Part shown: one piece after another, positions 1 through 64,000 of the stretch
How positions within the stretch are numbered: position 1 is the stretch's first letter
How the letters are laid out: each line of letters begins with the position of its first letter
From: an uncultured Lachnospiraceae bacterium
GTDB lineage: Bacteria > Bacillota > Clostridia > Lachnospirales > Lachnospiraceae
Reading direction: 5' to 3'
Assembly: GCA_900316665.1 (NCBI GenBank)
Contig: ONDV01000006.1
Coordinates: 8,705-72,704, forward strand
DNA: 64,000 nt
Translations under genes and position numbers: made by a program
Notes under the pieces: generated by a model
What the model was told of the DNA's origin: nothing
Database searches by the model: none
The model's input: the letters and a program-made list of their open reading frames with translations, nothing else

Positions 1-1
1 A

Positions 2-262
2 CTGGATGATTATTCAAGGAATTCTATCGGAGTAGCCCTGGCCCTATTGATGTCAGTTGGCTCGAGATCTATGATGGGGTTATCTCCCACAATATGGGCA
101 TCTGGTTTAAGAACATTTTCTGTTGTATATTATACGATCGTTTTTGCGCTTGTGTGGCTGTTAAGACAATTGAGAATAAATGGAGACAAATCATTACTTT
201 ACATTATATGGTTAACTTATATGTCTGCTGTTGAGATTGGCGGATTTATTGTAGCGTTATAA
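2..262 (+). CDS. C-terminal end of a hydrophobic membrane protein of the polysaccharide locus (5'-truncated by window edge)
   Basis: Frame is open from base 2 to TAA at 260-262 and ends in two hydrophobic segments; it lies directly upstream of the epimerase. Confidence 0.6.
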   Translation: MDDYSRNSIGVALALLMSVGSRSMMGLSPTIWASGLRTFSVVYYTIVFALVWLLRQLRINGDKSLLYIIWLTYMSAVEIGGFIVAL

Positions 263-280
263 AGAGAATGAGGTATATGG

Positions 281-1204
281 ATGAGACGTTTGATTCTTGG
301 AGCATGTGGATTTATCGGGGGAAATTTATCTAGAACAATTGCCAACAGATATCCTAAGGATCAATTGAGGATATTTGATAGGAAAATACCTGACTCGATT
401 AGACAAAAGATTAAGTCGATAGAATCAGAAACAATAGAAGGTGATTTTAATAGAGATTATGATTTTGATTCATTGGTAAGTGGATGCGAAGAAGTATATC
501 ATTTGATAAGCACTACGGTTCCATCTTCAGATATTCTGTTGGAAGATGAGATTACTCAAAACGTTTTTCCTACTTTGGCATTATTGGATGCATGTGTGCG
601 ACATCGGGTAAAAAAGGTTATTTTTATTTCTTCCGGAGGTACAGTATACGGTAAATCAGAGGGATTACCATTTAAGGAAACGGATGAGAATGAGCCGATA
701 TGCTCTTATGGAATTCAGAAGCTTACAATTGAAAAATATCTTTATCTATACAAGCATCTGTATCAACTTGACTACAGAATAATAAGGTTATCAAATCCGT
801 ATGGACCAGGTCAGAATCCTTTTGGAAATGTCGGTGCAGTCACGGCATTTACAAAGCGTATAATAGATGATGAAATTATAACACTCTATGGTGATGGAGA
901 GAATGTTAGAGATTATATTTACATCGATGATGCTATAGAGGGAATATTGAATATAGCTTCTTCAGTAGATGAGTCAAATATTTATAATCTAGGAAGTGGA
1001 ATCGGTTATTCACTTAATGAGGTGATTTCAATTATAGAGGAGATCACTCATAGAAGAGCTAGGATTCATATGGAACCATTTAGAAGCAGAGATTTAAAGT
1101 ACAGCGTGTTAAACATTACAAAATATACGGATAAGTTTCCTGAACACAAGATGATCTCGTTAAAGAAGGGCATTTCAAAGCTGATAGAGTACTGGGAGAA
1201 GTAG
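281..1204 (+). CDS. NAD-dependent sugar epimerase/dehydratase (extended SDR)
   Basis: GACGFIG nucleotide-binding motif, SSGGTVYG, YGIQK (YxxxK), RLSNPYGP; RBS GAGGT upstream. Confidence 0.93.
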   Translation: MRRLILGACGFIGGNLSRTIANRYPKDQLRIFDRKIPDSIRQKIKSIESETIEGDFNRDYDFDSLVSGCEEVYHLISTTVPSSDILLEDEITQNVFPTLALLDACVRHRVKKVIFISSGGTVYGKSEGLPFKETDENEPICSYGIQKLTIEKYLYLYKHLYQLDYRIIRLSNPYGPGQNPFGNVGAVTAFTKRIIDDEIITLYGDGENVRDYIYIDDAIEGILNIASSVDESNIYNLGSGIGYSLNEVISIIEEITHRRARIHMEPFRSRDLKYSVLNITKYTDKFPEHKMISLKKGISKLIEYWEK

Positions 1205-1205
1205 C

Positions 1206-1994
1206 ATGAAAAAAAAGAAACATACATTCGCCATATGTGCATATAAAGAATCACAGTTTTTGGAGCAGTGCGTAAAGTCAATAGTTCCTCAAAGGAAATA
1301 TAGTGATATTATCATGACAACTTCTACTCCTAATGATTGGATCGATAGTCTTGCAAAGAAATATGAAATACCTTTATTTGTTCGTAATGGAAAAAGCCAG
1401 ATACAAGATGACTGGAATTTTGCATGTGATAACGCAAAAACGGAATGGGTAACAGTTGCTCATCAGGATGATGTTTACGATCTGATGTATTCACGGAGGT
1501 TGTTAGACGAAATTAATAAAAGACCTAATGCAATCATGGCATTCTGCGATTATCATCCAATTAAACATGGGCATATAGGAACTGATTTGAATTCACGGAT
1601 GAAACGTTTTTTCCATTTTCCGTTGAGGTTTGAGGCAATGTCAACAAGTAAGTTTTGGAAAAAATACTCATTAGCATTTGGGAATTCGATAAGCTGTCCA
1701 TCTGTTGCTTATCATAAAAGTCTCATTCAAGGAGAAATTTTTACTTCTGACCTAAACTTTGCCCTAGATTGGGATACTTTTGTAAAATTTGCTCAGTATG
1801 ATGCACCGTTTATTTATATTCCAGAATATTTGTTCTATTACAGGATTCATAGTGGAGCAACTAGCGCAGAATACACAAAGGAAAATGTCAGGCAGTCAGA
1901 AGAAATGTATATGTTTCGTAAATTTTGGCCTGAATGGTTAATAAAGTTAGGCTTTAGACTCTATCAGAAGAGCTATGATACATATAAAGACTGA
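1206..1994 (+). CDS. Glycosyltransferase family 2
   Basis: FAICAYKE start, AHQDD DxD-type motif, LDWD and YRIH motifs. Confidence 0.88.
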   Translation: MKKKKHTFAICAYKESQFLEQCVKSIVPQRKYSDIIMTTSTPNDWIDSLAKKYEIPLFVRNGKSQIQDDWNFACDNAKTEWVTVAHQDDVYDLMYSRRLLDEINKRPNAIMAFCDYHPIKHGHIGTDLNSRMKRFFHFPLRFEAMSTSKFWKKYSLAFGNSISCPSVAYHKSLIQGEIFTSDLNFALDWDTFVKFAQYDAPFIYIPEYLFYYRIHSGATSAEYTKENVRQSEEMYMFRKFWPEWLIKLGFRLYQKSYDTYKD

Positions 1995-2008
1995 AAAGGG
2001 GATATTAA

Positions 2009-2944
2009 ATGAAGACCACAGATAAAAAGATTTCTTTTGTCATTCCTTGTTATTATTCAGAAAGAACACTAGCAGGAGTAGTAGAAGACATTATTAATGA
2101 GTTTTGTGATGATGATATTGAAATAATATTAGTTAACGATGGTTCGGCTGATGGAACATTTTCAGTTATTGAAAGTCTTACACAAAAATATAAATTTATT
2201 AAGGGAATAAATCTTTCAAGAAATTTTGGGCAGGATGGTGCTAGAATGGCTGGATATCATTTCGTGACGGGTGATTATGTTGTAACGCTTGATGATGATG
2301 CACAAAATCCACCGGCTGAAGCTCATAAGCTCATCGCAAAACTGGAAGAAGGTTATGATGCTGTTTTTGGTAAATATCTTATAAAACATCACAGTAAATT
2401 CAAAAATTTTGGAAGCAAGTTAAATGACCTGATGGCTGATTGGATCTTAGAAAAACCAAAGAATCTAAGATTATGTAGCTATTTTGTAATGACTAGATTT
2501 GTAACAAACGAAATTATTAAATATGAGGGCGCATATCCATATGTTTGGGGACTGATATTGAGGACAACTAGAAATGTGACCAATCAAGTCATCGAACATA
2601 GAGCTAGAGAAATTGGTGAGAGCACTTATACCTTTTCGAAGCTTTTGGGACTTTGGCTAAATGGTTTTACTTCATTTTCAGTCAAGCCACTAAGATTAAC
2701 ATCCGTATTTGGAATGCTTTCGGCAGCGATTGGCTTTATATTGGCTGTCTATGTTATTGTTAGAAAGCTTGCATATGGAATCAATGCGGATGGCTGGGCT
2801 TCAATGATGTGTATTATACTGTTCCTTGGAGGTATTCTCATGCTGATGATGGGGTTACTTGGAGAGTATGTTGGAAGAATATATATAAACGAAAATAGTG
2901 CGCCCCAATTCATTATCAAGGATACAACGGATACCAAGGATTGA
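2009..2944 (+). CDS. GT2 polyprenyl-phosphate glycosyltransferase (GtrB/ArnC-like) with two C-terminal TM helices
   Basis: VIPCY, VNDGS, SRNFGQ, TLDDDAQNPP, C-terminal LGLLGEYVGRIY. Confidence 0.9.
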   Translation: MKTTDKKISFVIPCYYSERTLAGVVEDIINEFCDDDIEIILVNDGSADGTFSVIESLTQKYKFIKGINLSRNFGQDGARMAGYHFVTGDYVVTLDDDAQNPPAEAHKLIAKLEEGYDAVFGKYLIKHHSKFKNFGSKLNDLMADWILEKPKNLRLCSYFVMTRFVTNEIIKYEGAYPYVWGLILRTTRNVTNQVIEHRAREIGESTYTFSKLLGLWLNGFTSFSVKPLRLTSVFGMLSAAIGFILAVYVIVRKLAYGINADGWASMMCIILFLGGILMLMMGLLGEYVGRIYINENSAPQFIIKDTTDTKD

Positions 2945-3200
2945 TAGGTAATATCAATCAAGCCACTCATTATTAGAAACAGAATTACAACACGGCACTA
3001 TTCACTTATTACTGACTTTTATATGGTTGATATACTAATGCTTAATTTTCATGTCGTAATCCTGTAGTCATGATTTTGATAAATGCTCACAAATACATCG
3101 CCGATGCTACTAAATCTGAGTCTTATAATATTCTAAATGATTATGCAGCCAACGATTAGAATTGAGAATTAGGAGCCTATCTAGATGATAGGTGAAACTT

Positions 3201-3519
3201 ATGATTAGCAATATTACAAGTGTAATACAAAAGAAAAAGAGCATGCAGTTATGATGAAGGCGGCAAATACAAGGAATAGCTATATTGAATTGGTAACAGG
3301 CTATTTGAGAAGACGACTGGGCTATTATCCAAATAAAACCATAAGACTATGAAGGATATTACTATAGCTGGTAGTATCGACGACAGAAATAATCCGTACA
3401 CAGGGCAGACATCAGATTGTAGTTGCTGCTGGGGAGATACAGACAATGGGAAGACCGGAAACCCTGGCTTTGATGAAATGAATAGATGTAAAAAATACAA
3501 TTTTGAGAAAATAAGATGA
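3201..3519 (+). other. Three chained small ORFs (3201-3254, 17 aa; 3251-3352, 33 aa; 3349-3519, 56 aa) linked by ATGA overlaps
   Basis: Manual translation; each TGA overlaps the next ATG and the last overlaps the GT start at 3516; AGGTGA precedes 3201. Confidence 0.35.
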
Positions 3520-6029
3520 AAAAAACAGAAATAACTAGATATAAGAGTAATATTTATATTGAAGGAGTGCGTACAGACCTCTCCGGTAGTGCAGATTTGA
3601 TTTTCACTGGTTGGGTGGAATCAGGAAACCAGAACGATGTAGAAATTCAAGCTTATTGGAATGATGAACTTTGCAAAGTAGAACTCCTAGAACGCAATGA
3701 TCCAGTTTATGATAATGCATTTTTGAATGGCAGTCATGAGGGTGATGGATTTATTGGACGAATCTGTTTTCCTCTACACGCCGAGAGAAAGGGCAAGATC
3801 AAGATCGTTGAGGTGGTCTCTGGAAATGAAAAGGATATTTTTATTCAAACAGGCTTTACCGAAGATATGTTTAATAGAGTGGTCTACTTTCTGGATTCCG
3901 AAGAGATTGATGAGAATCATGTATACCGGGCTAGTGGATGGGCAGTTGGTCCGGAAGAAGTGGACATATCTGTTACGAGAAATGAAACCTTAATTCCAGC
4001 ACAGGTTACTTGGTCATTTCGAGATGATATTAAGAAACTGTTTCCGGAAGTTCCGACCAATCATAACAATGGATTTGTATTGACTGTTCATCTTGCAGGT
4101 AATGGATCCGTACCATTTCAGATTCATCTGCAATCCGATGGCGATGAAAGAATTATTGATGTTACCAAGAAAAGAATCTCTGTAATGTCGGCTCTCCATG
4201 GACCATGGTACGTTAGATATCCGTTAAAGACAGCTTTGATTGCTAAACATGAGGGAATCGGAAGATTAACCTCGGTAATTGTTGGCCGATTGAGGCCGTC
4301 CGGGGAAGTAACATATAAGAAGCATTACAAACGTACGGAGCCCAATAAATCGGACCTGAATCAAGAAATCCAGGCATCAATGCAGTTCCGGACACAACCC
4401 TTCTTCTCGATTGTGGTTCCGATGTACAGAACGAAGCCAAGGTTTCTGGATGAATTGATCCAGTCTCTGGTGGATCAGACATACTCGAACTGGGAACTGT
4501 GTCTTGCCGATGCCGGAAAAGATGATCATGGAGTTTCTCCATCTGAAAAACAGATCAAGGAGTGGCAAGAAAGGGACAAACGCATCCGTTACAAGAAACT
4601 TGACAAAAATCTTTCCATTGCCGAGAATACCAATGAGGCCATTGCCATGGCTCAGGGTGACTGGGTTGTGTTTTCAGATCATGATGATACACTTGCGCCA
4701 TTTGCATTATTTATGTGTGCACGTACCATCAATGAGAATACAGATTGTGATGTCATTTATTCTGATCAGGACATGATTAATTATCAGGGCAGCAAACGGT
4801 ATGATCCGCTTTATAAGCCGGATTACAATGAAGCTCTATTTTGCAGCCGTAATTATATTTCTCACCTGATGCTGGCAAGAAAAAGTCTTGTTGACAGTAT
4901 TGGCGGATTGAATCCTGAATTTGATGGCTCGCAGGACTATGACTTTACCTTCCGCTGCTGTGAAAAGGCTCGGCAGATCTCTCATATTCCTGTTGTGCTT
5001 TATCACTGGAGAGCTCATCAAGAGTCCACAGCCGGAAATCCTGAATCCAAGCTGTATGCATTTACCAATGGCGCGAAAGCTATTAATGCACATTATAAGA
5101 GACTTGGTATCCCGGCAGAAGCAGTACATACAGGAAACTGGGGAATCTATCGAACCACCTTCCATTGGCCTAGTTATCCGTTGGTATCTATTTTGATTCC
5201 AACCAAGGATCATGTTGACGACTTAAAGCGATGTATTTTGTCAATTGAACAGAAAACGAACTACTCGCGATATGAAATCGTTGTAATCGAAAACAACTCA
5301 GAACTGGATGAGACTTTCCAATTCTATGAAGAATTGAAAACACATAAAGAAATCAAGGTGGTTCAATATAAAGGTTCCTTTAATTATTCTGCCATTAACA
5401 ATTTTGGTGCCGAACATGCGGAGGGCGAGTACCTGCTTCTTTTGAATAATGATACAGAGGTGATCAATCCAGAATGGCTGGATGAGATGATGGGGTATGC
5501 TCAGTGCCCGGATGTGGGAATCGTAGGGGCTAAACTCTTATACCCTGACGAAACTATCCAGCATGCCGGAGTGGTTGTCGGATATGGTGGAACAGCCGGG
5601 CATGCCTTTAAAGGCCTGAAAAGGGATGACTATGGGTATATGGCAAGGTTGCTTTGTGCTCAGGATTATCTCGCAGTTACTGGTGCATGCCTACTAACGA
5701 GAAAGTCGGAATTTGAAAAAGTAGGTCGTCTGAGCGAAGATCTGGCAGTCGCATTTAATGATATTGATTATTGTCTCAAGGTCCATTCAGATGGGATGAG
5801 GTGTGTATGGACACCATATGCAGAACTTTTTCATTATGAGTCTAAGTCCAGAGGTTATGAGACAACCCCGGAGAAACAAAAACGATTTTTACAGGAGGCA
5901 GCTTTATTTGATGAAAAGTGGAAAGATATCTTAGAGAAGGGAGATCCTTATTATAATCCCAATCTGACGCTTGGAAAGGAAGACTTTTCTTTCAGAAATG
6001 AAAAGGATGCACCTATTCATTTTAGTTGA
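3516..6029 (+). CDS. Large glycosyltransferase with N-terminal beta-domains and two GT2 domains
   Basis: FSIVVPMY...DHDD...GSQDYD (GT2 no. 1) and VSILIPTK...LLNND...AFNDIDYC (GT2 no. 2). Confidence 0.92.
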   Translation: MKKTEITRYKSNIYIEGVRTDLSGSADLIFTGWVESGNQNDVEIQAYWNDELCKVELLERNDPVYDNAFLNGSHEGDGFIGRICFPLHAERKGKIKIVEVVSGNEKDIFIQTGFTEDMFNRVVYFLDSEEIDENHVYRASGWAVGPEEVDISVTRNETLIPAQVTWSFRDDIKKLFPEVPTNHNNGFVLTVHLAGNGSVPFQIHLQSDGDERIIDVTKKRISVMSALHGPWYVRYPLKTALIAKHEGIGRLTSVIVGRLRPSGEVTYKKHYKRTEPNKSDLNQEIQASMQFRTQPFFSIVVPMYRTKPRFLDELIQSLVDQTYSNWELCLADAGKDDHGVSPSEKQIKEWQERDKRIRYKKLDKNLSIAENTNEAIAMAQGDWVVFSDHDDTLAPFALFMCARTINENTDCDVIYSDQDMINYQGSKRYDPLYKPDYNEALFCSRNYISHLMLARKSLVDSIGGLNPEFDGSQDYDFTFRCCEKARQISHIPVVLYHWRAHQESTAGNPESKLYAFTNGAKAINAHYKRLGIPAEAVHTGNWGIYRTTFHWPSYPLVSILIPTKDHVDDLKRCILSIEQKTNYSRYEIVVIENNSELDETFQFYEELKTHKEIKVVQYKGSFNYSAINNFGAEHAEGEYLLLLNNDTEVINPEWLDEMMGYAQCPDVGIVGAKLLYPDETIQHAGVVVGYGGTAGHAFKGLKRDDYGYMARLLCAQDYLAVTGACLLTRKSEFEKVGRLSEDLAVAFNDIDYCLKVHSDGMRCVWTPYAELFHYESKSRGYETTPEKQKRFLQEAALFDEKWKDILEKGDPYYNPNLTLGKEDFSFRNEKDAPIHFS

Positions 6030-6162
6030 TCTATTACAAACGAATCGTGATACGCTAAAAGAGCTTACATTATGCAGCTAGGAATAAGCTTAATTGGAGT
6101 TATCAAGGATTCCTTGTAGAGAAAGAACTTGCGAGAAATTAAGCTGAAATGGAAATGAATCG

Positions 6163-7584
6163 ATGAAAAAAAAGATATTCTGGCTACTAGCCATATTAGT
6201 CATCATTGTATTTAATATTGTATGTTTTACTAGCCGACCTGACTGGTCTAAGGAAACATTGTCTCTTGCTGTAACATTAAAAGCAGACACAACAGAGAAT
6301 ACACAGATATTTTGTCTGAAAAAAAGTGAGTCGATGAATAATATCCAATACAATCCGAAAAATGCAAGTAAACTGGTTGCGTATACAGATACTTTCGGAA
6401 AGTATATGACCCTGAATTACGAAATCCCAGCGGATACCCGAGCAATCCGGTTCGATCCATCCCAAGCATTAAATCTTACTACGATTAAGAATATTAAGCT
6501 AAGATATAAGGGTAGAACCATTGTCGACTTTATGAAATCAAATATGGATATCATTGATAGTCAGCAGACCGATATTCAAAAGGATGATAAAACAATAAAG
6601 ATTCAGACAGAAGGCGGTGATGGATATATCACCTTCGCTGTACCTGTGTCTTATAGTGCCATTGTTGCAAAAGTGCAGTCTTATGGGGAAATGTCTGCGA
6701 GGTTGAAACGTCTTTTAGCAGCCCTTGCGGTAGACTTGCTTTTTGCCTTTGTTTTTTGGAAGAGAAAAAGTGTCTTTTCCATCCCACGTGATTTATGGCA
6801 GGAGAAACGCTTAGTTTGGAATCTGGGAAAAAATGATTTTAAGGCACGTTTTGCCGGTTCCTATCTTGGAATTGTCTGGGCATTTGTCCAGCCGATAGTA
6901 ACAGTTGTTGTTTACTGGTTTGTATTTCAGAAGGCATTGAATGTTGGTACTCAGTCTACCAAAGCAGGAATACAAGTTCCTTATGTTCTCTGGCTTGTGG
7001 CAGGTCTGGTTCCTTGGTTTTACTTTTCTGACGTTGTAACTAGTGGCACCAATGTCATTGTGGAATATAGTTATCTTGTAAAAAAAGTTGTATTTAAGAT
7101 CAGCTGCCTACCTGTAGTAAAAGCTATTTCTGCTTTATTTGTTCATATGTTTTTTTTGGCATTCATTCTGATTCTGTATGCTTGCTATGGGAACTTTCCG
7201 AATCCTTATATGCTCCAGATGTTGTATTATTCGTTTGCGATGATGGTGTTGGGTTTGGCAATTATCTATTTTACAAGTGCAATCACGGTATTTTTCAGAG
7301 ATACTTCACAGATTGTCAATATAATAATGCAGGTTATGGTTTGGTTTACTCCTATTATGTGGAATATTGATGGAATGACGCTTTCGGCGCCAGTTACATT
7401 TATTATGAAGCTAAATCCGATGTTTTATGTGATTCAGGGATACCGTGATGCCCTGATTAATCATGTTTGGTTCTGGAATCATGCCGGGCTCACCATATAT
7501 TTCTGGTGTATAACAGTCATTCTTTTGATATTTGGGGCATGGATTTTCAAGAGGTTGAGGGTTCACTTCGCAGATGTGTTATAA
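6163..7584 (+). CDS. wzm: Polysaccharide ABC exporter permease Wzm/RgpC with ~200-aa N-terminal extension
   Basis: NDFKARFAGSYLGIVWAFVQP, LNPMFYVIQGYRD, FADVL terminus; adjacent to wzt. Confidence 0.9.
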   Translation: MKKKIFWLLAILVIIVFNIVCFTSRPDWSKETLSLAVTLKADTTENTQIFCLKKSESMNNIQYNPKNASKLVAYTDTFGKYMTLNYEIPADTRAIRFDPSQALNLTTIKNIKLRYKGRTIVDFMKSNMDIIDSQQTDIQKDDKTIKIQTEGGDGYITFAVPVSYSAIVAKVQSYGEMSARLKRLLAALAVDLLFAFVFWKRKSVFSIPRDLWQEKRLVWNLGKNDFKARFAGSYLGIVWAFVQPIVTVVVYWFVFQKALNVGTQSTKAGIQVPYVLWLVAGLVPWFYFSDVVTSGTNVIVEYSYLVKKVVFKISCLPVVKAISALFVHMFFLAFILILYACYGNFPNPYMLQMLYYSFAMMVLGLAIIYFTSAITVFFRDTSQIVNIIMQVMVWFTPIMWNIDGMTLSAPVTFIMKLNPMFYVIQGYRDALINHVWFWNHAGLTIYFWCITVILLIFGAWIFKRLRVHFADVL

Positions 7585-7605
7585 AGATGTTTTGAGGAAT
7601 GAATT

Positions 7606-8970
7606 ATGTCAGATGATATTGCCATCCGTGTCAGGGATGTAAGTAAATTATATAAACTTTATGATAAGAATTCAGATCGTTTCAGGGAAGCTCTGGGTCT
7701 TACGAGAAAGAAACTTTACCACGAGCACTATGCACTTCATCATATCAATTTTGATGTAAAGCGTGGAGAAACAGTAGGAATAATCGGTACGAATGGTGCT
7801 GGTAAGTCTACTATTTTAAAAATTATTACAGGTGTGCTGACCCCATCGGATGGAACGGTAGAGATTCATGGTAGAATCTCAGCTTTGCTCGAGCTTGGTG
7901 CTGGTTTCAATCAGGAATATACAGGCATGGAAAATATCTATCTGAACGGTACAATGATGGGGCTTACTAGAGAACAGGTCGAGGACAAAGTACCGGAAAT
8001 TCTCAGTTTTGCGGATATCGGTGATTTTATTAACCAGCCGGTTAAAACCTATTCATCTGGTATGTTTGTTCGTCTGGCGTTTGCTGTTGCCATTAATATC
8101 GACCCGGATATTTTGATTGTAGATGAGGCTCTGTCTGTTGGAGATATATTCTTCCAGTCAAAATGTTATAACAAGTTTGAAGAATTCAAGCGAGAAGGAA
8201 AAACAATACTTCTGGTCAGCCACGATTTGAGTTCGGTGGCAAAATATTGTGACAGAGTAATCCTTTTCAATAAGGGAGAGAAGCTTACAGAGGGAAATCC
8301 CAAGGAGATGATAAATCTCTATAAGAAGATTCTGACAGGAACTGACCGAGAACGCGATGAAATAGACAGGAAATACGGTAAATCCAAAACCAAGCCTGTC
8401 TCAGCAGCAGACGGGATGAAGACAGAAAATGAAGAATCCGCTGACAGAAATTACGAGAATCATTCTGTCAGAACAAATAATACATATGGGACAGACTGGA
8501 AGTCTCATTTTGAGATAAATCCAAATCTGAATGAATATGGTAACAGAAAAGCTGAAATATGTGATTTTGCTGTTGTTGATGAGAATGGGATGCTTACAAA
8601 TGCGATTATAAAAGGTTCTCATTTCAAGATGAAGACAAAGGTTCATTTTAATGAGACTGTAAAGAACCCTATTTTTACATATACTTTCAAGACAGTTCGG
8701 GGAATCGATGTGACCGGAACCAATACTATGTTTGAGAATAAGATAGTTCAGGTTGCAAAGAGAGGCGAGAATTATATCATTACTTATGATCAGAATATGG
8801 ATCTTCAAGGTGGTGATTATCTCTTGTCAATGAGTTGCACCGGTTATGTAAATGGAAGTCTGACAGCTTATCACAGATGCTATGACATAATCAGCGTAAC
8901 AGTGATATCTGACAAGGATACTGTTGGCTTTTATGATATGAACTCAAAGATTGAGATAGAAAAAGAGTAG
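7606..8970 (+). CDS. wzt: Polysaccharide ABC exporter ATPase Wzt/RgpD with C-terminal Wzt-C-like domain
   Basis: GTNGAGKST Walker A, YSSGM signature, ILIVDE Walker B; ~150-aa C-terminal extension. Confidence 0.95.
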   Translation: MSDDIAIRVRDVSKLYKLYDKNSDRFREALGLTRKKLYHEHYALHHINFDVKRGETVGIIGTNGAGKSTILKIITGVLTPSDGTVEIHGRISALLELGAGFNQEYTGMENIYLNGTMMGLTREQVEDKVPEILSFADIGDFINQPVKTYSSGMFVRLAFAVAINIDPDILIVDEALSVGDIFFQSKCYNKFEEFKREGKTILLVSHDLSSVAKYCDRVILFNKGEKLTEGNPKEMINLYKKILTGTDRERDEIDRKYGKSKTKPVSAADGMKTENEESADRNYENHSVRTNNTYGTDWKSHFEINPNLNEYGNRKAEICDFAVVDENGMLTNAIIKGSHFKMKTKVHFNETVKNPIFTYTFKTVRGIDVTGTNTMFENKIVQVAKRGENYIITYDQNMDLQGGDYLLSMSCTGYVNGSLTAYHRCYDIISVTVISDKDTVGFYDMNSKIEIEKE

Positions 8971-8982
8971 AGATGGTTCGAT

Positions 8983-10851
8983 ATGCCTGAAGACAGGAAA
9001 GATTATATCATCGAAAACTGGAACAGAATACTGGGATGGCTTCCTGTGAGAGCAGGCGATAAGGTTCTCATTCTGGCAGATTCTGACCTCCCGTTGAAGA
9101 TTACTTTTTGTACCGGAATCACTGTGGATGTGTTGAAAAGGGAGTCGTTTGATAAGTACACCGGAAAATATGATTTCATTATTTTTTCAGATGTATCTTC
9201 CATGACGCTTTCTGAGCTGGATAAAAGTCTGTCTATTGCTAAGAATTATTTGAATTTTTCAGGGAGAGTATGTCTGGTTTCGCGGAATCGATTGTCATAC
9301 AGAAATCTGATTGGAATGAGAATACCTGAAGAAAAGGGTTATGTCATACCCAGAAAGAATATCGATGACAGAATACCTTTTACCAGAAAAGAACTGGTTA
9401 GTGCTGCAAGAAAATATTTTCATACTTCGTTTTTTTATCCGGCTCCTTTTTTCAATATGGTAACAGATATATATAGTGACAGATCGTTACCTGAAAAAAC
9501 GGGTTATTTCGAGGATTCCTTTTATTATGGGTATGACAGAACCTATATCCATCACGATTATGATATATATAATGCAGTGATTGACGAGGGGCTGTATACG
9601 GAACTGGCTGATGCTTTTATTCTTATTTGTGCAAGAAGGCATCCAGACAGGGGATTGCCTGACAGGGTGCACTATTCCATCAGGAGGAGCAATCAATTCA
9701 AAACGATTACACTAATCAGCAGGAAGTTTGTAGAAAAAATACCGTTTTCGAACGATGCACGCAGTCATATTGATAATATGAGGACGGTCTATAAAAGATT
9801 AACCGAAAACAGAGCGAATCTAACGATAAGGTGGAACCGTATTCTAAAAGAGAATAACGGCAGAATTAAATTTGAATACAGGAGCGGGAAGACTCTGGAA
9901 GAGCTGCTTGATGAGAAGCTCCTCTTGAATGATATTGACGGGATTGAATCTGAGATAAAAAGATATTTTGATATGTTCAAGGTGTATTCTGTTGGGAAGA
10001 AATTCACTCTCTCGGAGAAATTTAATAATGTTTTCGGGGTGCTGGATGAAGTTGAGTTAAAACTTTTATCCGGTAAAGAAATTTTGGAAATTACGGACAT
10101 AGACTGCATATTCGGAAATGTGCTGACAAATGGCTCAGAAGATACATTTGAAATAGTAGACTATGAGTGGTCTTTTTATTTCCCGATACCCTGGGATTAT
10201 GTCATGTGGAGATGCATCCATTATTATCTGAATTTCAAAGAAGTCAGGAAGAAAATGCTGGGGAATAGACTCTACAGCTTCTTTAAGATAGGCGATGCTG
10301 AAAGATCAGTATATGAAAAGATGGAAAAACACTTTCAGGAATATGTGGCAGGTACAGATGGAACCTACCGGGAGTCATTGAAAGATCGGGGAAGTGTACT
10401 AAGTACAGAACGGCTGCTTATGAACTGGCGAAATCTGGTGCAGGCTGATGGAGTAAAGATTTATTATGACAGAGGAGCAGGTTTCTCCGAGGCGGACAGC
10501 TTGAAAGTGATTCCTGAAAAAATAGATGAAAACATGTGGAAAGTGATAATAGAAGTGCCTGAAGATGTTCAGACTTTAAGGTTTGATCCATCTGAACGAA
10601 TTGGAAAGTTCTATTTATATGGTATTCAAACGAAAAATTCAAAGTTATTAGACTATGAATTTATAAACATGGAAGAAAGGAGTGAAGATAAGGAAGTAAG
10701 AATATTTGATATTATAAACAATGATCCGCAGATTCTTATCAAAAATGCTGCAGGACAAAGACTTGAGATCATTTTTAGAATATCGATTGGACTTCGTCTT
10801 CAATATGACACAGATCCTATGGAGACGCTTAATGATATAGACATATTCTAA
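8983..10851 (+). CDS. Multidomain protein: degenerate class I methyltransferase-like N-terminus, APH/choline-kinase-like domain, C-terminal LRFDP module
   Basis: FEYRSGKTL, DCIFGN (D-x4-N) and VDYEW kinase-like motifs; lies immediately after wzt. Confidence 0.6.
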   Translation: MPEDRKDYIIENWNRILGWLPVRAGDKVLILADSDLPLKITFCTGITVDVLKRESFDKYTGKYDFIIFSDVSSMTLSELDKSLSIAKNYLNFSGRVCLVSRNRLSYRNLIGMRIPEEKGYVIPRKNIDDRIPFTRKELVSAARKYFHTSFFYPAPFFNMVTDIYSDRSLPEKTGYFEDSFYYGYDRTYIHHDYDIYNAVIDEGLYTELADAFILICARRHPDRGLPDRVHYSIRRSNQFKTITLISRKFVEKIPFSNDARSHIDNMRTVYKRLTENRANLTIRWNRILKENNGRIKFEYRSGKTLEELLDEKLLLNDIDGIESEIKRYFDMFKVYSVGKKFTLSEKFNNVFGVLDEVELKLLSGKEILEITDIDCIFGNVLTNGSEDTFEIVDYEWSFYFPIPWDYVMWRCIHYYLNFKEVRKKMLGNRLYSFFKIGDAERSVYEKMEKHFQEYVAGTDGTYRESLKDRGSVLSTERLLMNWRNLVQADGVKIYYDRGAGFSEADSLKVIPEKIDENMWKVIIEVPEDVQTLRFDPSERIGKFYLYGIQTKNSKLLDYEFINMEERSEDKEVRIFDIINNDPQILIKNAAGQRLEIIFRISIGLRLQYDTDPMETLNDIDIF

Positions 10852-10886
10852 AAATATATGAATACCACTAAAAATATATGAATACC
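10848..10886. repeat. Tandem direct repeat CTAAAAATATATGAATACC x2 (period 20)
   Basis: Exact copies at 10848-10866 and 10868-10886, spanning a stop codon and the next start codon. Confidence 0.9.
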
Positions 10887-13772
10887 CCCAATATTTTAAA
10901 AAGACACCTAAAGCGTGCTTTCGATATCCTGCTTCATCAGGGACCAAAGGCATTCTTAGGAAAAGTAAAGCTGAAAATAAAGGAATCGAAGCGTATCGAA
11001 TTGCCGAGACGGACTGAAGAGGAGAGGATTCCTTTCCATTCGTCTTCTGGTGAGCCGGAGTGCGACATGACGCTGGCAGTGCATATTCACCTTTTCTATG
11101 ATGATCTGGCGGACGAATTTATTTCTGCGCTCAAAAATATTCCGATAAGGTTCGATCTATTTATTTCTGTGAGAGAGGCAATAACGGATGACAGGCTTTC
11201 AGAGCTTTCCCGGCTTTTCAAGTCATGCTGCGACGGGCAGGTGACTATAGAGAGGGCGCCGAACCGGGGACGTGATATTGCGCCTATGTTTTCTCAGTTT
11301 GCAGCCCGGTTGATGAGATATGATCTGGTTCTTCATATGCATTCGAAGAAATCGCTTTATACCGGGACCGAGCAGAAGGACTGGAGGACATATTCTGTAG
11401 ATGCCCTGATCGGCAGCAGGGAGAGGGCGGCTGATCTCTTAAGCCTTATTATTGAGAGAAAAGACATAGGTATAGTCTACCCAAAGCGCTTTTCCGGCAT
11501 GGCGCCGGAAGCTTACGGATGGCTGTCAAATGAAAAGAAGGGCAGAGATTTTCTTGAGTCAATGGGGATCCCTTTCTCCGGCGGCATCTTTTTGTACCCG
11601 GCAGGAAGTTTCTATCTCGTGAGAAATGATGCCATCAGGCAGATCTGGAACAGGAGACTAAATCTTAACGACTTTGACGAGGAGATGGGACAGACTGACG
11701 GGACGCTTGCGCACGTTATTGAGAGAGCTGTCTCTATAGTATCGAGATACAATGGTTACTGTGATGCCATAATCGATATGGATGACAAGAGTTTCCATAT
11801 CGGTTCGGATATCGATACTTTTTCCCCTGTACTGGCGCGTGGCTATGATCATGTTTTTACAGATCTTGCGTCATATGACATAGTAAGCTTTGATATGTTT
11901 GATACCCTGGTCACGAGGAAGATCAAAGATGCAGGAGAACTCTTTTCCTATATTCCTTTAGCCGCATCAGGACTCCTTGATGGTACCCTGCTGTCAGATT
12001 GTGTTTTGAATACTGCCTGCGATGATTCAATTCCCGGTCAGGCAGGGACAATAAAGGATATTGCCGGTCTATATGGTATAAATATTGATGAAAGCATCAC
12101 GGACGAAACGCATGCCGGGATAAAGAAAATCATTTCACTTGGCAGAAAGGCTTTCAGAGACATAAGGATTTCAGCTGAGCTTGATGCCATAGACAGATAC
12201 GGCGACAGGGCAGATATATATAAGATATATGAATGCATGAGAAAATATCTGAAGCCGGATGGCGAATCGGAGAAGATCCTTCTGACGGCTGAATTATGGC
12301 TTGAGGAGGAGTGTATCATTCCGAGAAGGGAGATGTGCGATCTTTTAAACCGGCTTATTGATAATGGTTCTCATGTAATCATCACAACCGATATGTATCT
12401 GCCGGAAGATTTCATAAAGCGAATTCTAAATAAATTTAACATACGATATGAGCACTTGTATCTCTCATGCGCTGAAGGAAAAAGGAAGGATGACGGCAGT
12501 ATGTGGGATATGCTGCTTGAGAAATATAAGGGCAGGACATTTGCTCATACAGGTGATAACCAGCAGTCTGACTGGCAGACTCTTTCTGACAGAGGAGAAA
12601 AGACTGTATGGATCATGAGCCCCGGCACTGAAAAAAGGATTAACGGTTTTGATGCAGGCGCCGGTGCGGGTACTTTTTCGGAAGAGCTGATGGTGCAGGG
12701 AGGTTTATTTAATTCGCCTTTTTCAATATGCCCTGATGGAGCCATACATATAAGAAGCACGTTTGACATGGGTTACTCCATATTTGGACCGCTGATCTAT
12801 GAATATATGAAGTGGCTTCACGGTATCGAAGGCGATCAGATCCTCTTCCTTGCAAGAGAGGGATGGATATTTAAAAAGATATACGAGATCATATACGGAT
12901 CAAGTGATAGAAATATTTATCTCCTGGCATCCCGAAGGGCAGTGTCAGTAGCGGCTATAAGGTCGATGGCTGATGTGGAGGAGATACTGGGAAGAGCATA
13001 TGACGGCTCGCTTCATAATATTCTTGATTCCAGACTCGGTATGCCGGGCAATATGATAAAGAACTTTAAAGACAGGCAGATACATATCGAGGATGGCGGT
13101 ATTGGCTCTGACTACCGGAATATAATAAATGACCTAAAGCCCTTCGAGGAAGAGATCCTCGAATATGCCGGGAAGGAAAGGAAAAATTATCTTGCTTATC
13201 TCGATGGGATAGGCATATCTGATGGAGATGTGATGGCAGACATCGGCTACTCCGGTACGATCCAGTATTACATGACAAAGCTTCTCGGTCATCCTACCCG
13301 CGGAGCATATCTTGCGGTCTTTAAGGGAAATAAAAAGCTCCTCGCTCTGGGGTCTGAAGTACATGCCATGTATATGGGCGGCAGGGATGATTTTTCCGAT
13401 GTGATAAAGGATACCCAGCTCTATCTGGAGAGCGTATTAAAGGCTCCTTACGGCCAGCTGCTCTGCTTCAATGATGACGGAGAACCTGTATATAAGGATG
13501 AGGCTCCTATGTCGATAGAAACTTCTGAGATCCAGGAGGGTATGATACGCTACGCCATGGACAGGTCGTCATCGGAAAAAATCATGGCAATGGATAATGG
13601 CTCACTGGACGATGAAGCTGACAGAAAGTTTATGGAGAGAGCCTACAGATACCTCCTTATTGATCACGATGTAATCGATCATGACCTGTCATCTGTCTTC
13701 TCCGTAGAGGACAGTTACAGTCAGGATACGAGGCTCCATCTGGATCCGTCTACCGGGAGGTGGGTGATATGA
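10878..13772 (+). CDS. RgpF (rhamnan synthesis F)-like domain fused to HAD phosphatase and PRTase-like domain (putative ribofuranosyltransferase module)
   Basis: VHIHLFY, NRGRDIAP, HSKKS, FYPAGSF, HVIER (RgpF); FDMFDTL, TTDMYL, HTGDN (HAD); FLAREG, ASRR, DIGYSGTIQ (PRTase-like). Confidence 0.75.
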   Translation: MNTPNILKRHLKRAFDILLHQGPKAFLGKVKLKIKESKRIELPRRTEEERIPFHSSSGEPECDMTLAVHIHLFYDDLADEFISALKNIPIRFDLFISVREAITDDRLSELSRLFKSCCDGQVTIERAPNRGRDIAPMFSQFAARLMRYDLVLHMHSKKSLYTGTEQKDWRTYSVDALIGSRERAADLLSLIIERKDIGIVYPKRFSGMAPEAYGWLSNEKKGRDFLESMGIPFSGGIFLYPAGSFYLVRNDAIRQIWNRRLNLNDFDEEMGQTDGTLAHVIERAVSIVSRYNGYCDAIIDMDDKSFHIGSDIDTFSPVLARGYDHVFTDLASYDIVSFDMFDTLVTRKIKDAGELFSYIPLAASGLLDGTLLSDCVLNTACDDSIPGQAGTIKDIAGLYGINIDESITDETHAGIKKIISLGRKAFRDIRISAELDAIDRYGDRADIYKIYECMRKYLKPDGESEKILLTAELWLEEECIIPRREMCDLLNRLIDNGSHVIITTDMYLPEDFIKRILNKFNIRYEHLYLSCAEGKRKDDGSMWDMLLEKYKGRTFAHTGDNQQSDWQTLSDRGEKTVWIMSPGTEKRINGFDAGAGAGTFSEELMVQGGLFNSPFSICPDGAIHIRSTFDMGYSIFGPLIYEYMKWLHGIEGDQILFLAREGWIFKKIYEIIYGSSDRNIYLLASRRAVSVAAIRSMADVEEILGRAYDGSLHNILDSRLGMPGNMIKNFKDRQIHIEDGGIGSDYRNIINDLKPFEEEILEYAGKERKNYLAYLDGIGISDGDVMADIGYSGTIQYYMTKLLGHPTRGAYLAVFKGNKKLLALGSEVHAMYMGGRDDFSDVIKDTQLYLESVLKAPYGQLLCFNDDGEPVYKDEAPMSIETSEIQEGMIRYAMDRSSSEKIMAMDNGSLDDEADRKFMERAYRYLLIDHDVIDHDLSSVFSVEDSYSQDTRLHLDPSTGRWVI

Positions 13773-14896
13773 CATCCTTATCAGTAATCATTCCTGCACA
13801 CAATGCAGAGGATACCTTGCCTGATCTCATAAAAGCCATAGAGAGTCAGACGGTAAAGCCAGACGAAGTAATAATAATAGATGACTGTTCTTCAGATAAG
13901 ACCTGTGAATACCTGAGCGGTCTTTCTGATCCTCTCTATCATATAATAAAGAATGATAGAAATATCGGCGCTGCAGCATCAAGAAATCTAGGCATCAGGG
14001 AGGCACAAGGAAAATATATAGTCTTTCTGGATGCGGATGATATTATAGAACCGGATCTTTTTGAGAAAGTATCTGAAGCGGCAATAAGTGATCCTGACAT
14101 CATAGTATGGTCAGTATCTGAGGAATATATAAACCGGGATAAGAAAACGGTCTATGTAAGGAAACATGAATGCGGCTGTGAATTTGCCGGAAAGCTGATA
14201 TCGCCGGGAGATGAATATGCTGCTTTAATAAGAGACCTCGAAAAGGCGACCATATTCGGATATCCATGGAACAAGGCTTATAAGAAAGATCTCCTGACCG
14301 GAAAGAAAATAGAATTTCCTCCGCTCGACTTTGCAGAGGATTTTTTCTTCAATGCCGATGCATTCTCGGCAGCCTATGGTGTCATCTGTCTCACCGATAC
14401 GCTCTATCATTATATAAACAGGGCGGATCAGGGCAGACTTACTGAAAGATATGTGCCTGATTATTTTCAGATACAAAAAGACAGATTCAAAAAATTCCTG
14501 TCCCTTCAGGCGGAATTGATGGGTCTTATCGGTAATGATTCTTATTTAGATATTGATGCTTCCGGTTTACCGGATGAGAAAGCTGCCGGATGGCGAGAGG
14601 CTCTGGAGATAGCGTCAGGTAGGTATTTCAGATCTTTTTCATCTATGATTGGAAGGGAACTGGAGCATGGAACTGACAGGAAGACTATAATTGAAAAGAC
14701 TAAAGACGAGATGAAAGAGAGTGAACTCTACCGGCTGCTAAGAATTCATTTGGGCGACTTCGGCATGGCGGGGAGGTATCTCTATCAGCCTCTCGTAAAG
14801 GGAAATGCTTTTGCTGCCGTAAACCATGCCTCTTTACTCATTAAAATAAGGCGGCTCTGCCCCGGACTTTTTGCGAGAATGAAACAGAATCGGTGA
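13769..14896 (+). CDS. Glycosyltransferase family 2
   Basis: SVIIPAHN, IDDCSSD, ASRNLG, FLDADD, WNKAYK, AEDFFF; start taken at ATG 13769 (GGAGG RBS, ATGA overlap). Confidence 0.9.
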   Translation: MTSLSVIIPAHNAEDTLPDLIKAIESQTVKPDEVIIIDDCSSDKTCEYLSGLSDPLYHIIKNDRNIGAAASRNLGIREAQGKYIVFLDADDIIEPDLFEKVSEAAISDPDIIVWSVSEEYINRDKKTVYVRKHECGCEFAGKLISPGDEYAALIRDLEKATIFGYPWNKAYKKDLLTGKKIEFPPLDFAEDFFFNADAFSAAYGVICLTDTLYHYINRADQGRLTERYVPDYFQIQKDRFKKFLSLQAELMGLIGNDSYLDIDASGLPDEKAAGWREALEIASGRYFRSFSSMIGRELEHGTDRKTIIEKTKDEMKESELYRLLRIHLGDFGMAGRYLYQPLVKGNAFAAVNHASLLIKIRRLCPGLFARMKQNR

Positions 14897-14899
14897 TCT

Positions 14900-15811
14900 A
14901 TGAAGACTACGGTTATTACGCCTTTTTTCAGAGGCAATGAATATATGATTGACTATGTCAGGATGATAGAAGAAAATGCTTCTTCGCTTGACAGAGACGC
15001 AGGCGAGGATTTAGATGTCATTATCGTAAACGACAGTCCCGGATATGAAGTGGATCTGTCATCTTACCGTGATAAGTCAGTCAGTATAAGGGTAATAAAT
15101 AATGAGAAAAATCTTGGAATACACGGTTCCAGAGTCAGAGGTCTCACAGCAGCTGATGGGGACTATGTGATTTTTCTGGATCAGGATGATATCTTAAAAA
15201 GTGACGCTGTCCATCTTTTTGAGAAGGTTGCGAAAGAGAAAAGGAATACGGTAATCGTGTCAAATGCCATTCTGGAGCAGGATGGCTGGAAAGGCATGTG
15301 GTGCAGGACTGCCTACCAGGCATCTCTTGTAGGGGATCTAGATACTTATCTTTTGGTCGGAACTCAGATAGTATCGCCAGGTCAGTGCCTGATTCCAAGA
15401 GATATGATACCGGAGGCATGGAAGAAGAATTTCTTAAAAAGAAACGGAGCGGATGATTATTTTCTCTGGATCCTTATGCTGGAGTCCGGAGTAAGTTTTA
15501 CATACCTTGACGAGTCGCTCTATACTCACAGATTTACGGATAAAAATATCTCGGCTGATACTGAGAAGACGGACGCTTCCGTTTATGAATTTGCCGAGAT
15601 CCTCGCAGCTGATGAGAAGACTTCTTTTGACAGGGAGAAGATTAAAAAAGACATGAAGACGCTTCGCAATATGATATCCATGAAGGCGTCATGGAGGAAA
15701 TCCGGACCCGGAGGAAAAATTCTGACAGGATTCCGGCATCCCATGATTCTTCTTTCAAATATAAATTACAAGATCCGGACGAAGACGCCGCCGGGATTCA
15801 ATCGGCAGTGA
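14900..15811 (+). CDS. Glycosyltransferase family 2
   Basis: VITPFF, VNDSP, FLDQDD, GADDY motifs. Confidence 0.88.
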   Translation: MKTTVITPFFRGNEYMIDYVRMIEENASSLDRDAGEDLDVIIVNDSPGYEVDLSSYRDKSVSIRVINNEKNLGIHGSRVRGLTAADGDYVIFLDQDDILKSDAVHLFEKVAKEKRNTVIVSNAILEQDGWKGMWCRTAYQASLVGDLDTYLLVGTQIVSPGQCLIPRDMIPEAWKKNFLKRNGADDYFLWILMLESGVSFTYLDESLYTHRFTDKNISADTEKTDASVYEFAEILAADEKTSFDREKIKKDMKTLRNMISMKASWRKSGPGGKILTGFRHPMILLSNINYKIRTKTPPGFNRQ

Positions 15812-15925
15812 AAACTCATGACTTTTCATTTGCAGATTTTCAAGCAATTAGCTAATGACTTTCTGCCAAAGAAAAAATATACTCGCATACTGCCACTTTT
15901 ACGGCTGCAGGGGAAAAAGCATAAA

Positions 15926-16732
15926 TTAAAATGATTTATCGTATTTCTTCCCGAAAAGTTTTGCGGCGAGAAAAGACCGGATCTTTAATCCCCAGTTAAC
16001 AGGCTCGGGAGAAAAGACTCCTATCTCTCTGACAGTGATCCCGGAGGCTTTCTCGTGATAAAGCCATACATTGAAGAGAATCTCGCTGACCCTTCCGAAA
16101 AGCCGCTTTTCAAAGCTGCTGAGTCCTGTGAGGTCGATTTTATCTTCCATATCAAGGAGAATCGGAAAGAGCCAGGATGCGTATTTATCCAGTGTAGATC
16201 TGTCAGTGATGAACATGTTCCACATATATCCCCAGGTCCTTTTTGTGGCTGTATCAAAGGAAGCAAGATATTCAGGACAGGTATCTTTTATTATCTCTCT
16301 TGCCAAATCAAGATGTGATCCGTCAAGCGTATGAGAGTAGTGCGAATAGAGAGTTTCTATTACATACCGCCTCTTTTTTGGAACGATAATAAATGGCTTA
16401 TTGCATCCTTCTATGATGGACGAAAGCTCATCAGATGTGAGGACGGATTCGGTCCAGGGATGTTTTTTTCGGAAGGAGGCGCTTTTCACGGTGAAATATC
16501 TCCGGTAGTGCACAAGTCCCTGATAATCGGATGTCCCGTTTCGCCAGAGCCAGTATAAGCCGGTAAGTTCGCAGTAGAGCGGGTTCTTTTCGGATATGGA
16601 ATCCCCGCTGTCGTCTCCCTGATATCCCTTGATAGGATCATGAAGAGCAGCTCCAACCTGAAGAGGCAGATAGCTGCTGTCTGACGGCATTTTATAGGGC
16701 TTGTGTGTGCAGACTATAATTGTTGTATTCAT
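15926..16732 (-). CDS. DUF4422 family glycosyltransferase (galactofuranosyltransferase-like)
   Basis: IVCTHK, PLQVGAA, DDSGDSISEKNPLYCELTGLYW, GLVHYRRYF, NMFI, SERxFNVWL-type motifs. Confidence 0.85.
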   Translation of the reverse strand: MNTTIIVCTHKPYKMPSDSSYLPLQVGAALHDPIKGYQGDDSGDSISEKNPLYCELTGLYWLWRNGTSDYQGLVHYRRYFTVKSASFRKKHPWTESVLTSDELSSIIEGCNKPFIIVPKKRRYVIETLYSHYSHTLDGSHLDLAREIIKDTCPEYLASFDTATKRTWGYMWNMFITDRSTLDKYASWLFPILLDMEDKIDLTGLSSFEKRLFGRVSEILFNVWLYHEKASGITVREIGVFSPEPVNWGLKIRSFLAAKLFGKKYDKSF

Positions 16733-16770
16733 TTATTTGTCCTGTGTAAGCAATGGTTTATACTGATAAA

Positions 16771-16799
16771 ACTCTATATTAATGCAAGAATAATGTCAA
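16771..16799 (-). promoter_or_regulatory. Sigma-A type promoter for the DUF4422 gene
   Basis: Minus strand reads TTGACA-17 nt-TAGAGT, ending ~40 nt upstream of the start at 16732. Confidence 0.55.
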
Positions 16800-16887
16800 A
16801 GATTTCCCGGCTACATGAAATCTTCACATCATTGTGTTAATATATTGCCTTGCATCAAAAGGGAAGACTGTATATTTGGAGGGCTAC

Positions 16888-18312
16888 ATGTACAGGTCTG
16901 AAAAAAAGAGCTGGATAAAACATCTGGATTTTACATTGCTGGATATCATAATGCAGCAGCTGGCACTTGTCTTGGCGTACAGCTGGAGATTCAATGCCTG
17001 GGATATAGACGGAGTATGGCTGTATTCAAGCTCGCTATATAAAAGGGTGGCGCTTATTGTCATACTTATAGATGTATGCGTCGTCTTCTTTACTGATTCC
17101 TATTCCGGGATCCTGAGGAGGAATAAGTTCGGGGAACTCAGATCCACGATCATTCATTGCAGTGTGATATTCGGGATTCTCATGGTATTTCTGGCCGCGA
17201 CGAAGCAGACCTTTCTCTATTCCAGAAAGACACTCTTTATGTACTTCATTCTGGCCATTATCCTGGAATACATAGAGAGAGTGTATCTGAAGCGCTATAT
17301 CAGATGGAGAAAGCTGAAAGACATAGACAAGGCGCAGATGATCGTGGTGACTGAAAGCGCTAAAGTAAAAAAATGCATTGATGATATAGCGACGGACAAA
17401 TATGCTGACTTCAAGGTGACGGGAGCAGTTGTTGTAGACAGGGACCTTATCGGAGAGTCCATAGACGGAGTTCCTGTGGTGGCTACCGCGGATACATTTC
17501 TTGACTATGTACGAAAGAACGTAGTGGATGAAGTGCTTATTGACGGCAATACGATTGCAAGTTCGGAGGCTCTGGCATCTGAACTTGTGGAACTTGGCGT
17601 GACAGTGCATATAGCTCTGGTCCATACCGGACAAATGATGCCGTCAAAGAAGATAGACAGTTACGGAGAATATGTGGTTCTCACCACCTCCATGCATATA
17701 GCAAGCACGAGACAGCTTTTCTTCAAGCGTTTTATGGATATTGTCGGATCGATAGTAGGTCTGATACTGACAGGCATCGCCTTTATTATCTTTGCGCCGA
17801 TCATAAAGCACCAGTCGCCGGGACCGGTCTTTTATTCCCAGATCAGAATCGGCAGAAACGGGCGGCGATTCAAGTTCTATAAATTCCGCTCCATGTATCC
17901 TGACGCCGACAAAAGATTAAGTGAGCTGATGGACAAAAACGAGATGCAGGGGCTGATGTTCAAGATGGATGATGATCCGAGAATCATTCCCATCGGACGT
18001 TTCATGAGAAAATATTCGATCGATGAGCTTCCGCAGTTCTTTAATGTTCTGAAGGGAGATATGTCGCTTGTGGGTACGAGACCGCCTACAGAAAATGAGT
18101 TTGAGAAATATAAATATCACCATAAGGCACGCCTGGCTTTCAGACCGGGACTTACTGGAATGTGGCAGGTAAGCGGACGGTCTGACATCACTGATTTTGA
18201 AGAAATAGTACGTCTGGATACGCAATATATTTCAAATTGGACGCCGTTACTCGATATCAAGATCCTATTCAAGACCATCGGCGTTGTCTTGTCCGGGAAA
18301 GGAAGTAAATGA
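16888..18312 (+). CDS. Priming polyprenyl glycosylphosphotransferase (bacterial sugar transferase)
   Basis: KRFMDI, KFRSM, DDPRI, DELPQFFNVLKGDMSLVGTRP, RPGLTGMWQVSGRS; ATG 16888 follows GGAGGG. Confidence 0.95.
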   Translation: MYRSEKKSWIKHLDFTLLDIIMQQLALVLAYSWRFNAWDIDGVWLYSSSLYKRVALIVILIDVCVVFFTDSYSGILRRNKFGELRSTIIHCSVIFGILMVFLAATKQTFLYSRKTLFMYFILAIILEYIERVYLKRYIRWRKLKDIDKAQMIVVTESAKVKKCIDDIATDKYADFKVTGAVVVDRDLIGESIDGVPVVATADTFLDYVRKNVVDEVLIDGNTIASSEALASELVELGVTVHIALVHTGQMMPSKKIDSYGEYVVLTTSMHIASTRQLFFKRFMDIVGSIVGLILTGIAFIIFAPIIKHQSPGPVFYSQIRIGRNGRRFKFYKFRSMYPDADKRLSELMDKNEMQGLMFKMDDDPRIIPIGRFMRKYSIDELPQFFNVLKGDMSLVGTRPPTENEFEKYKYHHKARLAFRPGLTGMWQVSGRSDITDFEEIVRLDTQYISNWTPLLDIKILFKTIGVVLSGKGSK

Positions 18313-19379
18313 GAGAAATCGTTCCTGTGATAATACCTGCATATGAGCCGGATGAGAATATGATAAGTCTCCTCCGGTCTCTTCGTGACCAAAATATCGG
18401 TCCGGTCATAGTAGTGGACGACGGAAGCGGTGAAGCTTATTCCAGCCTCTTCGAGAAAGCGGAGAGTATAGTAAGAGAGGACGGTGGAGTCCTCCTTACT
18501 CATGAGGTGAACCGGGGTAAAGGGGCTGCGCTGAAGACCGCATTTTCCTACATTCTTGAAAAATAACCCGACGCCATCGGCTCGGTGACTGCGGACTCTG
18601 ACGGCCAGCATACAGCCGATGCGATCAGCAATGTGAAAGATACGCTTATTAAAAACCCCGGCTCGCTGATTCTCGGCGTCAGGATGTTTGACGGAGAGGA
18701 TGTCCCCTGGAGAAGCCGGTTTGGAAATAATCTCACGGTAAAGGTTTTTTCATTGGTCACCGGGCTGCATGTAAGCGATACCCAGACAGGGCTTAGAGGC
18801 ATACCTCTGTCATTCATGAGAGAGCTCCTCGATGTCCCGGGGGACAGGTTCGAGTTCGAGACCAGGATGCTGATAAAGAGCGCGAAGCGTTATCCTGTCG
18901 TGGAGATAAAGATAGAGACGATCTACGATTCAAAGGATAATCATAAGACGCATTTCAGACCTGTCGCTGATTCCATCAAGATCTACCGGGTGCTCTTTGA
19001 GACATTTGGAAAATATATCTTCGCTTCGCTATCGTCTTTCCTTATAGATATCCTTCTGTTTCAGCTCTTTTTCAATCTGCTCAGGGGAAATATCGCATCA
19101 TCAGCTGCGGTGGCAACGGTGGCGGCCAGAGTCATTTCGGCGACATATAATTACATCATGAATTATAAAGTCGTATTCAAAAGCCGGGAACCGCAGGGCA
19201 GGGCTGCTGTAAAATATCTGATCCTTGCTTTATCACAAATGGCCTGCTCCGCAGGGCTTGTAACGCTCGGAACCATTATATTCAGTTCTGTGCCGGCAGT
19301 TGTGATAAAGATAATAGTAGACACTTTGCTTTTCCTTATCAGCTATCAGATACAAAAGCACCTGGTTTTCAGGGAGTAA
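18309..19379 (+). pseudogene. GT2 (DPM1-like)-GtrA fusion interrupted by in-frame TAA at 18564-18566
   Basis: Two ORFs in one frame read ...ILEK*PDAIGSVTADSDGQH...; downstream DTQTGLRG, FEFE and a GtrA-like hydrophobic C-terminus. Confidence 0.85.
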
Positions 19380-19543
19380 ATAATATTGATATGAGTGTCA
19401 AAAGTACTTTTTTAACTCATTTATGATCAGCTGACGGATACAGGATAAAATCGGCTAAGTCCAAAAATCTTGATGTGGGAAGTTTCAGAAAAATATTCTA
19501 TAATCATTAGATGGCAAAAACGTATTTTTTGAGAGGAGAAAAA

Positions 19544-19816
19544 ATGCCAAAGCAGTCAATAGAATTCCGTTACGATACACAGCTTCTTATGGATCCCTTC
19601 GATGATGAGGAACTGGATCCTGATGAGATACATGACTATATCGCCGAGCATTTTGTCGGCGACGAGCTTCTGTGTGTGGGCGATGAAGACCTGGTCAAGC
19701 TTCACTTCCATACAAACGAGCCCTGGAAGGTTCTGGAATACTGCTCAAAAAAGGGAGAGATATACGACATAGTCGTAGAGGATATGGACAGGCAGACAAG
19801 GGGTCTTAAAGGCTGA
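19544..19816 (+). CDS. Small stand-alone protein resembling the middle domain of DAK2/FakA proteins
   Basis: GDELLCVGDEDLVKLHFHTNEPW...VEDM motif; AGGAG RBS before ATG 19544. Confidence 0.7.
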   Translation: MPKQSIEFRYDTQLLMDPFDDEELDPDEIHDYIAEHFVGDELLCVGDEDLVKLHFHTNEPWKVLEYCSKKGEIYDIVVEDMDRQTRGLKG

Positions 19817-20799
19817 TGAAGAGTCTTATTCTGGAAGTCGCAGTCATTTATCTTTTGCTGACTTTTCTCCTTACCTGCTTCATGATCCTGAAGATGTATA
19901 TAGTTGATGAACGGGCATGCTGCAAGAAATGCGGGCGTGCGCGCCGGCAGCAGCTTATCATGACGGGACGCTGGAGGCAGATGCCACTCTATTCGATGGA
20001 CGAGATAGCTAAAAATAAAAAGCTGTCTGACGTGAGACTCACTGTTTTTCCTAATGATGACGGAAAAAAAGGTGCCTATGCAATAATTCTTCCCGGCGGA
20101 GGATATGCTCATTGCATTACTGTAGCTGAAGGATGGTCCGTAGCTGCCAGACTGAACGAGATGGGGGTCACGGCATTTGTTCTTGAATACAGAACCGGCA
20201 GAGCATGTTCAAAGTATGCTCCGATGGAGGACCTTGCAAGGACAGTCTCGTTCATAACGGAGCATAGTGATGAATTCAATGTCGAAAGGGAAGGTTATTC
20301 GCTTATAGGATTCTCCGCGGGAGGAAATCTTGCGGGAATATACGGCACTGAAAAGTACGGCTGGAAACATTACAATACTATAAAGCCCGGTACGATTATT
20401 CTGGGATATCCTTGGACCAATATCAACCACTGGGCGGAACACCCTTACTGGAATATATGGGAAGGTCTGATTGGCGTATGGTTCTCTGAGCGCGGGAATA
20501 TATATATGTTCGGGCCTTTTCCCACCAGGGAGGAGCGAGAATCTCTCTGCGTCCAGAACTGGATCAGACCGGGATATCCACCCACATATATGTTCTCGGG
20601 CGACGATGACATACTCGTGACTTCCGGCTCGCATACTGATGTGATGGCGAAGGCATTGAAGGAAAATACTGTGCCTTATATGTATCAGAAATTTTTCAGA
20701 GTGCCGCACGGCATAGGACTCGGAGCAGGAACAAACGCCGAGGGCTGGCTCGATGAGGCTGTGAAATACTGGCACTCGAATATATACAGGCAGGAATAA
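19816..20799 (+). CDS. Alpha/beta hydrolase (esterase) with N-terminal membrane anchor
   Basis: ILPGGGY oxyanion motif, GFSAGG nucleophile, D and H (VPHGIG) triad residues. Confidence 0.88.
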   Translation: MKSLILEVAVIYLLLTFLLTCFMILKMYIVDERACCKKCGRARRQQLIMTGRWRQMPLYSMDEIAKNKKLSDVRLTVFPNDDGKKGAYAIILPGGGYAHCITVAEGWSVAARLNEMGVTAFVLEYRTGRACSKYAPMEDLARTVSFITEHSDEFNVEREGYSLIGFSAGGNLAGIYGTEKYGWKHYNTIKPGTIILGYPWTNINHWAEHPYWNIWEGLIGVWFSERGNIYMFGPFPTREERESLCVQNWIRPGYPPTYMFSGDDDILVTSGSHTDVMAKALKENTVPYMYQKFFRVPHGIGLGAGTNAEGWLDEAVKYWHSNIYRQE

Positions 20800-20977
20800 A
20801 TGAATCCTGTGGCATTGACCATCACACTAAAATCTGACCATATTGGATGGTTACTGTGGCCTTTTTTTGCATATTATAATTCGGTATTTCACAAAATCTT
20901 TGGTGCATGTGACCATCTCTTATGGTAAAATTTATATAAGGGTAACTGAATAAACATTACTTGAAAGGGTGGCAGAT

Positions 20978-21583
20978 ATGATTCCGGTTATTACTATAAG
21001 CCGAGAGTTCGGCAGCGGCGGTCACACTATAGGTGAACAGGTAGCAAAATCACTTTCGATTCCCTTCTATGACGGAGAGATCGTCAATCAGACGGCGGTC
21101 GAGAGCGGCTACTGCAAGGAACTCATAGAAGAGCAGGGGGAGACGACCAGCTCGGCAAGCAAATGGTTTGATATCTCAGCAGCAAGCACCATGTATTTCC
21201 AGAGTCCCCAGGATGAGATATTCCTGGCTCAGAGAAAAGTAATACTCGATGCCGCAAACAAGGGACCATGTGTGATAGTAGGCAGATGTTCCGATTATAT
21301 CCTGAAGAAAGCCGGCATATACTGTCTGAACGTTCTCATTCATGCCGACATCAAGCACAGGGAGGAACGTGTGCTTAAGCGTTATCCTGATGTAAACAGG
21401 GATATCGATATAGCAAAAAGAATAGAGAGAAAAGACAAGAGGAGACGTACTTTCTACAGATATTATACCGACCGTCACTGGGGCAAGTATGAGAATTATG
21501 ATCTGGCTCTGGACAGTGGCACGCTGGGTGAGGACACATGCGTTCATATAATATGTGAGCTGGCAGAGAAAATGAACAGATAA
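20978..21583 (+). CDS. Cytidylate kinase-like family protein
   Basis: ITISREFGSGG, CVIVGRCSDYIL, YDLALDS; ATG 20978 preferred over GTG 20969. Confidence 0.88.
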   Translation: MIPVITISREFGSGGHTIGEQVAKSLSIPFYDGEIVNQTAVESGYCKELIEEQGETTSSASKWFDISAASTMYFQSPQDEIFLAQRKVILDAANKGPCVIVGRCSDYILKKAGIYCLNVLIHADIKHREERVLKRYPDVNRDIDIAKRIERKDKRRRTFYRYYTDRHWGKYENYDLALDSGTLGEDTCVHIICELAEKMNR

Positions 21584-21632
21584 GTTTATTCATCACGACG
21601 CATTGAAATAGTTTAAAAAGAGGAGGAGTTTC

Positions 21633-22661
21633 ATGTTGCCTGCAATTATTGTAATCGCTGTAATAGTTCTAATTATCTTTTTTTCCAATGTGAGGATCGT
21701 CTCACAGGGAAACGCTTACATCATCGAATCGTTCGGACGGTTCAAGGCGATCTGGGAAGCCGGAATTCACGCTAAAGTTCCTTTTATCCAGAGGGTTGCG
21801 AAGATCGTATCGCTGAAGGAACAGGTCCTTGATTTTCCGCCCCAGGCCGTGATCACAAAGGACAATGTAGTCATGCAGATCGACTCGGTAGTCTTCTGCA
21901 AGGTATTTGATCCGAAGCTTTTTACATACGGAGTGGAGAATCCTCTGATTGGTCTCCAGAATCTGGCTGCGACGACTCTTAGAAACATAATCGGTGAGAT
22001 GGAGCTCGACCAGACCCTGACCAGCAGAGACGATATCAACCGAAAGATGGAGACAATACTTGACGAGGCGACAGATGCCTGGGGCATAAAGGTCACGAGA
22101 GTTGAGATCAAAAACATCACACCTCCAAGTGAAATCGAGGAGGTCATGACCAAACAGATGAGGGCTGAGCGCGAGAGAAGGCAGACAGTGCTTGAGGCTC
22201 AGGCTCATCAGGAAGCAGTGGTATCAAGAGCGGAAGGAGACAAAAAGGCAAAGATCCTTGCAGCTGAGGCTGAGAGAGATGCCCAGATAGCTCTTGCAGA
22301 AGGTAAAGCAAAGTCAATTAAGCTCGTATATGAGGCTGAGGCAAACGGACTTAATACTCTTTCCAAGGCCGGAATAAATGAATCCGTATTGAAACTTAAG
22401 GGAATAGAAGCTCTGAAGGATGTCTCTGATGGACGCGCGACCAAGATCTATATGCCCAGTGACATAGCAAATGCCGTGAGTTCTCTTGGAATAATCGGGG
22501 AATCACTTGGAATCGGAGATGCTACGGCTATCGACAGGAATCCGAAGCCGAAGCCCGTTCCTGCGCCTGATCCCTGCATCACGGATGAGACCGGAAAGGG
22601 CGGCGTGGAAGCTGCCGAGACTACACAGAAAATCAAAATGAACATAGAAAAACAGGACTGA
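21633..22661 (+). CDS. SPFH/Band 7 (stomatin-like) membrane protein
   Basis: N-terminal TM helix, ITKDNV, TLRNIIGEMELD, WGIKVTRVEIK, QMRAERERR. Confidence 0.93.
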   Translation: MLPAIIVIAVIVLIIFFSNVRIVSQGNAYIIESFGRFKAIWEAGIHAKVPFIQRVAKIVSLKEQVLDFPPQAVITKDNVVMQIDSVVFCKVFDPKLFTYGVENPLIGLQNLAATTLRNIIGEMELDQTLTSRDDINRKMETILDEATDAWGIKVTRVEIKNITPPSEIEEVMTKQMRAERERRQTVLEAQAHQEAVVSRAEGDKKAKILAAEAERDAQIALAEGKAKSIKLVYEAEANGLNTLSKAGINESVLKLKGIEALKDVSDGRATKIYMPSDIANAVSSLGIIGESLGIGDATAIDRNPKPKPVPAPDPCITDETGKGGVEAAETTQKIKMNIEKQD

Positions 22662-22670
22662 TTTTATTAA

Positions 22671-22705
22671 AGAAGGGAGCTCTTTTCACGGAGCTCCTTT
22701 TTTTC
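22671..22705 (+). terminator. Intrinsic terminator after SPFH gene
   Basis: GGAGCTC-loop-GAGCTCC followed by a T run. Confidence 0.85.
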
Positions 22706-22946
22706 ATGTCTATTATAAGAAATTCTGAATACTGGCTATCATCAATACGTAATATCCTATTTCGCTGCATAATGGTATATTTTTTCTAGCAATTCTTGAT
22801 ATGTAAAGGAACGATGCAAGGTATCGTTTCATTAAATGGAAGTGAGACGGCATGAGATTTAATACTATGCTTCTGCATGGGAGTTCGGTAAGAAAAAGTG
22901 GATCTGAAAGACGCAATCAAGTCAGCAGAATAAGAAAGGAAAAGAA

Positions 22947-23153
22947 ATGACTATCACAGTAGGTGGAGAAAAGAAAGAAGTAAAAGACGGCATTACCATA
23001 AGCGAGCTTATAGTTCAGGAAAACGTGGAGACACCTGAGTATGTGTCTGTATCAGTAAACGAGGAATTTGCCCGGAAAGATGACTTCGACACCTATCATC
23101 TGAAGGAAGGCGATAATGTGGAATTTTTGTATTTCATGGGAGGTGGAAGATAA
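22947..23153 (+). CDS. thiS: ThiS/MoaD-like sulfur carrier protein ending in GGGR
   Basis: 68 aa, VSVNEEF, GDNVEFLYFMGGGR; AAGGA RBS. Confidence 0.92.
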   Translation: MTITVGGEKKEVKDGITISELIVQENVETPEYVSVSVNEEFARKDDFDTYHLKEGDNVEFLYFMGGGR

Positions 23154-23962
23154 TGCCATTTACAGATGAAGAGCTGGAACGCTATTCCAGACATATAATT
23201 CTGAAGGAAATCGGAGTGAAAGGTCAGAAAAAAATAATGAACGGCTCGGTGCTTATCATCGGAGCCGGCGGTCTCGGCGCCCCGGCAGCTATGTATCTGG
23301 CTGCGGCAGGAGTAGGACGTATCGGCATAGCTGATGCTGATGTGGTTGATCTTTCCAATCTTCAGAGGCAGGTGATCCATACGACAGGCGATCTTGGAAA
23401 GCCAAAGGTGGAGTCGGCAAAAGAGACCATGCTTGCCATCAATCCGGAGATTGAGGTCGAGACCTATCATGAGTTTCTGACAAGCAAAAACATACTTGAT
23501 ATTATAAAAAAGTATGATTTCGTCCTTGACGGCACGGACAATTTCCCTGCGAAATTTCTTATTAATGATGCCTGCGTCATGGCAGACAAGCCATTTTCAC
23601 ACGCCGGGATTCTCCGTTTCAAGGGACAGCTGATGACTGTAATTCCCCATGAGACGCCCTGCTACAGATGCGTATTTCATACCATGCCTCCGAAGGATGC
23701 CATTCCTTCTTGCAAGGAAGCCGGCGTAGTCGGAGCCATGGCAGGAGTGATAGGCTCTCTTCAGGCGCTGGAAGCGATAAAATTCCTGACAGGCGCCGGA
23801 GACCTTTTGACAGGAAAGCTTCTGACATTTGACGCTTTGAAGATGAAATTCCATACGATAACTCTTCCTCCGAGAGGAGAGGGCTGCAGCGTCTGCTCCG
23901 ATCACCCGGAGATAACGGAGCTTATAGATTACGAGCAGCCGGCATGTGATTTGAGAAAGTAA
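23153..23962 (+). CDS. thiF: ThiF/MoeB/HesA family sulfur-carrier adenylyltransferase
   Basis: RYSRHIIL, IGAGGLG, SNLQRQ, DGTDNF, CYRC and CSVC zinc ligands. Confidence 0.93.
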   Translation: MPFTDEELERYSRHIILKEIGVKGQKKIMNGSVLIIGAGGLGAPAAMYLAAAGVGRIGIADADVVDLSNLQRQVIHTTGDLGKPKVESAKETMLAINPEIEVETYHEFLTSKNILDIIKKYDFVLDGTDNFPAKFLINDACVMADKPFSHAGILRFKGQLMTVIPHETPCYRCVFHTMPPKDAIPSCKEAGVVGAMAGVIGSLQALEAIKFLTGAGDLLTGKLLTFDALKMKFHTITLPPRGEGCSVCSDHPEITELIDYEQPACDLRK

Positions 23963-23971
23963 GAGGCTTAT

Positions 23972-24394
23972 ATGAAAGTCACTATAAAAGAATCGGATTT
24001 CGATAAGATATTGAGCCACGCGAGGAAGGAAGCTCCGATTGAGGCTTGCGGACTTATAGCGGGTCTGGATCATGACGGTGTAAGAGAAATAAAGAAGGTA
24101 TATATACTTACAAACATAGACCATACGTCAGAACATTTCTCTCTCGATCCGAAGGAGCAGCTTCAGGCTGTAAAAGATATGAGGGCGGAAGGATTAAAGC
24201 CACTCGGCAACTGGCACTCCCATCCCGCATCACCTTCAAGATCTTCGGCTGAAGATATAAGATTGTCATTTGATAGCAAGGCAAGTTATCTGATATTATC
24301 TCTTATGGACAATGACAACCCGGTTCTGAATTCCTTCCATGTCGAGGATGGTATATCCACTAAGGAAGAACTTCGGATAGTTTCTGATCAGTAA
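23972..24394 (+). CDS. JAB/MPN (M67) metallopeptidase
   Basis: EACGL and WHSHPASPSRSSAED JAMM motif. Confidence 0.92.
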   Translation: MKVTIKESDFDKILSHARKEAPIEACGLIAGLDHDGVREIKKVYILTNIDHTSEHFSLDPKEQLQAVKDMRAEGLKPLGNWHSHPASPSRSSAEDIRLSFDSKASYLILSLMDNDNPVLNSFHVEDGISTKEELRIVSDQ

Positions 24395-24421
24395 TGTAAA
24401 AGCTAACTAAGGAGGCTTTTT

Positions 24422-25285
24422 ATGGCAGTAGATTATGCGGCTCTGAAAAAGGGCGGATGGATGAGACAGAAGCAGAAAGGCAAATTCGCCCTGAGAGTAC
24501 ATGTTATCGGCGGAACTCTGACATCTGAGCAGCTTGAGGGAATACAGAAGGTAGCAAAGAAATACGGCAAGGGTTATGTCCATTTGACAGCCAGACAGTC
24601 GCTTGAGATTCCCTGGATGGACGAGAAAGACATAGAGGATATAAAAAAGGATCTGGCTGAGTACGGAGTATATCCTTCCGTCTGCGGCCCCAGAGTAAGG
24701 ACGACTACCGCCTGTCAGGGAAATGCTACCTGTCCGTCCGCCTGCATAGACACTCAGGATCTGGCAAAGAAGATTGACAAAAGATATTTCGCCAGAGAGC
24801 TGCCGGGTAAATTCAAATTTGGCGTTACGGGATGTCAGAATAACTGTCTTAAAACCGAGGAAAATGATATCGGCATCAAGGGAGCAGAGCGAGTGGAATG
24901 GCGTTCTGACAAATGCATCCAATGCGGAGTATGCGTGAAGGCATGCCGCGAAAACGCTCTTAAACTGGAAGACGGCAAGATCGTACTTGATAAAGACAAA
25001 TGCTCTTTCTGCGGACGCTGCGAGAAGTCGTGCCCTGTCGATGCCTGGGATGTATATCCGGGATATATTGTCTCGTGGGGCGGACTCTTCGGAAATCATA
25101 TTCACAGAGGAGAAAACATAGTGCCTTTCTTTGAGGGCGAGGACAAACTTTTCAAACTCTGCGACGCGACTATTGATTTCTTTGCCGCAAACGCTATAGC
25201 GGGAGACAGGCTGCAATTTGCCATAGACAGATACGGGCAGGACAGATTTAATGAGCTTATCAGAAAGGTTTACAACGAAGAATAA
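24422..25285 (+). CDS. Siroheme sulfite/nitrite reductase with 2x[4Fe-4S] ferredoxin domain (AsrC-like)
   Basis: LTARQ, ACQGNATC, KFKFGVTGCQNNC, CIQCGVCVKAC, CSFCGRCEKSCP. Confidence 0.88.
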   Translation: MAVDYAALKKGGWMRQKQKGKFALRVHVIGGTLTSEQLEGIQKVAKKYGKGYVHLTARQSLEIPWMDEKDIEDIKKDLAEYGVYPSVCGPRVRTTTACQGNATCPSACIDTQDLAKKIDKRYFARELPGKFKFGVTGCQNNCLKTEENDIGIKGAERVEWRSDKCIQCGVCVKACRENALKLEDGKIVLDKDKCSFCGRCEKSCPVDAWDVYPGYIVSWGGLFGNHIHRGENIVPFFEGEDKLFKLCDATIDFFAANAIAGDRLQFAIDRYGQDRFNELIRKVYNEE

Positions 25286-25328
25286 CCCGGGATATCTGTT
25301 CAGAAAGTTTTTAAAAGAGGAATAAAAT

Positions 25329-25577
25329 ATGGCTGAAGAATATAAGATCGACGAGACGGTAGACATCACATCGGTGGTTTGCCCGGTGACATTTGTAAAG
25401 ACGAAGGTAGCTCTGGAGGAACTGGATGACGGACAGATCCTCTCGGTTCACATGAATGACGGAGAACCCGTGCAGAATGTACCGAGGAGCGTAAAGGACG
25501 AGGGACATGAGATCTTAAAGCTCATTGATAATGAGGACGGGACCTATGACCTCATAGTAAGAAAAAGAGGAGAGTGA
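25329..25577 (+). CDS. TusA/SirA family sulfurtransferase
   Basis: DITSVVCPVTFVKTK (CPxP-like motif), 82 aa. Confidence 0.88.
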   Translation: MAEEYKIDETVDITSVVCPVTFVKTKVALEELDDGQILSVHMNDGEPVQNVPRSVKDEGHEILKLIDNEDGTYDLIVRKRGE

Positions 25578-25601
25578 AAATCCCAATAAGCACAGATTCA
25601 G

Positions 25602-25630
25602 ACCGGCAGCAGATGATGCTGCCGGTTTTG
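25602..25630 (+). terminator. Intrinsic terminator
   Basis: Perfect 10-bp stem ACCGGCAGCA-GATGA-TGCTGCCGGT followed by T residues. Confidence 0.8.
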
Positions 25631-25738
25631 TTATAAAAAAATATGGTAACCAGCGATTATAAGCAAGTATTAGCGGAGAAAGGCCTGTCACACTATAATT
25701 TTTCCTGTAATAAGTAAATGTAACCGCCATTCATTGAT

Positions 25739-27175
25739 ATGGAAGTCGCAGACGTAAGAATTAATGATGTGAATTCAAGGGAATATGATATGGATCAGGC
25801 AGAGATGAATTTGACAGGAAAAAATAAGACATACGCTAAAGTCCGCGCTAAGAGAAATTCTCTGATACTTACAATGCTGAAGATCGGTTTGACCGGATTC
25901 GGCGGAGGAAGCGCGCTCATTCCGGTAATCGAGGAGGAAGTGGTTGACAATCAAAAAATCATTTCGCGCGATGAATATAGTGAAGCCGTGGTTTCAGCCT
26001 GCGTCACCCCCGGAGCCCTGCCGGTAGAAATAGCTGCCGGGGTCGGGAATAAGAAGGCAGGAATAAAGGGAATGCTTCTTTCAGCTGTTTCCATGGCTCT
26101 GCCGGGAGCATTTCTGACTGTGCTTATTCTGTCAGCAGTTGCCAGATCAGAAGGTACCATTCTTTCTGTGATCAGATATATTTCGATAGGGATAGGCGGA
26201 TTCATCACATCCCTCCTTCTATCCTATGCGATAAAGACTGCTGAGGAAGCCAGATACGATAAAAAGAATTTTATCTTTTCCATCCTTGTCATGGCCTTGG
26301 TCTTTTTCCTGACCGGAGGCAGGACTGTACTCAGTCTGCCAGGCATTAAAAATGCGGACAAGATGATCCGCCTTTCGACTTTTCAGATACTTGCATTATC
26401 CTTCGCAGTAATGATTATCATTTATTTTATTCGCTATGTTAAAGACCGTCTGACTTCAAAAGAAGCAAATAAAAAAACAAAGGTTTCTTCTGCCGGAAAT
26501 ATAGTCTTCCGAAAATCCGTGACAACGATTGTGAAAGAAACGGCTGTATGGCTTGTATTTGCTTTTCTCCTGTCAATCCCGGCTCTTCTAATGATAGGAA
26601 ACGGACCTGTGTTTGCCGGCAGAGGTTTTTTATCATCTCTTATGTCGTTCGGAGGCGGAGACGCATATCTCTCTGTAGCAGATGGCCTTTTCGTAAATAC
26701 CGGAATGATTCCGGGAGACGATTTCTATGGACTTCTGGTTCCTGCGGCGAATGTCCTGCCGGGCTCCATCCTTTGCAAGATCCTGACCGGCAGCGGATAC
26801 ATGATCGGATCATCACACGGCACGGCAGCAGGAATAGCCGGCGCCCTTTCAGGATTTGCGATCAGCGTATCGGCTTCCGGAATGGTGTTCGGCATAGTTT
26901 TCTGGATTTTCCGTACTTTCAGAAATGTATCTTTTCTTCGCATGGTGAGCAGCTGCATAAGACCGATAATAAGCGGTCTGCTTCTTGGAGTAGCTGTTAC
27001 AATGCTTAAGACATCAGCTTCCGCGGCCCTTTCTCTAGGTAAAAACAGCGTTGCCGCGCTTATTCTCACAGCAGCTATAGCAGCCTTTGATATGCTTCTT
27101 TCATTTAGAAAGACAGACAATACCTGGCTCCTCATCGGCTCCGCAGCTGCCGGAGGACTCCTTATATTTTTTTAA
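25739..27175 (+). CDS. Long-chain CHR (ChrA) family oxyanion transporter
   Basis: Two repeats: GFGGG..TPG and SFGGG..LPGSI; true start may be ATG 25790. Confidence 0.85.
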   Translation: MEVADVRINDVNSREYDMDQAEMNLTGKNKTYAKVRAKRNSLILTMLKIGLTGFGGGSALIPVIEEEVVDNQKIISRDEYSEAVVSACVTPGALPVEIAAGVGNKKAGIKGMLLSAVSMALPGAFLTVLILSAVARSEGTILSVIRYISIGIGGFITSLLLSYAIKTAEEARYDKKNFIFSILVMALVFFLTGGRTVLSLPGIKNADKMIRLSTFQILALSFAVMIIIYFIRYVKDRLTSKEANKKTKVSSAGNIVFRKSVTTIVKETAVWLVFAFLLSIPALLMIGNGPVFAGRGFLSSLMSFGGGDAYLSVADGLFVNTGMIPGDDFYGLLVPAANVLPGSILCKILTGSGYMIGSSHGTAAGIAGALSGFAISVSASGMVFGIVFWIFRTFRNVSFLRMVSSCIRPIISGLLLGVAVTMLKTSASAALSLGKNSVAALILTAAIAAFDMLLSFRKTDNTWLLIGSAAAGGLLIFF

Positions 27176-27188
27176 GAAGGAATATATT

Positions 27189-27235
27189 AAGAACCGCTAA
27201 AAGCCTTTAAAAGGACTTTCGGCGGTTCTTTCTTT
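27189..27235 (+). terminator. Intrinsic terminator after CHR gene
   Basis: AAGAACCGC...GCGGTTCTT stem followed by TCTTT. Confidence 0.8.
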
Positions 27236-27331
27236 GATTTGTCGCTTGTTTCTCGCTTAAATCTGCTAAACGATATGGGACGATAGCAGACGAATTAACC
27301 GACTGCTTACACGAAATGTATGTGAGATGTA

Positions 27332-27361
27332 TTGGATTTGTTATGCACTCTATGCTATAAT
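27332..27361 (+). promoter_or_regulatory. Extended -10 promoter for the RHH/R-M operon
   Basis: TGcTATAAT at 27353-27361; weak -35 TTGGAT; GGAGGT RBS downstream. Confidence 0.6.
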
Positions 27362-27381
27362 ACTATATCGGAGGTGGACAT

Positions 27382-27564
27382 ATGGAAAACAAAAGTGTAT
27401 CAATGTGTATTCGTGTAAGTCAAGAAGAATTACAGCGGCTAAAACAGGCGGCAAGATTAGAAAAGTATTCTTCATATAGTGAGTTTGTCAGACGCACCGC
27501 ACTACTTGAAGCTGATAACGTGATTAAAAACAATGACAGCGAAAATGTAAAGGAGAACAGATGA
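27382..27564 (+). CDS. Ribbon-helix-helix (DUF1778-like) DNA-binding protein
   Basis: SVSMCIRVS strand followed by [10 protein letters not shown] and [10 protein letters not shown] helices; GGAGGT RBS; ATGA overlap with the MTase. Confidence 0.7.
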
Positions 27565-29585
27565 ATTTAATCAGTTTATTCAGCGGTTGCGGCGGTCTTG
27601 ATTTGGGCTTTGAAAAAGCCGGATTCAATATTCCTGTAGCAAACGAATTTGATAAAACGATTTGGCCAACATTCAAGGCTAATCACCCTAACACGCACCT
27701 TATTGAAGGCGATGTGCGAAATATTAACAAAGCCGATATTGCAGAATATCTTAACGGTGAAGTAGATGGCATTATTGGCGGCCCGCCTTGTCAGTCATGG
27801 TCAGAAGCCGGATCGCTAAAAGGCATAAATGATGAACGCGGTCAGCTTTTCTTTGACTATATCCGGATTTTGAAAGAATTCAAGCCTAAGTTCTTTCTTG
27901 CTGAAAATGTCAGCGGTATGCTTGCCGATAGACATTCCGATGCGGTAAGAAACATTCTTGATATGTTTGAAGATGCCGGTTATACAGTTACTTTCACAAT
28001 GGTAAATGCCAAGGATTACGGTGTTGCAGAAGAAAGAAAGCGTGTTTTCTATATTGGTTTCAGAAAAGATTTGAATATTGATTTTCAATTTCCTAAAGGC
28101 TCTACAACGGACGACAAAAAGAAACTTACATTAAAAGACGTCATTTGGGATTTGCAGGATACAGCCGTGCCGTCAGGGGATAAAAACCACCATAACCCGG
28201 CTGCCATAAACAACAACGAATATTTTACAGGCGCATTTTCGCCTATATTCATGAGTCGTAACCGCGTTAAGAGTTGGGACGAACAAGCTTTCACGGTTCA
28301 AGCTTCAGGGCGCCAATGTCAGCTGCACCCGCAAGCCCCGAAAATGTTGAAAGTAGGCAAGAACGATTGTCGTTTCGTACCGGGGCAAGAAAGCTTGTAT
28401 CGCCGAATGACGATAAGAGAAATTGCAAGAATTCAAGGATTTCCGGATGATTTTGTATTCCTTTATGACGATACTAATACGGCATATAAAATGATTGGAA
28501 ACGCTGTTCCTGTAAATTTAGCTTACGAAATAGCCGTTGCAATCAAAAAGGACCTTGAAGGACGTCAGGATGAAGTTGTACCGGCAGAAAACAGTATCGA
28601 CGCAAAGGAGATGAACAGAGTTAAAATGAGTACAAGAAGCAATGACCAGGGACGTGCTTATGAATACGCATGGATTAAAACCCTGTACAAGGCACTCCAC
28701 GAATTACGGAAAACGCGAATTCTGAATAATTCAAGCTATATAGCGAATGAAAAGGCATGGAATTCTATTGATTCCGATTTGCGGGAAACCTATATTATTT
28801 CTGCTAATGCCGCCGTTGACACCGTTCTTGAATTGGAACCGAAAATGACGGAACCCGGTGATGATGAACTTACGCTTGAATTTCAGAAAGACGACGCCGG
28901 GAAACGCGGGGACGTGCGCGACATTCTTATAAAGCGCGATAACGCGCAATGGGAAATTGGATTAAGTATCAAGCATAATCATGACGCCGCAAAGCATAGC
29001 CGTTTAAGCCATAAGCTTGATTTTGGTAAGGAATGGTATGGACAGTCCTGTGACAGCACTTATTGGGACGCAATCAAGCCTGTTTTTGACCGTTTGTCTG
29101 TCGAAAAGGAAAACGGCACGAAATGGTCTGAAATCCCGGATAAGGATGACAGCGTTTATTATCCGCTGTTAGACGCATTCATGCATGAAGTACAGCGGGC
29201 TTATGAAAATGACAGTAACTTGCCGCAAAAGATGATTGAATATCTTATCGGTATTGAAGATTATTATAAGATAGTAAGTCACGATAGTCAGCGTTTAACG
29301 CTTATTCATACTTTCAATATTCATGATACTTTGAATAAGCCCAGCACAATAAAAGTATCCGCAATTACTGTTCCTGTCGTTTCACTCCCGACAGAATTGA
29401 TTGCTATAAAGCATAAGACGGGCAGCAAAAACACAGTAGAAGCATATTTTAACAACGGATGGCAGTTAAGCTTCAGGATTCACAACGCTTCAACAAAGGT
29501 TGAACCCAGTCTGAAATTTGACATTCAGTTTATCGGAATGCCGGTAAGTATTCTTAACATTGAATGCCATTGGAACAAGCAGTAA
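27561..29585 (+). CDS. Fused HaeIII-like DNA (cytosine-5)-methyltransferase and HaeIII-family restriction endonuclease
   Basis: m5C motifs FSGCGG, GPPCQ, ENV, RKRVF, GNAVP and the target-recognition segment IFMSRNRV...[16 protein letters not shown], as recalled for M.HaeIII; from aa ~356, SNDQGRAYE...GDVRD...EIGLSIKH (endonuclease). Confidence 0.85.
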
Positions 29586-29617
29586 AAACTCAAAAGAAAT
29601 TTTTGGTAAATTTTTAC

Positions 29618-29646
29618 GGTGGACGTTTAAGCGTCTGCCGTTTTTC
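29618..29646 (+). terminator. Probable terminator after R-M fusion
   Basis: GGTGGACG-TTTAAG-CGTCTGCC stem (with G-U pairs) followed by GTTTTT. Confidence 0.65.
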
Positions 29647-29774
29647 ATTTCTGCCGCTTGCTGAAATGCGGGATTTTTCTGATATAGGTATTTATGATAT
29701 CAGGCAATTAAATGCAAGTATTAGCATATAGCATCTGATTATTCTATACTCTGTCTGAAACGAGAGGAAATGAT

Positions 29775-31655
29775 ATGGCAAACACACATATAGAAGTCAG
29801 AAAATATCATACCGATGTCCTGATAATAGGCGGCGGGACAGCAGGCTGTTACGCAGCGGCGCTTCTTGGAGAAAAGACAGACCTTAAAGTCCTGATTGCA
29901 GAGAAGGCGGGGATCATGAGAAGCGGCTGTCTGGCTGCTGGAGTGAACGCATTGAACTGCTATATAACCGATGGTCACACGCCGGATGATTATGTGGAAT
30001 ATTCGAGGCAGGACGGAGAGGGCATAATCAGAGACGACCTCGTGAGATCATTCGCTGAAAGGGTAAATGACATTACTCATGACCTGGAGAAGCGAGGCCT
30101 TGTGATCTTAAAGGACGAGAACGGAAACTATGCGACAAGAGGCTGGCGGAATATAAAAATAAATGGAGAAAACATTAAGCCAATCCTCGCAAAAGCTGCG
30201 CTTGAGTCAGAAAATGTATCGGTTCTCGAACATGTAAATATTACTGATCTGAAGATATCGGACGGAAACGGGAATATTGCAGCAGGAGCGGATCTGAATG
30301 CATCGGCGGAAGATGATATAGAAGTAACCGGAGCTGTAGGCTTCTCAGTCCGTGAGAACGTGGCTTTTGATATTGACGCAAAAGCAGTGCTGATAGCGAC
30401 CGGCGGAGCGGCAGGTCTCTACCGGCCGAATAATCCGGGATTTTCACGGCATAAGATGTGGTATCCGCCATTTAATACCGGAGCCGGATATGCCATGGGA
30501 ATAATGTCCGGAGCTGAAATGACTACCATGGAAGACAGGTTCGTGGCGCTTCGCTGCAAGGACACAATAGCTCCGACAGGAACCATAGCCCAGGGAGTGA
30601 ATGCTTCTCAGGTCAATTCCAATGGCGAGGTCTATGATGACAGATACGGACGAAAGACTGCCGACAGAATATACGGTACCGTACAGGAGAACAGAGCCGG
30701 AAGAGGTCCATGCTTCCTGAAGACAAGCGGTATTTCTAAAGCAATAGAAGACGATCTCTATAAGGCCTATCTCAACATGGCGCCGTCGCAGACACTTCGC
30801 TGGATAGAATCCGGTCAGGGACCGTCTGCAATAGATACGGAGATAGAAGGAACCGAGCCCTATGTGACAGGCGGTCATACGGCCGGAGGCTTCTGGGTGG
30901 ACAGCGGCAGAAGGACTACCGTAAAGAATCTCTACGCAGCCGGTGATGTGGCAGGAGGCGCTCCTCAGAAATATGTGACCGGAGCTCTTGCCGAAGGAGA
31001 GATAGCCGCAGAAAGCATAATTAATGATCTTAAGGTATCGGATCTAAGAGAAAGTGAGACATCAGCTGATGCCATAATAAAGTCATATGAAGCATTCCTT
31101 AATAATAATGATTCTTTTATCTCAATCGACGAAGCTGAAGAGGCAATGCAGAAAATTATGGATGAATATGCGGGCGGTATCAGGAATGATTATCAATATA
31201 ATGAGAAGGGACTTTCTATTGCAGAGAACAAAATCAGAAAGCTGATGGAGATGCTTCCTTCCCTGAAAGCGGATGATATGTTTGACCTGCTTCATATTTT
31301 TGAAATAAAAGACAGGCTCTGGGTCTGTCTGGACCTGATTTATCACATGAGAGCAAGGAAAGAGACAAGGTGGCATATATTCGGAGAGAATGCGAGCCAT
31401 CCTAAGAGGGACAGGAGATACGATTTATATGTCAATTCCATTTTGAGGAATGGAAAGATAGAGATAATATTCAGACCTCTTGTAAAGTCGGATTCTTATT
31501 CTCATACCAAGGCGACTTCCATAGCTGATCCTGAATCCGTAGAGCCGGCGAGAGGTGAATCCGGAGAACCGGAATTATATCCAAAAGAAAAAAGTGAAGC
31601 CAGAGATTTGAAAGAAGATATAAAAGCCGGAGCGATGAAAGGAGGCAGGTCTTGA
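29775..31655 (+). CDS. aprA: Adenylylsulfate (APS) reductase alpha subunit-like flavoprotein
   Basis: IIGGGTAG FAD motif, RSGCLAAGVNALN, INGENIKP, ATGGAAG, WYPPFNTGAG; upstream of ferredoxin and cysDN. Confidence 0.88.
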   Translation: MANTHIEVRKYHTDVLIIGGGTAGCYAAALLGEKTDLKVLIAEKAGIMRSGCLAAGVNALNCYITDGHTPDDYVEYSRQDGEGIIRDDLVRSFAERVNDITHDLEKRGLVILKDENGNYATRGWRNIKINGENIKPILAKAALESENVSVLEHVNITDLKISDGNGNIAAGADLNASAEDDIEVTGAVGFSVRENVAFDIDAKAVLIATGGAAGLYRPNNPGFSRHKMWYPPFNTGAGYAMGIMSGAEMTTMEDRFVALRCKDTIAPTGTIAQGVNASQVNSNGEVYDDRYGRKTADRIYGTVQENRAGRGPCFLKTSGISKAIEDDLYKAYLNMAPSQTLRWIESGQGPSAIDTEIEGTEPYVTGGHTAGGFWVDSGRRTTVKNLYAAGDVAGGAPQKYVTGALAEGEIAAESIINDLKVSDLRESETSADAIIKSYEAFLNNNDSFISIDEAEEAMQKIMDEYAGGIRNDYQYNEKGLSIAENKIRKLMEMLPSLKADDMFDLLHIFEIKDRLWVCLDLIYHMRARKETRWHIFGENASHPKRDRRYDLYVNSILRNGKIEIIFRPLVKSDSYSHTKATSIADPESVEPARGESGEPELYPKEKSEARDLKEDIKAGAMKGGRS

Positions 31656-31960
31656 GCATAACAATAGACAGATCGATCTGCATATCCTGTATGAGATGCG
31701 CCGATGCCTGTCCCGGGAATCTGATATGGAAAAAAGACGGGAAAGCTGATATCAGAATTCCATCAGACTGCTGGGGATGTACATCCTGCATGAAGGTATG
31801 CCCGGCGGGAGCAATCAGATTTCGGCTGGGAGCTGATATAGGCGGAACAGGAGCTTATATGACTTATAAGAAAGAAGGCCATACGGGCAGATGGACAGTT
31901 TTTAACAAGGGCTCGTCCGAGACCATAGAAGTTGATGACAGAAGTTCCAATAAATATTAG
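31652..31960 (+). CDS. aprB: APS reductase beta subunit-like 2x[4Fe-4S] ferredoxin
   Basis: CISCMRCADACP and CWGCTSCMKVCP; TTG start after GGAGG. Confidence 0.85.
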   Translation: MSITIDRSICISCMRCADACPGNLIWKKDGKADIRIPSDCWGCTSCMKVCPAGAIRFRLGADIGGTGAYMTYKKEGHTGRWTVFNKGSSETIEVDDRSSNKY

Positions 31961-31972
31961 AGAGGGATCAAA

Positions 31973-32881
31973 ATGAGTCAGTTATCACATCTTGATAAGC
32001 TGGAAGCGGAGGCTATATATATTATCCGCGAGGTGGCGGCTGAATGCGAGAAGCCGGTCATGCTTTATTCCATAGGAAAGGACAGCACGGTTATGCTGCA
32101 TCTGGCACTTAAGGCCTTTTATCCTGAAAAGCCGCCTTTCCCTTTTCTCCATGTCAATACGACATGGAAGTTTCACGAAATGATAGAATTCCGTGATGCC
32201 CAGGCGAAAAAGTACGGTATCAATATGATCGAGTGGATCAATCAGGACGGAGTCAAGGCAGGCATTAATCCTTTTGACAATGGCGCTGCATATACGGATA
32301 TCATGAAGACTCAGGCTCTGAAACAGGCGCTGGCAACGTATGGTTTTACCGCAGCGTTCGGCGGCGGCAGAAGGGACGAAGAAAAGAGCCGTGCCAAGGA
32401 AAGAATTTTTTCATTCAGAAATTCCGCCCAGGCCTGGGATCCGAAAAATCAGCGGCCAGAGATGTGGAAACTTTATAATACCAGAATCAATAAAGGCGAA
32501 AGCATCCGTGTCTTCCCTCTGTCCAACTGGACCGAGAAGGACATATGGCAGTACATTCAGCGCGAGAATCTGGAGATAGTATCCCTCTATTACGCAAAGG
32601 AACGCCCCTGCATAGAGCGTGACGGCAACATCATTATGGTAGATGACGACAGGATAGTAAAGAAGCTGGATCTAAAGCCGTCGGACATACAGCATAAAAA
32701 AATCAGATTCAGAACGCTCGGCTGCTATCCTCTGACAGGAGGATTTGAATCCGACGCAGATACATTGGATTCCATAGTGGAAGAGACGCTTGGAGCTGTA
32801 GAATCCGAGAGAACCAGCCGTGTCATCGATCATGACGGCTCGGCCAGCATGGAGAGACGTAAGAGAGAGGGGTATTTCTAA
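31973..32881 (+). CDS. cysD: Sulfate adenylyltransferase subunit 2
   Basis: [40 protein letters not shown], terminal REGYF. Confidence 0.97.
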
Positions 32882-32882
32882 G

Positions 32883-34532
32883 ATGAGCGGACTTTTAAAA
32901 TTTATTACATGCGGAAGTGTGGATGACGGTAAGTCAACTCTCATCGGACATCTGCTTTATGACGCAAAGCTTATATATGCGGATCAGGAAGAAGCGCTCC
33001 AGCTCGATTCCAAGGTCGGTTCCAGAGGCGGAAAGATCGACTATTCCCTGCTATTAGACGGGCTGATGGCTGAGAGAGAGCAGGGCATTACTATAGACGT
33101 GGCCTACAGATATTTTACGACTGATAAAAGAAGTTTCATCTGCGCTGACACCCCGGGTCATGAGGAATACACAAGAAATATGGCCTGCGGCGCATCGTTC
33201 GCTGAGCTTGCGATCATCCTTCTTGACGCGACAAAGGGTGTCCTGGTCCAGACCAGACGGCATGCAAGGATCTGCGCTTTGATGGGAATCAGATATTTTG
33301 TATTTGCTGTAAATAAGATGGATCTCGTGGATTATTCCGGGGAGAGATTCAAGGAGATCGAGCAAGAGATCAACGAGCTTAAAAAGGAACTTGACCTTTA
33401 TAATATTCAGATCATTCCTGTATCCGCTACCGAGGGCGACAATATCACAAAACGCTCTGACAAGATGGACTGGTACAGAGGACCTGTCCTTCTCGATTAT
33501 CTGGAGACAGTGGACACGGGATCAGGCAATGAATCCGGACAGGGATTTTATATGCCGGTACAGAGAGTCTGCCGTCCCAATCATGAATTCCGAGGATTCG
33601 AAGGTCAGATTGAACACGGTCAGATCAAGACCGGTGACAGCATAAGATCTCTTCCCAGCGGTGAAGAGGCTCATGTAAAGAGCATACTTGTCGCAGATCG
33701 TGAAAGTGATTCGGCAGTATCCGGTCAGCCTGTCACTATTCAGCTCGACCGTGAAGTGGATGTATCGAGGGGCTGCGTGCTTGAATCAGGCACGAGTCTT
33801 AAGACAGCTGATCTGTTTGAGACAGAGATTCTCTGGATGGATGACGATGAGCTGAAGGTCGGGAGAAATTTCCTTGTGAAACTGGCGACTAGGCTGATTC
33901 CCGGAATCGTGACAGAAATCGAGTATTCGATCGATGTAAATACCGGCGAAAGGAAGAAGACAGACACGCTTAAGAAAAATGAGATCGCCATGGTAAAGGT
34001 GGCTGTTACAGAGCAGGTGATAGCATCTGTATTCGGCGAATACAATACCATGGGTGAACTTATTCTTATCGACAGAATATCCAATATGACATCAGCCTGC
34101 GGAGTCATAAGGAAACTTCTGGACAATAAGAAAAAATCTGTGAAAGCTGATGTGGCGTCAAGAAGCGCTCTTAACTGGCAGACACCTGCTGTAATTGAAT
34201 TTGATCCTGCAGAGGATAATACCGATATTGACACGATAGCAGAAGCTGAATATCTTCTGGTGAGAAACGGCAGACATACATATCTCTACAGACCGCATGC
34301 CGGCGAGGATTATGTGACTACTGTACACCACCTTTATAACGCGGGACTTATAGTTCTTCTGGTTCTGGATGACGGAGTAAGGGCAAGCGACTCTCTCATT
34401 AATGATGAGCACTATAAGACATGGAGCTCTATCTGTGATGGAAGTGCTGTGTCGGCAGAAGAAATTTATGCTAAGATATTCCATATGACTCCCTCTGGAA
34501 TGACCATCGATAATAATAACTGGGTCATCTGA
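32883..34532 (+). CDS. cysN: Sulfate adenylyltransferase subunit 1 (GTPase) with degenerate CysC-like tail
   Basis: CGSVDDGKST, EREQGITID, DTPGH, NKMD; ATG 32883 directly follows the cysD stop. Confidence 0.95.
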   Translation: MSGLLKFITCGSVDDGKSTLIGHLLYDAKLIYADQEEALQLDSKVGSRGGKIDYSLLLDGLMAEREQGITIDVAYRYFTTDKRSFICADTPGHEEYTRNMACGASFAELAIILLDATKGVLVQTRRHARICALMGIRYFVFAVNKMDLVDYSGERFKEIEQEINELKKELDLYNIQIIPVSATEGDNITKRSDKMDWYRGPVLLDYLETVDTGSGNESGQGFYMPVQRVCRPNHEFRGFEGQIEHGQIKTGDSIRSLPSGEEAHVKSILVADRESDSAVSGQPVTIQLDREVDVSRGCVLESGTSLKTADLFETEILWMDDDELKVGRNFLVKLATRLIPGIVTEIEYSIDVNTGERKKTDTLKKNEIAMVKVAVTEQVIASVFGEYNTMGELILIDRISNMTSACGVIRKLLDNKKKSVKADVASRSALNWQTPAVIEFDPAEDNTDIDTIAEAEYLLVRNGRHTYLYRPHAGEDYVTTVHHLYNAGLIVLLVLDDGVRASDSLINDEHYKTWSSICDGSAVSAEEIYAKIFHMTPSGMTIDNNNWVI

Positions 34533-34623
34533 CAGAGCACAGGAATGATGTTAATAAAGGGGTATTTAAGTGTACCGAAATGACAATTAAAAACCGCTCA
34601 GATGGTGAAAAAGGAGATAAAAA

Positions 34624-35214
34624 ATGGAAAAAATAAGGGCAAGATCCGGCATTCGCGCCTCAGAAATAGCATACTGCGGAATGTTCGCGGCTCTTATGAC
34701 GGCAGGAGCTAAATTAAATATCGTGCTTCCTATCGGAACCGGAGTCACTATTTCGCTTCAGATATTGTTTGCTGTTATGGCAGGACTCATACTTGGCGCA
34801 AAGGACGGTCTTATAAGTGTTCTCATATATCTTGTGATAGGTCTCTTCGGGATACCTGTATATGCGCACGGCGGCGGACCTGCTTATGTCCTTAAGCCCA
34901 CATATGGTTTCCTTATCGGATTTGCGGCAGCTGCATGGCTTTCAGGTTTTATTTCGAGCCGCTTTAAAAAGAAGACACTTCTTTCATTTCTGATAGCGGG
35001 TGAGATAGGAATGCTTTCATATTATGTCTGCGGACTTTTATATTTCTATCTTATGTCGAATGTATTTCTTGCGGATGTCCCGAACATAGGAATTATGGAG
35101 CTTTTCACGGTATGGTTTTTAAGCACTGCCGGTGTTGACGCTCTGATAGCGGGAGCAGGATCGGCTCTTGCTGTAAGGATTTCGCCCGCCATAGACAGGA
35201 TAAGAATCAGATGA
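34624..35214 (+). CDS. bioY: BioY family ECF S-component
   Basis: ISLQILFAVMAGLILG, GLFGIPVY, PTYGFLIGF. Confidence 0.85.
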   Translation: MEKIRARSGIRASEIAYCGMFAALMTAGAKLNIVLPIGTGVTISLQILFAVMAGLILGAKDGLISVLIYLVIGLFGIPVYAHGGGPAYVLKPTYGFLIGFAAAAWLSGFISSRFKKKTLLSFLIAGEIGMLSYYVCGLLYFYLMSNVFLADVPNIGIMELFTVWFLSTAGVDALIAGAGSALAVRISPAIDRIRIR

Positions 35215-35828
35215 CATATTATCCATTTTACATGAATATTGATAATAAAAAGTGGCTTATCGTAGGCGGAGGCACTGTGGCGGCTGGCAGGTTCAGCCGC
35301 CTTCTTGAATTTACGGATAAGATTACGGTTATGTCGCCGGAGATTTCTTCCGACATAATAAATAAAGCCGGGGGTACTGTCCGCCTCATTAAATCTGAAT
35401 ATGAACCGTCTGTTCTTAAGGATGCGGATATATGTCTGGCAGCTACATCGGATCATCTGCTGAACCGGAAGATAGCCATGGACTGCAGGAAAGAGCATAT
35501 CCTGGTGAACGCATCGGACGATCCGAAATTCTGTGATTTTATTTTTCCCGCAGTGCTGAAAAAAGGAAATCTGACCGTCAGCGTGTCCACGGGCGGCAGC
35601 AGTCCCCGATTCGCATCGCTTCTCCGCGACAGGATCAGTGATATAATACCTGGCGATACAGAAGAGATACTCGACAAGATGATGGAGATAAGGACTATCT
35701 TAAATAATGACCGGCTTGAAAGCGATGAGAGAAGGATAGTTATAAAAAATGCTCTCGATATTCTGATCGCGGAGAACGGAGAGCCGTCAATAGAAGATGT
35801 CTTATTAAGATCGGGATATAATCTATGA
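35211..35828 (+). CDS. sirC: Precorrin-2 dehydrogenase/sirohydrochlorin ferrochelatase (CysG N-terminal/SirC/Met8 type)
   Basis: YYPFYM, VGGGTVA, VNASDDP..CDFIFPA, VSTGGSSP. Confidence 0.9.
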   Translation: MTYYPFYMNIDNKKWLIVGGGTVAAGRFSRLLEFTDKITVMSPEISSDIINKAGGTVRLIKSEYEPSVLKDADICLAATSDHLLNRKIAMDCRKEHILVNASDDPKFCDFIFPAVLKKGNLTVSVSTGGSSPRFASLLRDRISDIIPGDTEEILDKMMEIRTILNNDRLESDERRIVIKNALDILIAENGEPSIEDVLLRSGYNL

Positions 35829-36682
35829 AAAAAATAATACTTGCATCACGCGGCAGCAGGCTGTCCCGGACGCAGACGGATCTGGCAGCAGCCGCGCTTT
35901 CAGAAAAAGGCATTGAGTGCAGCCGCCTTATAGTAAAAACAAGAGGCGACATAGATAGAAACGGCGACTTATCAAAAATAGGCGGAGACGGTCTCTTTGT
36001 ACGGGAGATAGAGAGAGTAGTTTTATCAAAAGATGCCGATGCGGCAGTCCACAGTGCAAAGGATCTGCCATATTCTCTTATGGATAATATGATGATCGGC
36101 GCTACACTGCCGGCGGCGGATTCATCTGACTGTCTTGTGATGAGGAAAGACTGTAAAGACATTAAAATAATCGGAACCGGGAGTGCGAGAAGGGCATTCT
36201 CCATAAAAAGACTTTATCCACTCTGTACTGTGAAAAATATAAGGGGCAATGTGGAGACCAGGCTGGGAAAGCTTTTATCAGGCGAATATGACGCCATAGT
36301 CCTGGCAGCTGCCGGGATGGAAAGACTTGGGATCGACTTAAGGGATTTCTATGTCAGAAAGTTTTCTCCGGATGAAATGGTACCCTCGTGCGGACAGGGG
36401 ATAATAGCCATTGAATGCAGGGCGGATGATTATGAGATTATTGAGATCCTGAAGACAATAGATTCTGAGAATGCGAGAAAGAGGCTTACTTCCGAGAGAT
36501 GTCTTTTCAGGATGATAGGAGCTGACTGCTCTGTAGCTGCCGGGGCTCACGCTGAGATCGACGGAGATGATCTGACGCTTTACGGCATGTTTGAAGGAAA
36601 AACTGTATGCCTGCACGGGAAATTTTCTGATTATGAAGATATATGCGCTGATGCGGCCGGAAGACTTCGCCTCAATTCATGA
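35825..36682 (+). CDS. hemC: Hydroxymethylbilane synthase
   Basis: ASRGSRLS, VKTRGD, GLFVREIE, AVHSAKDLP, GTGSARR, IRGNVETRL, DCSV. Confidence 0.95.
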   Translation: MKKIILASRGSRLSRTQTDLAAAALSEKGIECSRLIVKTRGDIDRNGDLSKIGGDGLFVREIERVVLSKDADAAVHSAKDLPYSLMDNMMIGATLPAADSSDCLVMRKDCKDIKIIGTGSARRAFSIKRLYPLCTVKNIRGNVETRLGKLLSGEYDAIVLAAAGMERLGIDLRDFYVRKFSPDEMVPSCGQGIIAIECRADDYEIIEILKTIDSENARKRLTSERCLFRMIGADCSVAAGAHAEIDGDDLTLYGMFEGKTVCLHGKFSDYEDICADAAGRLRLNS

Positions 36683-36742
36683 TGAAGTTTCAGTTTCTGA
36701 TATAAAGGCAATCATGGTAAATAACGATATAGGGTTCTGACT

Positions 36743-36860
36743 AAAACTTCCATTCGATAAAGTGGAACTTCGTTGCAAAGGATTCATGGAAGCCATGAGA
36801 TGCACAGATGGTGGCGAACATTGTGTTTTTCGTCGTGAGCGAGCACGCTAGCTGCGGCTC
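36743..36860. repeat. Structured ~120-bp intergenic element (possible dispersed repeat)
   Basis: TTCCA-TTCGATAAAG-TGGAA hairpin and GAGCGAGCACGCTAGCTGCGGCTC end; resembles a Lachnospiraceae intergenic repeat from memory; single copy in this window. Confidence 0.4.
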
Positions 36861-36932
36861 GGTTGAAGATGGTTAATGAAGGCTGAGACTATGGATGAGA
36901 AGTCTCGGCAGGTACAAAATAGAGGAGTCTGT

Positions 36933-38417
36933 TTGAATAAATCAGGACAGGTAGTGCTGGCGGGAGCCGGATGCAGCCGGAGACATTTAACGGCGGAATG
37001 CCTGGAAGAAATAAAGTCAGCTGATGTCATAATGTATGACGATCTTATTGATGACACTATTCTTCAATTTGCCGGGTCTGACTGCAGGAAAATATATACA
37101 GGCAAGCGGTCCGGCCGCGAGAGCATAAGCCAGGACGAAATCAACATGACTATAATAAAAGAGGCAAAGACCGGCAACAAAGTTCTGAGACTTAAAGGCG
37201 GTGATCCCTTTGTCTTTGGAAGAGGAGCGGAGGAATATATTGCCATCCGAAAGGAAGGCATATCCTGCCGGGTGATTCCGGGAATCAGCTCCTCTGTCGC
37301 AGTTCCGGAAAATGTCGGCATACCGCTTACGATCAGGAAGATATCCAGGTCATTTACAGTAGTGACAGGACATACGGCAGATGGCACAGAAGAAGACATG
37401 AGAGCCCTCGCCGGATTAAAAGGCACGTTAGTAATTCTTATGGGACTCGGAAGAATAAAAAAGATCACGTTGGATCTCATCGCGTATGGGAAATCTCCAT
37501 CTACTCCGGCAGCTGTAATATCAAACGGGTTTGGCCCCGGAGAAAAAAGGATCGACGGCACCCTTGATACCATAGGACAGGCAGTCGAAAAAGCAGAAAT
37601 AAAAACGCCTGCCATTATCGTGATAGGGCCTGCCGCAGCTTATCATCTGAGCGATGAGGGCAGTCAGGGATCCCGTGATCTTCCTGTTCTTGTAACGGGA
37701 AGCAGATTTTTTTCTGAGAATTTATCCAATCGTCTTACTGAGTCGGGGATAAATGCCTGGCCTTATAAGACAATTGAGATTACTGAAAGGGACTGGGAAT
37801 ATAATAAAAAAGGATTTGGATGGATCGTATTTACAAGCGCAAACGGAGTGAATATCTGGCACAAGAGAATAAAAAGAGACAGAGAAGATTTGAGAAGTTA
37901 TGCCGGAATAAAGTTTGCCTGCATAGGAAATGATACTGAAGCAGAACTTATGAAGTGCGGGATCAGGGCTGATTTTGTCCCCAGGGAGCATACTGCTCTT
38001 GCCCTCGGAAAAGAGTTGTCTGAAAGGATATTGTCAAAAAAAGACGACACGGATAATAAAGCGGTTCTGATACTTCGCGCGTCAAATGGCTCGGCAGGAC
38101 TTACGGATGAATTTGACCTGCATGGCATATCATATAATGATGTGAAGATATATGATAGTATTCCTGTAAAGGACTCTTGCGGCAAGCTGCCGGAGTGCAA
38201 AATTATTGTATTCGGGAGCGCATCTGGTGTTGACGCTTTCTTTTCTAATCGCGATAATAAAGAAAGCAGCTTTATCGACCGGGCAGAATTCGTATGCATG
38301 GGCAGATATACTGCAGAGAGACTGAGGAAATATATATCTGATGAGAGCCGCATCAGGATCGCCGGGGAATATTCATTTGACGGTATAAGAGATGCGGTAT
38401 TACATATGAATGAGTAG
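36933..38417 (+). CDS. cobA: Uroporphyrinogen-III C-methyltransferase / uroporphyrinogen-III synthase fusion (CobA-HemD)
   Basis: RLKGGDPFVFGRG, VIPGISS, VVTGH, LMG; C-terminal FTSANGV, CIG, FGSASGV; TTG 36933 after AGAGGAG preferred over ATG 36876. Confidence 0.92.
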   Translation: MNKSGQVVLAGAGCSRRHLTAECLEEIKSADVIMYDDLIDDTILQFAGSDCRKIYTGKRSGRESISQDEINMTIIKEAKTGNKVLRLKGGDPFVFGRGAEEYIAIRKEGISCRVIPGISSSVAVPENVGIPLTIRKISRSFTVVTGHTADGTEEDMRALAGLKGTLVILMGLGRIKKITLDLIAYGKSPSTPAAVISNGFGPGEKRIDGTLDTIGQAVEKAEIKTPAIIVIGPAAAYHLSDEGSQGSRDLPVLVTGSRFFSENLSNRLTESGINAWPYKTIEITERDWEYNKKGFGWIVFTSANGVNIWHKRIKRDREDLRSYAGIKFACIGNDTEAELMKCGIRADFVPREHTALALGKELSERILSKKDDTDNKAVLILRASNGSAGLTDEFDLHGISYNDVKIYDSIPVKDSCGKLPECKIIVFGSASGVDAFFSNRDNKESSFIDRAEFVCMGRYTAERLRKYISDESRIRIAGEYSFDGIRDAVLHMNE

Positions 38418-38420
38418 GAA

Positions 38421-38984
38421 ATGTTGAATACTATTTTTTCAAACAAGGATTTACTGCATGACATAATAAGAATTGCGGTTTTTATCTTTTGCATTATTAT
38501 AGGACTTCTGATTACCAGGAACGCAGTTTCGAAAAAGAGGAAATTCGTTCTGGTTCTCCTTACAATAATATATATTATCGTGCCTGTGTATTATACTTTC
38601 TTTTCGAGAATGAATCTGTCGGGAAGACTGAACGCCTTCCGGCCGAATGAATGGCAGAACCGATTCCTGCATTATGTCATGGCGGTTTTCAAGATGCGTA
38701 TTTATTATAATTATATCGCGGATATAATGAATGTGCTTCTTTTTATACCGGTGGGATATATTCTTACCGGCTGGTTCCGATTGTCAAAGCATCACAGGCG
38801 AAATGTCTTCTGGCCGCTTCTAATTGCGGCGGTATTAAGCGGCTGCATAGAACTTATGCAGGGATATACGGGACTCGGAGTCTGTGATTTTACGGACTGG
38901 CTTTGCAATACATTGGGAGCAGTGATCGGTATTACGGCTTTGTCCATATCATTAATAAAAAGAAAAAAGAAACGGAAATCATGA
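38421..38984 (+). CDS. VanZ family membrane protein
   Basis: NVLLFIPVG, IELMQ, DFTDWLCNTLG motifs. Confidence 0.82.
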   Translation: MLNTIFSNKDLLHDIIRIAVFIFCIIIGLLITRNAVSKKRKFVLVLLTIIYIIVPVYYTFFSRMNLSGRLNAFRPNEWQNRFLHYVMAVFKMRIYYNYIADIMNVLLFIPVGYILTGWFRLSKHHRRNVFWPLLIAAVLSGCIELMQGYTGLGVCDFTDWLCNTLGAVIGITALSISLIKRKKKRKS

Positions 38985-38997
38985 ATAGAGGCAGGAT

Positions 38998-39939
38998 ATG
39001 ACACTTCAGCAGATAAAATATGTAATAACAGTTTCAGAAAAGGGTTCAATGAATAAAGCTGCCGAGGAGCTCTATCTGTCTCAGCCTACACTTACGGCAT
39101 CTATTCATGAACTGGAGAAGGAACTCGGTATCACGATTTTCATAAGAACCAGCCGGGGAGTATTTCCTACAAGCGAAGGTCAGGAATTTTTGAATGATGC
39201 AAGACAGCTGTATCAGGAATACGAATGGATCAGCGATAAATATTCTGATTCAAGCACTATAAAGCAGCAGTTTTCAGTATCGAGCCAGCACTATTCTTTC
39301 GTTGACAAGGCCTTTGTAGAGACTGTAAAGCAGTTCGGCACACGATCATTTGATTTCTCGATAAGGGAAGAAGAAACGGCCCGTGTGATAGGTAACGTAC
39401 GTGAAATGAGAAGTCAGATCGGTATCATCTACCTGTCCGACTTTAATCGGAAAATAATAACAAAGATGCTTCATGAGGGCAGCATCGAATTCAAACATAT
39501 CATAGATACATCAGCTTATGTCTACCTCTGGAAGAAACATCCTCTGGCAAACAATGAATATATTACTTTTAAGCAGCTTATGGATTATCCCTGCCTTACA
39601 TTTGACCAGGGACCTGACGCTTCTGCCTATCTTGCCGAAGAAATTCTTACGGAGCTTGATTATCCCCGCATCATACACGCAACAGACAGGGCGACCATGC
39701 TGAATCTGATGGTAGGGCTGAACGGATACACGCTTTGCTCCGGCATTATCTGCGAGGAACTGAACGGGAGTGATTATACCGCAGTACCTTTCAAAGGCAG
39801 CAAGGGCGAACCCAACAGCAGGATGGAACTTGGCTACATACAGAAAAAAGGTTATGTACAGAACAGAGTCGGAAAAAAATTCTTGAATGAAGTGATGAAA
39901 TACTTTAATCTACCGCCTGTATCTGATGAAGACATATAA
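38998..39939 (+). CDS. LysR family transcriptional regulator
   Basis: MTLQQIKY..SMNKAAEELYLSQPTLT..LEKELG..IFIRTSRG helix-turn-helix. Confidence 0.95.
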   Translation: MTLQQIKYVITVSEKGSMNKAAEELYLSQPTLTASIHELEKELGITIFIRTSRGVFPTSEGQEFLNDARQLYQEYEWISDKYSDSSTIKQQFSVSSQHYSFVDKAFVETVKQFGTRSFDFSIREEETARVIGNVREMRSQIGIIYLSDFNRKIITKMLHEGSIEFKHIIDTSAYVYLWKKHPLANNEYITFKQLMDYPCLTFDQGPDASAYLAEEILTELDYPRIIHATDRATMLNLMVGLNGYTLCSGIICEELNGSDYTAVPFKGSKGEPNSRMELGYIQKKGYVQNRVGKKFLNEVMKYFNLPPVSDEDI

Positions 39940-39962
39940 GATATTATTAGGAGGAATGGATT

Positions 39963-41213
39963 ATGAAATGGTTCAAATGGCGGGACACGAGATGGGGAGC
40001 ATATACCTTCGCCATCTGCTCCGGAGTGCTGTTCTTTTTGGTTCTTCAGAACATAGATGTGATCTGGAGCAGGATCGCTTCTTTCTTCGGATTCTTCCTG
40101 CCGGTCTTATATGGCCTTGTCATGGCATACATTCTGGATTTCCTCGTAGTCGTCTTTGAGAAACACGTCTTTTCGAAAATGCAGAACGATGTCGCGAAAA
40201 GAAATCTGTCTGTTATATTTACGATCATCGTATTCATTCTCTTTATGGTGCTGTTGAATATAGCGCTTATACCATCTCTTATTTCAAGTATTACCGAATT
40301 TACGACAAAGTGGGACAGGTATGTAAGAAAGCTTACCGATCTCGTGAATCAGATCGGCACTTCGACCACAGGAGCGAGAACGCATATTGATACTGCGCAG
40401 ATCAATCTGTATCTGAATAAAGGTCTGGAGATGCTGAAACAGTATTATCTGAAGCATCAGGGTACGGTCATGGATACCATAAGCTCCATAGGAACAAAGG
40501 CCATGACATTCATGCTTAGTTTCATCCTGGCTATATATTTCCTGATTGCCAAGCACCCCCTTATCAATGGATTCAAGAATTTCATGAAACTTTTCATGAA
40601 GGAAAAAAATTATAATGCGAGCGCCGCGACCTTCAGAAGAATCAATGGTATTTTTTCTAAATATGTAGTTTGCGAGATACTGGATGCTCTCTTTGTGGGC
40701 GTCGCAAACGCTGCTTTCATGCTTATTGCCCGAATGCCTTATGTGGCGGTCATCTCGGTCGTAGTTGGAGTTACGAATCTGGCGCCGACATTCGGACCTA
40801 TAGCCGGTGGACTTATCGGCTCGCTTATCCTGATTCTCGCGGATCCTTATGCAGTGATTCCCTTTCTCATATTTACATTTATTCTCCAGACCTTTGACGG
40901 ATATGTGGTCAAGCCTAAATTCTACGGCGGCGCCCTTTCGGTTCCTTCGGTATGGGTTCTGGTAGCGATTATCGTCATGGGAAGGATGTTCGGGGTGATA
41001 GGAATTCTTCTTGCCATCCCTGTGGCGGCGATCATCACATATTGGATCAGAGATGCCATCGAATACAAGAAAAATAATACCGAGCCTGATCCTCATCCAG
41101 TAAAGTCATTTTTCGAGTCCGGCATCAACTCGGCCCCGGAACCGGAGCCGCGCAGCAGAAGGAGCCTGAAAAAGAAAAAAGAAAAAGATGACAATTCAGA
41201 TCTTCATTATTGA
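39963..41213 (+). CDS. AI-2E family transporter (PerM-like)
   Basis: Multiple TM helices, NLAPTFGP, LQTFDGYVVKP, GILLAIP. Confidence 0.9.
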   Translation: MKWFKWRDTRWGAYTFAICSGVLFFLVLQNIDVIWSRIASFFGFFLPVLYGLVMAYILDFLVVVFEKHVFSKMQNDVAKRNLSVIFTIIVFILFMVLLNIALIPSLISSITEFTTKWDRYVRKLTDLVNQIGTSTTGARTHIDTAQINLYLNKGLEMLKQYYLKHQGTVMDTISSIGTKAMTFMLSFILAIYFLIAKHPLINGFKNFMKLFMKEKNYNASAATFRRINGIFSKYVVCEILDALFVGVANAAFMLIARMPYVAVISVVVGVTNLAPTFGPIAGGLIGSLILILADPYAVIPFLIFTFILQTFDGYVVKPKFYGGALSVPSVWVLVAIIVMGRMFGVIGILLAIPVAAIITYWIRDAIEYKKNNTEPDPHPVKSFFESGINSAPEPEPRSRRSLKKKKEKDDNSDLHY

Positions 41214-41245
41214 TGCGGGTTTTTTTGCTTTTAAGTATTCGGCAC

Positions 41246-41274
41246 TTGTATCATTATTATGCCGTGGCTATAAT
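41246..41274 (+). promoter_or_regulatory. Sigma-A promoter for serS
   Basis: TTGTAT-17 nt-TATAAT. Confidence 0.65.
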
Positions 41275-41351
41275 AAGAACGTTCATGTTGACTGTCCTGT
41301 TGGATTTCCGGCCGGTAGCCGGGAAGAATGCGGGACTTCTAGGAGGTAGAA

Positions 41352-42641
41352 ATGATAGATATAAAATTCTTACGGAGCAACCCTGATGCAGTAAAGGAGA
41401 ATATCAGGAAGAAATTCCAGGATGAAAAACTCCCGCTCGTTGATGAAGTCATAAAGTATGACGATATGGCGAGAAAAGCCCAGGTGGAAGCTGACAATCT
41501 GCGCGCGGAAAAGAACCGCATATCAAAGCAGATAGGTTCCCTGATGAAGGAAGGCAGACGTGACGAGGCCGAAGAAGCCAAAAAACAGGTGGCTGCCAAC
41601 GCAAAGAGACTTGAGGAACTGACAGCGGAAACAAAGGAATATCAGGATGAAGTCACAAAGAGAATGATGAGGATCCCCAATATCATCGATCCGTCAGTGC
41701 CGATTGGACCTGATGATACTCATAATTTGGAGATTGAACGTTTCGGTGATCCTGTGGTTCCTGATTATGAGATCCCGTATCACACTGATATCATGGAAAG
41801 ATTTGATGGTATAGATCTGGATGCCGCCGGCAAGGTAGCCGGAAACGGATTTTACTATCTGATGGGAGATATTGCCCGCCTGCATTCGGCTGTGCTTTCA
41901 TACGCGAGAGATTTTATGATAGACAAGGGATTTACATATGTGATCCCTCCTTATATGATTCACGGCAATGTCGTGAACGGTGTTATGTCCTTTGATGAAA
42001 TGGATGCCATGATGTATAAGATAGAAGGAGAGGATCTTTACCTCATAGGTACATCAGAGCATTCGATGATCGGAAAATTTATTGATACTATAAGCGACGA
42101 AGCATCCCTTCCATATACTTATACATCCTACAGCCCCTGCTTCAGAAAAGAGAAGGGCGCGCATGGTATAGAAGAGCGCGGAGTCTACAGGATCCATCAG
42201 TTCGAAAAGCAGGAGATGATTGTCGTATGCCGTCCGGAGGAGGCATGGGACTGGTACAATAAGCTCTGGTCTTATACAGTAGAGCTCTTCCGCTCCATGG
42301 ACATACCGGTAAGAACTCTTGAATGCTGTTCGGGAGATCTGGCTGATCTCAAGGTAAAGTCATGTGATGTTGAAGCATGGTCTCCACGCCAGAAGAAGTA
42401 TTTTGAAGTCGGCTCATGCTCGAATCTCGGAGACGCCCAGGCGAGACGCTTGAAGATCAGGGTAAGGAATGCCGATGGAGAGAAGTATTTTGCCAATACT
42501 CTTAATAATACAGTCGTCGCTCCCCCGAGAATGCTTATAGCTTTCCTTGAGAACAATCTGAATGAAGACGGTTCTGTAAGAATCCCTGAAGTGCTGAGAC
42601 CTTACATGGGAGGAAAGAGCGTACTTATTCCTAAGCACTGA
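41352..42641 (+). CDS. serS: Serine--tRNA ligase
   Basis: MIDIKFLR, N-terminal coiled coil, GTSEH, CFRKE, RIHQFEKQE, EVGSCSN, TLNNT. Confidence 0.97.
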   Translation: MIDIKFLRSNPDAVKENIRKKFQDEKLPLVDEVIKYDDMARKAQVEADNLRAEKNRISKQIGSLMKEGRRDEAEEAKKQVAANAKRLEELTAETKEYQDEVTKRMMRIPNIIDPSVPIGPDDTHNLEIERFGDPVVPDYEIPYHTDIMERFDGIDLDAAGKVAGNGFYYLMGDIARLHSAVLSYARDFMIDKGFTYVIPPYMIHGNVVNGVMSFDEMDAMMYKIEGEDLYLIGTSEHSMIGKFIDTISDEASLPYTYTSYSPCFRKEKGAHGIEERGVYRIHQFEKQEMIVVCRPEEAWDWYNKLWSYTVELFRSMDIPVRTLECCSGDLADLKVKSCDVEAWSPRQKKYFEVGSCSNLGDAQARRLKIRVRNADGEKYFANTLNNTVVAPPRMLIAFLENNLNEDGSVRIPEVLRPYMGGKSVLIPKH

Positions 42642-42704
42642 TAAGGCAGAGGACGAATGCGGAAATTTGATACTATCATATGATATGAATAGAAGGAATG
42701 CATT

Positions 42705-44483
42705 ATGGATAAAGAACAATATCTGTCAGTTTACAGGCATTCACTTGCCCATGTACTGGCAAAGGCAGTAATAGAGATATTCGGAAAAGGCAAGGTTCAG
42801 TACGCTATCGGTCCCCAGATAGCTGATGGATGCTATTATGATTTTATTCTTCCAAGACCTCTCACTCAGGATGATTTTGAACCCATTGAAAATAAGATGA
42901 GAGAGATCCTTAAAAGGAAGGAAGACTGGACCAGGAAGGAAGTATCGAAGGAGGAGGCTCTGGAGATCTTCAAAGATCAGAAATACAAGACCGAGCTTAT
43001 AAAGGATCTGCCGGATGATGAGGTCATCACCGTTTATTATACAGGCGATGATTATGTGGATCTCTGCCGGGGACCTCATGTGGATAATTCTGCAGAACTT
43101 CTGAATGCCGCGTTCAAGATAAAGTCGGCATCAGGCGCTTACTGGAGAGGCGACGAGCATAATGATATGATGCAGAGGATCTATCTCTATGCTTTTCCGT
43201 CAAAGGACGAATTGAAGGCGCATCTTGCTCTCGTGAGAGAGGCTATGGAACGGGATCATAAGAAGATCGGACCCAAGCTCGATCTTTTCATGTTTAATGA
43301 TACAGCTCCCGGAATGCCCTACTGGCTTCCCAGAGGATGGAAGGCTTACCGCGCCCTGATCAAATACTGGAGAGAGGTGCATGACAGGAACGGTTATCAG
43401 GAGATATCGGCTCCGGTGATCAATAACAGAAAGCTATGGCTCATATCCGGACACTGGGCTCACTATGTAAATAATATGTTCATAATTCCGGGTTCCAACG
43501 GCACTTTTGAGGATCCTGACACAATGGCGGCAAAGCCTATGAACTGCCCCAACGCCATGCTTACTTACAAGAGGACTATTCATTCTTATAAGGAACTTCC
43601 TATAAGATACAATGAGCTGGATGTCATTCACAGAAAAGAAAAGTCAGGTCAGCTGAACGGACTCTTCCGCGTGCAGGAGTTCAGGCAGGATGACGACCAT
43701 ACTTTCGTTGCCGAGTCACAGATAGAGGAGGAAATTGACAACATCCTCTCGATAGCTGACGAGATCTATCGTACATTTGGCATAACATACAGAGCAGAGC
43801 TCTCTACCAGGCCGGATGATTTCATGGGAGATATAGAGGTTTGGAATCATGCTGAGGACGCTCTCAGAAGAATTCTGGACAAGAAATACGGCAAGGGCGG
43901 ATACGAGGTCAACGAGGGCGACGGCGCTTTCTACGGACCGAAGATCGATCTGCAGATAAAGGATGCTCTCGGCAGAGAGTGGCAGTGCGGTACGGTTCAG
44001 CTTGATTTCCAGCTTCCCCATAATTTCGGCCTGACATATCAGGATAAAGATGGAAGGCTGGAGCAGCCTGTCGTGCTTCATCGCGCAATATTCGGTTCTA
44101 TCGAGAGATTCATGGGAATTCTTATCGAGAATTATAAGGGCGCTTTCCCCTTCTGGATGAGTCCTTATCAGGTAGGAATCGTTCCTATCAAGCCTGAACA
44201 TAATGAATATGCGAAGAAAGTCGCAGACGCGCTTGAGAACGCCGGAATAAGAGTGGAAGCTGATTACGCGGATAAGAACATGAATGAGAAGATCAAGTCA
44301 TTCAAGAATTACAAGGATCCGTATATCCTTGTAATAGGTGACCGGGAAGTTGAATCCGGCACTGTATCCGTAACTGTCCGCGGAGTGAAGAAGCAGCTGC
44401 ATGACGTACCTTATGAGAAGTTCACAGAGCTGGCAAAGACTCTTAATGAGAATCGTTCTCAGGAACTCATAAGTGAAATGTAA
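42705..44483 (+). CDS. thrS: Threonine--tRNA ligase (short form, no TGS domain apparent)
   Basis: RHSLAHVLA, DLCRGPH, RDHKKIG, KPMNCP, GLFRVQEFRQDD, GAFYGPKID, QLDF, HRAIFGSIERF. Confidence 0.96.
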   Translation: MDKEQYLSVYRHSLAHVLAKAVIEIFGKGKVQYAIGPQIADGCYYDFILPRPLTQDDFEPIENKMREILKRKEDWTRKEVSKEEALEIFKDQKYKTELIKDLPDDEVITVYYTGDDYVDLCRGPHVDNSAELLNAAFKIKSASGAYWRGDEHNDMMQRIYLYAFPSKDELKAHLALVREAMERDHKKIGPKLDLFMFNDTAPGMPYWLPRGWKAYRALIKYWREVHDRNGYQEISAPVINNRKLWLISGHWAHYVNNMFIIPGSNGTFEDPDTMAAKPMNCPNAMLTYKRTIHSYKELPIRYNELDVIHRKEKSGQLNGLFRVQEFRQDDDHTFVAESQIEEEIDNILSIADEIYRTFGITYRAELSTRPDDFMGDIEVWNHAEDALRRILDKKYGKGGYEVNEGDGAFYGPKIDLQIKDALGREWQCGTVQLDFQLPHNFGLTYQDKDGRLEQPVVLHRAIFGSIERFMGILIENYKGAFPFWMSPYQVGIVPIKPEHNEYAKKVADALENAGIRVEADYADKNMNEKIKSFKNYKDPYILVIGDREVESGTVSVTVRGVKKQLHDVPYEKFTELAKTLNENRSQELISEM

Positions 44484-44503
44484 TTTGCCGAAGAAGTTAT
44501 TTT

Positions 44504-44528
44504 CACCCCGGAAGCCCCGGGGTGTTTT
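44504..44528 (+). terminator. Intrinsic terminator after thrS
   Basis: CACCCCGG-loop-CCGGGGTG followed by TTTT. Confidence 0.8.
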
Positions 44529-44564
44529 CAGATATAAAACAGTGTTAACGACAGGAGTCGAAAT

Positions 44565-45188
44565 ATGGCTTATCTATATCTGATCAGACATGGTCAGACA
44601 GACATGAACATACATCATATGCTGCAGGGAAGGACAGACACTCATCTGAATGAGAAAGGCATACGGCAGGCTGAGATGGCCGGAACTTTCATAAGAAATA
44701 ATAACATTAAACCGGATGTCATAATGACCAGCCCTTTAATAAGGACTATTGAGACGGCGGAACATGTGACAGGTCTGGGCCGGGAATGCTTTAAAAAAGA
44801 ACGTCTTCTTATTGAGATGAGTTTTGGCGTATATGAAGGGAAGGAAGTCGGTCTCATTGATCCCGTATTTGAGCATGACTTTTTCCACGATCCCGCTCAT
44901 GTAAAGATGCCTGAGGGTGCAGAGAGCTTCGAACATCTTCTTTTAAGGGCTGAAAAGTTCATGGATAATATGTATAACGAATTCGGACACGGCGATGAGA
45001 GGACTGCTTTTGCCTTCGGGCACGGAGCAATTATCCACGCGATCCTTGCTGTAATAAAGAATAAGGAACTTAAGGATTTCTGGTCTGAACCGGTCCATAA
45101 TGCTGCCGTAATAAAGGTATCATTTGAAGACCGCTTTAAATACAAGGCTGCTACAGTATTTGAGGGATTCCCTTCCGGCAATATGTGA
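44565..45188 (+). CDS. Histidine phosphatase family protein
   Basis: LIRHGQT, SPLIRT, GHG motifs. Confidence 0.9.
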   Translation: MAYLYLIRHGQTDMNIHHMLQGRTDTHLNEKGIRQAEMAGTFIRNNNIKPDVIMTSPLIRTIETAEHVTGLGRECFKKERLLIEMSFGVYEGKEVGLIDPVFEHDFFHDPAHVKMPEGAESFEHLLLRAEKFMDNMYNEFGHGDERTAFAFGHGAIIHAILAVIKNKELKDFWSEPVHNAAVIKVSFEDRFKYKAATVFEGFPSGNM

Positions 45189-45210
45189 GAATAAGAACAG
45201 AGGATTTAAG

Positions 45211-46125
45211 ATGTCAGAAATTAGTGTTATGAAAGACAGGATAAGGGAACTGGCAAAAGAAAAGAATGCCAGGATTTTTGCCCACTATTATGTCCCGGAT
45301 GATGTGCAGGATATTGCTGATGAGATAGGTGATTCCTTTTATCTTGCCAGACGTGCGACGGAGACGGACGCTGATATGATCGTACTTTGCGGAGTCCGTT
45401 TTATGGGCGAGAGCGCAAAGATATTGAATCCGGGCAAGAAGGTCATAATTCCTGAGATCAATGCTGACTGCCCTATGGCTCATATGGCGACTGTCGAAAT
45501 GATAAGAGAAGTGAGAAAGGAATATCCCGGCTGCGCCGTGGTTTGCTATGTGAATTCAACAGCGGAATTGAAGGCGGAGAGCGACGTCTGCGTTACCTCG
45601 GCAAATGCTCTTAATATCGTGAGGAAGCTGCCGGCAAAGGACATTTATTTTATTCCTGACAGAAATCTTGCGCATTTCATTGATGATCAGCTGCCGGAGA
45701 AGCATTTTATTTTTAACGATGGATTTTGTCATGTTCATAATTCCATTACGCCTGAACAGATCGACAAGGCAAAGGAGCTGAAGCCGGGAGCGCTTGTACT
45801 TGTGCATCCGGAGTGCGTGCCGGACGTGGTGTCAAGAGCGGATTATGTAGGCTCGACTTCGGGAATAATAAAGTATGTTGATAATTCGGATGCGGATGAA
45901 TTTATTATTGTGACTGAAATGGGTGTTTTACATCAGTTGAAAACCCGTCATCCTGACAAGAAATTCTATACGGCAGGTCCCATGCAGCTGTGTCCGAATA
46001 TGAAAAAGGTGAGCCTGGAGAGGGTGCTTCATGCTCTTTGTGATGAGGAACCGGAGATAACTCTGCTTGATGATATAATGGACAAGGCAAGACGTCCGAT
46101 GGAAGAGATGCTTCGTCTCGCGTGA
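45211..46125 (+). CDS. nadA: Quinolinate synthase
   Basis: AHYY, GDSF, CGVRFMGE, CPMA, YVNST, CHVH, VHPEC, CPNMK; ATG 45211 follows AGAGG. Confidence 0.96.
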   Translation: MSEISVMKDRIRELAKEKNARIFAHYYVPDDVQDIADEIGDSFYLARRATETDADMIVLCGVRFMGESAKILNPGKKVIIPEINADCPMAHMATVEMIREVRKEYPGCAVVCYVNSTAELKAESDVCVTSANALNIVRKLPAKDIYFIPDRNLAHFIDDQLPEKHFIFNDGFCHVHNSITPEQIDKAKELKPGALVLVHPECVPDVVSRADYVGSTSGIIKYVDNSDADEFIIVTEMGVLHQLKTRHPDKKFYTAGPMQLCPNMKKVSLERVLHALCDEEPEITLLDDIMDKARRPMEEMLRLA

Positions 46126-46149
46126 GATTTTTCTAGAGAGGATATCGAA

Positions 46150-47526
46150 ATGTCAGCTGGAATTGGCAGAAGATATGATGTGATCATAGTTGGTGATGGT
46201 GTGGCCGGCTGCTTTACGGCCCTGCATCTGCCACGCGATTATCAGATACTTATGATAACCAAGGGCGGGTTGGAGGAATCTGATTCGTTTCTGGCTCAGG
46301 GCGGAATATGCGTCCTGAAGGATGACGGCGATTATGATTCTTATTATGAGGATACGATGAAGGCCGGCCATTATGAGAACCGGGCAGAGTCAGTTGATAT
46401 CATGATAAGGTCGTCGAGAAATATAATTCACGAGCTTATAGGCTACGGGGTCGAGTTCACCAAGAATGCGGACGGGTCGTACAGGTTCACAAGAGAGGGC
46501 GCGCATTCGACCAACAGGATCATGTATCATGATGATGAGACAGGAAAGGAGATCACGTCAAAGCTCCTTCGCGCGGTGGAGAATCTGCATAATGTGACTC
46601 TTCTTACTCATACTCCTATGATAGATATTCTGGAACGCGACAATTCATGTGACGGCGTCCTTATCGAGACTCAGGATGGAGAGAGAAAACCGGTGTTTGC
46701 AAATCATGTCATGTGGGCATGCGGAGGCATAGGAGGAATATACGAGAATTCGACCAACTTCCCTCATCTTACAGGAGATGCTCTCGGCATATCTCTCCGG
46801 CACGGGATAAAGCTGGATCATGTGAATTATATCCAGATACATCCGACGACTCTTTATTCCACTAAAAAAGAAAGAAGATTTCTGATATCCGAATCTGTAA
46901 GAGGTGAGGGCGCGCATCTTCTGGACAAGAACGGAAATAGGTTTGCAGATGAGCTTCTGCCGAGAGATGTCCTGTCCCAGGAAATATTAAAGCAGATGCG
47001 GATCGACGGAACAAAACATGTATGGCTTGATATGACATGCATAACAAAGGTTGATATAGTGAAGAGATTTCCTCATATCTTTGAGCATTGCATGAGTCTT
47101 GGAATAGACGCAAGAAAGGACTGGCTGCCTGTGGTTCCCGCTCAGCATTATTTCATGGGCGGGGTATGGGTGGATCAGTACAGCCATACGACCATGAAAC
47201 ATCTCTATGCTGCCGGAGAGACAGCCTGCAACGGTGTGCACGGCGCTAACAGACTGGCAAGCAATTCTCTTCTTGAGAGTCTTGTATTTGCAAAGAGGGC
47301 GGCTCTTAATATGGTGGAACGTGATGCTTCGGATGAGATGAGGGGAGAGAGACGTTTTTTCAATACTCTCCTTGACAAGGATGATACCGAGATCCAGCGT
47401 TTTTATTATCTGGATCCGGATGATTATGTGGATATGGACAAGTTTGAATCGGGCATGAAGACTGCCATCTGGGCAGAAATTGACCGTGAGAACAAGATTA
47501 CAGGCAGAGAGGTGCATAACAGCTGA
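46150..47526 (+). CDS. nadB: L-aspartate oxidase
   Basis: GDGVAG, AQGGI, EGAHS, QIHPT, LISESVRGEG, PAQHYFMGG, GVHGANRLASNSLLE. Confidence 0.95.
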   Translation: MSAGIGRRYDVIIVGDGVAGCFTALHLPRDYQILMITKGGLEESDSFLAQGGICVLKDDGDYDSYYEDTMKAGHYENRAESVDIMIRSSRNIIHELIGYGVEFTKNADGSYRFTREGAHSTNRIMYHDDETGKEITSKLLRAVENLHNVTLLTHTPMIDILERDNSCDGVLIETQDGERKPVFANHVMWACGGIGGIYENSTNFPHLTGDALGISLRHGIKLDHVNYIQIHPTTLYSTKKERRFLISESVRGEGAHLLDKNGNRFADELLPRDVLSQEILKQMRIDGTKHVWLDMTCITKVDIVKRFPHIFEHCMSLGIDARKDWLPVVPAQHYFMGGVWVDQYSHTTMKHLYAAGETACNGVHGANRLASNSLLESLVFAKRAALNMVERDASDEMRGERRFFNTLLDKDDTEIQRFYYLDPDDYVDMDKFESGMKTAIWAEIDRENKITGREVHNS

Positions 47527-48377
47527 TGGATCCTATTACAATGAAACTTCAGGCGGATAAGCTTATCATGATGGCGCTTGAGGAGGACATCTCAAGTGAG
47601 GATGTCACGACAAATTCAATAATGAAAGATTATGTAAAAGGCACGGTAGATCTTATTGTAAAGGAAGATGGAATACTGTGCGGTCTGGATATATTCGCAA
47701 GAGTCTTTGAGCTTCTGGATCCGGATACAGAGATAATCAGATCGAAAAAAGACGGTGATCATGTCCATAAGGGAGACAAAGCTGCTGTTGTAAACGGAGA
47801 CATAAGGGTTCTTCTGTCAGGAGAAAGGACAGCTTTAAATTTTCTCCAGAGGATGTCGGGAATCGCGACATATACTCATGAATCCGCAAAGCTTCTTGAC
47901 GGGACTCATACAAAGCTTCTGGATACGAGAAAAACTACTCCGAACATGAGGCTTTTTGAAAAATACGCGGTGCGTATCGGAGGCGGATACAATCACAGAT
48001 ATAATCTCTCGGACGGAGTGCTTTTGAAGGACAATCACATAGGAGCTGCCGGAGGTGTGAAGGAAGCTGTGAAGGCGGCAAAGGAGTATGCTCCTTTTGT
48101 CAGAAAAATCGAAATAGAAGTAGAGAACCTTGACATGGTAAGAGAGGCTGTTGAGGCCGGCGCCGATATTATCATGCTTGACAATATGGATCACGATACC
48201 ATGAAGGAGGCTGTGTCTATTATTGCCGGCAGAGCACAGACTGAGGTTTCCGGCAATATAACCCGTGAGAATATAAGATCCATAGCGGACCTCGGCGTAG
48301 ACTATGTATCAAGCGGGGCTCTGACTCATTCAGCTCCCATACTTGATCTGTCTTTGAAGCATTTAAGAGCTTTATGA
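47526..48377 (+). CDS. nadC: Nicotinate-nucleotide diphosphorylase (carboxylating)
   Basis: EDVTT, ERTALN, DTRKTTP, NHRYNLSD, LKDNH, IMLDN, LTHS. Confidence 0.97.
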   Translation: MDPITMKLQADKLIMMALEEDISSEDVTTNSIMKDYVKGTVDLIVKEDGILCGLDIFARVFELLDPDTEIIRSKKDGDHVHKGDKAAVVNGDIRVLLSGERTALNFLQRMSGIATYTHESAKLLDGTHTKLLDTRKTTPNMRLFEKYAVRIGGGYNHRYNLSDGVLLKDNHIGAAGGVKEAVKAAKEYAPFVRKIEIEVENLDMVREAVEAGADIIMLDNMDHDTMKEAVSIIAGRAQTEVSGNITRENIRSIADLGVDYVSSGALTHSAPILDLSLKHLRAL

Positions 48378-48378
48378 T

Positions 48379-49479
48379 ATGAAAAAGAAGAGCAGGTTAA
48401 AGGCTCTCATCATCCTGCTGGTTCTGTCGATCGCCTTTCTTGTATTTACAGCAGTGGTTTCGGGAATTCAATCCGGCAGCTTCAGAGCGCTTGCCGGATA
48501 CCTTTTTTTGCGGTCTGATACAGAGGAAGAAAATCAGGACAAAATCGCTGATGGTTCTGTCTCTTCTATTGATAATAAAATTAGCCGGATGCGGTTATAT
48601 ATTGACAGATCTATTCTGGATGACGGCAGCAGGACTGATTATCTTGATAAACTTGAAGCATATAAGAATAAAAAAGTTGCGGGCAAGATTACAGAAAGCG
48701 ATAAGACTTCGATTCAAAAGCTTTATCTTGAATTAGAAGGAAAGTATAAGTCATCGAAAAAGGAGACGGAAAATTATTACACAAAAGTAGCGTCAGAGAA
48801 TAATAAGACGGGTATGGATTCTGCTTGCAGATCGGCTATAGAATCTCTGACGTCTGAATATGTGAGCGCTATGTCTGACGGCGATTACAGGACGGCTTAT
48901 GACAAGGTGGCTGCCATAGAACATACAATAGCAGAGCAGGCAAATGCTTATGTGTCTCTTGATGTAAAAAACATTGAGCAATATCCCGAGCTTCCGACCG
49001 GCTGCGAGTCAGTTTCTGCTACCATACTTTTAAATTATTACGGGATGAATCTTAATAAGACTGATATTGCTGATAAATATCTTGCATATTCTGATGATCC
49101 GGACAAGGGATTTGCCGGAGGGTCTCCGCATGAAGAGGCCGGAGGAAGGGGTTACTGGTGCAATGCAGGACCGATTGCGGATGCAATGAAAAAAGCGGTA
49201 AAAGATCATGGAGCTTCTCTTCGCATCGTTAATATTACCGGCGAATCATTTGACGGACTGCTTTTATATGTGAGGTCAGGTCATCCTGTAATTATGTGGG
49301 GGCTTACTGATATGAACGGTTCACACCACACTCTGGTGCTTACCGGTTATGACATAAAACGCGGCGTATGCAGTTTTGCGGATCCCATGAAAAAAGGAAT
49401 AACGGAATATCCCATTTCGGCATGCAGGAGAGCTTACGATAAGATGGGAAAGCAGGGAATTATAGTAGAAGAAAAATAA
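48379..49479 (+). CDS. Membrane-anchored C39-like peptidase
   Basis: N-terminal TM helix; QYPELPTGCE catalytic Cys, HTLVLTGYD, ADP. Confidence 0.82.
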   Translation: MKKKSRLKALIILLVLSIAFLVFTAVVSGIQSGSFRALAGYLFLRSDTEEENQDKIADGSVSSIDNKISRMRLYIDRSILDDGSRTDYLDKLEAYKNKKVAGKITESDKTSIQKLYLELEGKYKSSKKETENYYTKVASENNKTGMDSACRSAIESLTSEYVSAMSDGDYRTAYDKVAAIEHTIAEQANAYVSLDVKNIEQYPELPTGCESVSATILLNYYGMNLNKTDIADKYLAYSDDPDKGFAGGSPHEEAGGRGYWCNAGPIADAMKKAVKDHGASLRIVNITGESFDGLLLYVRSGHPVIMWGLTDMNGSHHTLVLTGYDIKRGVCSFADPMKKGITEYPISACRRAYDKMGKQGIIVEEK

Positions 49480-49498
49480 TTAACCGCTTACTCCCTGA

Positions 49499-49527
49499 TT
49501 GACTTCATGAAGTTAACGTGATATTGT
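49499..49527 (+). promoter_or_regulatory. Sigma-A promoter for ABC transporter operon
   Basis: TTGACT-17 nt-TATTGT upstream of AGGAGG RBS. Confidence 0.6.
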
Positions 49528-49572
49528 CTGAAAGTATATGCATAAACATTCAGGAATAAGAGGAGGCATATT

Positions 49573-50559
49573 ATGAAAAAGAGAATACTTGCTGCCGGAC
49601 TGGCAGCGGCAGTTTTTGCCACATCGCTTACAGCTTGCGGAAGTTCTTCCAAGAGCGGATCGGAAAAGAAAAGCGGCAAGACTTATAAGATAGGTGTATG
49701 CCAGCTGGTTCAGCACCCGGCTCTTGACGCAGCCACAAAGGGATTCAAGGATGAATTAAAGAAAAAGCTTGGAGGAAATGTAAAAATCGATGTCCAGAAC
49801 GCATCAGGTGATTCCGCTACCTGCGCGACCATCTGCAACGGATTCGTGACAGCCGGAGATGATCTTATCATGGCAAATGCCACAGCGTCTCTCCAGGCGG
49901 CATCTTCTGCTACAAGCAAAATTCCTGTAGTGGGAACATCGATCACCGATTATGCGTCCGCTCTCAATATCTCCGACTGGAAGGGTACGACCGGCAAGAA
50001 TGTGACAGGTACATCTGACCTTGCTCCTCTTGATAAGCAGGCTGATATGTTTTCAGAGCTTCTGCCTGATGCAAAGAAGATAGGTATCCTTTACTGCTCA
50101 GCTGAGTCAAATTCAAAATATCAGGCAAATGTAGTAAAGAAGGCTCTGGAGAAAAAAGGACTCACAGTAAAGGCTTATACTTTCTCGGATACCAATGATG
50201 TGTCTACTGTTACAAAGAGCGCATGCCAGAATGAGGACGCGCTTTATATTCCTACTGATAATACAGCAGCGTCATGTGCCGAGAATATCAAGAACGTGGT
50301 AGTCCCGGCAAAGATTCCAGTGATCGCAGGTGAAGAGGGTATCGCCAAGTCCTGCGGAATCGCTACTCTTTCAATAGATTATTATGAACTTGGAAAAGAG
50401 ACAGGCGACATGGCATACGATATTCTTGTAAACGGAAAGGATCCGTCAAAGATGGAAATAAAGACCGCTCCTTCCGTCACAAAGGAATATAATAAGGAAT
50501 TATCAGACGCTCTTGGAATCAAGATACCGTCTGATTACAAGGAAATCAAGGCTGACTGA
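49573..50559 (+). CDS. ABC transporter substrate-binding lipoprotein (ABC_sub_bind family, probably aromatic amino acid)
   Basis: Lipobox LTAC; QLVQHPALD, NVTGTSD, YIPTDN. Confidence 0.88.
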   Translation: MKKRILAAGLAAAVFATSLTACGSSSKSGSEKKSGKTYKIGVCQLVQHPALDAATKGFKDELKKKLGGNVKIDVQNASGDSATCATICNGFVTAGDDLIMANATASLQAASSATSKIPVVGTSITDYASALNISDWKGTTGKNVTGTSDLAPLDKQADMFSELLPDAKKIGILYCSAESNSKYQANVVKKALEKKGLTVKAYTFSDTNDVSTVTKSACQNEDALYIPTDNTAASCAENIKNVVVPAKIPVIAGEEGIAKSCGIATLSIDYYELGKETGDMAYDILVNGKDPSKMEIKTAPSVTKEYNKELSDALGIKIPSDYKEIKAD

Positions 50560-50591
50560 CAGAAGCCGGCTTTTAAGAAAAGAGGATATTT

Positions 50592-51500
50592 ATGGCATCT
50601 TTCCTGGGAATGCTGCCCGGAGACATAGCGCAGGGACTTATATGGGGCATAATGGCTCTCGGAGTCTTCATGACCTTCAAACTTTTGAACTTTCCTGATA
50701 TGACTGTAGACGGTACTTTCGCGACGGGCGGAGCCGTGACAGTCATGCTGATACTGTCGGGAGTACCTGTGCCGGTCGCTCTGCTTATCGCATTTGCCGC
50801 CGGAATCGGAGCAGGTCTCATCACAGGATTTCTGCATACGGTATTTGGCATACCGGATATACTTGCAGGAATACTTACTCAGTTTGCGCTCTATTCGATA
50901 AATCTCCATATAATGGGAGGCGCCAACAAGGCGCTGTCGGTAGATAATTTTCATGTGATAGTATCGCTTCGGTACATACCGAAGACAATAATAACAGCCA
51001 TCATTTTCGATGTATGCGTGATGATTCTTATGTACATATACTTCGGTACCGAACAGGGAAGCGCCATAAGAGCGACCGGAAGCAATCCTCATATGTCACT
51101 TGCACAGGGAATCAATACAGGAGCAATGAAGGTTATAGCTCTTGCTCTTTCAAACGGACTGGTCGCACTCTCCGGCGGCCTCATAGCCCAGTATCAGGGA
51201 TTTTCAGATATCAATATGGGACGCGGTTCCATCGTTATAGGACTTGCTGCTGTAATAATAGGCGATGTGATTGGAAATGCTCTTTTCGGAAAAAAGATGA
51301 ATTTCATGCTGAGAATGGGATTCGTTGTAGCAGGAGCCATTATTTATTACCTGATATACGGAGTGGTTCTCTGGTTCAAGGTACCGTCCGAGGACATGAA
51401 GCTGATCTCGTCTGTTATAGTGGCAGTATTTATGGCAGTTCCATATCTGAAGGAAAAAGCGGCTCATCCTTATCGTTCATCTAATAAGGAGGTCAAATAA
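50592..51500 (+). CDS. ABC transporter permease
   Basis: PDMTVDGTF, ILAGILT, RATGSN, DINMGRG. Confidence 0.9.
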   Translation: MASFLGMLPGDIAQGLIWGIMALGVFMTFKLLNFPDMTVDGTFATGGAVTVMLILSGVPVPVALLIAFAAGIGAGLITGFLHTVFGIPDILAGILTQFALYSINLHIMGGANKALSVDNFHVIVSLRYIPKTIITAIIFDVCVMILMYIYFGTEQGSAIRATGSNPHMSLAQGINTGAMKVIALALSNGLVALSGGLIAQYQGFSDINMGRGSIVIGLAAVIIGDVIGNALFGKKMNFMLRMGFVVAGAIIYYLIYGVVLWFKVPSEDMKLISSVIVAVFMAVPYLKEKAAHPYRSSNKEVK

Positions 51501-52298
51501 ATGCTTCGTGTGAGTGATATCAAAAAGACTTTCAATCCCGGTACGGTCAATGAGAAGAAGGCGCTCCGAGGCGTCTCTATTGATTTGAATGACGGTGATT
51601 TTGTAACTGTCATAGGAGGAAACGGAGCAGGCAAGTCTACTTTCTTAAATGCTCTGGCCGGTGTGTGGCCGGTGGATACAGGTTCCATAGTTCTTGACGG
51701 AGTTGATGTGACAGCTCTCTCCGAATACAAGAGGGCGAAATATCTTGGACGGGTATTTCAGGATCCCATGAACGGAACGGCTGCTGACATGGAAATAATT
51801 GAGAATATGGCACTGGCTGCCAGAAGAGGAAAGCGCAGGTCATGCTTCAGATGGGGTGTGACAAAGTCTGAGAAAGAGCATTTTAAAAATGCCCTTGCCA
51901 CTCTGAACCTGGGACTTGAGGACAGGCTGACGGCCAAGGTCGGGCTTTTGTCCGGAGGGCAGCGACAGGCTCTGACACTTCTGATGGCGACCCTGCAGAA
52001 GCCGAAACTGCTGCTTCTCGATGAGCATACGGCGGCGCTTGATCCCAAGACCGCAGCAAAAGTGCTTGAGACAACAGACAGGATAGTGTCTGAAAATCAT
52101 CTGACAACACTTATGGTCACTCATAATATGCATGATGCCATCGTTCATGGCAACAGACTTATTATGATGAACGAAGGAAAGATCATATTCGACATCTCAG
52201 GAGAAGAGAAGGCAGGTCTTACGATAGAAGATCTGCTGCAGAAATTCGAAGAGGTGTCCGGAGAAGAATTTACAAGCGATAAAGCAATTTTGTCTTAA
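51501..52298 (+). CDS. ABC transporter ATP-binding protein
   Basis: GGNGAGKST, LSGGQRQ, LLLDEHTAALDP. Confidence 0.93.
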   Translation: MLRVSDIKKTFNPGTVNEKKALRGVSIDLNDGDFVTVIGGNGAGKSTFLNALAGVWPVDTGSIVLDGVDVTALSEYKRAKYLGRVFQDPMNGTAADMEIIENMALAARRGKRRSCFRWGVTKSEKEHFKNALATLNLGLEDRLTAKVGLLSGGQRQALTLLMATLQKPKLLLLDEHTAALDPKTAAKVLETTDRIVSENHLTTLMVTHNMHDAIVHGNRLIMMNEGKIIFDISGEEKAGLTIEDLLQKFEEVSGEEFTSDKAILS

Positions 52299-52308
52299 GG
52301 AGGACCAA

Positions 52309-53070
52309 ATGAAAAATTTCAAGAAAATAGCAGGACTTGCACTTGCTGCCGCTCTTGCGGTGGGAACACTCACATCATGCAAGGCCGGATCCGGCAGCAA
52401 GCTGATCATGGCTACAAACGCGACATTCCCGCCCTATGAGTATGTCGACGGCAAGACCATGAAGGGAATAGATATTGACATTGCAAATGCTCTTGCAAAG
52501 AAGATGGGCAAGAAACTGGAGATCGAGGATGTGGAATTTGATTCCATCATCGCCGGTGTATCCCAGGGCAAGTATGATTTCGGTATGGCAGGAATGACAG
52601 TCACCCCGGACAGAAAGAAAAATGTCGATTTTACAGACAGCTATGCCAATGCGGTTCAGTCTGTAATTGTAGCTGAAGATTCGCCGATAAAGAGCGTAGA
52701 TGATATCTCATCCAAGAACAAGATCGGTGTCCAGCAGGGAACGACCGGCGATATTTACGCTTCAGATTCTCCCAAAAACGGCGGATACGGTGAAGATGCA
52801 GTCGTGAAATACAAGAGCGGTCCCGATGCAGTGGAAGCACTTAAGCAGGGCAAGGTAGACTGTGTCATCATTGATAACGAGCCGGCAAAGGCATATGTAA
52901 AGGCAAATAAAGGACTAAAGATCTTAGACAGCGCTTATGCCAATGAAAAGTACGCCATCTGCGTGAAGAAGGGCAATGACTCGCTTAGAAAAGACCTCAA
53001 CAAGGCTCTTAAGGAACTGAAGGATGACGGCACTATAGATTCTATAGTATCTAAATATATCAAGGAATGA
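52309..53070 (+). CDS. Polar amino acid ABC transporter substrate-binding lipoprotein (SBP family 3)
   Basis: Lipobox LTSC; TNATFPPYEY, GIDIDIA, IGVQQGTTG. Confidence 0.92.
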   Translation: MKNFKKIAGLALAAALAVGTLTSCKAGSGSKLIMATNATFPPYEYVDGKTMKGIDIDIANALAKKMGKKLEIEDVEFDSIIAGVSQGKYDFGMAGMTVTPDRKKNVDFTDSYANAVQSVIVAEDSPIKSVDDISSKNKIGVQQGTTGDIYASDSPKNGGYGEDAVVKYKSGPDAVEALKQGKVDCVIIDNEPAKAYVKANKGLKILDSAYANEKYAICVKKGNDSLRKDLNKALKELKDDGTIDSIVSKYIKE

Positions 53071-53074
53071 GAAA

Positions 53075-53794
53075 ATGTCATTTAAGGATAGCTTTTCGCA
53101 GGCGTTCCTGCAGAAAGACCGCTGGCAGCTTTTGCTGAAAGGTTTCGGGAATACAATAATCATCACACTGGCCGCCGCGGTTTTAGGAATTATCATAGGT
53201 ATCGTCGCGGGCGCGGTAAGAGCCGCTTATGACAAGAACATAGAGAGGATGCGCCGCAGAAAGAACGCATCATATTATATTCTGTCATTTTTTAACTTTA
53301 TATTCAAAATCTACATCACGATAATAAGAGGCACTCCTACCGTAGTCCAGCTCCTTATCTGCTATTTCATGATTTTCAGTTCATGGAGAAACGGGATCCC
53401 TGTCGCCATGTTTGCTTTCGGTCTGAATTCCGGAGCTTATGTCGCTGAAATAATAAGAGGCGGTATAATGTCTATAGACGAGGGACAGTTTGAAGCCGGA
53501 AGATCACTCGGATTCAACTATACTCAGACCATGAGATATATTATTGTGCCTCAGGTAATAAAGGATGTGCTGCCGGCTCTTATGAACGAGTTCATCACTC
53601 TCTTCAAGGAGACATCCATAGCCGGATATGTCGGAATAAGAGATCTGACAAAGGCCGGAGACATAATAAGAGCGACGACATTGCAGGTATATCTGCCGCT
53701 CCTTATAGTAGCAGCCATGTATCTTATTATTGTACTTTTGATGACATATATTGAGGGCAAAGTGGAGAGGAGGCTCCGGGCAAATGAAAGATGA
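53075..53794 (+). CDS. Polar amino acid ABC transporter permease
   Basis: [27 protein letters not shown]. Confidence 0.93.
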
Positions 53795-54527
53795 GCATCT
53801 GATCCATGTCGAAAATCTGAAGAAGCATTATCTTGAAGGAAAGATCCACGCCCTTGACGGGGTATCGCTCGACATTGATAAGGGAGAAGTGGTTGTAATA
53901 ATCGGCCCATCAGGCTCCGGAAAATCAACCTTGCTTCGTTCCTTAAACCTTCTCGAGCTGCCGACTTCCGGAAACATATTTGTAGATGGCGTAGATATCA
54001 CTGATTCCAGGGTTGACATAAATCTTCACCGCCAAAAGATGGGCATGGTTTTCCAGCACTTCAATCTCTTTCCCAATATGACAGTGCTTCGTAACATGAC
54101 CCTGGCGCCTGAGGTACTTCTTAAGAAACCGCACGATGAGGCGGAAAAGAAAGCGCATGAACTTCTAAAAAAAGTAAATCTGGATGACAGAGCGGACACT
54201 TATCCCGCTCAGCTGTCAGGCGGACAGCAGCAGAGAATTGCCATTGTAAGGGCGCTCTGCATGGATCCTGAGATAATGCTTTTTGACGAGCCCACATCGG
54301 CTCTGGATCCTGAAATGGTCGGAGAGGTACTTGAAGTGATGAAGAGTCTGGCAGGAGACGGCATGACCATGGCTGTTGTGACTCATGAGATGGGATTTGC
54401 CAGAGAAGTGGCAGACCGTGTGGTCTTCATGGCGGACGGAAAGATATTGGAGACCGGTACGCCGGAGGATATATTTGATCATCCGAAGAATGACCGTCTT
54501 AAGAATTTCCTGGCAAAGATCTTATGA
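53784..54527 (+). CDS. Polar amino acid ABC transporter ATPase (GlnQ-like)
   Basis: [35 protein letters not shown]; start taken at ATG 53784. Confidence 0.94.
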
Positions 54528-54543
54528 TATGAGTGGAGGAATT

Positions 54544-56073
54544 ATGACTACAGCTCAGATTGGAATTACAATAGCGATTATCGCCTACATGGCGATAATC
54601 ATTTATATAGGCGTCAGATTCTCAAAAAGAAACAGGAGTTCAGACGATTTCTATCTGGGAGGAAGGACACTTGGACCAATTGTCACGGCTATGAGCGCCG
54701 AGGCGTCAGATATGTCAAGCTGGCTTCTGATGGGGCTGCCCGGACTTGCATTTATAAGCGGTATTGCATCGCCTTTCTGGACGGCGCTTGGACTGGGAAT
54801 AGGAACATACCTTAACTGGCTCATTGTAGCCAAGAGATTGAGAAGATATTCCGAGAGAATAAAAGCGATAACCATTCCTAATTTCTTCGAGAAAAGATTT
54901 CACGATAAAACAGGTCTTCTCGTAGGAATATCCGCTATCTGGATCCTTATTTTTTTCGTTCCCTATACCGCAAGCGGTTTTTCAGCATGCGGAAAGCTGT
55001 TTTCTAAATTATTCAATGTACCCTACTTTCCGGCAATGGTTATAAGCGCAATTGTCATTGTCTTCTATACAATGCTCGGTGGATTTCTCGCGGCGTCATT
55101 TACAGACCTGATCCAGTCTATAGTTATGACGGCAGCACTTTTCATAGTGATATTCTATGGAATTATGAGAGCCGGAGGCTGGGACAATGTGATGGCATCT
55201 GCTGAAAGCGTAAAGGGATATTTAAGCCTTACCATGACAGCTGATGTCGCGAACAAGACGTCAGCTCCTTATTCGTTTCTTACGATTGTTTCAACCCTTG
55301 CCTGGGGTCTCGGATATTTCGGAATGCCGCACATTCTCCTTAGATTCATGGCTATAAGGGATGATAAAAAAATAAAGCTGTCAAGAAGGATCGCCACGAT
55401 CTGGGTATTTATATCAATGGGAGCGGCAATTCTTATTGGCCTTATAGGATATGCTATGTCTCAAGAGGGCGTTATTGACAGCTTCGCAAATTCATCAGAA
55501 GCTGAAAATACTGTAGTTGAGATAGCAAATATTCTCAGTAAGCATGGAATAATAACAGCCCTTATAGCAGGAGTAATACTTGCCGGCATCCTGGCCTGCA
55601 CCATGTCTACTGCAGATTCACAGCTCCTGGCTGCGTCGTCTTCTTTCTCACAAAATCTCCTTGTCGATGTATTCCATCTGAAGCTATCCGAGAAACAGAA
55701 AGTCAGACTCGCCAGAATTACAGTGCTTGTAATAGCTGCAATCTCGATTGTCATAGCAAGAGATCCCGGCAGTTCCGTCTTTAAGATCGTCAGCTTCGCA
55801 TGGGCAGGCTTCGGCGCTTCTTTCGGTCCCGTTATGCTTCTGGCACTTTTTTGGAGACGGGCAAACAGGCATGGAGCTCTGGCAGGAATGCTCTCCGGTG
55901 GTATAATGATATTTATCTGGAAATTCTTCATCCGTCCGCTCGGAGGAAACTGGGATATATATGAACTCCTCCCGGCTTTCATTGTAAGTCTGGTCTTCAC
56001 AGTGATCGTGAGTCTTATCACACCTGCTCCATCAGCATCAGTCACCAAGGAATTTGATGATGTTCAGGCATAA
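54544..56073 (+). CDS. putP: Sodium/proline symporter
   Basis: SAEASDMSSWLLMGLPG, WGLGYFGMPHILLRFM, MSTADSQLL; ATG 54544 after GGAGGA. Confidence 0.93.
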   Translation: MTTAQIGITIAIIAYMAIIIYIGVRFSKRNRSSDDFYLGGRTLGPIVTAMSAEASDMSSWLLMGLPGLAFISGIASPFWTALGLGIGTYLNWLIVAKRLRRYSERIKAITIPNFFEKRFHDKTGLLVGISAIWILIFFVPYTASGFSACGKLFSKLFNVPYFPAMVISAIVIVFYTMLGGFLAASFTDLIQSIVMTAALFIVIFYGIMRAGGWDNVMASAESVKGYLSLTMTADVANKTSAPYSFLTIVSTLAWGLGYFGMPHILLRFMAIRDDKKIKLSRRIATIWVFISMGAAILIGLIGYAMSQEGVIDSFANSSEAENTVVEIANILSKHGIITALIAGVILAGILACTMSTADSQLLAASSSFSQNLLVDVFHLKLSEKQKVRLARITVLVIAAISIVIARDPGSSVFKIVSFAWAGFGASFGPVMLLALFWRRANRHGALAGMLSGGIMIFIWKFFIRPLGGNWDIYELLPAFIVSLVFTVIVSLITPAPSASVTKEFDDVQA

Positions 56074-56157
56074 ATGAAAGGCTGGCGGATTCCGAATGTT
56101 GAAAAGAATGAATCCATTTGAATGTAAGAAAAGTCAGATTTATCCTGAGGAAAAAGA

Positions 56158-58224
56158 ATGAACGATAACAACCAGAATAATCAAAATGGCAACAGACACC
56201 AGCAGCCGCTCATTATATTCATCCTGTTTACGATAATTGCCGTATTTATCACAAGCATGATATACAGCAATTCATCAAGCGGTCTGTCGGAATCAGTCAC
56301 CTATACGAAATTCTTAAAGATGGTGGAAAAGGGAGATGTAAAATCCGTCACTTTTACCGGCAACAGGATTGAGATAGAGCTGAAAAAGGACGCATCCGAG
56401 AGAGAAAAATCCAATAATTCAAATGCTGAAAATTATCTTACAAGGATGACAGGGCAGGAGATAGAAAAGACCTATTATACGACTTATATACAGGATGATG
56501 ACCTTCTGCCCCTGCTGAAGAAAAAGAACGTAATAATAAAGGCAAAGACTCAGGGAAATACAGGCGCTGTAATTCTGAATATCCTTTCCTTTGTCATACC
56601 TCTTGTGCTCTTCTGGGTATTAATAAGTGTGCTGATGAAGCGGATGGGCGGATCCGATGGTATGTTCGGAGTAGGGAAGTCCAACGCCAAGGTTTATGTT
56701 GAGAAATCCACCGGTGTTACCTTCAAGGATGTAGCCGGCCAGGACGAAGCTAAGGAGTCGCTGCAGGAAGTCGTTGATTTTCTTCATAATCCGAGAAAAT
56801 ACACAGAGATTGGAGCAAAGCTTCCAAAGGGAGCTCTTCTCGTGGGTCCTCCCGGAACAGGAAAGACTTTACTTGCAAAGGCTGTTGCAGGTGAGGCAGG
56901 AGTTCCTTTCTTCTCGCTTGCCGGATCTGATTTTGTAGAGATGTTTGTTGGAGTCGGAGCTTCAAGAGTTCGTGACCTCTTCAAGGAAGCTCAGAAGCAG
57001 GCTCCCTGCATCATATTTATTGATGAGATCGATGCAATAGGTAAGTCCAGAGATTCCCGTTACGGCGGAGGCAATGACGAGCGAGAGCAGACTCTGAACC
57101 AGCTTCTGGCCGAGATGGACGGATTCGATTCTTCAAAAGGCATATTGATCCTGGCGGCTACGAACAGACCTGAGGTTCTGGACAAGGCGCTTCTTCGTCC
57201 GGGACGGTTTGACAGAAGAATTATAGTAGACAGACCTGACCTTAAAGGCCGTGAGGAGACTCTGAAGGTTCATGCCAAAGATGTGCCCATGGACGATACC
57301 GTAGATCTTCACGCAATTGCTCTCGCATCAGCAGGACTGGTGGGAAGCGATCTTGCTAACATCATAAATGAAGCTGCGATCAATGCGGTAAAGAAAGGCA
57401 GAAAGTATGTAAATCAGGCGGATCTGTTTGATGCTTTTGAACTTGTGGCAGTAGGCGGCAAGGAAAAGAAAGACCGCGTTATGTCAGACAAAGAGAGAAA
57501 GATCGTCTCCTATCACGAGGTCGGTCATGCTCTCGTATCAGCTCTCCAGAGAAATTCTGAGCCTGTTCAGAAGATCACAATAGTTCCGCGTACAATGGGA
57601 GCGCTTGGATATACCCTGCAGACGCCTGAAGAAGAAAAATTCCTTCAGACCAAAGACGAGCTTCTTGCCAAAATCACTACTTTTATGGCGGGACGCGCAG
57701 CCGAAGAACTGATATTTGAATCGCCCACATCAGGCGCAGCCAATGATATAGAGCAGGCTACATCCATAGCCAGAAATATGGTTACCAGGTTCGGTATGTC
57801 GGATAAGTTTGGAATGATGGGACTCGCCACCGTAAAGAGCCAGTACCTGGAGGGAGCTGCCTCGATGGAATGTGCAGACCGTACGGCAGCTGATGTAGAC
57901 GGTGAGGTCAGGGAGATAATTGAGACAGCTCATAAGAAAGCCATTGACCTTTTAAAAGAAAACCGTGATATTCTTGATCATATTGCCGGATATCTTTACA
58001 GAAAAGAGACTATCACAGGTAAGGAATTCATGGATATCTTCAGAAGAATGAAGGGCATTCCTGAACCTGAATCAGAGAATGAGCTGTCCGGCTCCGACAG
58101 CAATGCAACTCAATCGATCGGTGAAGATACGATACTTCCGGACTCGGACGATTTCCTTGAAGGACAGAAAGAAGGAGAGAATACTGCTGAGAAAGGAAAT
58201 GATCAGGGCAGCGGTTCTTTATGA
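56158..58224 (+). CDS. ftsH: ATP-dependent zinc metalloprotease FtsH
   Basis: Two TM helices, [36 protein letters not shown]. Confidence 0.97.
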
Positions 58225-58227
58225 TTT

Positions 58228-60099
58228 ATGTTTGATATACAGGAAGAATTAAAAAAGCTTCCGGATCAGCCGGGAGTATATATAATGAGGGACAGGTCTG
58301 ACACGATTATTTATATCGGGAAAGCCAAGAGCCTTACGAAACGTGTTCATCAATATTTTCAGGCCAGTCACGATGAGGGCATAAAGAAACAGAGAATGGT
58401 CGAACATATTGATCATTTCGAATACATCGTGACTGATTCGGAGCTTGAGGCACTGATTCTGGAATGTAACCTGATAAAGGAACACAGACCCAGATATAAT
58501 ACCATGCTCCGGGACGATAAGACTTATCCTTATATAAAGGTGACTCTGGGTGAGGAATACCCCAGAGTCATTTTTGCACGCCGCATGATAAGAGACAAGA
58601 GCAGATATTTCGGACCCTTTACCAGCGGTAATGCTGTGAGAGAGACTATAGATCTCGTGCAGAAGGTATTTCATCTGAGAACCTGCAACAGAAAATTTCC
58701 GGAATCGATCGGTAAGGGAAGACCTTGTCTGAACTACCATATGAAGCAGTGCCGGGGCGTATGTACAGGACTTGTGTCACCGGAGGAATACAAAGTAAAT
58801 GTAGATCAGGCTCTGGAATTTCTGAAAGGAAACGATAAGCCTGTAATAGACAGACTGACAAGCGAAATGCAGGAAGCATCGGATGCTCTTGATTTTGAAA
58901 AGGCAGCCGGATACAGGGATCTTATCAATGCCGTAAAATCATGTGTTGAGAAACAGAAGATCACCCGGACTGACAGCGATGATCAGGATATCATAGCAAT
59001 AGCCCGCGAAGGAAATGATGCTGTCATTCAAGTATTTTTCGTGCGAAGTGGGAGAATGATAGGAAGGGATCATTTCTTCCTGTCTGTCTCGCCGGATGAT
59101 ACTGACGGGGAAATCACAGAGGCTTTCCTCCAGCAGTTCTATTCAGGGACGCCTTTTATACCAAATGAGATATATCTTCCATGCGAGCCGGAGAACATGG
59201 ACCTTTATGAGGAATGGCTGGCTGATAAAAGACAGGGTTCTGTCCACATCAGAGTACCGAAAAGAGGACAGAAGGCAAAGCTTTTGCAACTTGCCGGAAA
59301 AAATGCCGAGATAGTTCTGAATCAGGACAGAGACAGAATAAAGAAAGACGAGAAGAGGACTGAGGGCGCCATGCGGGAGCTGGCGTCTCTCATAGGCGCG
59401 GAAGGCGCAAAGCGCATGGAAGCGTATGATATATCCAATACAAACGGATATCAGTCTGTAGGTTCAATGGTTGTCTTTGAAAACGGCAGACCTTTAAGGA
59501 ATGATTACAGGAAATTCAGGATAAAGACGGTAAAGGGCCCGAATGATTACGCTTCCATGAGGGAAGTTCTGACCAGAAGATTCACACACGGTCTCGAAGA
59601 GATAGAAGAACTGAAAAAACAGGGACTCGGAACCGAGAGCGGATCTTTTACCAGATTTCCGGATATAATAATGATGGACGGCGGAAAAGGCCAGGTGAAT
59701 ATCGCCGAGGATGTTCTGAAGCAGCTGGGACTTGATATCCCCGTATGTGGAATGGTAAAGGATGACAGACACAGAACCAGAGGTCTTTACTATCACTCTG
59801 AAGAGCTTCCTATAGATACGGGAAGCGACGCATTCAGACTGATCACAAGACTTCAGGATGAAGCGCACCGCTTTGCGATCACATATCATAAGTCTCTCCG
59901 AAGCAAGAATGCGTATCACTCATTTCTTGATGATATACCTGGCATTGGCGAGAAGAGAAGGCTGGCTCTTATGGGGCATTTCATTTCCGCAGATGACCTG
60001 AAAAAAGCGACTGCAGAGGAGATAGCATCTGTGCCGGGTATGAATTCTGCTGCAGCAAATGCAGTTTATGATTATCTTCATGGCAAAGGATCGGACTGA
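58228..60099 (+). CDS. uvrC: Excinuclease ABC subunit C
   Basis: GIY-YIG (GVY..IYIGKAK), YDISN, MDGGKGQ, DEAHRFA, HhH IPGIG. Confidence 0.97.
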   Translation: MFDIQEELKKLPDQPGVYIMRDRSDTIIYIGKAKSLTKRVHQYFQASHDEGIKKQRMVEHIDHFEYIVTDSELEALILECNLIKEHRPRYNTMLRDDKTYPYIKVTLGEEYPRVIFARRMIRDKSRYFGPFTSGNAVRETIDLVQKVFHLRTCNRKFPESIGKGRPCLNYHMKQCRGVCTGLVSPEEYKVNVDQALEFLKGNDKPVIDRLTSEMQEASDALDFEKAAGYRDLINAVKSCVEKQKITRTDSDDQDIIAIAREGNDAVIQVFFVRSGRMIGRDHFFLSVSPDDTDGEITEAFLQQFYSGTPFIPNEIYLPCEPENMDLYEEWLADKRQGSVHIRVPKRGQKAKLLQLAGKNAEIVLNQDRDRIKKDEKRTEGAMRELASLIGAEGAKRMEAYDISNTNGYQSVGSMVVFENGRPLRNDYRKFRIKTVKGPNDYASMREVLTRRFTHGLEEIEELKKQGLGTESGSFTRFPDIIMMDGGKGQVNIAEDVLKQLGLDIPVCGMVKDDRHRTRGLYYHSEELPIDTGSDAFRLITRLQDEAHRFAITYHKSLRSKNAYHSFLDDIPGIGEKRRLALMGHFISADDLKKATAEEIASVPGMNSAAANAVYDYLHGKGSD

Positions 60100-60239
60100 T
60101 TTTCTTATCCGGGCAGGATAGTGCTGACTGCATACTTTTTTACGGATGTGGTACAATGCTTTCTGAGACAGGAAAATTCTGATCCGGTCGAAAAAAGAAC
60201 GGCATAAGAGAGAAAGATAAATCTACAGGAAGGAGCATT

Positions 60240-61181
60240 ATGGCTGGCGCAAAATTATCTAAAATTGCAGAACGCATGGGACTTAAGAATTTCACAAGCA
60301 AGATGGATCTGTCCGAACACAAGGTTATTATTCCGGATATCAACAGACCTGCTCTTCAGCTGAACGGATTCTATGAGCATTTCGAAAAGGACAGACTTCA
60401 GCTTATAGGTTCAGTAGAGCATGCTTATATGGATACAAAAAGCGAGCAGGAAAAAATAAAAGTCTATGATGAATTTTTCTCCCATCAGCTGCCGGGCGTC
60501 ATCTATTGCCGGGGATTCGAGCCGGAGCCCTATGTGCTGGATATTGCTTACAAATATAATGTGCCGCTTCTGGGAACGGACAGAGGTACTTCGGAGTTTA
60601 TGGCGGAGCTTATCTATACTCTTGGAGAAGCTCTGGCTCCCATGAAGACTATTCACGGGGTGCTCGTGGATGTATACGGCGAGGGACTTCTGATAATAGG
60701 AGAGTCCGGGATCGGAAAATCAGAGGCAGCGCTTGAGCTTATAAGACGTGGACACAGACTGGTGGCCGATGATGTGGTTGAGATCAGAAAGATAAATGAA
60801 AATACTCTTATGGGCACAAGTCCGGCGACAACGAAATATCTTATAGAGCTTCGCGGAATAGGAATAATCGATGTGAAATCGCTTTACGGAGTAGAGTGCG
60901 TAAAGGAGAGGCAGAGAATAGATCTGGTGATAAGGCTGCAGGAATGGGAATCAGGCACTGAATATGACAGGCTGGGACTCAATGACGAATATACAGAGAT
61001 CCTTGGCAAGCAGGTAGTCTGCCACAGCCTTCCTATCCGCCCGGGCAGAAACCTGGCCGTAATATGCGAGACCGCTGCCGTAAACCACAGACAGAAGAAG
61101 ATGGGATATAACGCGGCGCAGGAACTCTATAGAAGAGTGCAGGAGAACATAACATCCGGCGGACGCTTCGGTGAGAAATGA
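60240..61181 (+). CDS. hprK: HPr kinase/phosphorylase
   Basis: HGVLVDVYGEG, GESGIGKSE, LVADD, ELRGIGII, RPGRNLA. Confidence 0.97.
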   Translation: MAGAKLSKIAERMGLKNFTSKMDLSEHKVIIPDINRPALQLNGFYEHFEKDRLQLIGSVEHAYMDTKSEQEKIKVYDEFFSHQLPGVIYCRGFEPEPYVLDIAYKYNVPLLGTDRGTSEFMAELIYTLGEALAPMKTIHGVLVDVYGEGLLIIGESGIGKSEAALELIRRGHRLVADDVVEIRKINENTLMGTSPATTKYLIELRGIGIIDVKSLYGVECVKERQRIDLVIRLQEWESGTEYDRLGLNDEYTEILGKQVVCHSLPIRPGRNLAVICETAAVNHRQKKMGYNAAQELYRRVQENITSGGRFGEK

Positions 61182-61286
61182 TCATTCTGGGATAAATTGA
61201 GAAAAAAGAGATATTTTTGCACTCATATCTTGTCAGTGTAATTATTTATATCATCAAAATATAAGAAGAAAGGACGAGACAAAATA

Positions 61287-62684
61287 ATGGAAAGACCAAA
61301 TGCATGGAAAAAATATTCTGACGGCAGCAGGAGAGATGACCTGATGAAGTTCGCTTCTGATTATAGGGAATTCCTGTCCGGACATAAGACTGAGCGTGAA
61401 TGCACAGCTTTCTTTGCTGAAGAAGCAGAGAAAAAAGGATTTAAAAATCTTGATGAGATAATAAAAGAAAAAAATCCCCTGAAACCAGGTGACAGAGTCT
61501 ACAGAGTAAACAGGAAAAAGGCCATAGCGCTTTTTACGATCGGAGAGAAGCCGATCTCAAACGGTCTCACCATACTCGGAGCCCATATAGACAGCCCCAG
61601 ACTTGATCTGAAACAGAATCCGCTTTATGAGGATACTGATATAGCCCTTCTTGATACTCATTACTACGGAGGTATAAAGAAGTATCAGTGGGTGACTCTT
61701 CCCATGGCTCTTCACGGTGTGATAGTGAAAAAAGACGGCACCACGATCAATGTAAATCTCGGAGAAAATGAAGGTGATCCGGTATTCGGAGTATCAGATC
61801 TTCTGATCCATCTGGCAGGCGATCAGATGGAAAAGAAAGGCTCAAAGGTAGTTGAGGGCGAGGATCTGGATGTACTTTTCGGTTCGGAACCCATGAGTTC
61901 AAAAGATAAGGACGAGAAGGATCTTGTAAAGAAAAATGTCCTTGCTCTTTTGAAAGAGAAATACGATATAGAGGAAGAGGATTTCCTCTCCGCTGAGATA
62001 GAGGTCATACCTGCCGGTCCTGCCAGAGATTTTGGATTAGACAGAAGTATGATAATGGGTTACGGTCATGATGACAAGGTATGCGCATATCCATCATTCA
62101 GAGCTATCCTTGATACCGAGCCGGGAGTCGAGACCTATGCCTGCCTCCTTGTGGACAAGGAAGAGATAGGTTCAGTCGGCGCGACAGGAATGCATTCGGA
62201 ATTTTTCGAGGATACGGTAGCTGAGCTCTGCGCTCTTACAGGCGACGATTCAGCATTGTCTGTAAGAAGAGCCCTTAGAAATTCAAGAGCCCTCTCATCT
62301 GATGTAAGCGCTGCTTTTGATCCCACATATGCTGACGCATTTGAAAAGAAGAATGCATCCTATATGGGAAGAGGCATAGTAATAAATAAGTACACAGGCG
62401 CAAGAGGAAAGAGCGGATCGAACGATGCCTCAGCTGAATATATGGCATGTGTCCGTCAGGTCTTCGACAAAAACGATGTCTGCTTCCAGACGGCAGAGCT
62501 TGGCAAGGTAGACAAGGGAGGCGGCGGAACAATAGCTTACATTCTCGGAAATTACGGCATGAATGTGATAGACAGCGGAGTAGCCGTGCTTTCCATGCAT
62601 GCTCCCTGGGAGATCATTTCAAAGGTGGATCTCTATGAGGCATACAGAGGATATATAGCGTTTTTGAAGGATGCTCATATATGA
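61287..62684 (+). CDS. M18 family aminopeptidase
   Basis: GAHIDSP, YYGGIKKYQW, HDDKVC, DKEEIGS, LSSDV, MHAPWE. Confidence 0.93.
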   Translation: MERPNAWKKYSDGSRRDDLMKFASDYREFLSGHKTERECTAFFAEEAEKKGFKNLDEIIKEKNPLKPGDRVYRVNRKKAIALFTIGEKPISNGLTILGAHIDSPRLDLKQNPLYEDTDIALLDTHYYGGIKKYQWVTLPMALHGVIVKKDGTTINVNLGENEGDPVFGVSDLLIHLAGDQMEKKGSKVVEGEDLDVLFGSEPMSSKDKDEKDLVKKNVLALLKEKYDIEEEDFLSAEIEVIPAGPARDFGLDRSMIMGYGHDDKVCAYPSFRAILDTEPGVETYACLLVDKEEIGSVGATGMHSEFFEDTVAELCALTGDDSALSVRRALRNSRALSSDVSAAFDPTYADAFEKKNASYMGRGIVINKYTGARGKSGSNDASAEYMACVRQVFDKNDVCFQTAELGKVDKGGGGTIAYILGNYGMNVIDSGVAVLSMHAPWEIISKVDLYEAYRGYIAFLKDAHI

Positions 62685-63622
62685 AGACATCTTTAAGAAA
62701 GAGGACGGATGCCGTCACGGACAGTCTGAAACGTGAGCTTTTATCGGCAGTGGCAGATGGGAAATCCAGCCTGGAAGAGCCGATGGCTGGTCATACGACC
62801 ATGCGGGTCGGGGGTCCGGCGGAGGTATATATTGAGCCTGGATCCGGAGATCTTTCAAAGGTATCAGAGATTCTATATAATAACGGCATTCCTTATATGA
62901 TAATCGGAAACGGGTCAAATCTCCTGGTAGGTGATCTGGGAATACCCGGTGCTGTGATAAGCACAGTGCGGCTTAAGACTGTAAATGTGAATGAGAATCA
63001 TATTTATGCTGATGCCGGCGCCATGCTTTCCAGGGTGAGCAGGATCGCAGCAGACAGCTCGCTTAGCGGAATGGAAGAGCTTTCCGGTATCCCCGGTACT
63101 ATCGGCGGGGCTCTTCGGATGAATGCCGGAGCTTACGGAAGAGAGACGGGCGACATAGTGGAGGCTGTATATACACTCACTCCCGATGGCGAGAAAAGAA
63201 GATATAAGAGAGATGAACTGGAATTTGGCTACAGAAAGAGTACATTCTCTGACAGGAAAGAACTCATTACCGGCGTTGATCTCGTCCTTGAGTTCGGCGA
63301 TGAGAAAAATATTAAAGCCCGCATGCGGGAGCTGAATCAGAAGAGACGCGACAAACAGCCGCTGGAGCATCCTAGTGCCGGCAGCACATTCAAACGTCCG
63401 GAAGGATATTTTGCCGGCAAGCTTATAGAAGACAGCGGTCTTAAAGGCTACAGGGTAGGCGGCGCATGTGTGTCCGAAAAGCATTGCGGTTTTATAATAA
63501 ACCTTGGCAATGCAACGGCCGGTGATGTAAGGACTTTAATAAACGAGGTGATTTCAAAGGTCAGGGAAGATTCAGGTGTAACGCTTGAACCGGAGGTTAT
63601 AATGACAGGAGAGTTTTTATAG
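62681..63622 (+). CDS. murB: UDP-N-acetylenolpyruvoylglucosamine reductase
   Basis: HTTMRVGG, IGNGSNLL, GIPGTIGGA..MNAGAYG, QPLEHPSAGSTFKRP, HCGF, LEPEV. Confidence 0.97.
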   Translation: MKTSLRKRTDAVTDSLKRELLSAVADGKSSLEEPMAGHTTMRVGGPAEVYIEPGSGDLSKVSEILYNNGIPYMIIGNGSNLLVGDLGIPGAVISTVRLKTVNVNENHIYADAGAMLSRVSRIAADSSLSGMEELSGIPGTIGGALRMNAGAYGRETGDIVEAVYTLTPDGEKRRYKRDELEFGYRKSTFSDRKELITGVDLVLEFGDEKNIKARMRELNQKRRDKQPLEHPSAGSTFKRPEGYFAGKLIEDSGLKGYRVGGACVSEKHCGFIINLGNATAGDVRTLINEVISKVREDSGVTLEPEVIMTGEFL

Positions 63623-63635
63623 GAAGGAGAACGCT

Positions 63636-64000
63636 ATGAACAATTTGCTCCTTTTGACCGGCATGTCAGGATCAGGCAAGAGTACGGCATTCAAGATCCT
63701 TGAGGATCTGGGCTATGACTGTGTGGATAATCTGCCGGTTCCTCTCCTTAAAAGTTTTATGGACCTCATGGCAAATGACCCCATGCAGAAAAAGAAGGTC
63801 GCAGTAGGAATAGATATCCGTTCCGGTGAAAAACTCAGTCATCTGAAGAATATTCTTGATGAGCTGGAGCAGGATGGAAAGAAATGTACGATCCTTTATC
63901 TTGATGCAGATGATCAAACATTGGTCAGACGATATAAGGAGACGAGGCGTGTTCACCCTCTGTCAGGGAATGAGAGAGTAGAGGAAAGCATAAAAGAAGA
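63636..64000 (+). CDS. rapZ: RapZ/YvcJ family P-loop protein (3'-truncated by window edge)
   Basis: LLTGMSGSGKSTA..LEDLGYDCVDNLP, GIDIRS, RRYKETRRVHPL; AAGGAG RBS. Confidence 0.93.
   Translation, partial: MNNLLLLTGMSGSGKSTAFKILEDLGYDCVDNLPVPLLKSFMDLMANDPMQKKKVAVGIDIRSGEKLSHLKNILDELEQDGKKCTILYLDADDQTLVRRYKETRRVHPLSGNERVEESIKE

Follow-up and report, generated by a model that had tools for sequence, protein, structure and literature searches.

To our knowledge, the route by which ribofuranose (Ribf) is incorporated from PRPP was worked out only between 2022 and 2025, and nearly all of that work concerns Gram-negative pathogens. In outline, a glycan phosphoribosyltransferase (gPRT) transfers beta-Ribf-5-P from PRPP, and a phosphoribose phosphatase (PRP) then dephosphorylates it (PMC11127046, PMC11294581). 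Within the dual-domain ribofuranosyltransferases (Rfts), i.e. the Thermobacillus composti Rft (7SHG), Klebsiella pneumoniae O4 ORF5 and O7 ORF7, and Salmonella STM0726, a HAD phosphatase is followed by a gPRT in a stand-alone protein of about 600 aa. Fusions that add a glycosyltransferase (GT) to this pair are also already known. In Bcs3 of Haemophilus influenzae type b (CroT-CrpP-CriT-SH3b; 8A0C/8A0M), the additional enzyme is a TagF-like GT-B ribitol-phosphate transferase, and in Cj1432 of Campylobacter jejuni HS:2 it is a GT4. Cj1432 has been characterized biochemically; Rib-5-P is transferred from PRPP and dephosphorylated, after which the N-terminal GT4 attaches GlcA at C2 of that ribose (PMC12096443). 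[quoted passage not shown] RgpF, for its part, has been assigned to dTDP-Rha-dependent rhamnan elongation (PMC10821137). Outside Kelly et al. 2022, whose survey could list such a fusion, the literature searched gave no link of RgpF or its Pfam family PF05045 to ribofuranose or phosphoribosyl transfer.

The window considered here, i.e. the whole 64,000-nucleotide stretch that was analysed, from an uncultured Lachnospiraceae bacterium, contains an ORF with an ATG start (10878..13772, plus strand) for a 964-aa protein that unites a GT-A glycosyltransferase, a phosphoribose phosphatase and a glycan phosphoribosyltransferase. The protein is a genuine variant, though a mis-annotated one, of an enzyme type described only recently; it reveals no new mechanism, but its RgpF-like GT-A module is a fourth fused GT type, beside the TagF-like, GT4 and GT99-like ones. 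An AlphaFold2 model of the full protein has a pLDDT of 89.6 and a pTM of 0.89, and full-length homologues form >120 clusters; the best homologues, together with sample names, point to a rumen Lachnospiraceae as the source. The names given to near-identical or homologous proteins are 'rhamnan synthesis F family protein', 'FMN phosphatase YigB (HAD superfamily)', 'predicted HAD superfamily hydrolase' and 'hypothetical', so that the label of HAD hydrolase anticipated in an earlier, sequence-only reading of this DNA is indeed in circulation. Since the gPRT domain has no Pfam or NCBIfam model, such misnaming is readily explained; RgpF is the sole Pfam domain found, and the remaining ~630 aa match nothing in Pfam or NCBIfam.

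The RgpF-like GT-A module (aa 60-310; 11055..11807, plus strand) is defined by Pfam, model fold and invariant residues, and its signature motifs are NRGRD (129-133), HMHSKKS (153-159) and GQTDGTLAH..ER (271-283). The PF05045 match spans aa 64-294 (E 1.9e-35) and scores 122.9 bits where 25 is the cut-off, bearing out the suggestion from sequence that an RgpF-like domain lies at about aa 64-300. The match is a partial one that covers profile positions 270-503 of 503, i.e. the C-terminal half and not the full length of canonical RgpF; in a Pseudobutyrivibrio homologue it extends over 174-503. There is no classical DXD, and its place is occupied by HxHSKKS. When a separate AlphaFold model of aa 1-331 was compared with the PDB by Foldseek, the neighbours were generic GT-A enzymes of many specificities, a fungal Galf-transferase among them (best E 4e-5, TM about 0.4), and a search of PDB sequences with the whole-family profile returned nothing for this module. 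As modelled, it is a divergent GT-A fold that has no close solved relative. Because of this, together with the half-length RgpF match and the lack of a classical DXD, its donor sugar is not readable from sequence or fold; to judge by analogy and gene context, the donor is most probably L-rhamnose from dTDP-Rha.

The HAD-type phosphoribose phosphatase (PRP/CrpP-like; aa 334-592, with a helical cap at about aa 348-480; 11877..12653, plus strand) was delimited by aligning it with native residues 374-591 of Bcs3 CrpP and with the N-terminal half of 7SHG. It contains FDMFDTL (338-344) with the nucleophile D339, TTDMYL (503-508) with T503/T504-D505 of motif II, RKDDG (536-540) with K537, and HTGDN (557-561) plus SD (564-565) with G559-D560-N561 and D565. 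To judge from these motifs, the module has both the motif I nucleophile and the motifs II-IV of the HAD-fold phosphatase in a dual-domain Rft. D339 and K537 correspond to D386 and K548 of Bcs3, and, as in CrpP, the first Asp alone of the DXD motif is kept. In the Foldseek ranking of the full model, other HAD structures come after Bcs3 and 7SHG.

The gPRT/CriT-like module, comprising a catalytic core and helical bundles (aa 600-935; 12675..13682, plus strand), was identified by family profile and Foldseek. Its three loops are FLAREG (657-662), ASRRA (684-688) and DIGYSGTIQ (788-796), and these, like the HAD motifs, lie where they had been placed from sequence. Bcs3 is found with the single sequence at E 1e-7 and with the family profile at E 1e-45, while hmmsearch with that profile finds 7SHG at E 1.2e-40, profile positions 336-890 being aligned to chain residues 32-607, so that 7SHG is covered over its whole length, both domains included. 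In Foldseek, Bcs3 (E 2.8e-21) and 7SHG (E 4.4e-18) fill the eight top places, and classical PRTases are absent from the top fold matches, although the gPRT/CriT fold has been described as PRTase-like (PMC10299916). Residue by residue, R660/E661 correspond to Bcs3 R679/D680, S685/R686 to S707/R708, D788 to E818, and Q796 to Q826; R712 and S678 lack counterparts, the residues here being S690 and A659. E661, conserved to at least 90 %, and the invariant D788 thus align as an acidic pair with Bcs3 D680/E818, a pair that stands in for the DD motif of PRTases and of which each residue, when mutated, causes loss of activity. An invariant E851 is a candidate for the base. Against both Bcs3 and 7SHG the global TM-scores come out low (0.25-0.40), which we attribute to a different domain orientation, as has been reported for STM0726. 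They were rejected as an argument against homology, since the E-values and probabilities are in line with the sequence profiles and members of the family are known to differ in how their domains are oriented. Sequence and model together argue for gPRT homology with both the acidic pair and the phosphate-binding residues of a dual-domain Rft. Among 60 homologues, with identities down to 28 %, D339, D342, K537, G559, D560, D565, R660, S685, R686, D788, G790, G793 and Q796 are invariant; given this and the match of aa 335-890 to solved ribofuranosyltransferases, the motifs are not there by chance. Three independent lines, namely sequence and profile searches, fold comparison, and conservation of catalytic residues whose importance in Bcs3 is known from mutagenesis or structure, therefore agree on what the sequence-only reading had proposed: an RgpF-like GT joined to the HAD-plus-gPRT architecture of dual-domain Rfts and of the CrpP/CriT part of Bcs3.

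The modules are flanked by a basic N-terminal helical hairpin (aa 1-48; 10878..11021, plus strand; helices 3-21 and 23-37 in both models, pLDDT 52-86), which may be a membrane- or partner-association element, and by a short C-terminal beta-strand tail (aa 936-964, with an invariant D945, plus the stop codon; 13683..13772, plus strand). This TGA shares nucleotides with the ATG (13769) of the GT2 gene that follows, and the 3' end of the fusion gene contains a GGGAGG Shine-Dalgarno sequence; this arrangement suggests translational coupling of the two genes. In a related locus (L081), the following gene is called as starting from the corresponding ATG.

The surrounding genes are those of an ABC-transporter-dependent polysaccharide assembly pathway, with Wzm, a Wzt bearing Wzt_C, and an initiating transferase in one gene run. 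On the plus strand, a protein of 837 aa with two GT2 modules by Pfam (motifs DHDD and NND; 3516..6029) is followed by Wzm, an ABC-2 permease, and Wzt, an ATPase with a C-terminal carbohydrate-binding domain (6163..8970; PF01061, PF00005 and PF14524, E 8e-36), a 622-aa protein of no matched family (8983..10851), the fusion gene, and two GT2 glycosyltransferases of 375 and 303 aa (13769..15811; PF00535, E 2e-32 and 3e-17). Beyond these lie, on the minus strand, a DUF4422/GT111-type galactofuranosyltransferase (15926..16732; PF14393, E 6e-77), which is similar to WbbM (6U4B) in the N-terminal domain of the latter (E 7e-32), and, on the plus strand, a WbaP/EpsZ-type initiating polyprenyl-phosphate glycosylphosphotransferase (16834..18312; Bac_transf, E 2e-66; TIGR03025, 386 bits, over its cut-off). 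Contigs with identical genes have glf and rmlABCD directly upstream of the window. The gene neighbourhood of homologues was surveyed in 80 related loci (±10 kb), with RmlA-D, Glf, Wzm, Wzt and others as tblastn queries. The double-GT2 protein, which over its full length is 41 % identical to the product of a gene adjoining the Pseudobutyrivibrio ruminis homologue, recurs in 13 of the 80, including those of an archaeon and a Burkholderia; its DXDD/NXD pattern is that of the two dTDP-Rha GT2 modules of Klebsiella O7 ORF6. As the commonest GT companion of the fusion gene at this locus, it is likely to be a partner in catalysis. Of the 80 loci, 29 have Wzt-like genes. In about 12-15, rml genes are found no more than 10 kb from the homologue, a count that has no baseline and is to be read knowing that rml is often elsewhere in the genome. 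The 622-aa protein has no match in Pfam, NCBIfam or the PDB and no similarity to a 662-aa protein at the equivalent Pseudobutyrivibrio position; it has weak homologues in six related loci and, speculatively, could be a chain terminator or regulator. The [Ribf-GalNAc] O-antigen of Burkholderia was considered as a clue to the sugar partner and set aside; the B. seminalis homologue (L072), which a frameshift divides in two, belongs to a different, capsule-type locus and is therefore silent on that question.

Building on the domain identities, fold, catalytic-residue conservation and locus context observed, we consider it probable that the protein is a cytoplasmic trifunctional glycan-assembly enzyme of a Lachnospiraceae-like rumen Firmicute, acting in three steps within a cell-wall or capsular polysaccharide pathway that relies on an ABC transporter. 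The gPRT would transfer beta-D-ribofuranose-5-phosphate from PRPP, with inversion, to the non-reducing sugar of a lipid-linked glycan, E661 and D788 holding the ribose while the DIGYSGTIQ loop and S685/R686 hold the phosphates. The HAD module, with D339 as nucleophile, would then take off the 5-phosphate. Finally, the RgpF-like GT-A would draw on a nucleotide sugar to attach a further residue, most probably L-rhamnose and probably onto the newly exposed ribofuranose. In installing the resulting 'X-Ribf' unit, the protein would work with the double-GT2 protein and the remaining GTs encoded here, ahead of Wzm/Wzt-mediated export. PRPP as the donor, the beta-linkage, and the order of transfer and 5-dephosphorylation are predicted from homology to enzymes that do the same; which donor and acceptor the GT-A module uses, and whether the unit belongs to the repeat at all, we infer from analogy and context. 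The Rha/Ribf polymer suggested from sequence fits the locus; however, a self-sufficient single-chain polymerase, which that suggestion included, is unlikely with seven further GT modules in the locus. Given so many other GTs, the Ribf may stand in the backbone, in a branch, in an adaptor or in a cap.

Rhamnose specificity and a polymerase role are likewise our inference, and alternatives bear on each. With the same architecture and ribofuranose chemistry, the GT-A module could transfer a sugar other than rhamnose (e.g. Galf, Glc, Gal or an amino sugar) or could build the acceptor for Ribf; we hold this to be a serious competitor, though not the favoured reading. That RgpF is matched in its C-terminal half only, that the fold neighbours are unspecific and include a fungal Galf-transferase, and that the characterized GT-PRP-gPRT fusions use GlcA, ribitol-phosphate or Kdo all lend it weight, as do the minority of related loci in which rml is adjacent and the occurrence here of glf and GT111. 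However, the RgpF family takes its name from rhamnan synthesis, rmlABCD belongs to this locus and rml genes also adjoin homologues in Xanthomonadales, Burkholderia and several Clostridia, and Galf in particular already has its dedicated GT111. In ABC-transporter-dependent O-antigen pathways, the CBM of Wzt recognizes a chain-terminating residue. The Wzt encoded here carries such a C-terminal CBM, the fusion gene comes directly after wzt and the gene for the 622-aa protein, and the other GT modules (seven GT2 plus GT111) would suffice for a repeat unit, all of which would suit a protein that stands outside the repeat-unit polymerase and contributes just one adaptor, branch or non-reducing-end cap containing Ribf, e.g. 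as a terminal signal for Wzt. We regard this as rather unlikely, since every characterized Rft, whether fused or stand-alone, works in repeat-unit polymerization, the PRP step serves further chain extension, and a fused second GT implies an addition after, or beside, Ribf. It is very improbable, finally, that the protein is a HAD small-molecule phosphatase (e.g. an FMN phosphatase) or a plain rhamnan synthase with a non-catalytic or structural C-terminal 370 aa. The database names and the lack of a Pfam or NCBIfam model for that region speak for it; homology of the region to CriT and 7SHG in both sequence and structure, invariant catalytic residues, a CrpP-type motif I with a single Asp, not the canonical DXD, and the polysaccharide locus speak against it.

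Fusions of an RgpF-like GT, PRP and gPRT are widespread rather than rare, being found in at least 475 loci from at least 11 phyla, in at least 150 clusters at 50 % identity. It is conceivable, if on balance somewhat doubtful, that they form a distinct, ancient, self-contained 'sugar-Ribf' disaccharide-forming polymerase module, spread very widely over at least 11 phyla, an archaeon included, and with a GT-A clade specialized on the freshly dephosphorylated beta-ribofuranose acceptor. If so, ribofuranose-containing (probably Rha-Ribf) cell-wall polymers would be common but unrecognized in rumen and gut Lachnospiraceae, Selenomonadales, Xanthomonadales, nitrifiers and others. Recognition of the module makes it possible to predict beta-Ribf as a component of surface glycans in hundreds of species, uncultured as well as cultured, among them such dominant rumen fibre degraders as Butyrivibrio, Pseudobutyrivibrio and other Lachnospiraceae. 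Three consecutive reactions per chain are a sought format in cell-free glycan synthesis, and the family therefore offers candidate one-chain tools for that purpose.

Compared with the dual-domain Rfts, which also serve ABC-transporter-dependent pathways, the fusion protein keeps the order of HAD phosphatase then gPRT and nearly identical loop motifs (FLAREG/FLSREG, ASRRA/VSRKA and DIGYSGTIQ/DVGWKGTIQ), but identity over the structural alignment is about 15 % and a 330-aa N-terminal region with the RgpF-like GT-A has been added. Streptococcal and lactococcal RgpF likewise belongs to an ABC-transporter-dependent pathway with rmlABCD, but canonical RgpF has neither a HAD nor a gPRT part. Bcs3, the best PDB match by sequence and by fold, similarly has its third transferase N-terminal to the phosphatase and gPRT, and its D386, K548, R679, D680, S707, R708 and E818, though not R712, are kept. 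However, its fused transferase is a GT-B and not a GT-A enzyme, the alignment spans CrpP and CriT only, and its HB-3, SH3b domain and C-terminal amphipathic helix bundle are absent; because the fusion protein ends at aa 964, about 35 aa past the last gPRT helix, there is no room for HB-3 or SH3b. The E. coli K13/K20/K23-group ORF, set apart by its description, is a Gram-negative capsule enzyme of >1,100 aa with a different fused GT. The best functional analogue is Cj1432, which has the same module order (GT4-phosphatase-gPRT) but differs in its GT-B-fold GT4 that uses UDP-GlcA, in an extra C-terminal four-helix bundle, and in serving a Gram-negative group-2-type capsule.

The fusion gene is a single ATG-started ORF of 964 aa (window 10878-13772, plus strand) whose sole Pfam domain is RgpF (PF05045; aa 64-294; E 1.9e-35; model positions 270-503 of 503); a search of NCBIfam gave nothing above threshold and, below it, a HAD-IA match alone (aa 496-567). 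The motifs FDMFDTL (aa 338-344), TTDMYL (aa 503-508), HTGDN (aa 557-561), SD (aa 564-565), FLAREG (aa 657-662), ASRRA (aa 684-688) and DIGYSGTIQ (aa 788-796) each lie where the sequence-only reading had placed them, and their key residues show little or no variation across 60 aligned homologues with identities down to 28 %, a conservation far above chance. The same reading had foreseen annotation as a HAD hydrolase, and the names found in databases are indeed ‘FMN phosphatase YigB’, ‘HAD hydrolase’, ‘rhamnan synthesis F family protein’ and ‘hypothetical’; better annotation is one practical gain. The gene's stop codon shares bases with the start codon of the GT2 gene that follows (ATGA), upstream of which stands GGGAGG. 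The start codon is spanned by a perfect 20-bp tandem duplication (CTAAAAATATATGAATACCA, two copies; window 10848-10886), identical across five independent contigs, and no Shine-Dalgarno motif can be discerned. The upstream copy gives rise to a mini-ORF of seven codons (ATG 10858 to TGA 10881), the stop of which overlaps the genuine ATG at 10878.

For the C-terminal two thirds of the protein, a HAD phosphatase joined to a glycan phosphoribosyltransferase (gPRT) had been proposed, as in the dual-domain ribofuranosyltransferases and in Bcs3, the capsule polymerase of Haemophilus influenzae type b, and profile and structure searches support this. With phmmer, the protein itself matched Bcs3 among PDB sequences at E 1e-7 (query 335-770 on Bcs3 383-800), and a family profile matched Bcs3 at E 1e-45 and the Thermobacillus composti ribofuranosyltransferase 7SHG at E 1.2e-40, the latter across the entire two-domain enzyme (profile 336-890 on chain 32-607). 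When an AlphaFold2 model built from the 60-sequence alignment (mean pLDDT 89.6, pTM 0.89) was compared with the PDB by Foldseek, the check suggested earlier, the eight best matches were Bcs3 chains (E 2.8e-21) and 7SHG (E 4.4e-18), with generic HAD proteins ranked below. Global TM-scores against both are low (0.25-0.40), as would be expected if the domains are oriented differently, which the Salmonella T1 paper reports for STM0726. Once chain indices had been converted to native Bcs3 numbering, with the offset checked on S678/R679/D680 and S707/R708/R712, the phosphatase nucleophile D339 corresponded to Bcs3 D386, K537 of HAD motif III to K548, A659-R660-E661 of gPRT loop 1 to S678-R679-D680, S685-R686 of loop 2 to S707-R708, D788 of the acidic pair to E818, and Q796 of loop 3 to Q826. 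In Bcs3, D680 and E818 functionally replace the DD motif of PRTases, and their mutation lowered activity (PMC10299916); the acidic character of the pair is kept in E661 and D788, both of which are conserved. The HAD DXD motif retains the first Asp only, as in CrpP, the HAD phosphatase of Bcs3. In every aspect of sequence and structure examined, this part of the protein agrees with the dual-domain ribofuranosyltransferase family, and the domain assignment can be made with high confidence; a function as ribofuranose (Ribf) transferase and phosphatase, predicted from homology, is likely.

Modelled separately (aa 1-331, pLDDT 89.5), the N-terminal third shows a basic helical hairpin (aa 3-37) that precedes an alpha/beta domain. 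The PDB entries nearest to this model are all GT-A enzymes, with widely differing specificities (mannosylglycerate synthase, ArnC, DPMS, K4CP, TarS, LH3 and GfsA), and the similarity of fold is weak (best E 4e-5, TM about 0.4). GT-A enzymes usually carry a DXD motif, the position of which is occupied here by HxHSKKS (153-159), one of three conserved signatures together with NRGRD (129-133) and GQTDGTLAH..ER (271-283). The strength of this conservation argues for an active enzyme. By score the module belongs to PF05045, albeit with the C-terminal half of the model only. In streptococci and lactococci, RgpF itself is assigned a role in lengthening rhamnan from dTDP-Rha (PMC10821137). Neither the PF05045 match nor the PDB fold neighbours allow the donor sugar to be deduced, and Rha is put forward tentatively.

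The three-module architecture is widespread, and the fusion is less unusual than the sequence-only reading had implied. Clusters at 90 % identity that cover at least 85 % of the protein number more than 120, and at least 475 loci (475 of the first 600 pattern matches, with one genome per GTDB species) encode a relative. The best named homologues belong to the Lachnospiraceae, cultured strains with a homologue include Lachnospiraceae bacterium AC2012, Pseudobutyrivibrio ruminis AD2017 and Butyrivibrio fibrisolvens 16/4, and the best 80 of these loci extend from Lachnospiraceae, other Clostridia, Bacilli and Selenomonadales to Acidobacteriota, Chloroflexota, Actinomycetota, Nitrospirota, Verrucomicrobiota, Bacteroidota, Armatimonadota, alpha-, beta-, gamma- and delta-proteobacteria (Stenotrophomonas, Dyella, Nitrosomonas, Burkholderia, Alteromonas and others) and one Methanoregulaceae archaeon; nearly all of these matches begin at aa ~60-66 and so include the GT-A module. 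An exhaustive HMMER scan over 1.84 billion 50 %-identity representatives returned 953 matches at E <=1e-30, and all of the best 150 (E <=2e-82), about 900 to 3,302 aa in length, gave separate matches to the N-terminal and C-terminal parts. Some variants bear additional methyltransferase, GT2, GT4 or GT8 domains. For many bacteria, environmental ones as well as Firmicutes of gut and rumen, Ribf can be predicted as a constituent of the wall glycans. In Burkholderia seminalis DSM 23518 (locus L072, 9677-12584), the homologue consists of two overlapping ORFs in different frames, one with the RgpF part (9677-10705) and one with the rest of RgpF, HAD and gPRT (10395-12584), which amounts to a frameshift that reflects either pseudogene formation or faulty assembly; the gene lies in a Wza/KpsMT-type capsule locus, adjoining rmlB and rmlA.

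Within the window, the fusion gene belongs to a co-directional run that comprises an SDR epimerase/dehydratase, a GT2, a further GT2 (2009-2944, plus strand) akin to the undecaprenyl-phosphate sugar synthases ArnC and PgfS (sub-threshold NCBIfam matches, E 5e-52 and 4e-47), a double GT2 of 837 aa, Wzm, Wzt with a Wzt_C carbohydrate-binding domain, a 622-aa protein (8983-10851, plus strand), the fusion itself and, directly after it, two GT2s. A DUF4422 protein on the opposite strand, similar to the galactofuranosyltransferase (GT111) domain of WbbM (E 7e-32), and a WbaP/EpsZ-type initiating transferase follow. Rumen metagenome contigs with 100 % identical genes place glf, rmlB, rmlD, a ChW-cellulase, rmlA, rmlC, GtrA and two unassigned proteins immediately upstream of the window, so that the locus has its own genes (glf and rmlABCD) dedicated to supplying UDP-Galf and dTDP-Rha; PRPP comes from housekeeping metabolism. 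The ChW-repeat cellulase (GH5; 3590-5527 on contig L082) sits amid the rml genes, between rmlD and rmlA. The GtrA-like gene and the two unassigned proteins (161 and 451 aa; L082 7574-9982) lie just upstream of the window, and together with the ArnC/PgfS-like GT2 their presence suggests a separate extracytoplasmic arm for side-chain glycosylation. Another gene of the polyprenyl-phosphate sugar synthase type, a GT2 with GtrA-like TM segments (18309-19379, plus strand), is interrupted by an in-frame TAA (18564-18566) into pieces of 85 and 264 aa in one frame, a split also called in an independent metagenome contig (L081), and is likely a pseudogene. The 622-aa protein is without a match in Pfam, NCBIfam or the PDB, and at 6 of the 80 related loci a weak homologue (22-32 % identity) stands next to the fusion. 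Wzt-CBM systems need a chain terminator, and this protein could, speculatively, be a candidate. The remaining window is ordinary Firmicute chromosome (SerRS, ThrRS, FtsH, UvrC, HPr kinase, MurB). It also holds one 674-aa ORF (27561-29585, plus strand) that contains a C5 cytosine DNA methyltransferase (aa 1-330; PF00145, E 4e-100) and a HaeIII-type restriction endonuclease (aa 364-661; PF09556, E 1e-134), hence methylase and nuclease on one polypeptide.

By extension from the characterised family, the gPRT would move beta-Ribf-5-P from PRPP onto the non-reducing end of an undecaprenyl-linked glycan, and the HAD module would strip the 5-phosphate; by analogy with Campylobacter jejuni HS:2 Cj1432, Bcs3 and the E. 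coli K13/K23-group ORFs, the fused GT-A would then attach the next sugar, for which L-Rha is the leading candidate in this locus. In Cj1432, the N-terminal GT adds GlcA at C2 of the newly installed ribose (PMC12096443). The double GT2 and other GTs would lengthen the product before export by Wzm/Wzt, and the Ribf unit is somewhat more plausibly part of the backbone than a cap or branch. Among the GTs of the window, the double-GT2 protein is the commonest companion of the fusion (13 of 80 loci, archaeon and Burkholderia included), and it is 41 % identical to the product of a gene beside the P. ruminis homologue. Klebsiella O7 ORF6 has two dTDP-Rha-dependent GT2 modules and polymerises a Rha3-Ribf repeat with the stand-alone ribofuranosyltransferase ORF7; the DHDD and NND metal-binding motifs of the double GT2 follow its DXDD/NXD pattern, a likeness of motif pattern alone that serves as a lead.

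For enzymology, the fusion family is a source of three-step enzymes in one chain. The literature searched, which did not cover the original 2022 survey, yielded no link of RgpF/PF05045 with ribofuranose. Bcs3 consists of CroT (1-373), the CrpP HAD phosphatase (374-591), CriT (592-1036), a ribose-5-phosphate transferase with a PRTase-like alpha/beta core, and an SH3b domain (PMC10299916). The present protein differs in that R712 is not conserved (S690), S678 is replaced by Ala (A659), and neither the third helical bundle nor the SH3b domain is present, as it ends ~35 residues past the last gPRT helix; lacking both a TagF-like module and an SH3b domain, it is not a Bcs3-type enzyme. The loops of 7SHG (FLSREG, VSRKA, DVGWKGTIQ) are, by comparison, almost identical to its FLAREG, ASRRA and DIGYSGTIQ. 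Placement of a transferase N-terminal to PRP-gPRT (PRP, phosphoribose phosphatase) is documented with three other types, TagF-like, GT4 and GT99-like, and the RgpF-like fusion is therefore not new in kind.

Follow-up and report, generated by a model that had tools for sequence, protein, structure and literature searches.

In textbook Type IIP restriction-modification (R-M) systems, the nuclease (R) and the methylase (M) are kept apart. The HaeIII system of Haemophilus aegyptius and Cthe_2320/2321 of C. thermocellum follow this plan, each pairing a PF00145 M.HaeIII-type cytosine-5 methyltransferase (MTase) with a PF09556 nuclease, two separate proteins encoded head-to-tail in M-then-R order with GGCC as target and m5C as the protective mark; in C. 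thermocellum, 100% m5C at GGCC has been reported (PMC6791906). NgoPII of Neisseria gonorrhoeae shares the GGCC target, but its nuclease, the product of a separate upstream gene, is a member of the unrelated RE_NgoPII family; HaeIII, NgoPII and BsuRI have been cited as convergent enzymes (PMC4081073). Systems with R and M in one polypeptide are by nomenclature Type IIC (PMC4081073). The known Type IIC/IIG members (MmeI, Eco57I, BpuSI, BcgI and BtgZI) carry amino-methyltransferase modules of the gamma class (alpha in BtgZI), usually with one shared specificity module, an N-terminal nuclease, distant cutting and a response to AdoMet, and the combined enzymes treated in a 2014 review use amino-methyltransferases. 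A Type IIP nuclease and a cytosine-5 MTase, each with its own recognition, have been joined artificially in RM.Eco29kI, an R-then-M fusion of nuclease and MTase lineages unrelated to those considered here, which retains about 80% of the MTase and about one third of the nuclease activity; its authors listed HaeIII among the systems in which natural fusions might exist (Mokrishcheva et al., 2011; PMC3039593). Finally, C-protein operons such as PvuII, Esp1396I and Csp231I begin with a small gene, overlapping the next one, for a DNA-binding helix-turn-helix (HTH) C protein that precedes the R gene alone.

In the 64,000-nucleotide stretch of Lachnospiraceae DNA analysed here (the window), one unbroken ORF at 27561-29585 encodes an M.HaeIII-like cytosine-5 MTase (aa 1-333), a 22-aa linker and a HaeIII-family nuclease (aa 356-674) in a single chain (Table 1). 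Pfam matched both domains over their full profiles, DNA_methylase at aa 1-330 (E 4e-100, profile 1-324/324) and RE_HaeIII at aa 364-661 (E 9.7e-135, profile 1-298/298), which bears out the initial annotation of this ORF as a complete MTase joined to a HaeIII-family nuclease. With endonuclease and MTase domains in one polypeptide, the protein is Type IIC by definition. It nonetheless falls outside the MmeI-Eco57I-like Type IIG lineage, its MTase being N-terminal and of the C5 class and its nuclease a self-sufficient Type IIP-family enzyme, presumably cutting within GGCC, whose family also occurs stand-alone. The locus shares both domain families, the M-then-R order and, by prediction, the target and m5C protection with HaeIII and Cthe_2320/2321, from which it differs in forming one polypeptide via the MTase tail, in its attached ribbon-helix-helix (RHH) gene and in its location on a 2.4-kb insertion cassette. 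Compared with RM.Eco29kI, the fusion is natural, M-then-R and widespread, and an internal start has apparently been kept. Like a C-protein operon, it is led by a small gene for a DNA-binding protein, which is however of the RHH and not the Xre-type HTH kind and precedes the fused M-R gene. We consider it likely that this is a natural single-chain GGCC R-M enzyme, carried on a mobile cassette together with a small gene for an RHH regulator. Such a fusion was predicted in 2011, but searches of the published literature found no description of a natural fusion between a C5-MTase and a Type IIP nuclease.

Table 1. Features of the fused R-M locus (positions in the window).
Feature	Position	Strand	Basis
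Fused M-R ORF, 674 aa, ATG start	27561..29585	+	ORF list, Pfam, 1dct alignment, assemblies
Cytosine-5 DNA MTase domain (aa 1-333), M.HaeIII/M.NgoPII-like	27561..28559	+	PF00145, TIGR00675, 1dct, TRD identity
Linker, 22 aa (aa 334-355), homologous to the MTase C-terminal tail of split relatives	28560..28625	+	Junction survey
AAGGAG, SD-like motif 15 nt upstream of internal start	28605..28610	+	Sequence, codon bias
In-frame ATG (Met356), ancestral nuclease start, candidate internal initiation site	28626..28628	+	Stand-alone homologues, codon column
HaeIII-family restriction endonuclease domain (aa 356-674)	28626..29582	+	PF09556 1-298/298; AF2; PDB fold match
Putative nuclease active-site segment G-D451-V-R-D454 ... 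W-E465-I-G-L-S469-I-K471	28911..28973	+	Family conservation, AF2 model
R-M cassette, 2,427 bp, insertion polymorphism	27185..29611	.	Empty-site contigs, strain divergence
Hairpin at cassette 5' end, 20-nt arms, 80% complementary, then T-rich run	27189..27230	+	Repeat search, sequence
Candidate promoter: -35 TTGGAT (27332-27337), 18-nt spacer, TGc-TATAAT extended -10 (27353-27361)	27332..27361	+	Read from sequence
RHH protein gene, 60 aa, first in cassette; stop overlaps MTase start (ATGA)	27382..27564	+	ORF, Pfam
Intrinsic terminator just outside cassette	29616..29641	+	Terminator scan: 11-pair stem + T-run

The fused architecture (667-690 aa) recurs in more than 120 protein clusters and in isolate genomes, with [Lactobacillus] rogosae CLA-AA-H255, Agathobacter sp. 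LCP21S3_B2 and Mediterraneibacter glycyrrhizinilyticus f23 among the cultured carriers. A search for full-length fused homologues, which had been suggested at the outset, thus showed that the fusion is no rarity: it occurs in dozens of Bacillota genomes, gut Bacillota have it in abundance, and public databases already hold such proteins, auto-named 'HaeIII family restriction endonuclease'. Related loci comprised 38 fused and 21 split systems, with at least six fused/split transitions on the tree and a distant, independent fusion (P0197), and a single base at the junction distinguishes closely related fused and split systems. According to the tree and the junction sequences, tightly coupled M-then-R operons gave rise to the fusion on at least about six occasions, either through a one-base indel or because a stop codon was lost. 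Six split relatives (L059, L060, L068, L069, L072 and L077) have the same MTase tail, the stop of which overlaps the nuclease start or, in L077, lies directly before it. Plasmid and phage collections contained no fused copy; two plasmids carried split M and R genes, and the phage matches were to the MTase half only (identity at most 35.5%). Across the clade, in which dS is saturated, dN/dS was about 0.04 in the M half and about 0.07 in the R half, and both halves are under strong purifying selection. Metatranscriptome contigs also cover the fused ORF, with possible DNA carry-over and their 5' ends absent. A full-length AlphaFold model built with 46 close homologues was poor (pLDDT 67.5, below 50 in the TRD and nuclease core and 47-66 in the linker), and we therefore claim no interdomain contacts.

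The initial annotation had further proposed that one ORF might yield both the fusion and a free nuclease, from an AAGGAG in the linker at 28605-28610 placed ahead of in-frame ATGs at 28611 and 28626. These elements and the GDVRD...EIGLSIK segment are all present at those positions, and the proposal gained comparative support at ATG 28626, with AAGGAG conserved, but not at ATG 28611. The latter is specific to the window, homologues there having mostly GTN (Val) or GAY (Asp), and is not credible as a start because it directly abuts AAGGAG. ATG 28626, by contrast, matches the exact start of many stand-alone nuclease homologues, which begin at the residue aligned to Met356. Among 39 fused ORFs, this codon is ATG in 15, GTG in 20, TTG in one, CTG in two and GCG in one; valine is thus encoded by GTG in 20/20 cases, the only single-codon column among 48 Val-rich columns. 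In the same set, the Glu350 column is first among 45 Glu columns in its use of GAG and the Lys349 column second among 51 Lys columns in its use of AAG, and GGAGG matches cluster in the bin that holds the AAGGAG motif. Outside the linker clade of the window, a GGAG placed 6-9 nt ahead of an ATG or TTG is retained in five of the nine fusions. Since ATG 28626 and AAGGAG are conserved at the nucleotide level despite saturated synonymous sites, a free nuclease is probably made besides the fusion. The SD-like motif and the start are 14-15 nt apart in the clade of the window, a large distance for a Shine-Dalgarno site, and internal initiation is therefore probably weak; with this non-optimal spacing and interference from elongating ribosomes, it may even be very weak or absent. 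A dnaX-like programmed frameshift at an A-rich run that precedes the junction in some relatives, which would free the MTase, was rejected, because the junction TGA lies in the +1 frame rather than the -1, the A-site codon in the zero frame is not a slow one, and the window has no A-run.

The alternative that survives best, though we think it distinctly the less probable outcome, is that the fusion protein is the sole product, the internal ATG/GTG and AAGGAG being kept for another reason, such as frequent reversion to the split state, a role of the motif in the mRNA, or the importance of the linker residues to the protein. The poor spacing of the SD-like motif would fit this, as would the signs of a toggling state, namely the split L059 nested within the fused clade and the repeated fused/split transitions. 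Moreover, the RTG-A conserved at the junction also keeps the +1-frame TGA, so that conservation there is not uniquely a start-codon signal, three fused members have CTG, GCG or GGG at the Met356 codon, and L015, L019 and L028, which lack a good start there, are intact fusions. Selection has no foresight, however; the exclusive use of GTG for valine in that column and the strongest AAG/GAG bias of the gene, against saturated dS, point to a present function; the synonymous positions of the neighbouring Ala348, Val351 and Asn352 vary freely; and five independently derived fusions keep a well-spaced GGAG with ATG or TTG.

When modelled alone, the nuclease domain gave a confident AF2 structure (pLDDT 96.9), for which Foldseek returned a sole meaningful PDB match, to HinP1I; with this single and weak match (E 7.8e-3, prob 0.90, TM 0.37/0.45), the fold assignment is tentative. 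No solved structure of the HaeIII nuclease family (PF09556) was found among the PDB matches, and the HaeIII cluster was left unassigned in a 2008 classification (PMC2441816). Among 73 diverse family members, D96 and D99 (domain numbering) are invariant and S114 and K116 nearly so, all four sitting on strand elements of the confident model, and every invariant residue (G9, E13, E71, D96, D99, W137, G209, L236, W279 and P306) is kept in the window, in line with the acidic and Lys residues having looked intact at first reading. From this conservation and the model, we infer an active site of the D-X17-S-X-K type, a variant of PD-(D/E)XK, and the catalytic roles of its residues. The domain is complete and should cut unmethylated GGCC. 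Nuclease inactivation is a common fate of R-M systems, and in some database relatives (P0174, L053) the nuclease half is truncated or frameshifted; the gene could be a solitary MTase with an inactive or decaying C-terminal appendage. We regard this as very unlikely in view of the full-length Pfam match, the retention of the invariant and near-invariant residues (D451, D454, S469 and K471 included), the low dN/dS of the R half across the clade at saturated dS, and the population variants in that half, 7/10 of which are synonymous; the GGCC depletion described below is likewise consistent with ongoing restriction or m5C pressure.

The MTase half has the full C5-MTase motif complement, with a match to TIGR00675 besides that to PF00145, including motif I (FSGCGG), the catalytic Cys77 within GGPPCQ (27789-27791), AENV and GNAVPV. 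It aligned end to end with M.HaeIII (1dct; E 1e-132, 64% identity), with 61.5% identity over the whole variable region that includes target recognition and 76% in its core, and was 77.5% identical to the MTase of the gonococcal NgoPII-type (GGCC) system, the gene for which adjoins the RE_NgoPII gene in N. gonorrhoeae. Motif VIII is EERKR, invariant in the clade, versus QDRKR in M.HaeIII. Within the window, GGCC occurs 79 times versus 183 expected (observed/expected 0.43) and is the most depleted of the 16 palindromic tetramers. GGCC specificity, initially proposed from similarity in the target-recognition region, is thus well supported, by identity to the MTases of two GGCC systems that extends to the recognition region and by this depletion; the product should be GGm5CC, methylated at the inner cytosine. 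As the specificity is a prediction and identity to M.HaeIII in the recognition region is 61-76%, below 100%, another target is conceivable but most unlikely, given that the identity to M.HaeIII and to the gonococcal MTase runs through the variable region, that the nuclease belongs to the HaeIII family, that the depletion in the window is specific to GGCC and that the split relative methylates GGCC.

A lost stop near 28560, for which a check had been advised, can be set aside. Contigs of four independent metagenome runs cover the ORF (one identical, three about 99% identical) with substitutions only, zero indels, no stop or frameshift and no change at 28560-28630, and 13/16 population variants in the ORF are synonymous while 0/16 create a stop. 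Although one base at the junction separates close split from fused systems, the agreement of these four assemblies without an indel means that the junction is no assembly error and, with the same architecture in over 120 clusters and in isolate genomes, makes it almost inconceivable that two ordinary genes, with a stop or frameshift between them, are masked by an assembly or sequencing artefact.

The ORF lies in a cassette that is absent from part of the same population: in contigs of runs X31 (depth 55.8) and X26, position 27184 is followed immediately by 29612, with 2,427 bases missing between them. In run X17, the cassette diverges by about 0.7% between strains versus 2.7-6% for the flanking genes, and in run X13 the same cassette meets a different upstream sequence at about 27301. 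Inspection of its ends and interior revealed no evident target-site duplication or recombinase. The hairpin at the 5' end, just past the stop (27175) of the upstream gene, probably now terminates that gene, while the terminator beyond the 3' end, which adjoins 27184 in the empty-site allele, began as the terminator of the upstream transporter gene and at present stands behind the M-R ORF as well. The promoter in Table 1 was read from the sequence and is absent from the output of a consensus promoter scan, and is proposed for that reason as a candidate. The RHH gene has GGAGG at 27370-27374, 7 nt before its ATG, and its product matched TacA1 (1.8e-6), NikA-like (5.6e-6) and RHH_1 (0.014) in Pfam and no HTH family. 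About 17 related loci have an orthologue in this position (60-69% identity, only 35% in L001), but about half of the fused loci lack the gene, which is thus not integral to the fusion. In the split systems L046-L049 a classical Xre/HTH_26 protein takes its place, HTH controllers being confined to other sub-clades. No C-box was identified, the RHH promoter region of the window does not align where other RHH-bearing loci share TGTTCGTGCAACAAAGTATTGACA, and the literature yielded no RHH-type R-M controller.

Taken together, these data suggest the following working model, in which the two enzyme activities, the precise base that is methylated, initiation at the internal start and the function of the RHH protein are all inferred. 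The N-terminal M.HaeIII/M.NgoPII-type MTase would protect host DNA as GGm5CC and the C-terminal HaeIII-family PD-(D/E)XK-like nuclease would cut unmethylated GGCC, each with its own DNA-recognition elements and tethered by the old C-terminal tail of the MTase. Such proteins originated, repeatedly in Bacillota, from a tightly coupled M-then-R operon whose stop and start codons overlapped or adjoined, once the stop was lost or a one-base indel occurred. Read-through translation would yield a fusion of about 77 kDa, fixing M:R at 1:1, and internal initiation would probably add a small amount of free nuclease of about 37 kDa. The RHH protein is translated first, from a gene that overlaps the start of the MTase, and autoregulation of the operon is its most likely role. 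We more tentatively entertain a further possibility, that the gene has evolved for two outputs, the read-through M-R fusion and weak internal initiation, with fused/split toggling as an evolutionary switch. Every MTase would then carry an attached nuclease, to which the conserved ATG/GTG would add tunable free nuclease; toggling by one base would reset the M:R ratio; and the tied half-lives of R and M might alter the addictiveness of the cassette, that is, its post-segregational lethality.

Natural fusions between a cytosine-5 methylase and a Type IIP-family nuclease that are widespread and maintained by selection would fulfil the prediction made in 2011, and they show that one mutation can turn an ordinary two-gene system into a single-chain enzyme and has done so many times over. 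The fused and split relatives, only one base apart, also offer a natural test bed for the influence of gene architecture on M:R stoichiometry, on establishment in a new host and on post-segregational killing. The name assigned automatically, 'HaeIII family restriction endonuclease', conceals the methylase half of these proteins. Their genes abound in Lachnospiraceae of the human and animal gut, in which GGCC restriction probably hinders genetic manipulation.

As the initial annotation had proposed, the methyltransferase (M) and restriction nuclease (R) occupy one reading frame, borne out by the ORF listing and by Pfam matches spanning both profiles in full (see table), the methylase assignment being given by NCBIfam as well. 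The linker peptide, AAGGAG (28605–28610), the ATGs at 28611 and 28626 and the GDVRD...EIGLSIK segment were all found where annotated. Metagenome contigs were checked for a stop lost from the linker: contigs from four independent runs span the ORF with no indel and an unchanged linker, one identical to the window and three ~99% identical with substitutions only, and 13 of the 16 variant positions are synonymous while none makes a stop. The fused ORF is confirmed as real and is no artefact.

Features of the fused gene, its operon head and the downstream border (window positions unless given as aa)
Feature	Position	Strand	Evidence or remark
Plausible extended −10 promoter of the RHH gene	27332–27361		Sequence reading
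Gene for 60-aa ribbon-helix-helix (RHH) protein	27382–27564		Heads the cassette; TacA1, NikA-like and RHH_1 matches
Fused M–R ORF	27561–29585	+	Uninterrupted, 674 aa, ATG start (ORF listing)
C-5 cytosine methyltransferase domain	aa 1–330		Pfam E 4e-100, profile 1–324/324
HaeIII restriction endonuclease domain	aa 364–661		Pfam E 9.7e-135, profile 1–298/298
Original terminator of the upstream transporter gene	29616–29641		Terminator scan

The methylase half aligns over its full length with crystallised M.HaeIII (1dct, E 1e-132), with 64% identity overall, 61.5% in the variable region that separates motif VIII from motif IX, and 76% in the core of that region. It shares 77.5% identity with a gene of Neisseria gonorrhoeae that lies directly 3' of an RE_NgoPII-family gene and is therefore taken to encode the methylase in a GGCC system of the NgoPII type. 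Among the 16 palindromic tetramers, GGCC is the lowest in the 64-kb window relative to a maximal-order Markov model (79 observed versus 183 expected, ratio 0.43); CTAG (0.53) and ACGT (0.64) are also depleted, and CCGG is enriched (1.18). Homology and the independent depletion test thus agree with the GGCC target suggested by the initial annotation, a specificity that, on these grounds, appears well supported. A split HaeIII-family pair in Clostridium thermocellum, Cthe_2320/2321, accompanies 100% m5C at GGCC in bisulfite sequencing (PMC6791906). One of the two GGCC sites in the cassette (27780–27783) falls in the methylase's own codons for its catalytic GGPPCQ motif (ggcGGCCcgccttgt).

Our search for a relative of the nuclease half with a solved structure found none. 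None of the residues that are invariant in 73 diverse family members is missing from this half. Among the conserved residues are E368, E426, D451, D454, S469 and K471 (full-length numbering), and among the nearly invariant positions S469 and K471 were confirmed in the window protein. A confident AlphaFold model of this domain, built from that diverse alignment (pLDDT 96.9, pTM 0.92), gave a single meaningful PDB match, the PD-(D/E)XK enzyme HinP1I, and a weak one (E 7.8e-3, probability 0.90, TM 0.37/0.45). This match would fit a PD-(D/E)XK site of the variant form D-X17-S-X-K, the fold assignment being tentative. In the fused clade, where synonymous sites are saturated (median dS ~2), the methylase half has a dN/dS of ~0.04 and the nuclease half one of ~0.07. 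These ratios, the population variants and the retained invariant residues exclude a decaying nuclease domain.

We surveyed the junction at nucleotide level in 80 loci, where both fused and split states occur in each sub-clade. A neighbour-joining tree implies at least six transitions between the two states. The window clade has the linker ...IDAKEVNEKK(V/M)STKSND, and L059, a split locus nested within it, differs by one base that makes stop and start overlap as GTGA. The second linker type has fused loci L020, L021, L025 and L027 alongside split loci whose ATGA overlaps are in a different frame, and in a third the split state has one in-frame stop immediately 5' of the nuclease ATG, lost in fused L032, L036/37 and L042. 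These comparisons indicate that the linker is the former C-terminal tail of the methylase rather than a translated spacer. The linker can be nearly absent or as long as ~70 residues (L028), a spread that favours independent domains. The long L028 linker (~7017–7222 in the complete genome of Mediterraneibacter glycyrrhizinilyticus f23), rich in Lys, Ala and Thr, replaces the usual ~20 residues, and this locus has no initiation codon where the ancestral nuclease began.

Many stand-alone nucleases start precisely at the residue aligned to Met356, encoded by ATG 28626, which is therefore the ancestral nuclease start. Of the two products proposed for this ORF, the free nuclease finds support in codon usage at the junction. 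At the ancestral start, 39 fused ORFs have ATG (15), GTG (20), TTG (1), CTG (2) or GCG (1), and among 48 columns with at least 15 Val this is the only one with a single Val codon, the remainder showing 3–4 Val codons each and GTG at 5–36%. In G-ending codon use at AAG-GAG, Lys ranks second of 51 Lys columns and Glu first of 45 Glu columns; the synonymous positions alongside vary freely, and GGAGG is concentrated at the AAGGAG spot. Five among the independently derived fusions (L027, L032, L036/37, L042 and L056) keep GGAG 6–9 nt 5' of an ATG or TTG. Given synonymous saturation elsewhere, such conservation reflects selection at nucleotide level, not inheritance. Spacing in the window clade is fixed at 14–15 nt, poor for a Shine–Dalgarno interaction, the conserved RTG-A also keeps a +1-frame TGA, and three fused members have no good start codon at the junction. 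Overall, we lean modestly towards internal initiation yielding a free nuclease. The other ATG suggested as a start, at 28611, is not credible, being present in the window only and abutting AAGGAG.

Searching 5.8 billion proteins identified at least 120 clusters of 667–690 aa with both domains and 74–78% identity, some representing thousands of sequences and named 'HaeIII family restriction endonuclease' by NCBI. Species-representative genomes hold 315 relatives, with fused genes in Lachnospiraceae, Oscillospiraceae, Christensenellaceae and others; cultured carriers include [Lactobacillus] rogosae, Agathobacter sp., Eubacterium sp. and M. glycyrrhizinilyticus (complete genome). Exhaustive searching by the nuclease half (50% clustering) showed the HaeIII family to be overwhelmingly stand-alone (~310–330 aa), with one close fused cluster, P0121, and a distant, independent M–R fusion, P0197 (37% identity). 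Other architectures were a nuclease with Peptidase_S24 (P0145, 483 aa), a Type I S-subunit domain with a partial nuclease, possibly chimeric (P0122), and an 879-aa protein with a 560-aa N-terminus lacking assignment (P0234).

Contigs from two runs (X31 and X26) join 27184 directly to 29612, so that the RHH gene and fused ORF form a 2427-bp insertion whose presence is polymorphic in the population. It separates the stop codon of the upstream chromate-transporter-family gene from the terminator that originally served that gene. The cassette has a 5'-terminal hairpin of its own, and strains differ less within it than in the flanking sequence; in another sample it runs on into different upstream sequence. 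No recombinase gene was found within it and no obvious target duplication at the insertion. Each run with the sequence comes from a gut or bovine-gut metagenome. Around the cassette, and interrupted by it, lies a sulfur-assimilation neighbourhood (23972–34532) encoding, in order, JAB-domain, sulfite/nitrite reductase-type, TusA, chromate-transporter-family and FAD-binding (fumarate reductase/AprA-like) proteins, together with a small ferredoxin-like ORF followed by ORFs resembling CysD and CysN by sequence appearance.

The RHH gene has a well-spaced GGAGG, and its stop overlaps the methylase ATG (ATGA). Orthologues occupy this position in ~17 loci, and other sub-clades have an Xre-type HTH gene, an NgoPII-type nuclease gene, a gene for a ~200-aa protein or nothing there; the RHH protein is therefore an optional regulator that lies outside the fusion proper and probably acts as an autorepressor. 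To our knowledge, known R–M controllers are HTH proteins, and our literature search found none of RHH type. An upstream TGTTCGTGCAACAAAGTATTGACA element, an inverted repeat adjoining the −35, is shared by other RHH-bearing loci, but the window does not align to it. At 27307–27319, just 5' of the candidate promoter, runs X13, X25 and X28 have a 12-nt insertion (TACACGAAATGG), a near-duplicate of adjacent TACACGAAATGT, which may represent a repeat that varies where the regulator binds. An RE_NgoPII-family gene directly precedes the M.HaeIII-like methylase in L020 (5353–5985) and L065 (5366–5983); the L020 methylase, also fused to a HaeIII-family nuclease, would then serve two unrelated GGCC nucleases. 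The conserved ~200-aa protein (no Pfam match; motif ...GAITLGWKFEL.NKPGGDLSG...), encoded directly 5' of the methylase in L063 (5375–5992), L064, L071, L079 and L022/L023 (966–1568), several of them methylase-only and two fused, could represent one more family of GGCC nucleases, as yet undescribed.

When the m5C system Eco29kI was engineered into an R–M fusion, ~80% of methylase and about a third of nuclease activity remained, and the authors named HaeIII among head-to-tail systems possibly having natural fused derivatives (PMC3039593). Type IIC proteins in the main Type II review are gamma-class (for BtgZI, alpha-class) amino-methyltransferase fusions cutting at a distance, with no cytosine-5 case (PMC4081073). 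The fusion is neither rare nor unannotated, both component families are thoroughly known and no new chemistry is implied. The analysis nevertheless supports in substance what appears to be a natural, intact and selected one-polypeptide GGCC R–M gene, for which a second product from an internal start is plausible. Its interest rests on an apparent lack of published characterisation, a recurrent one-mutation origin and nucleotide-level signs of a retained internal start, and cultured carriers and near-isogenic split relatives open these questions to direct testing.
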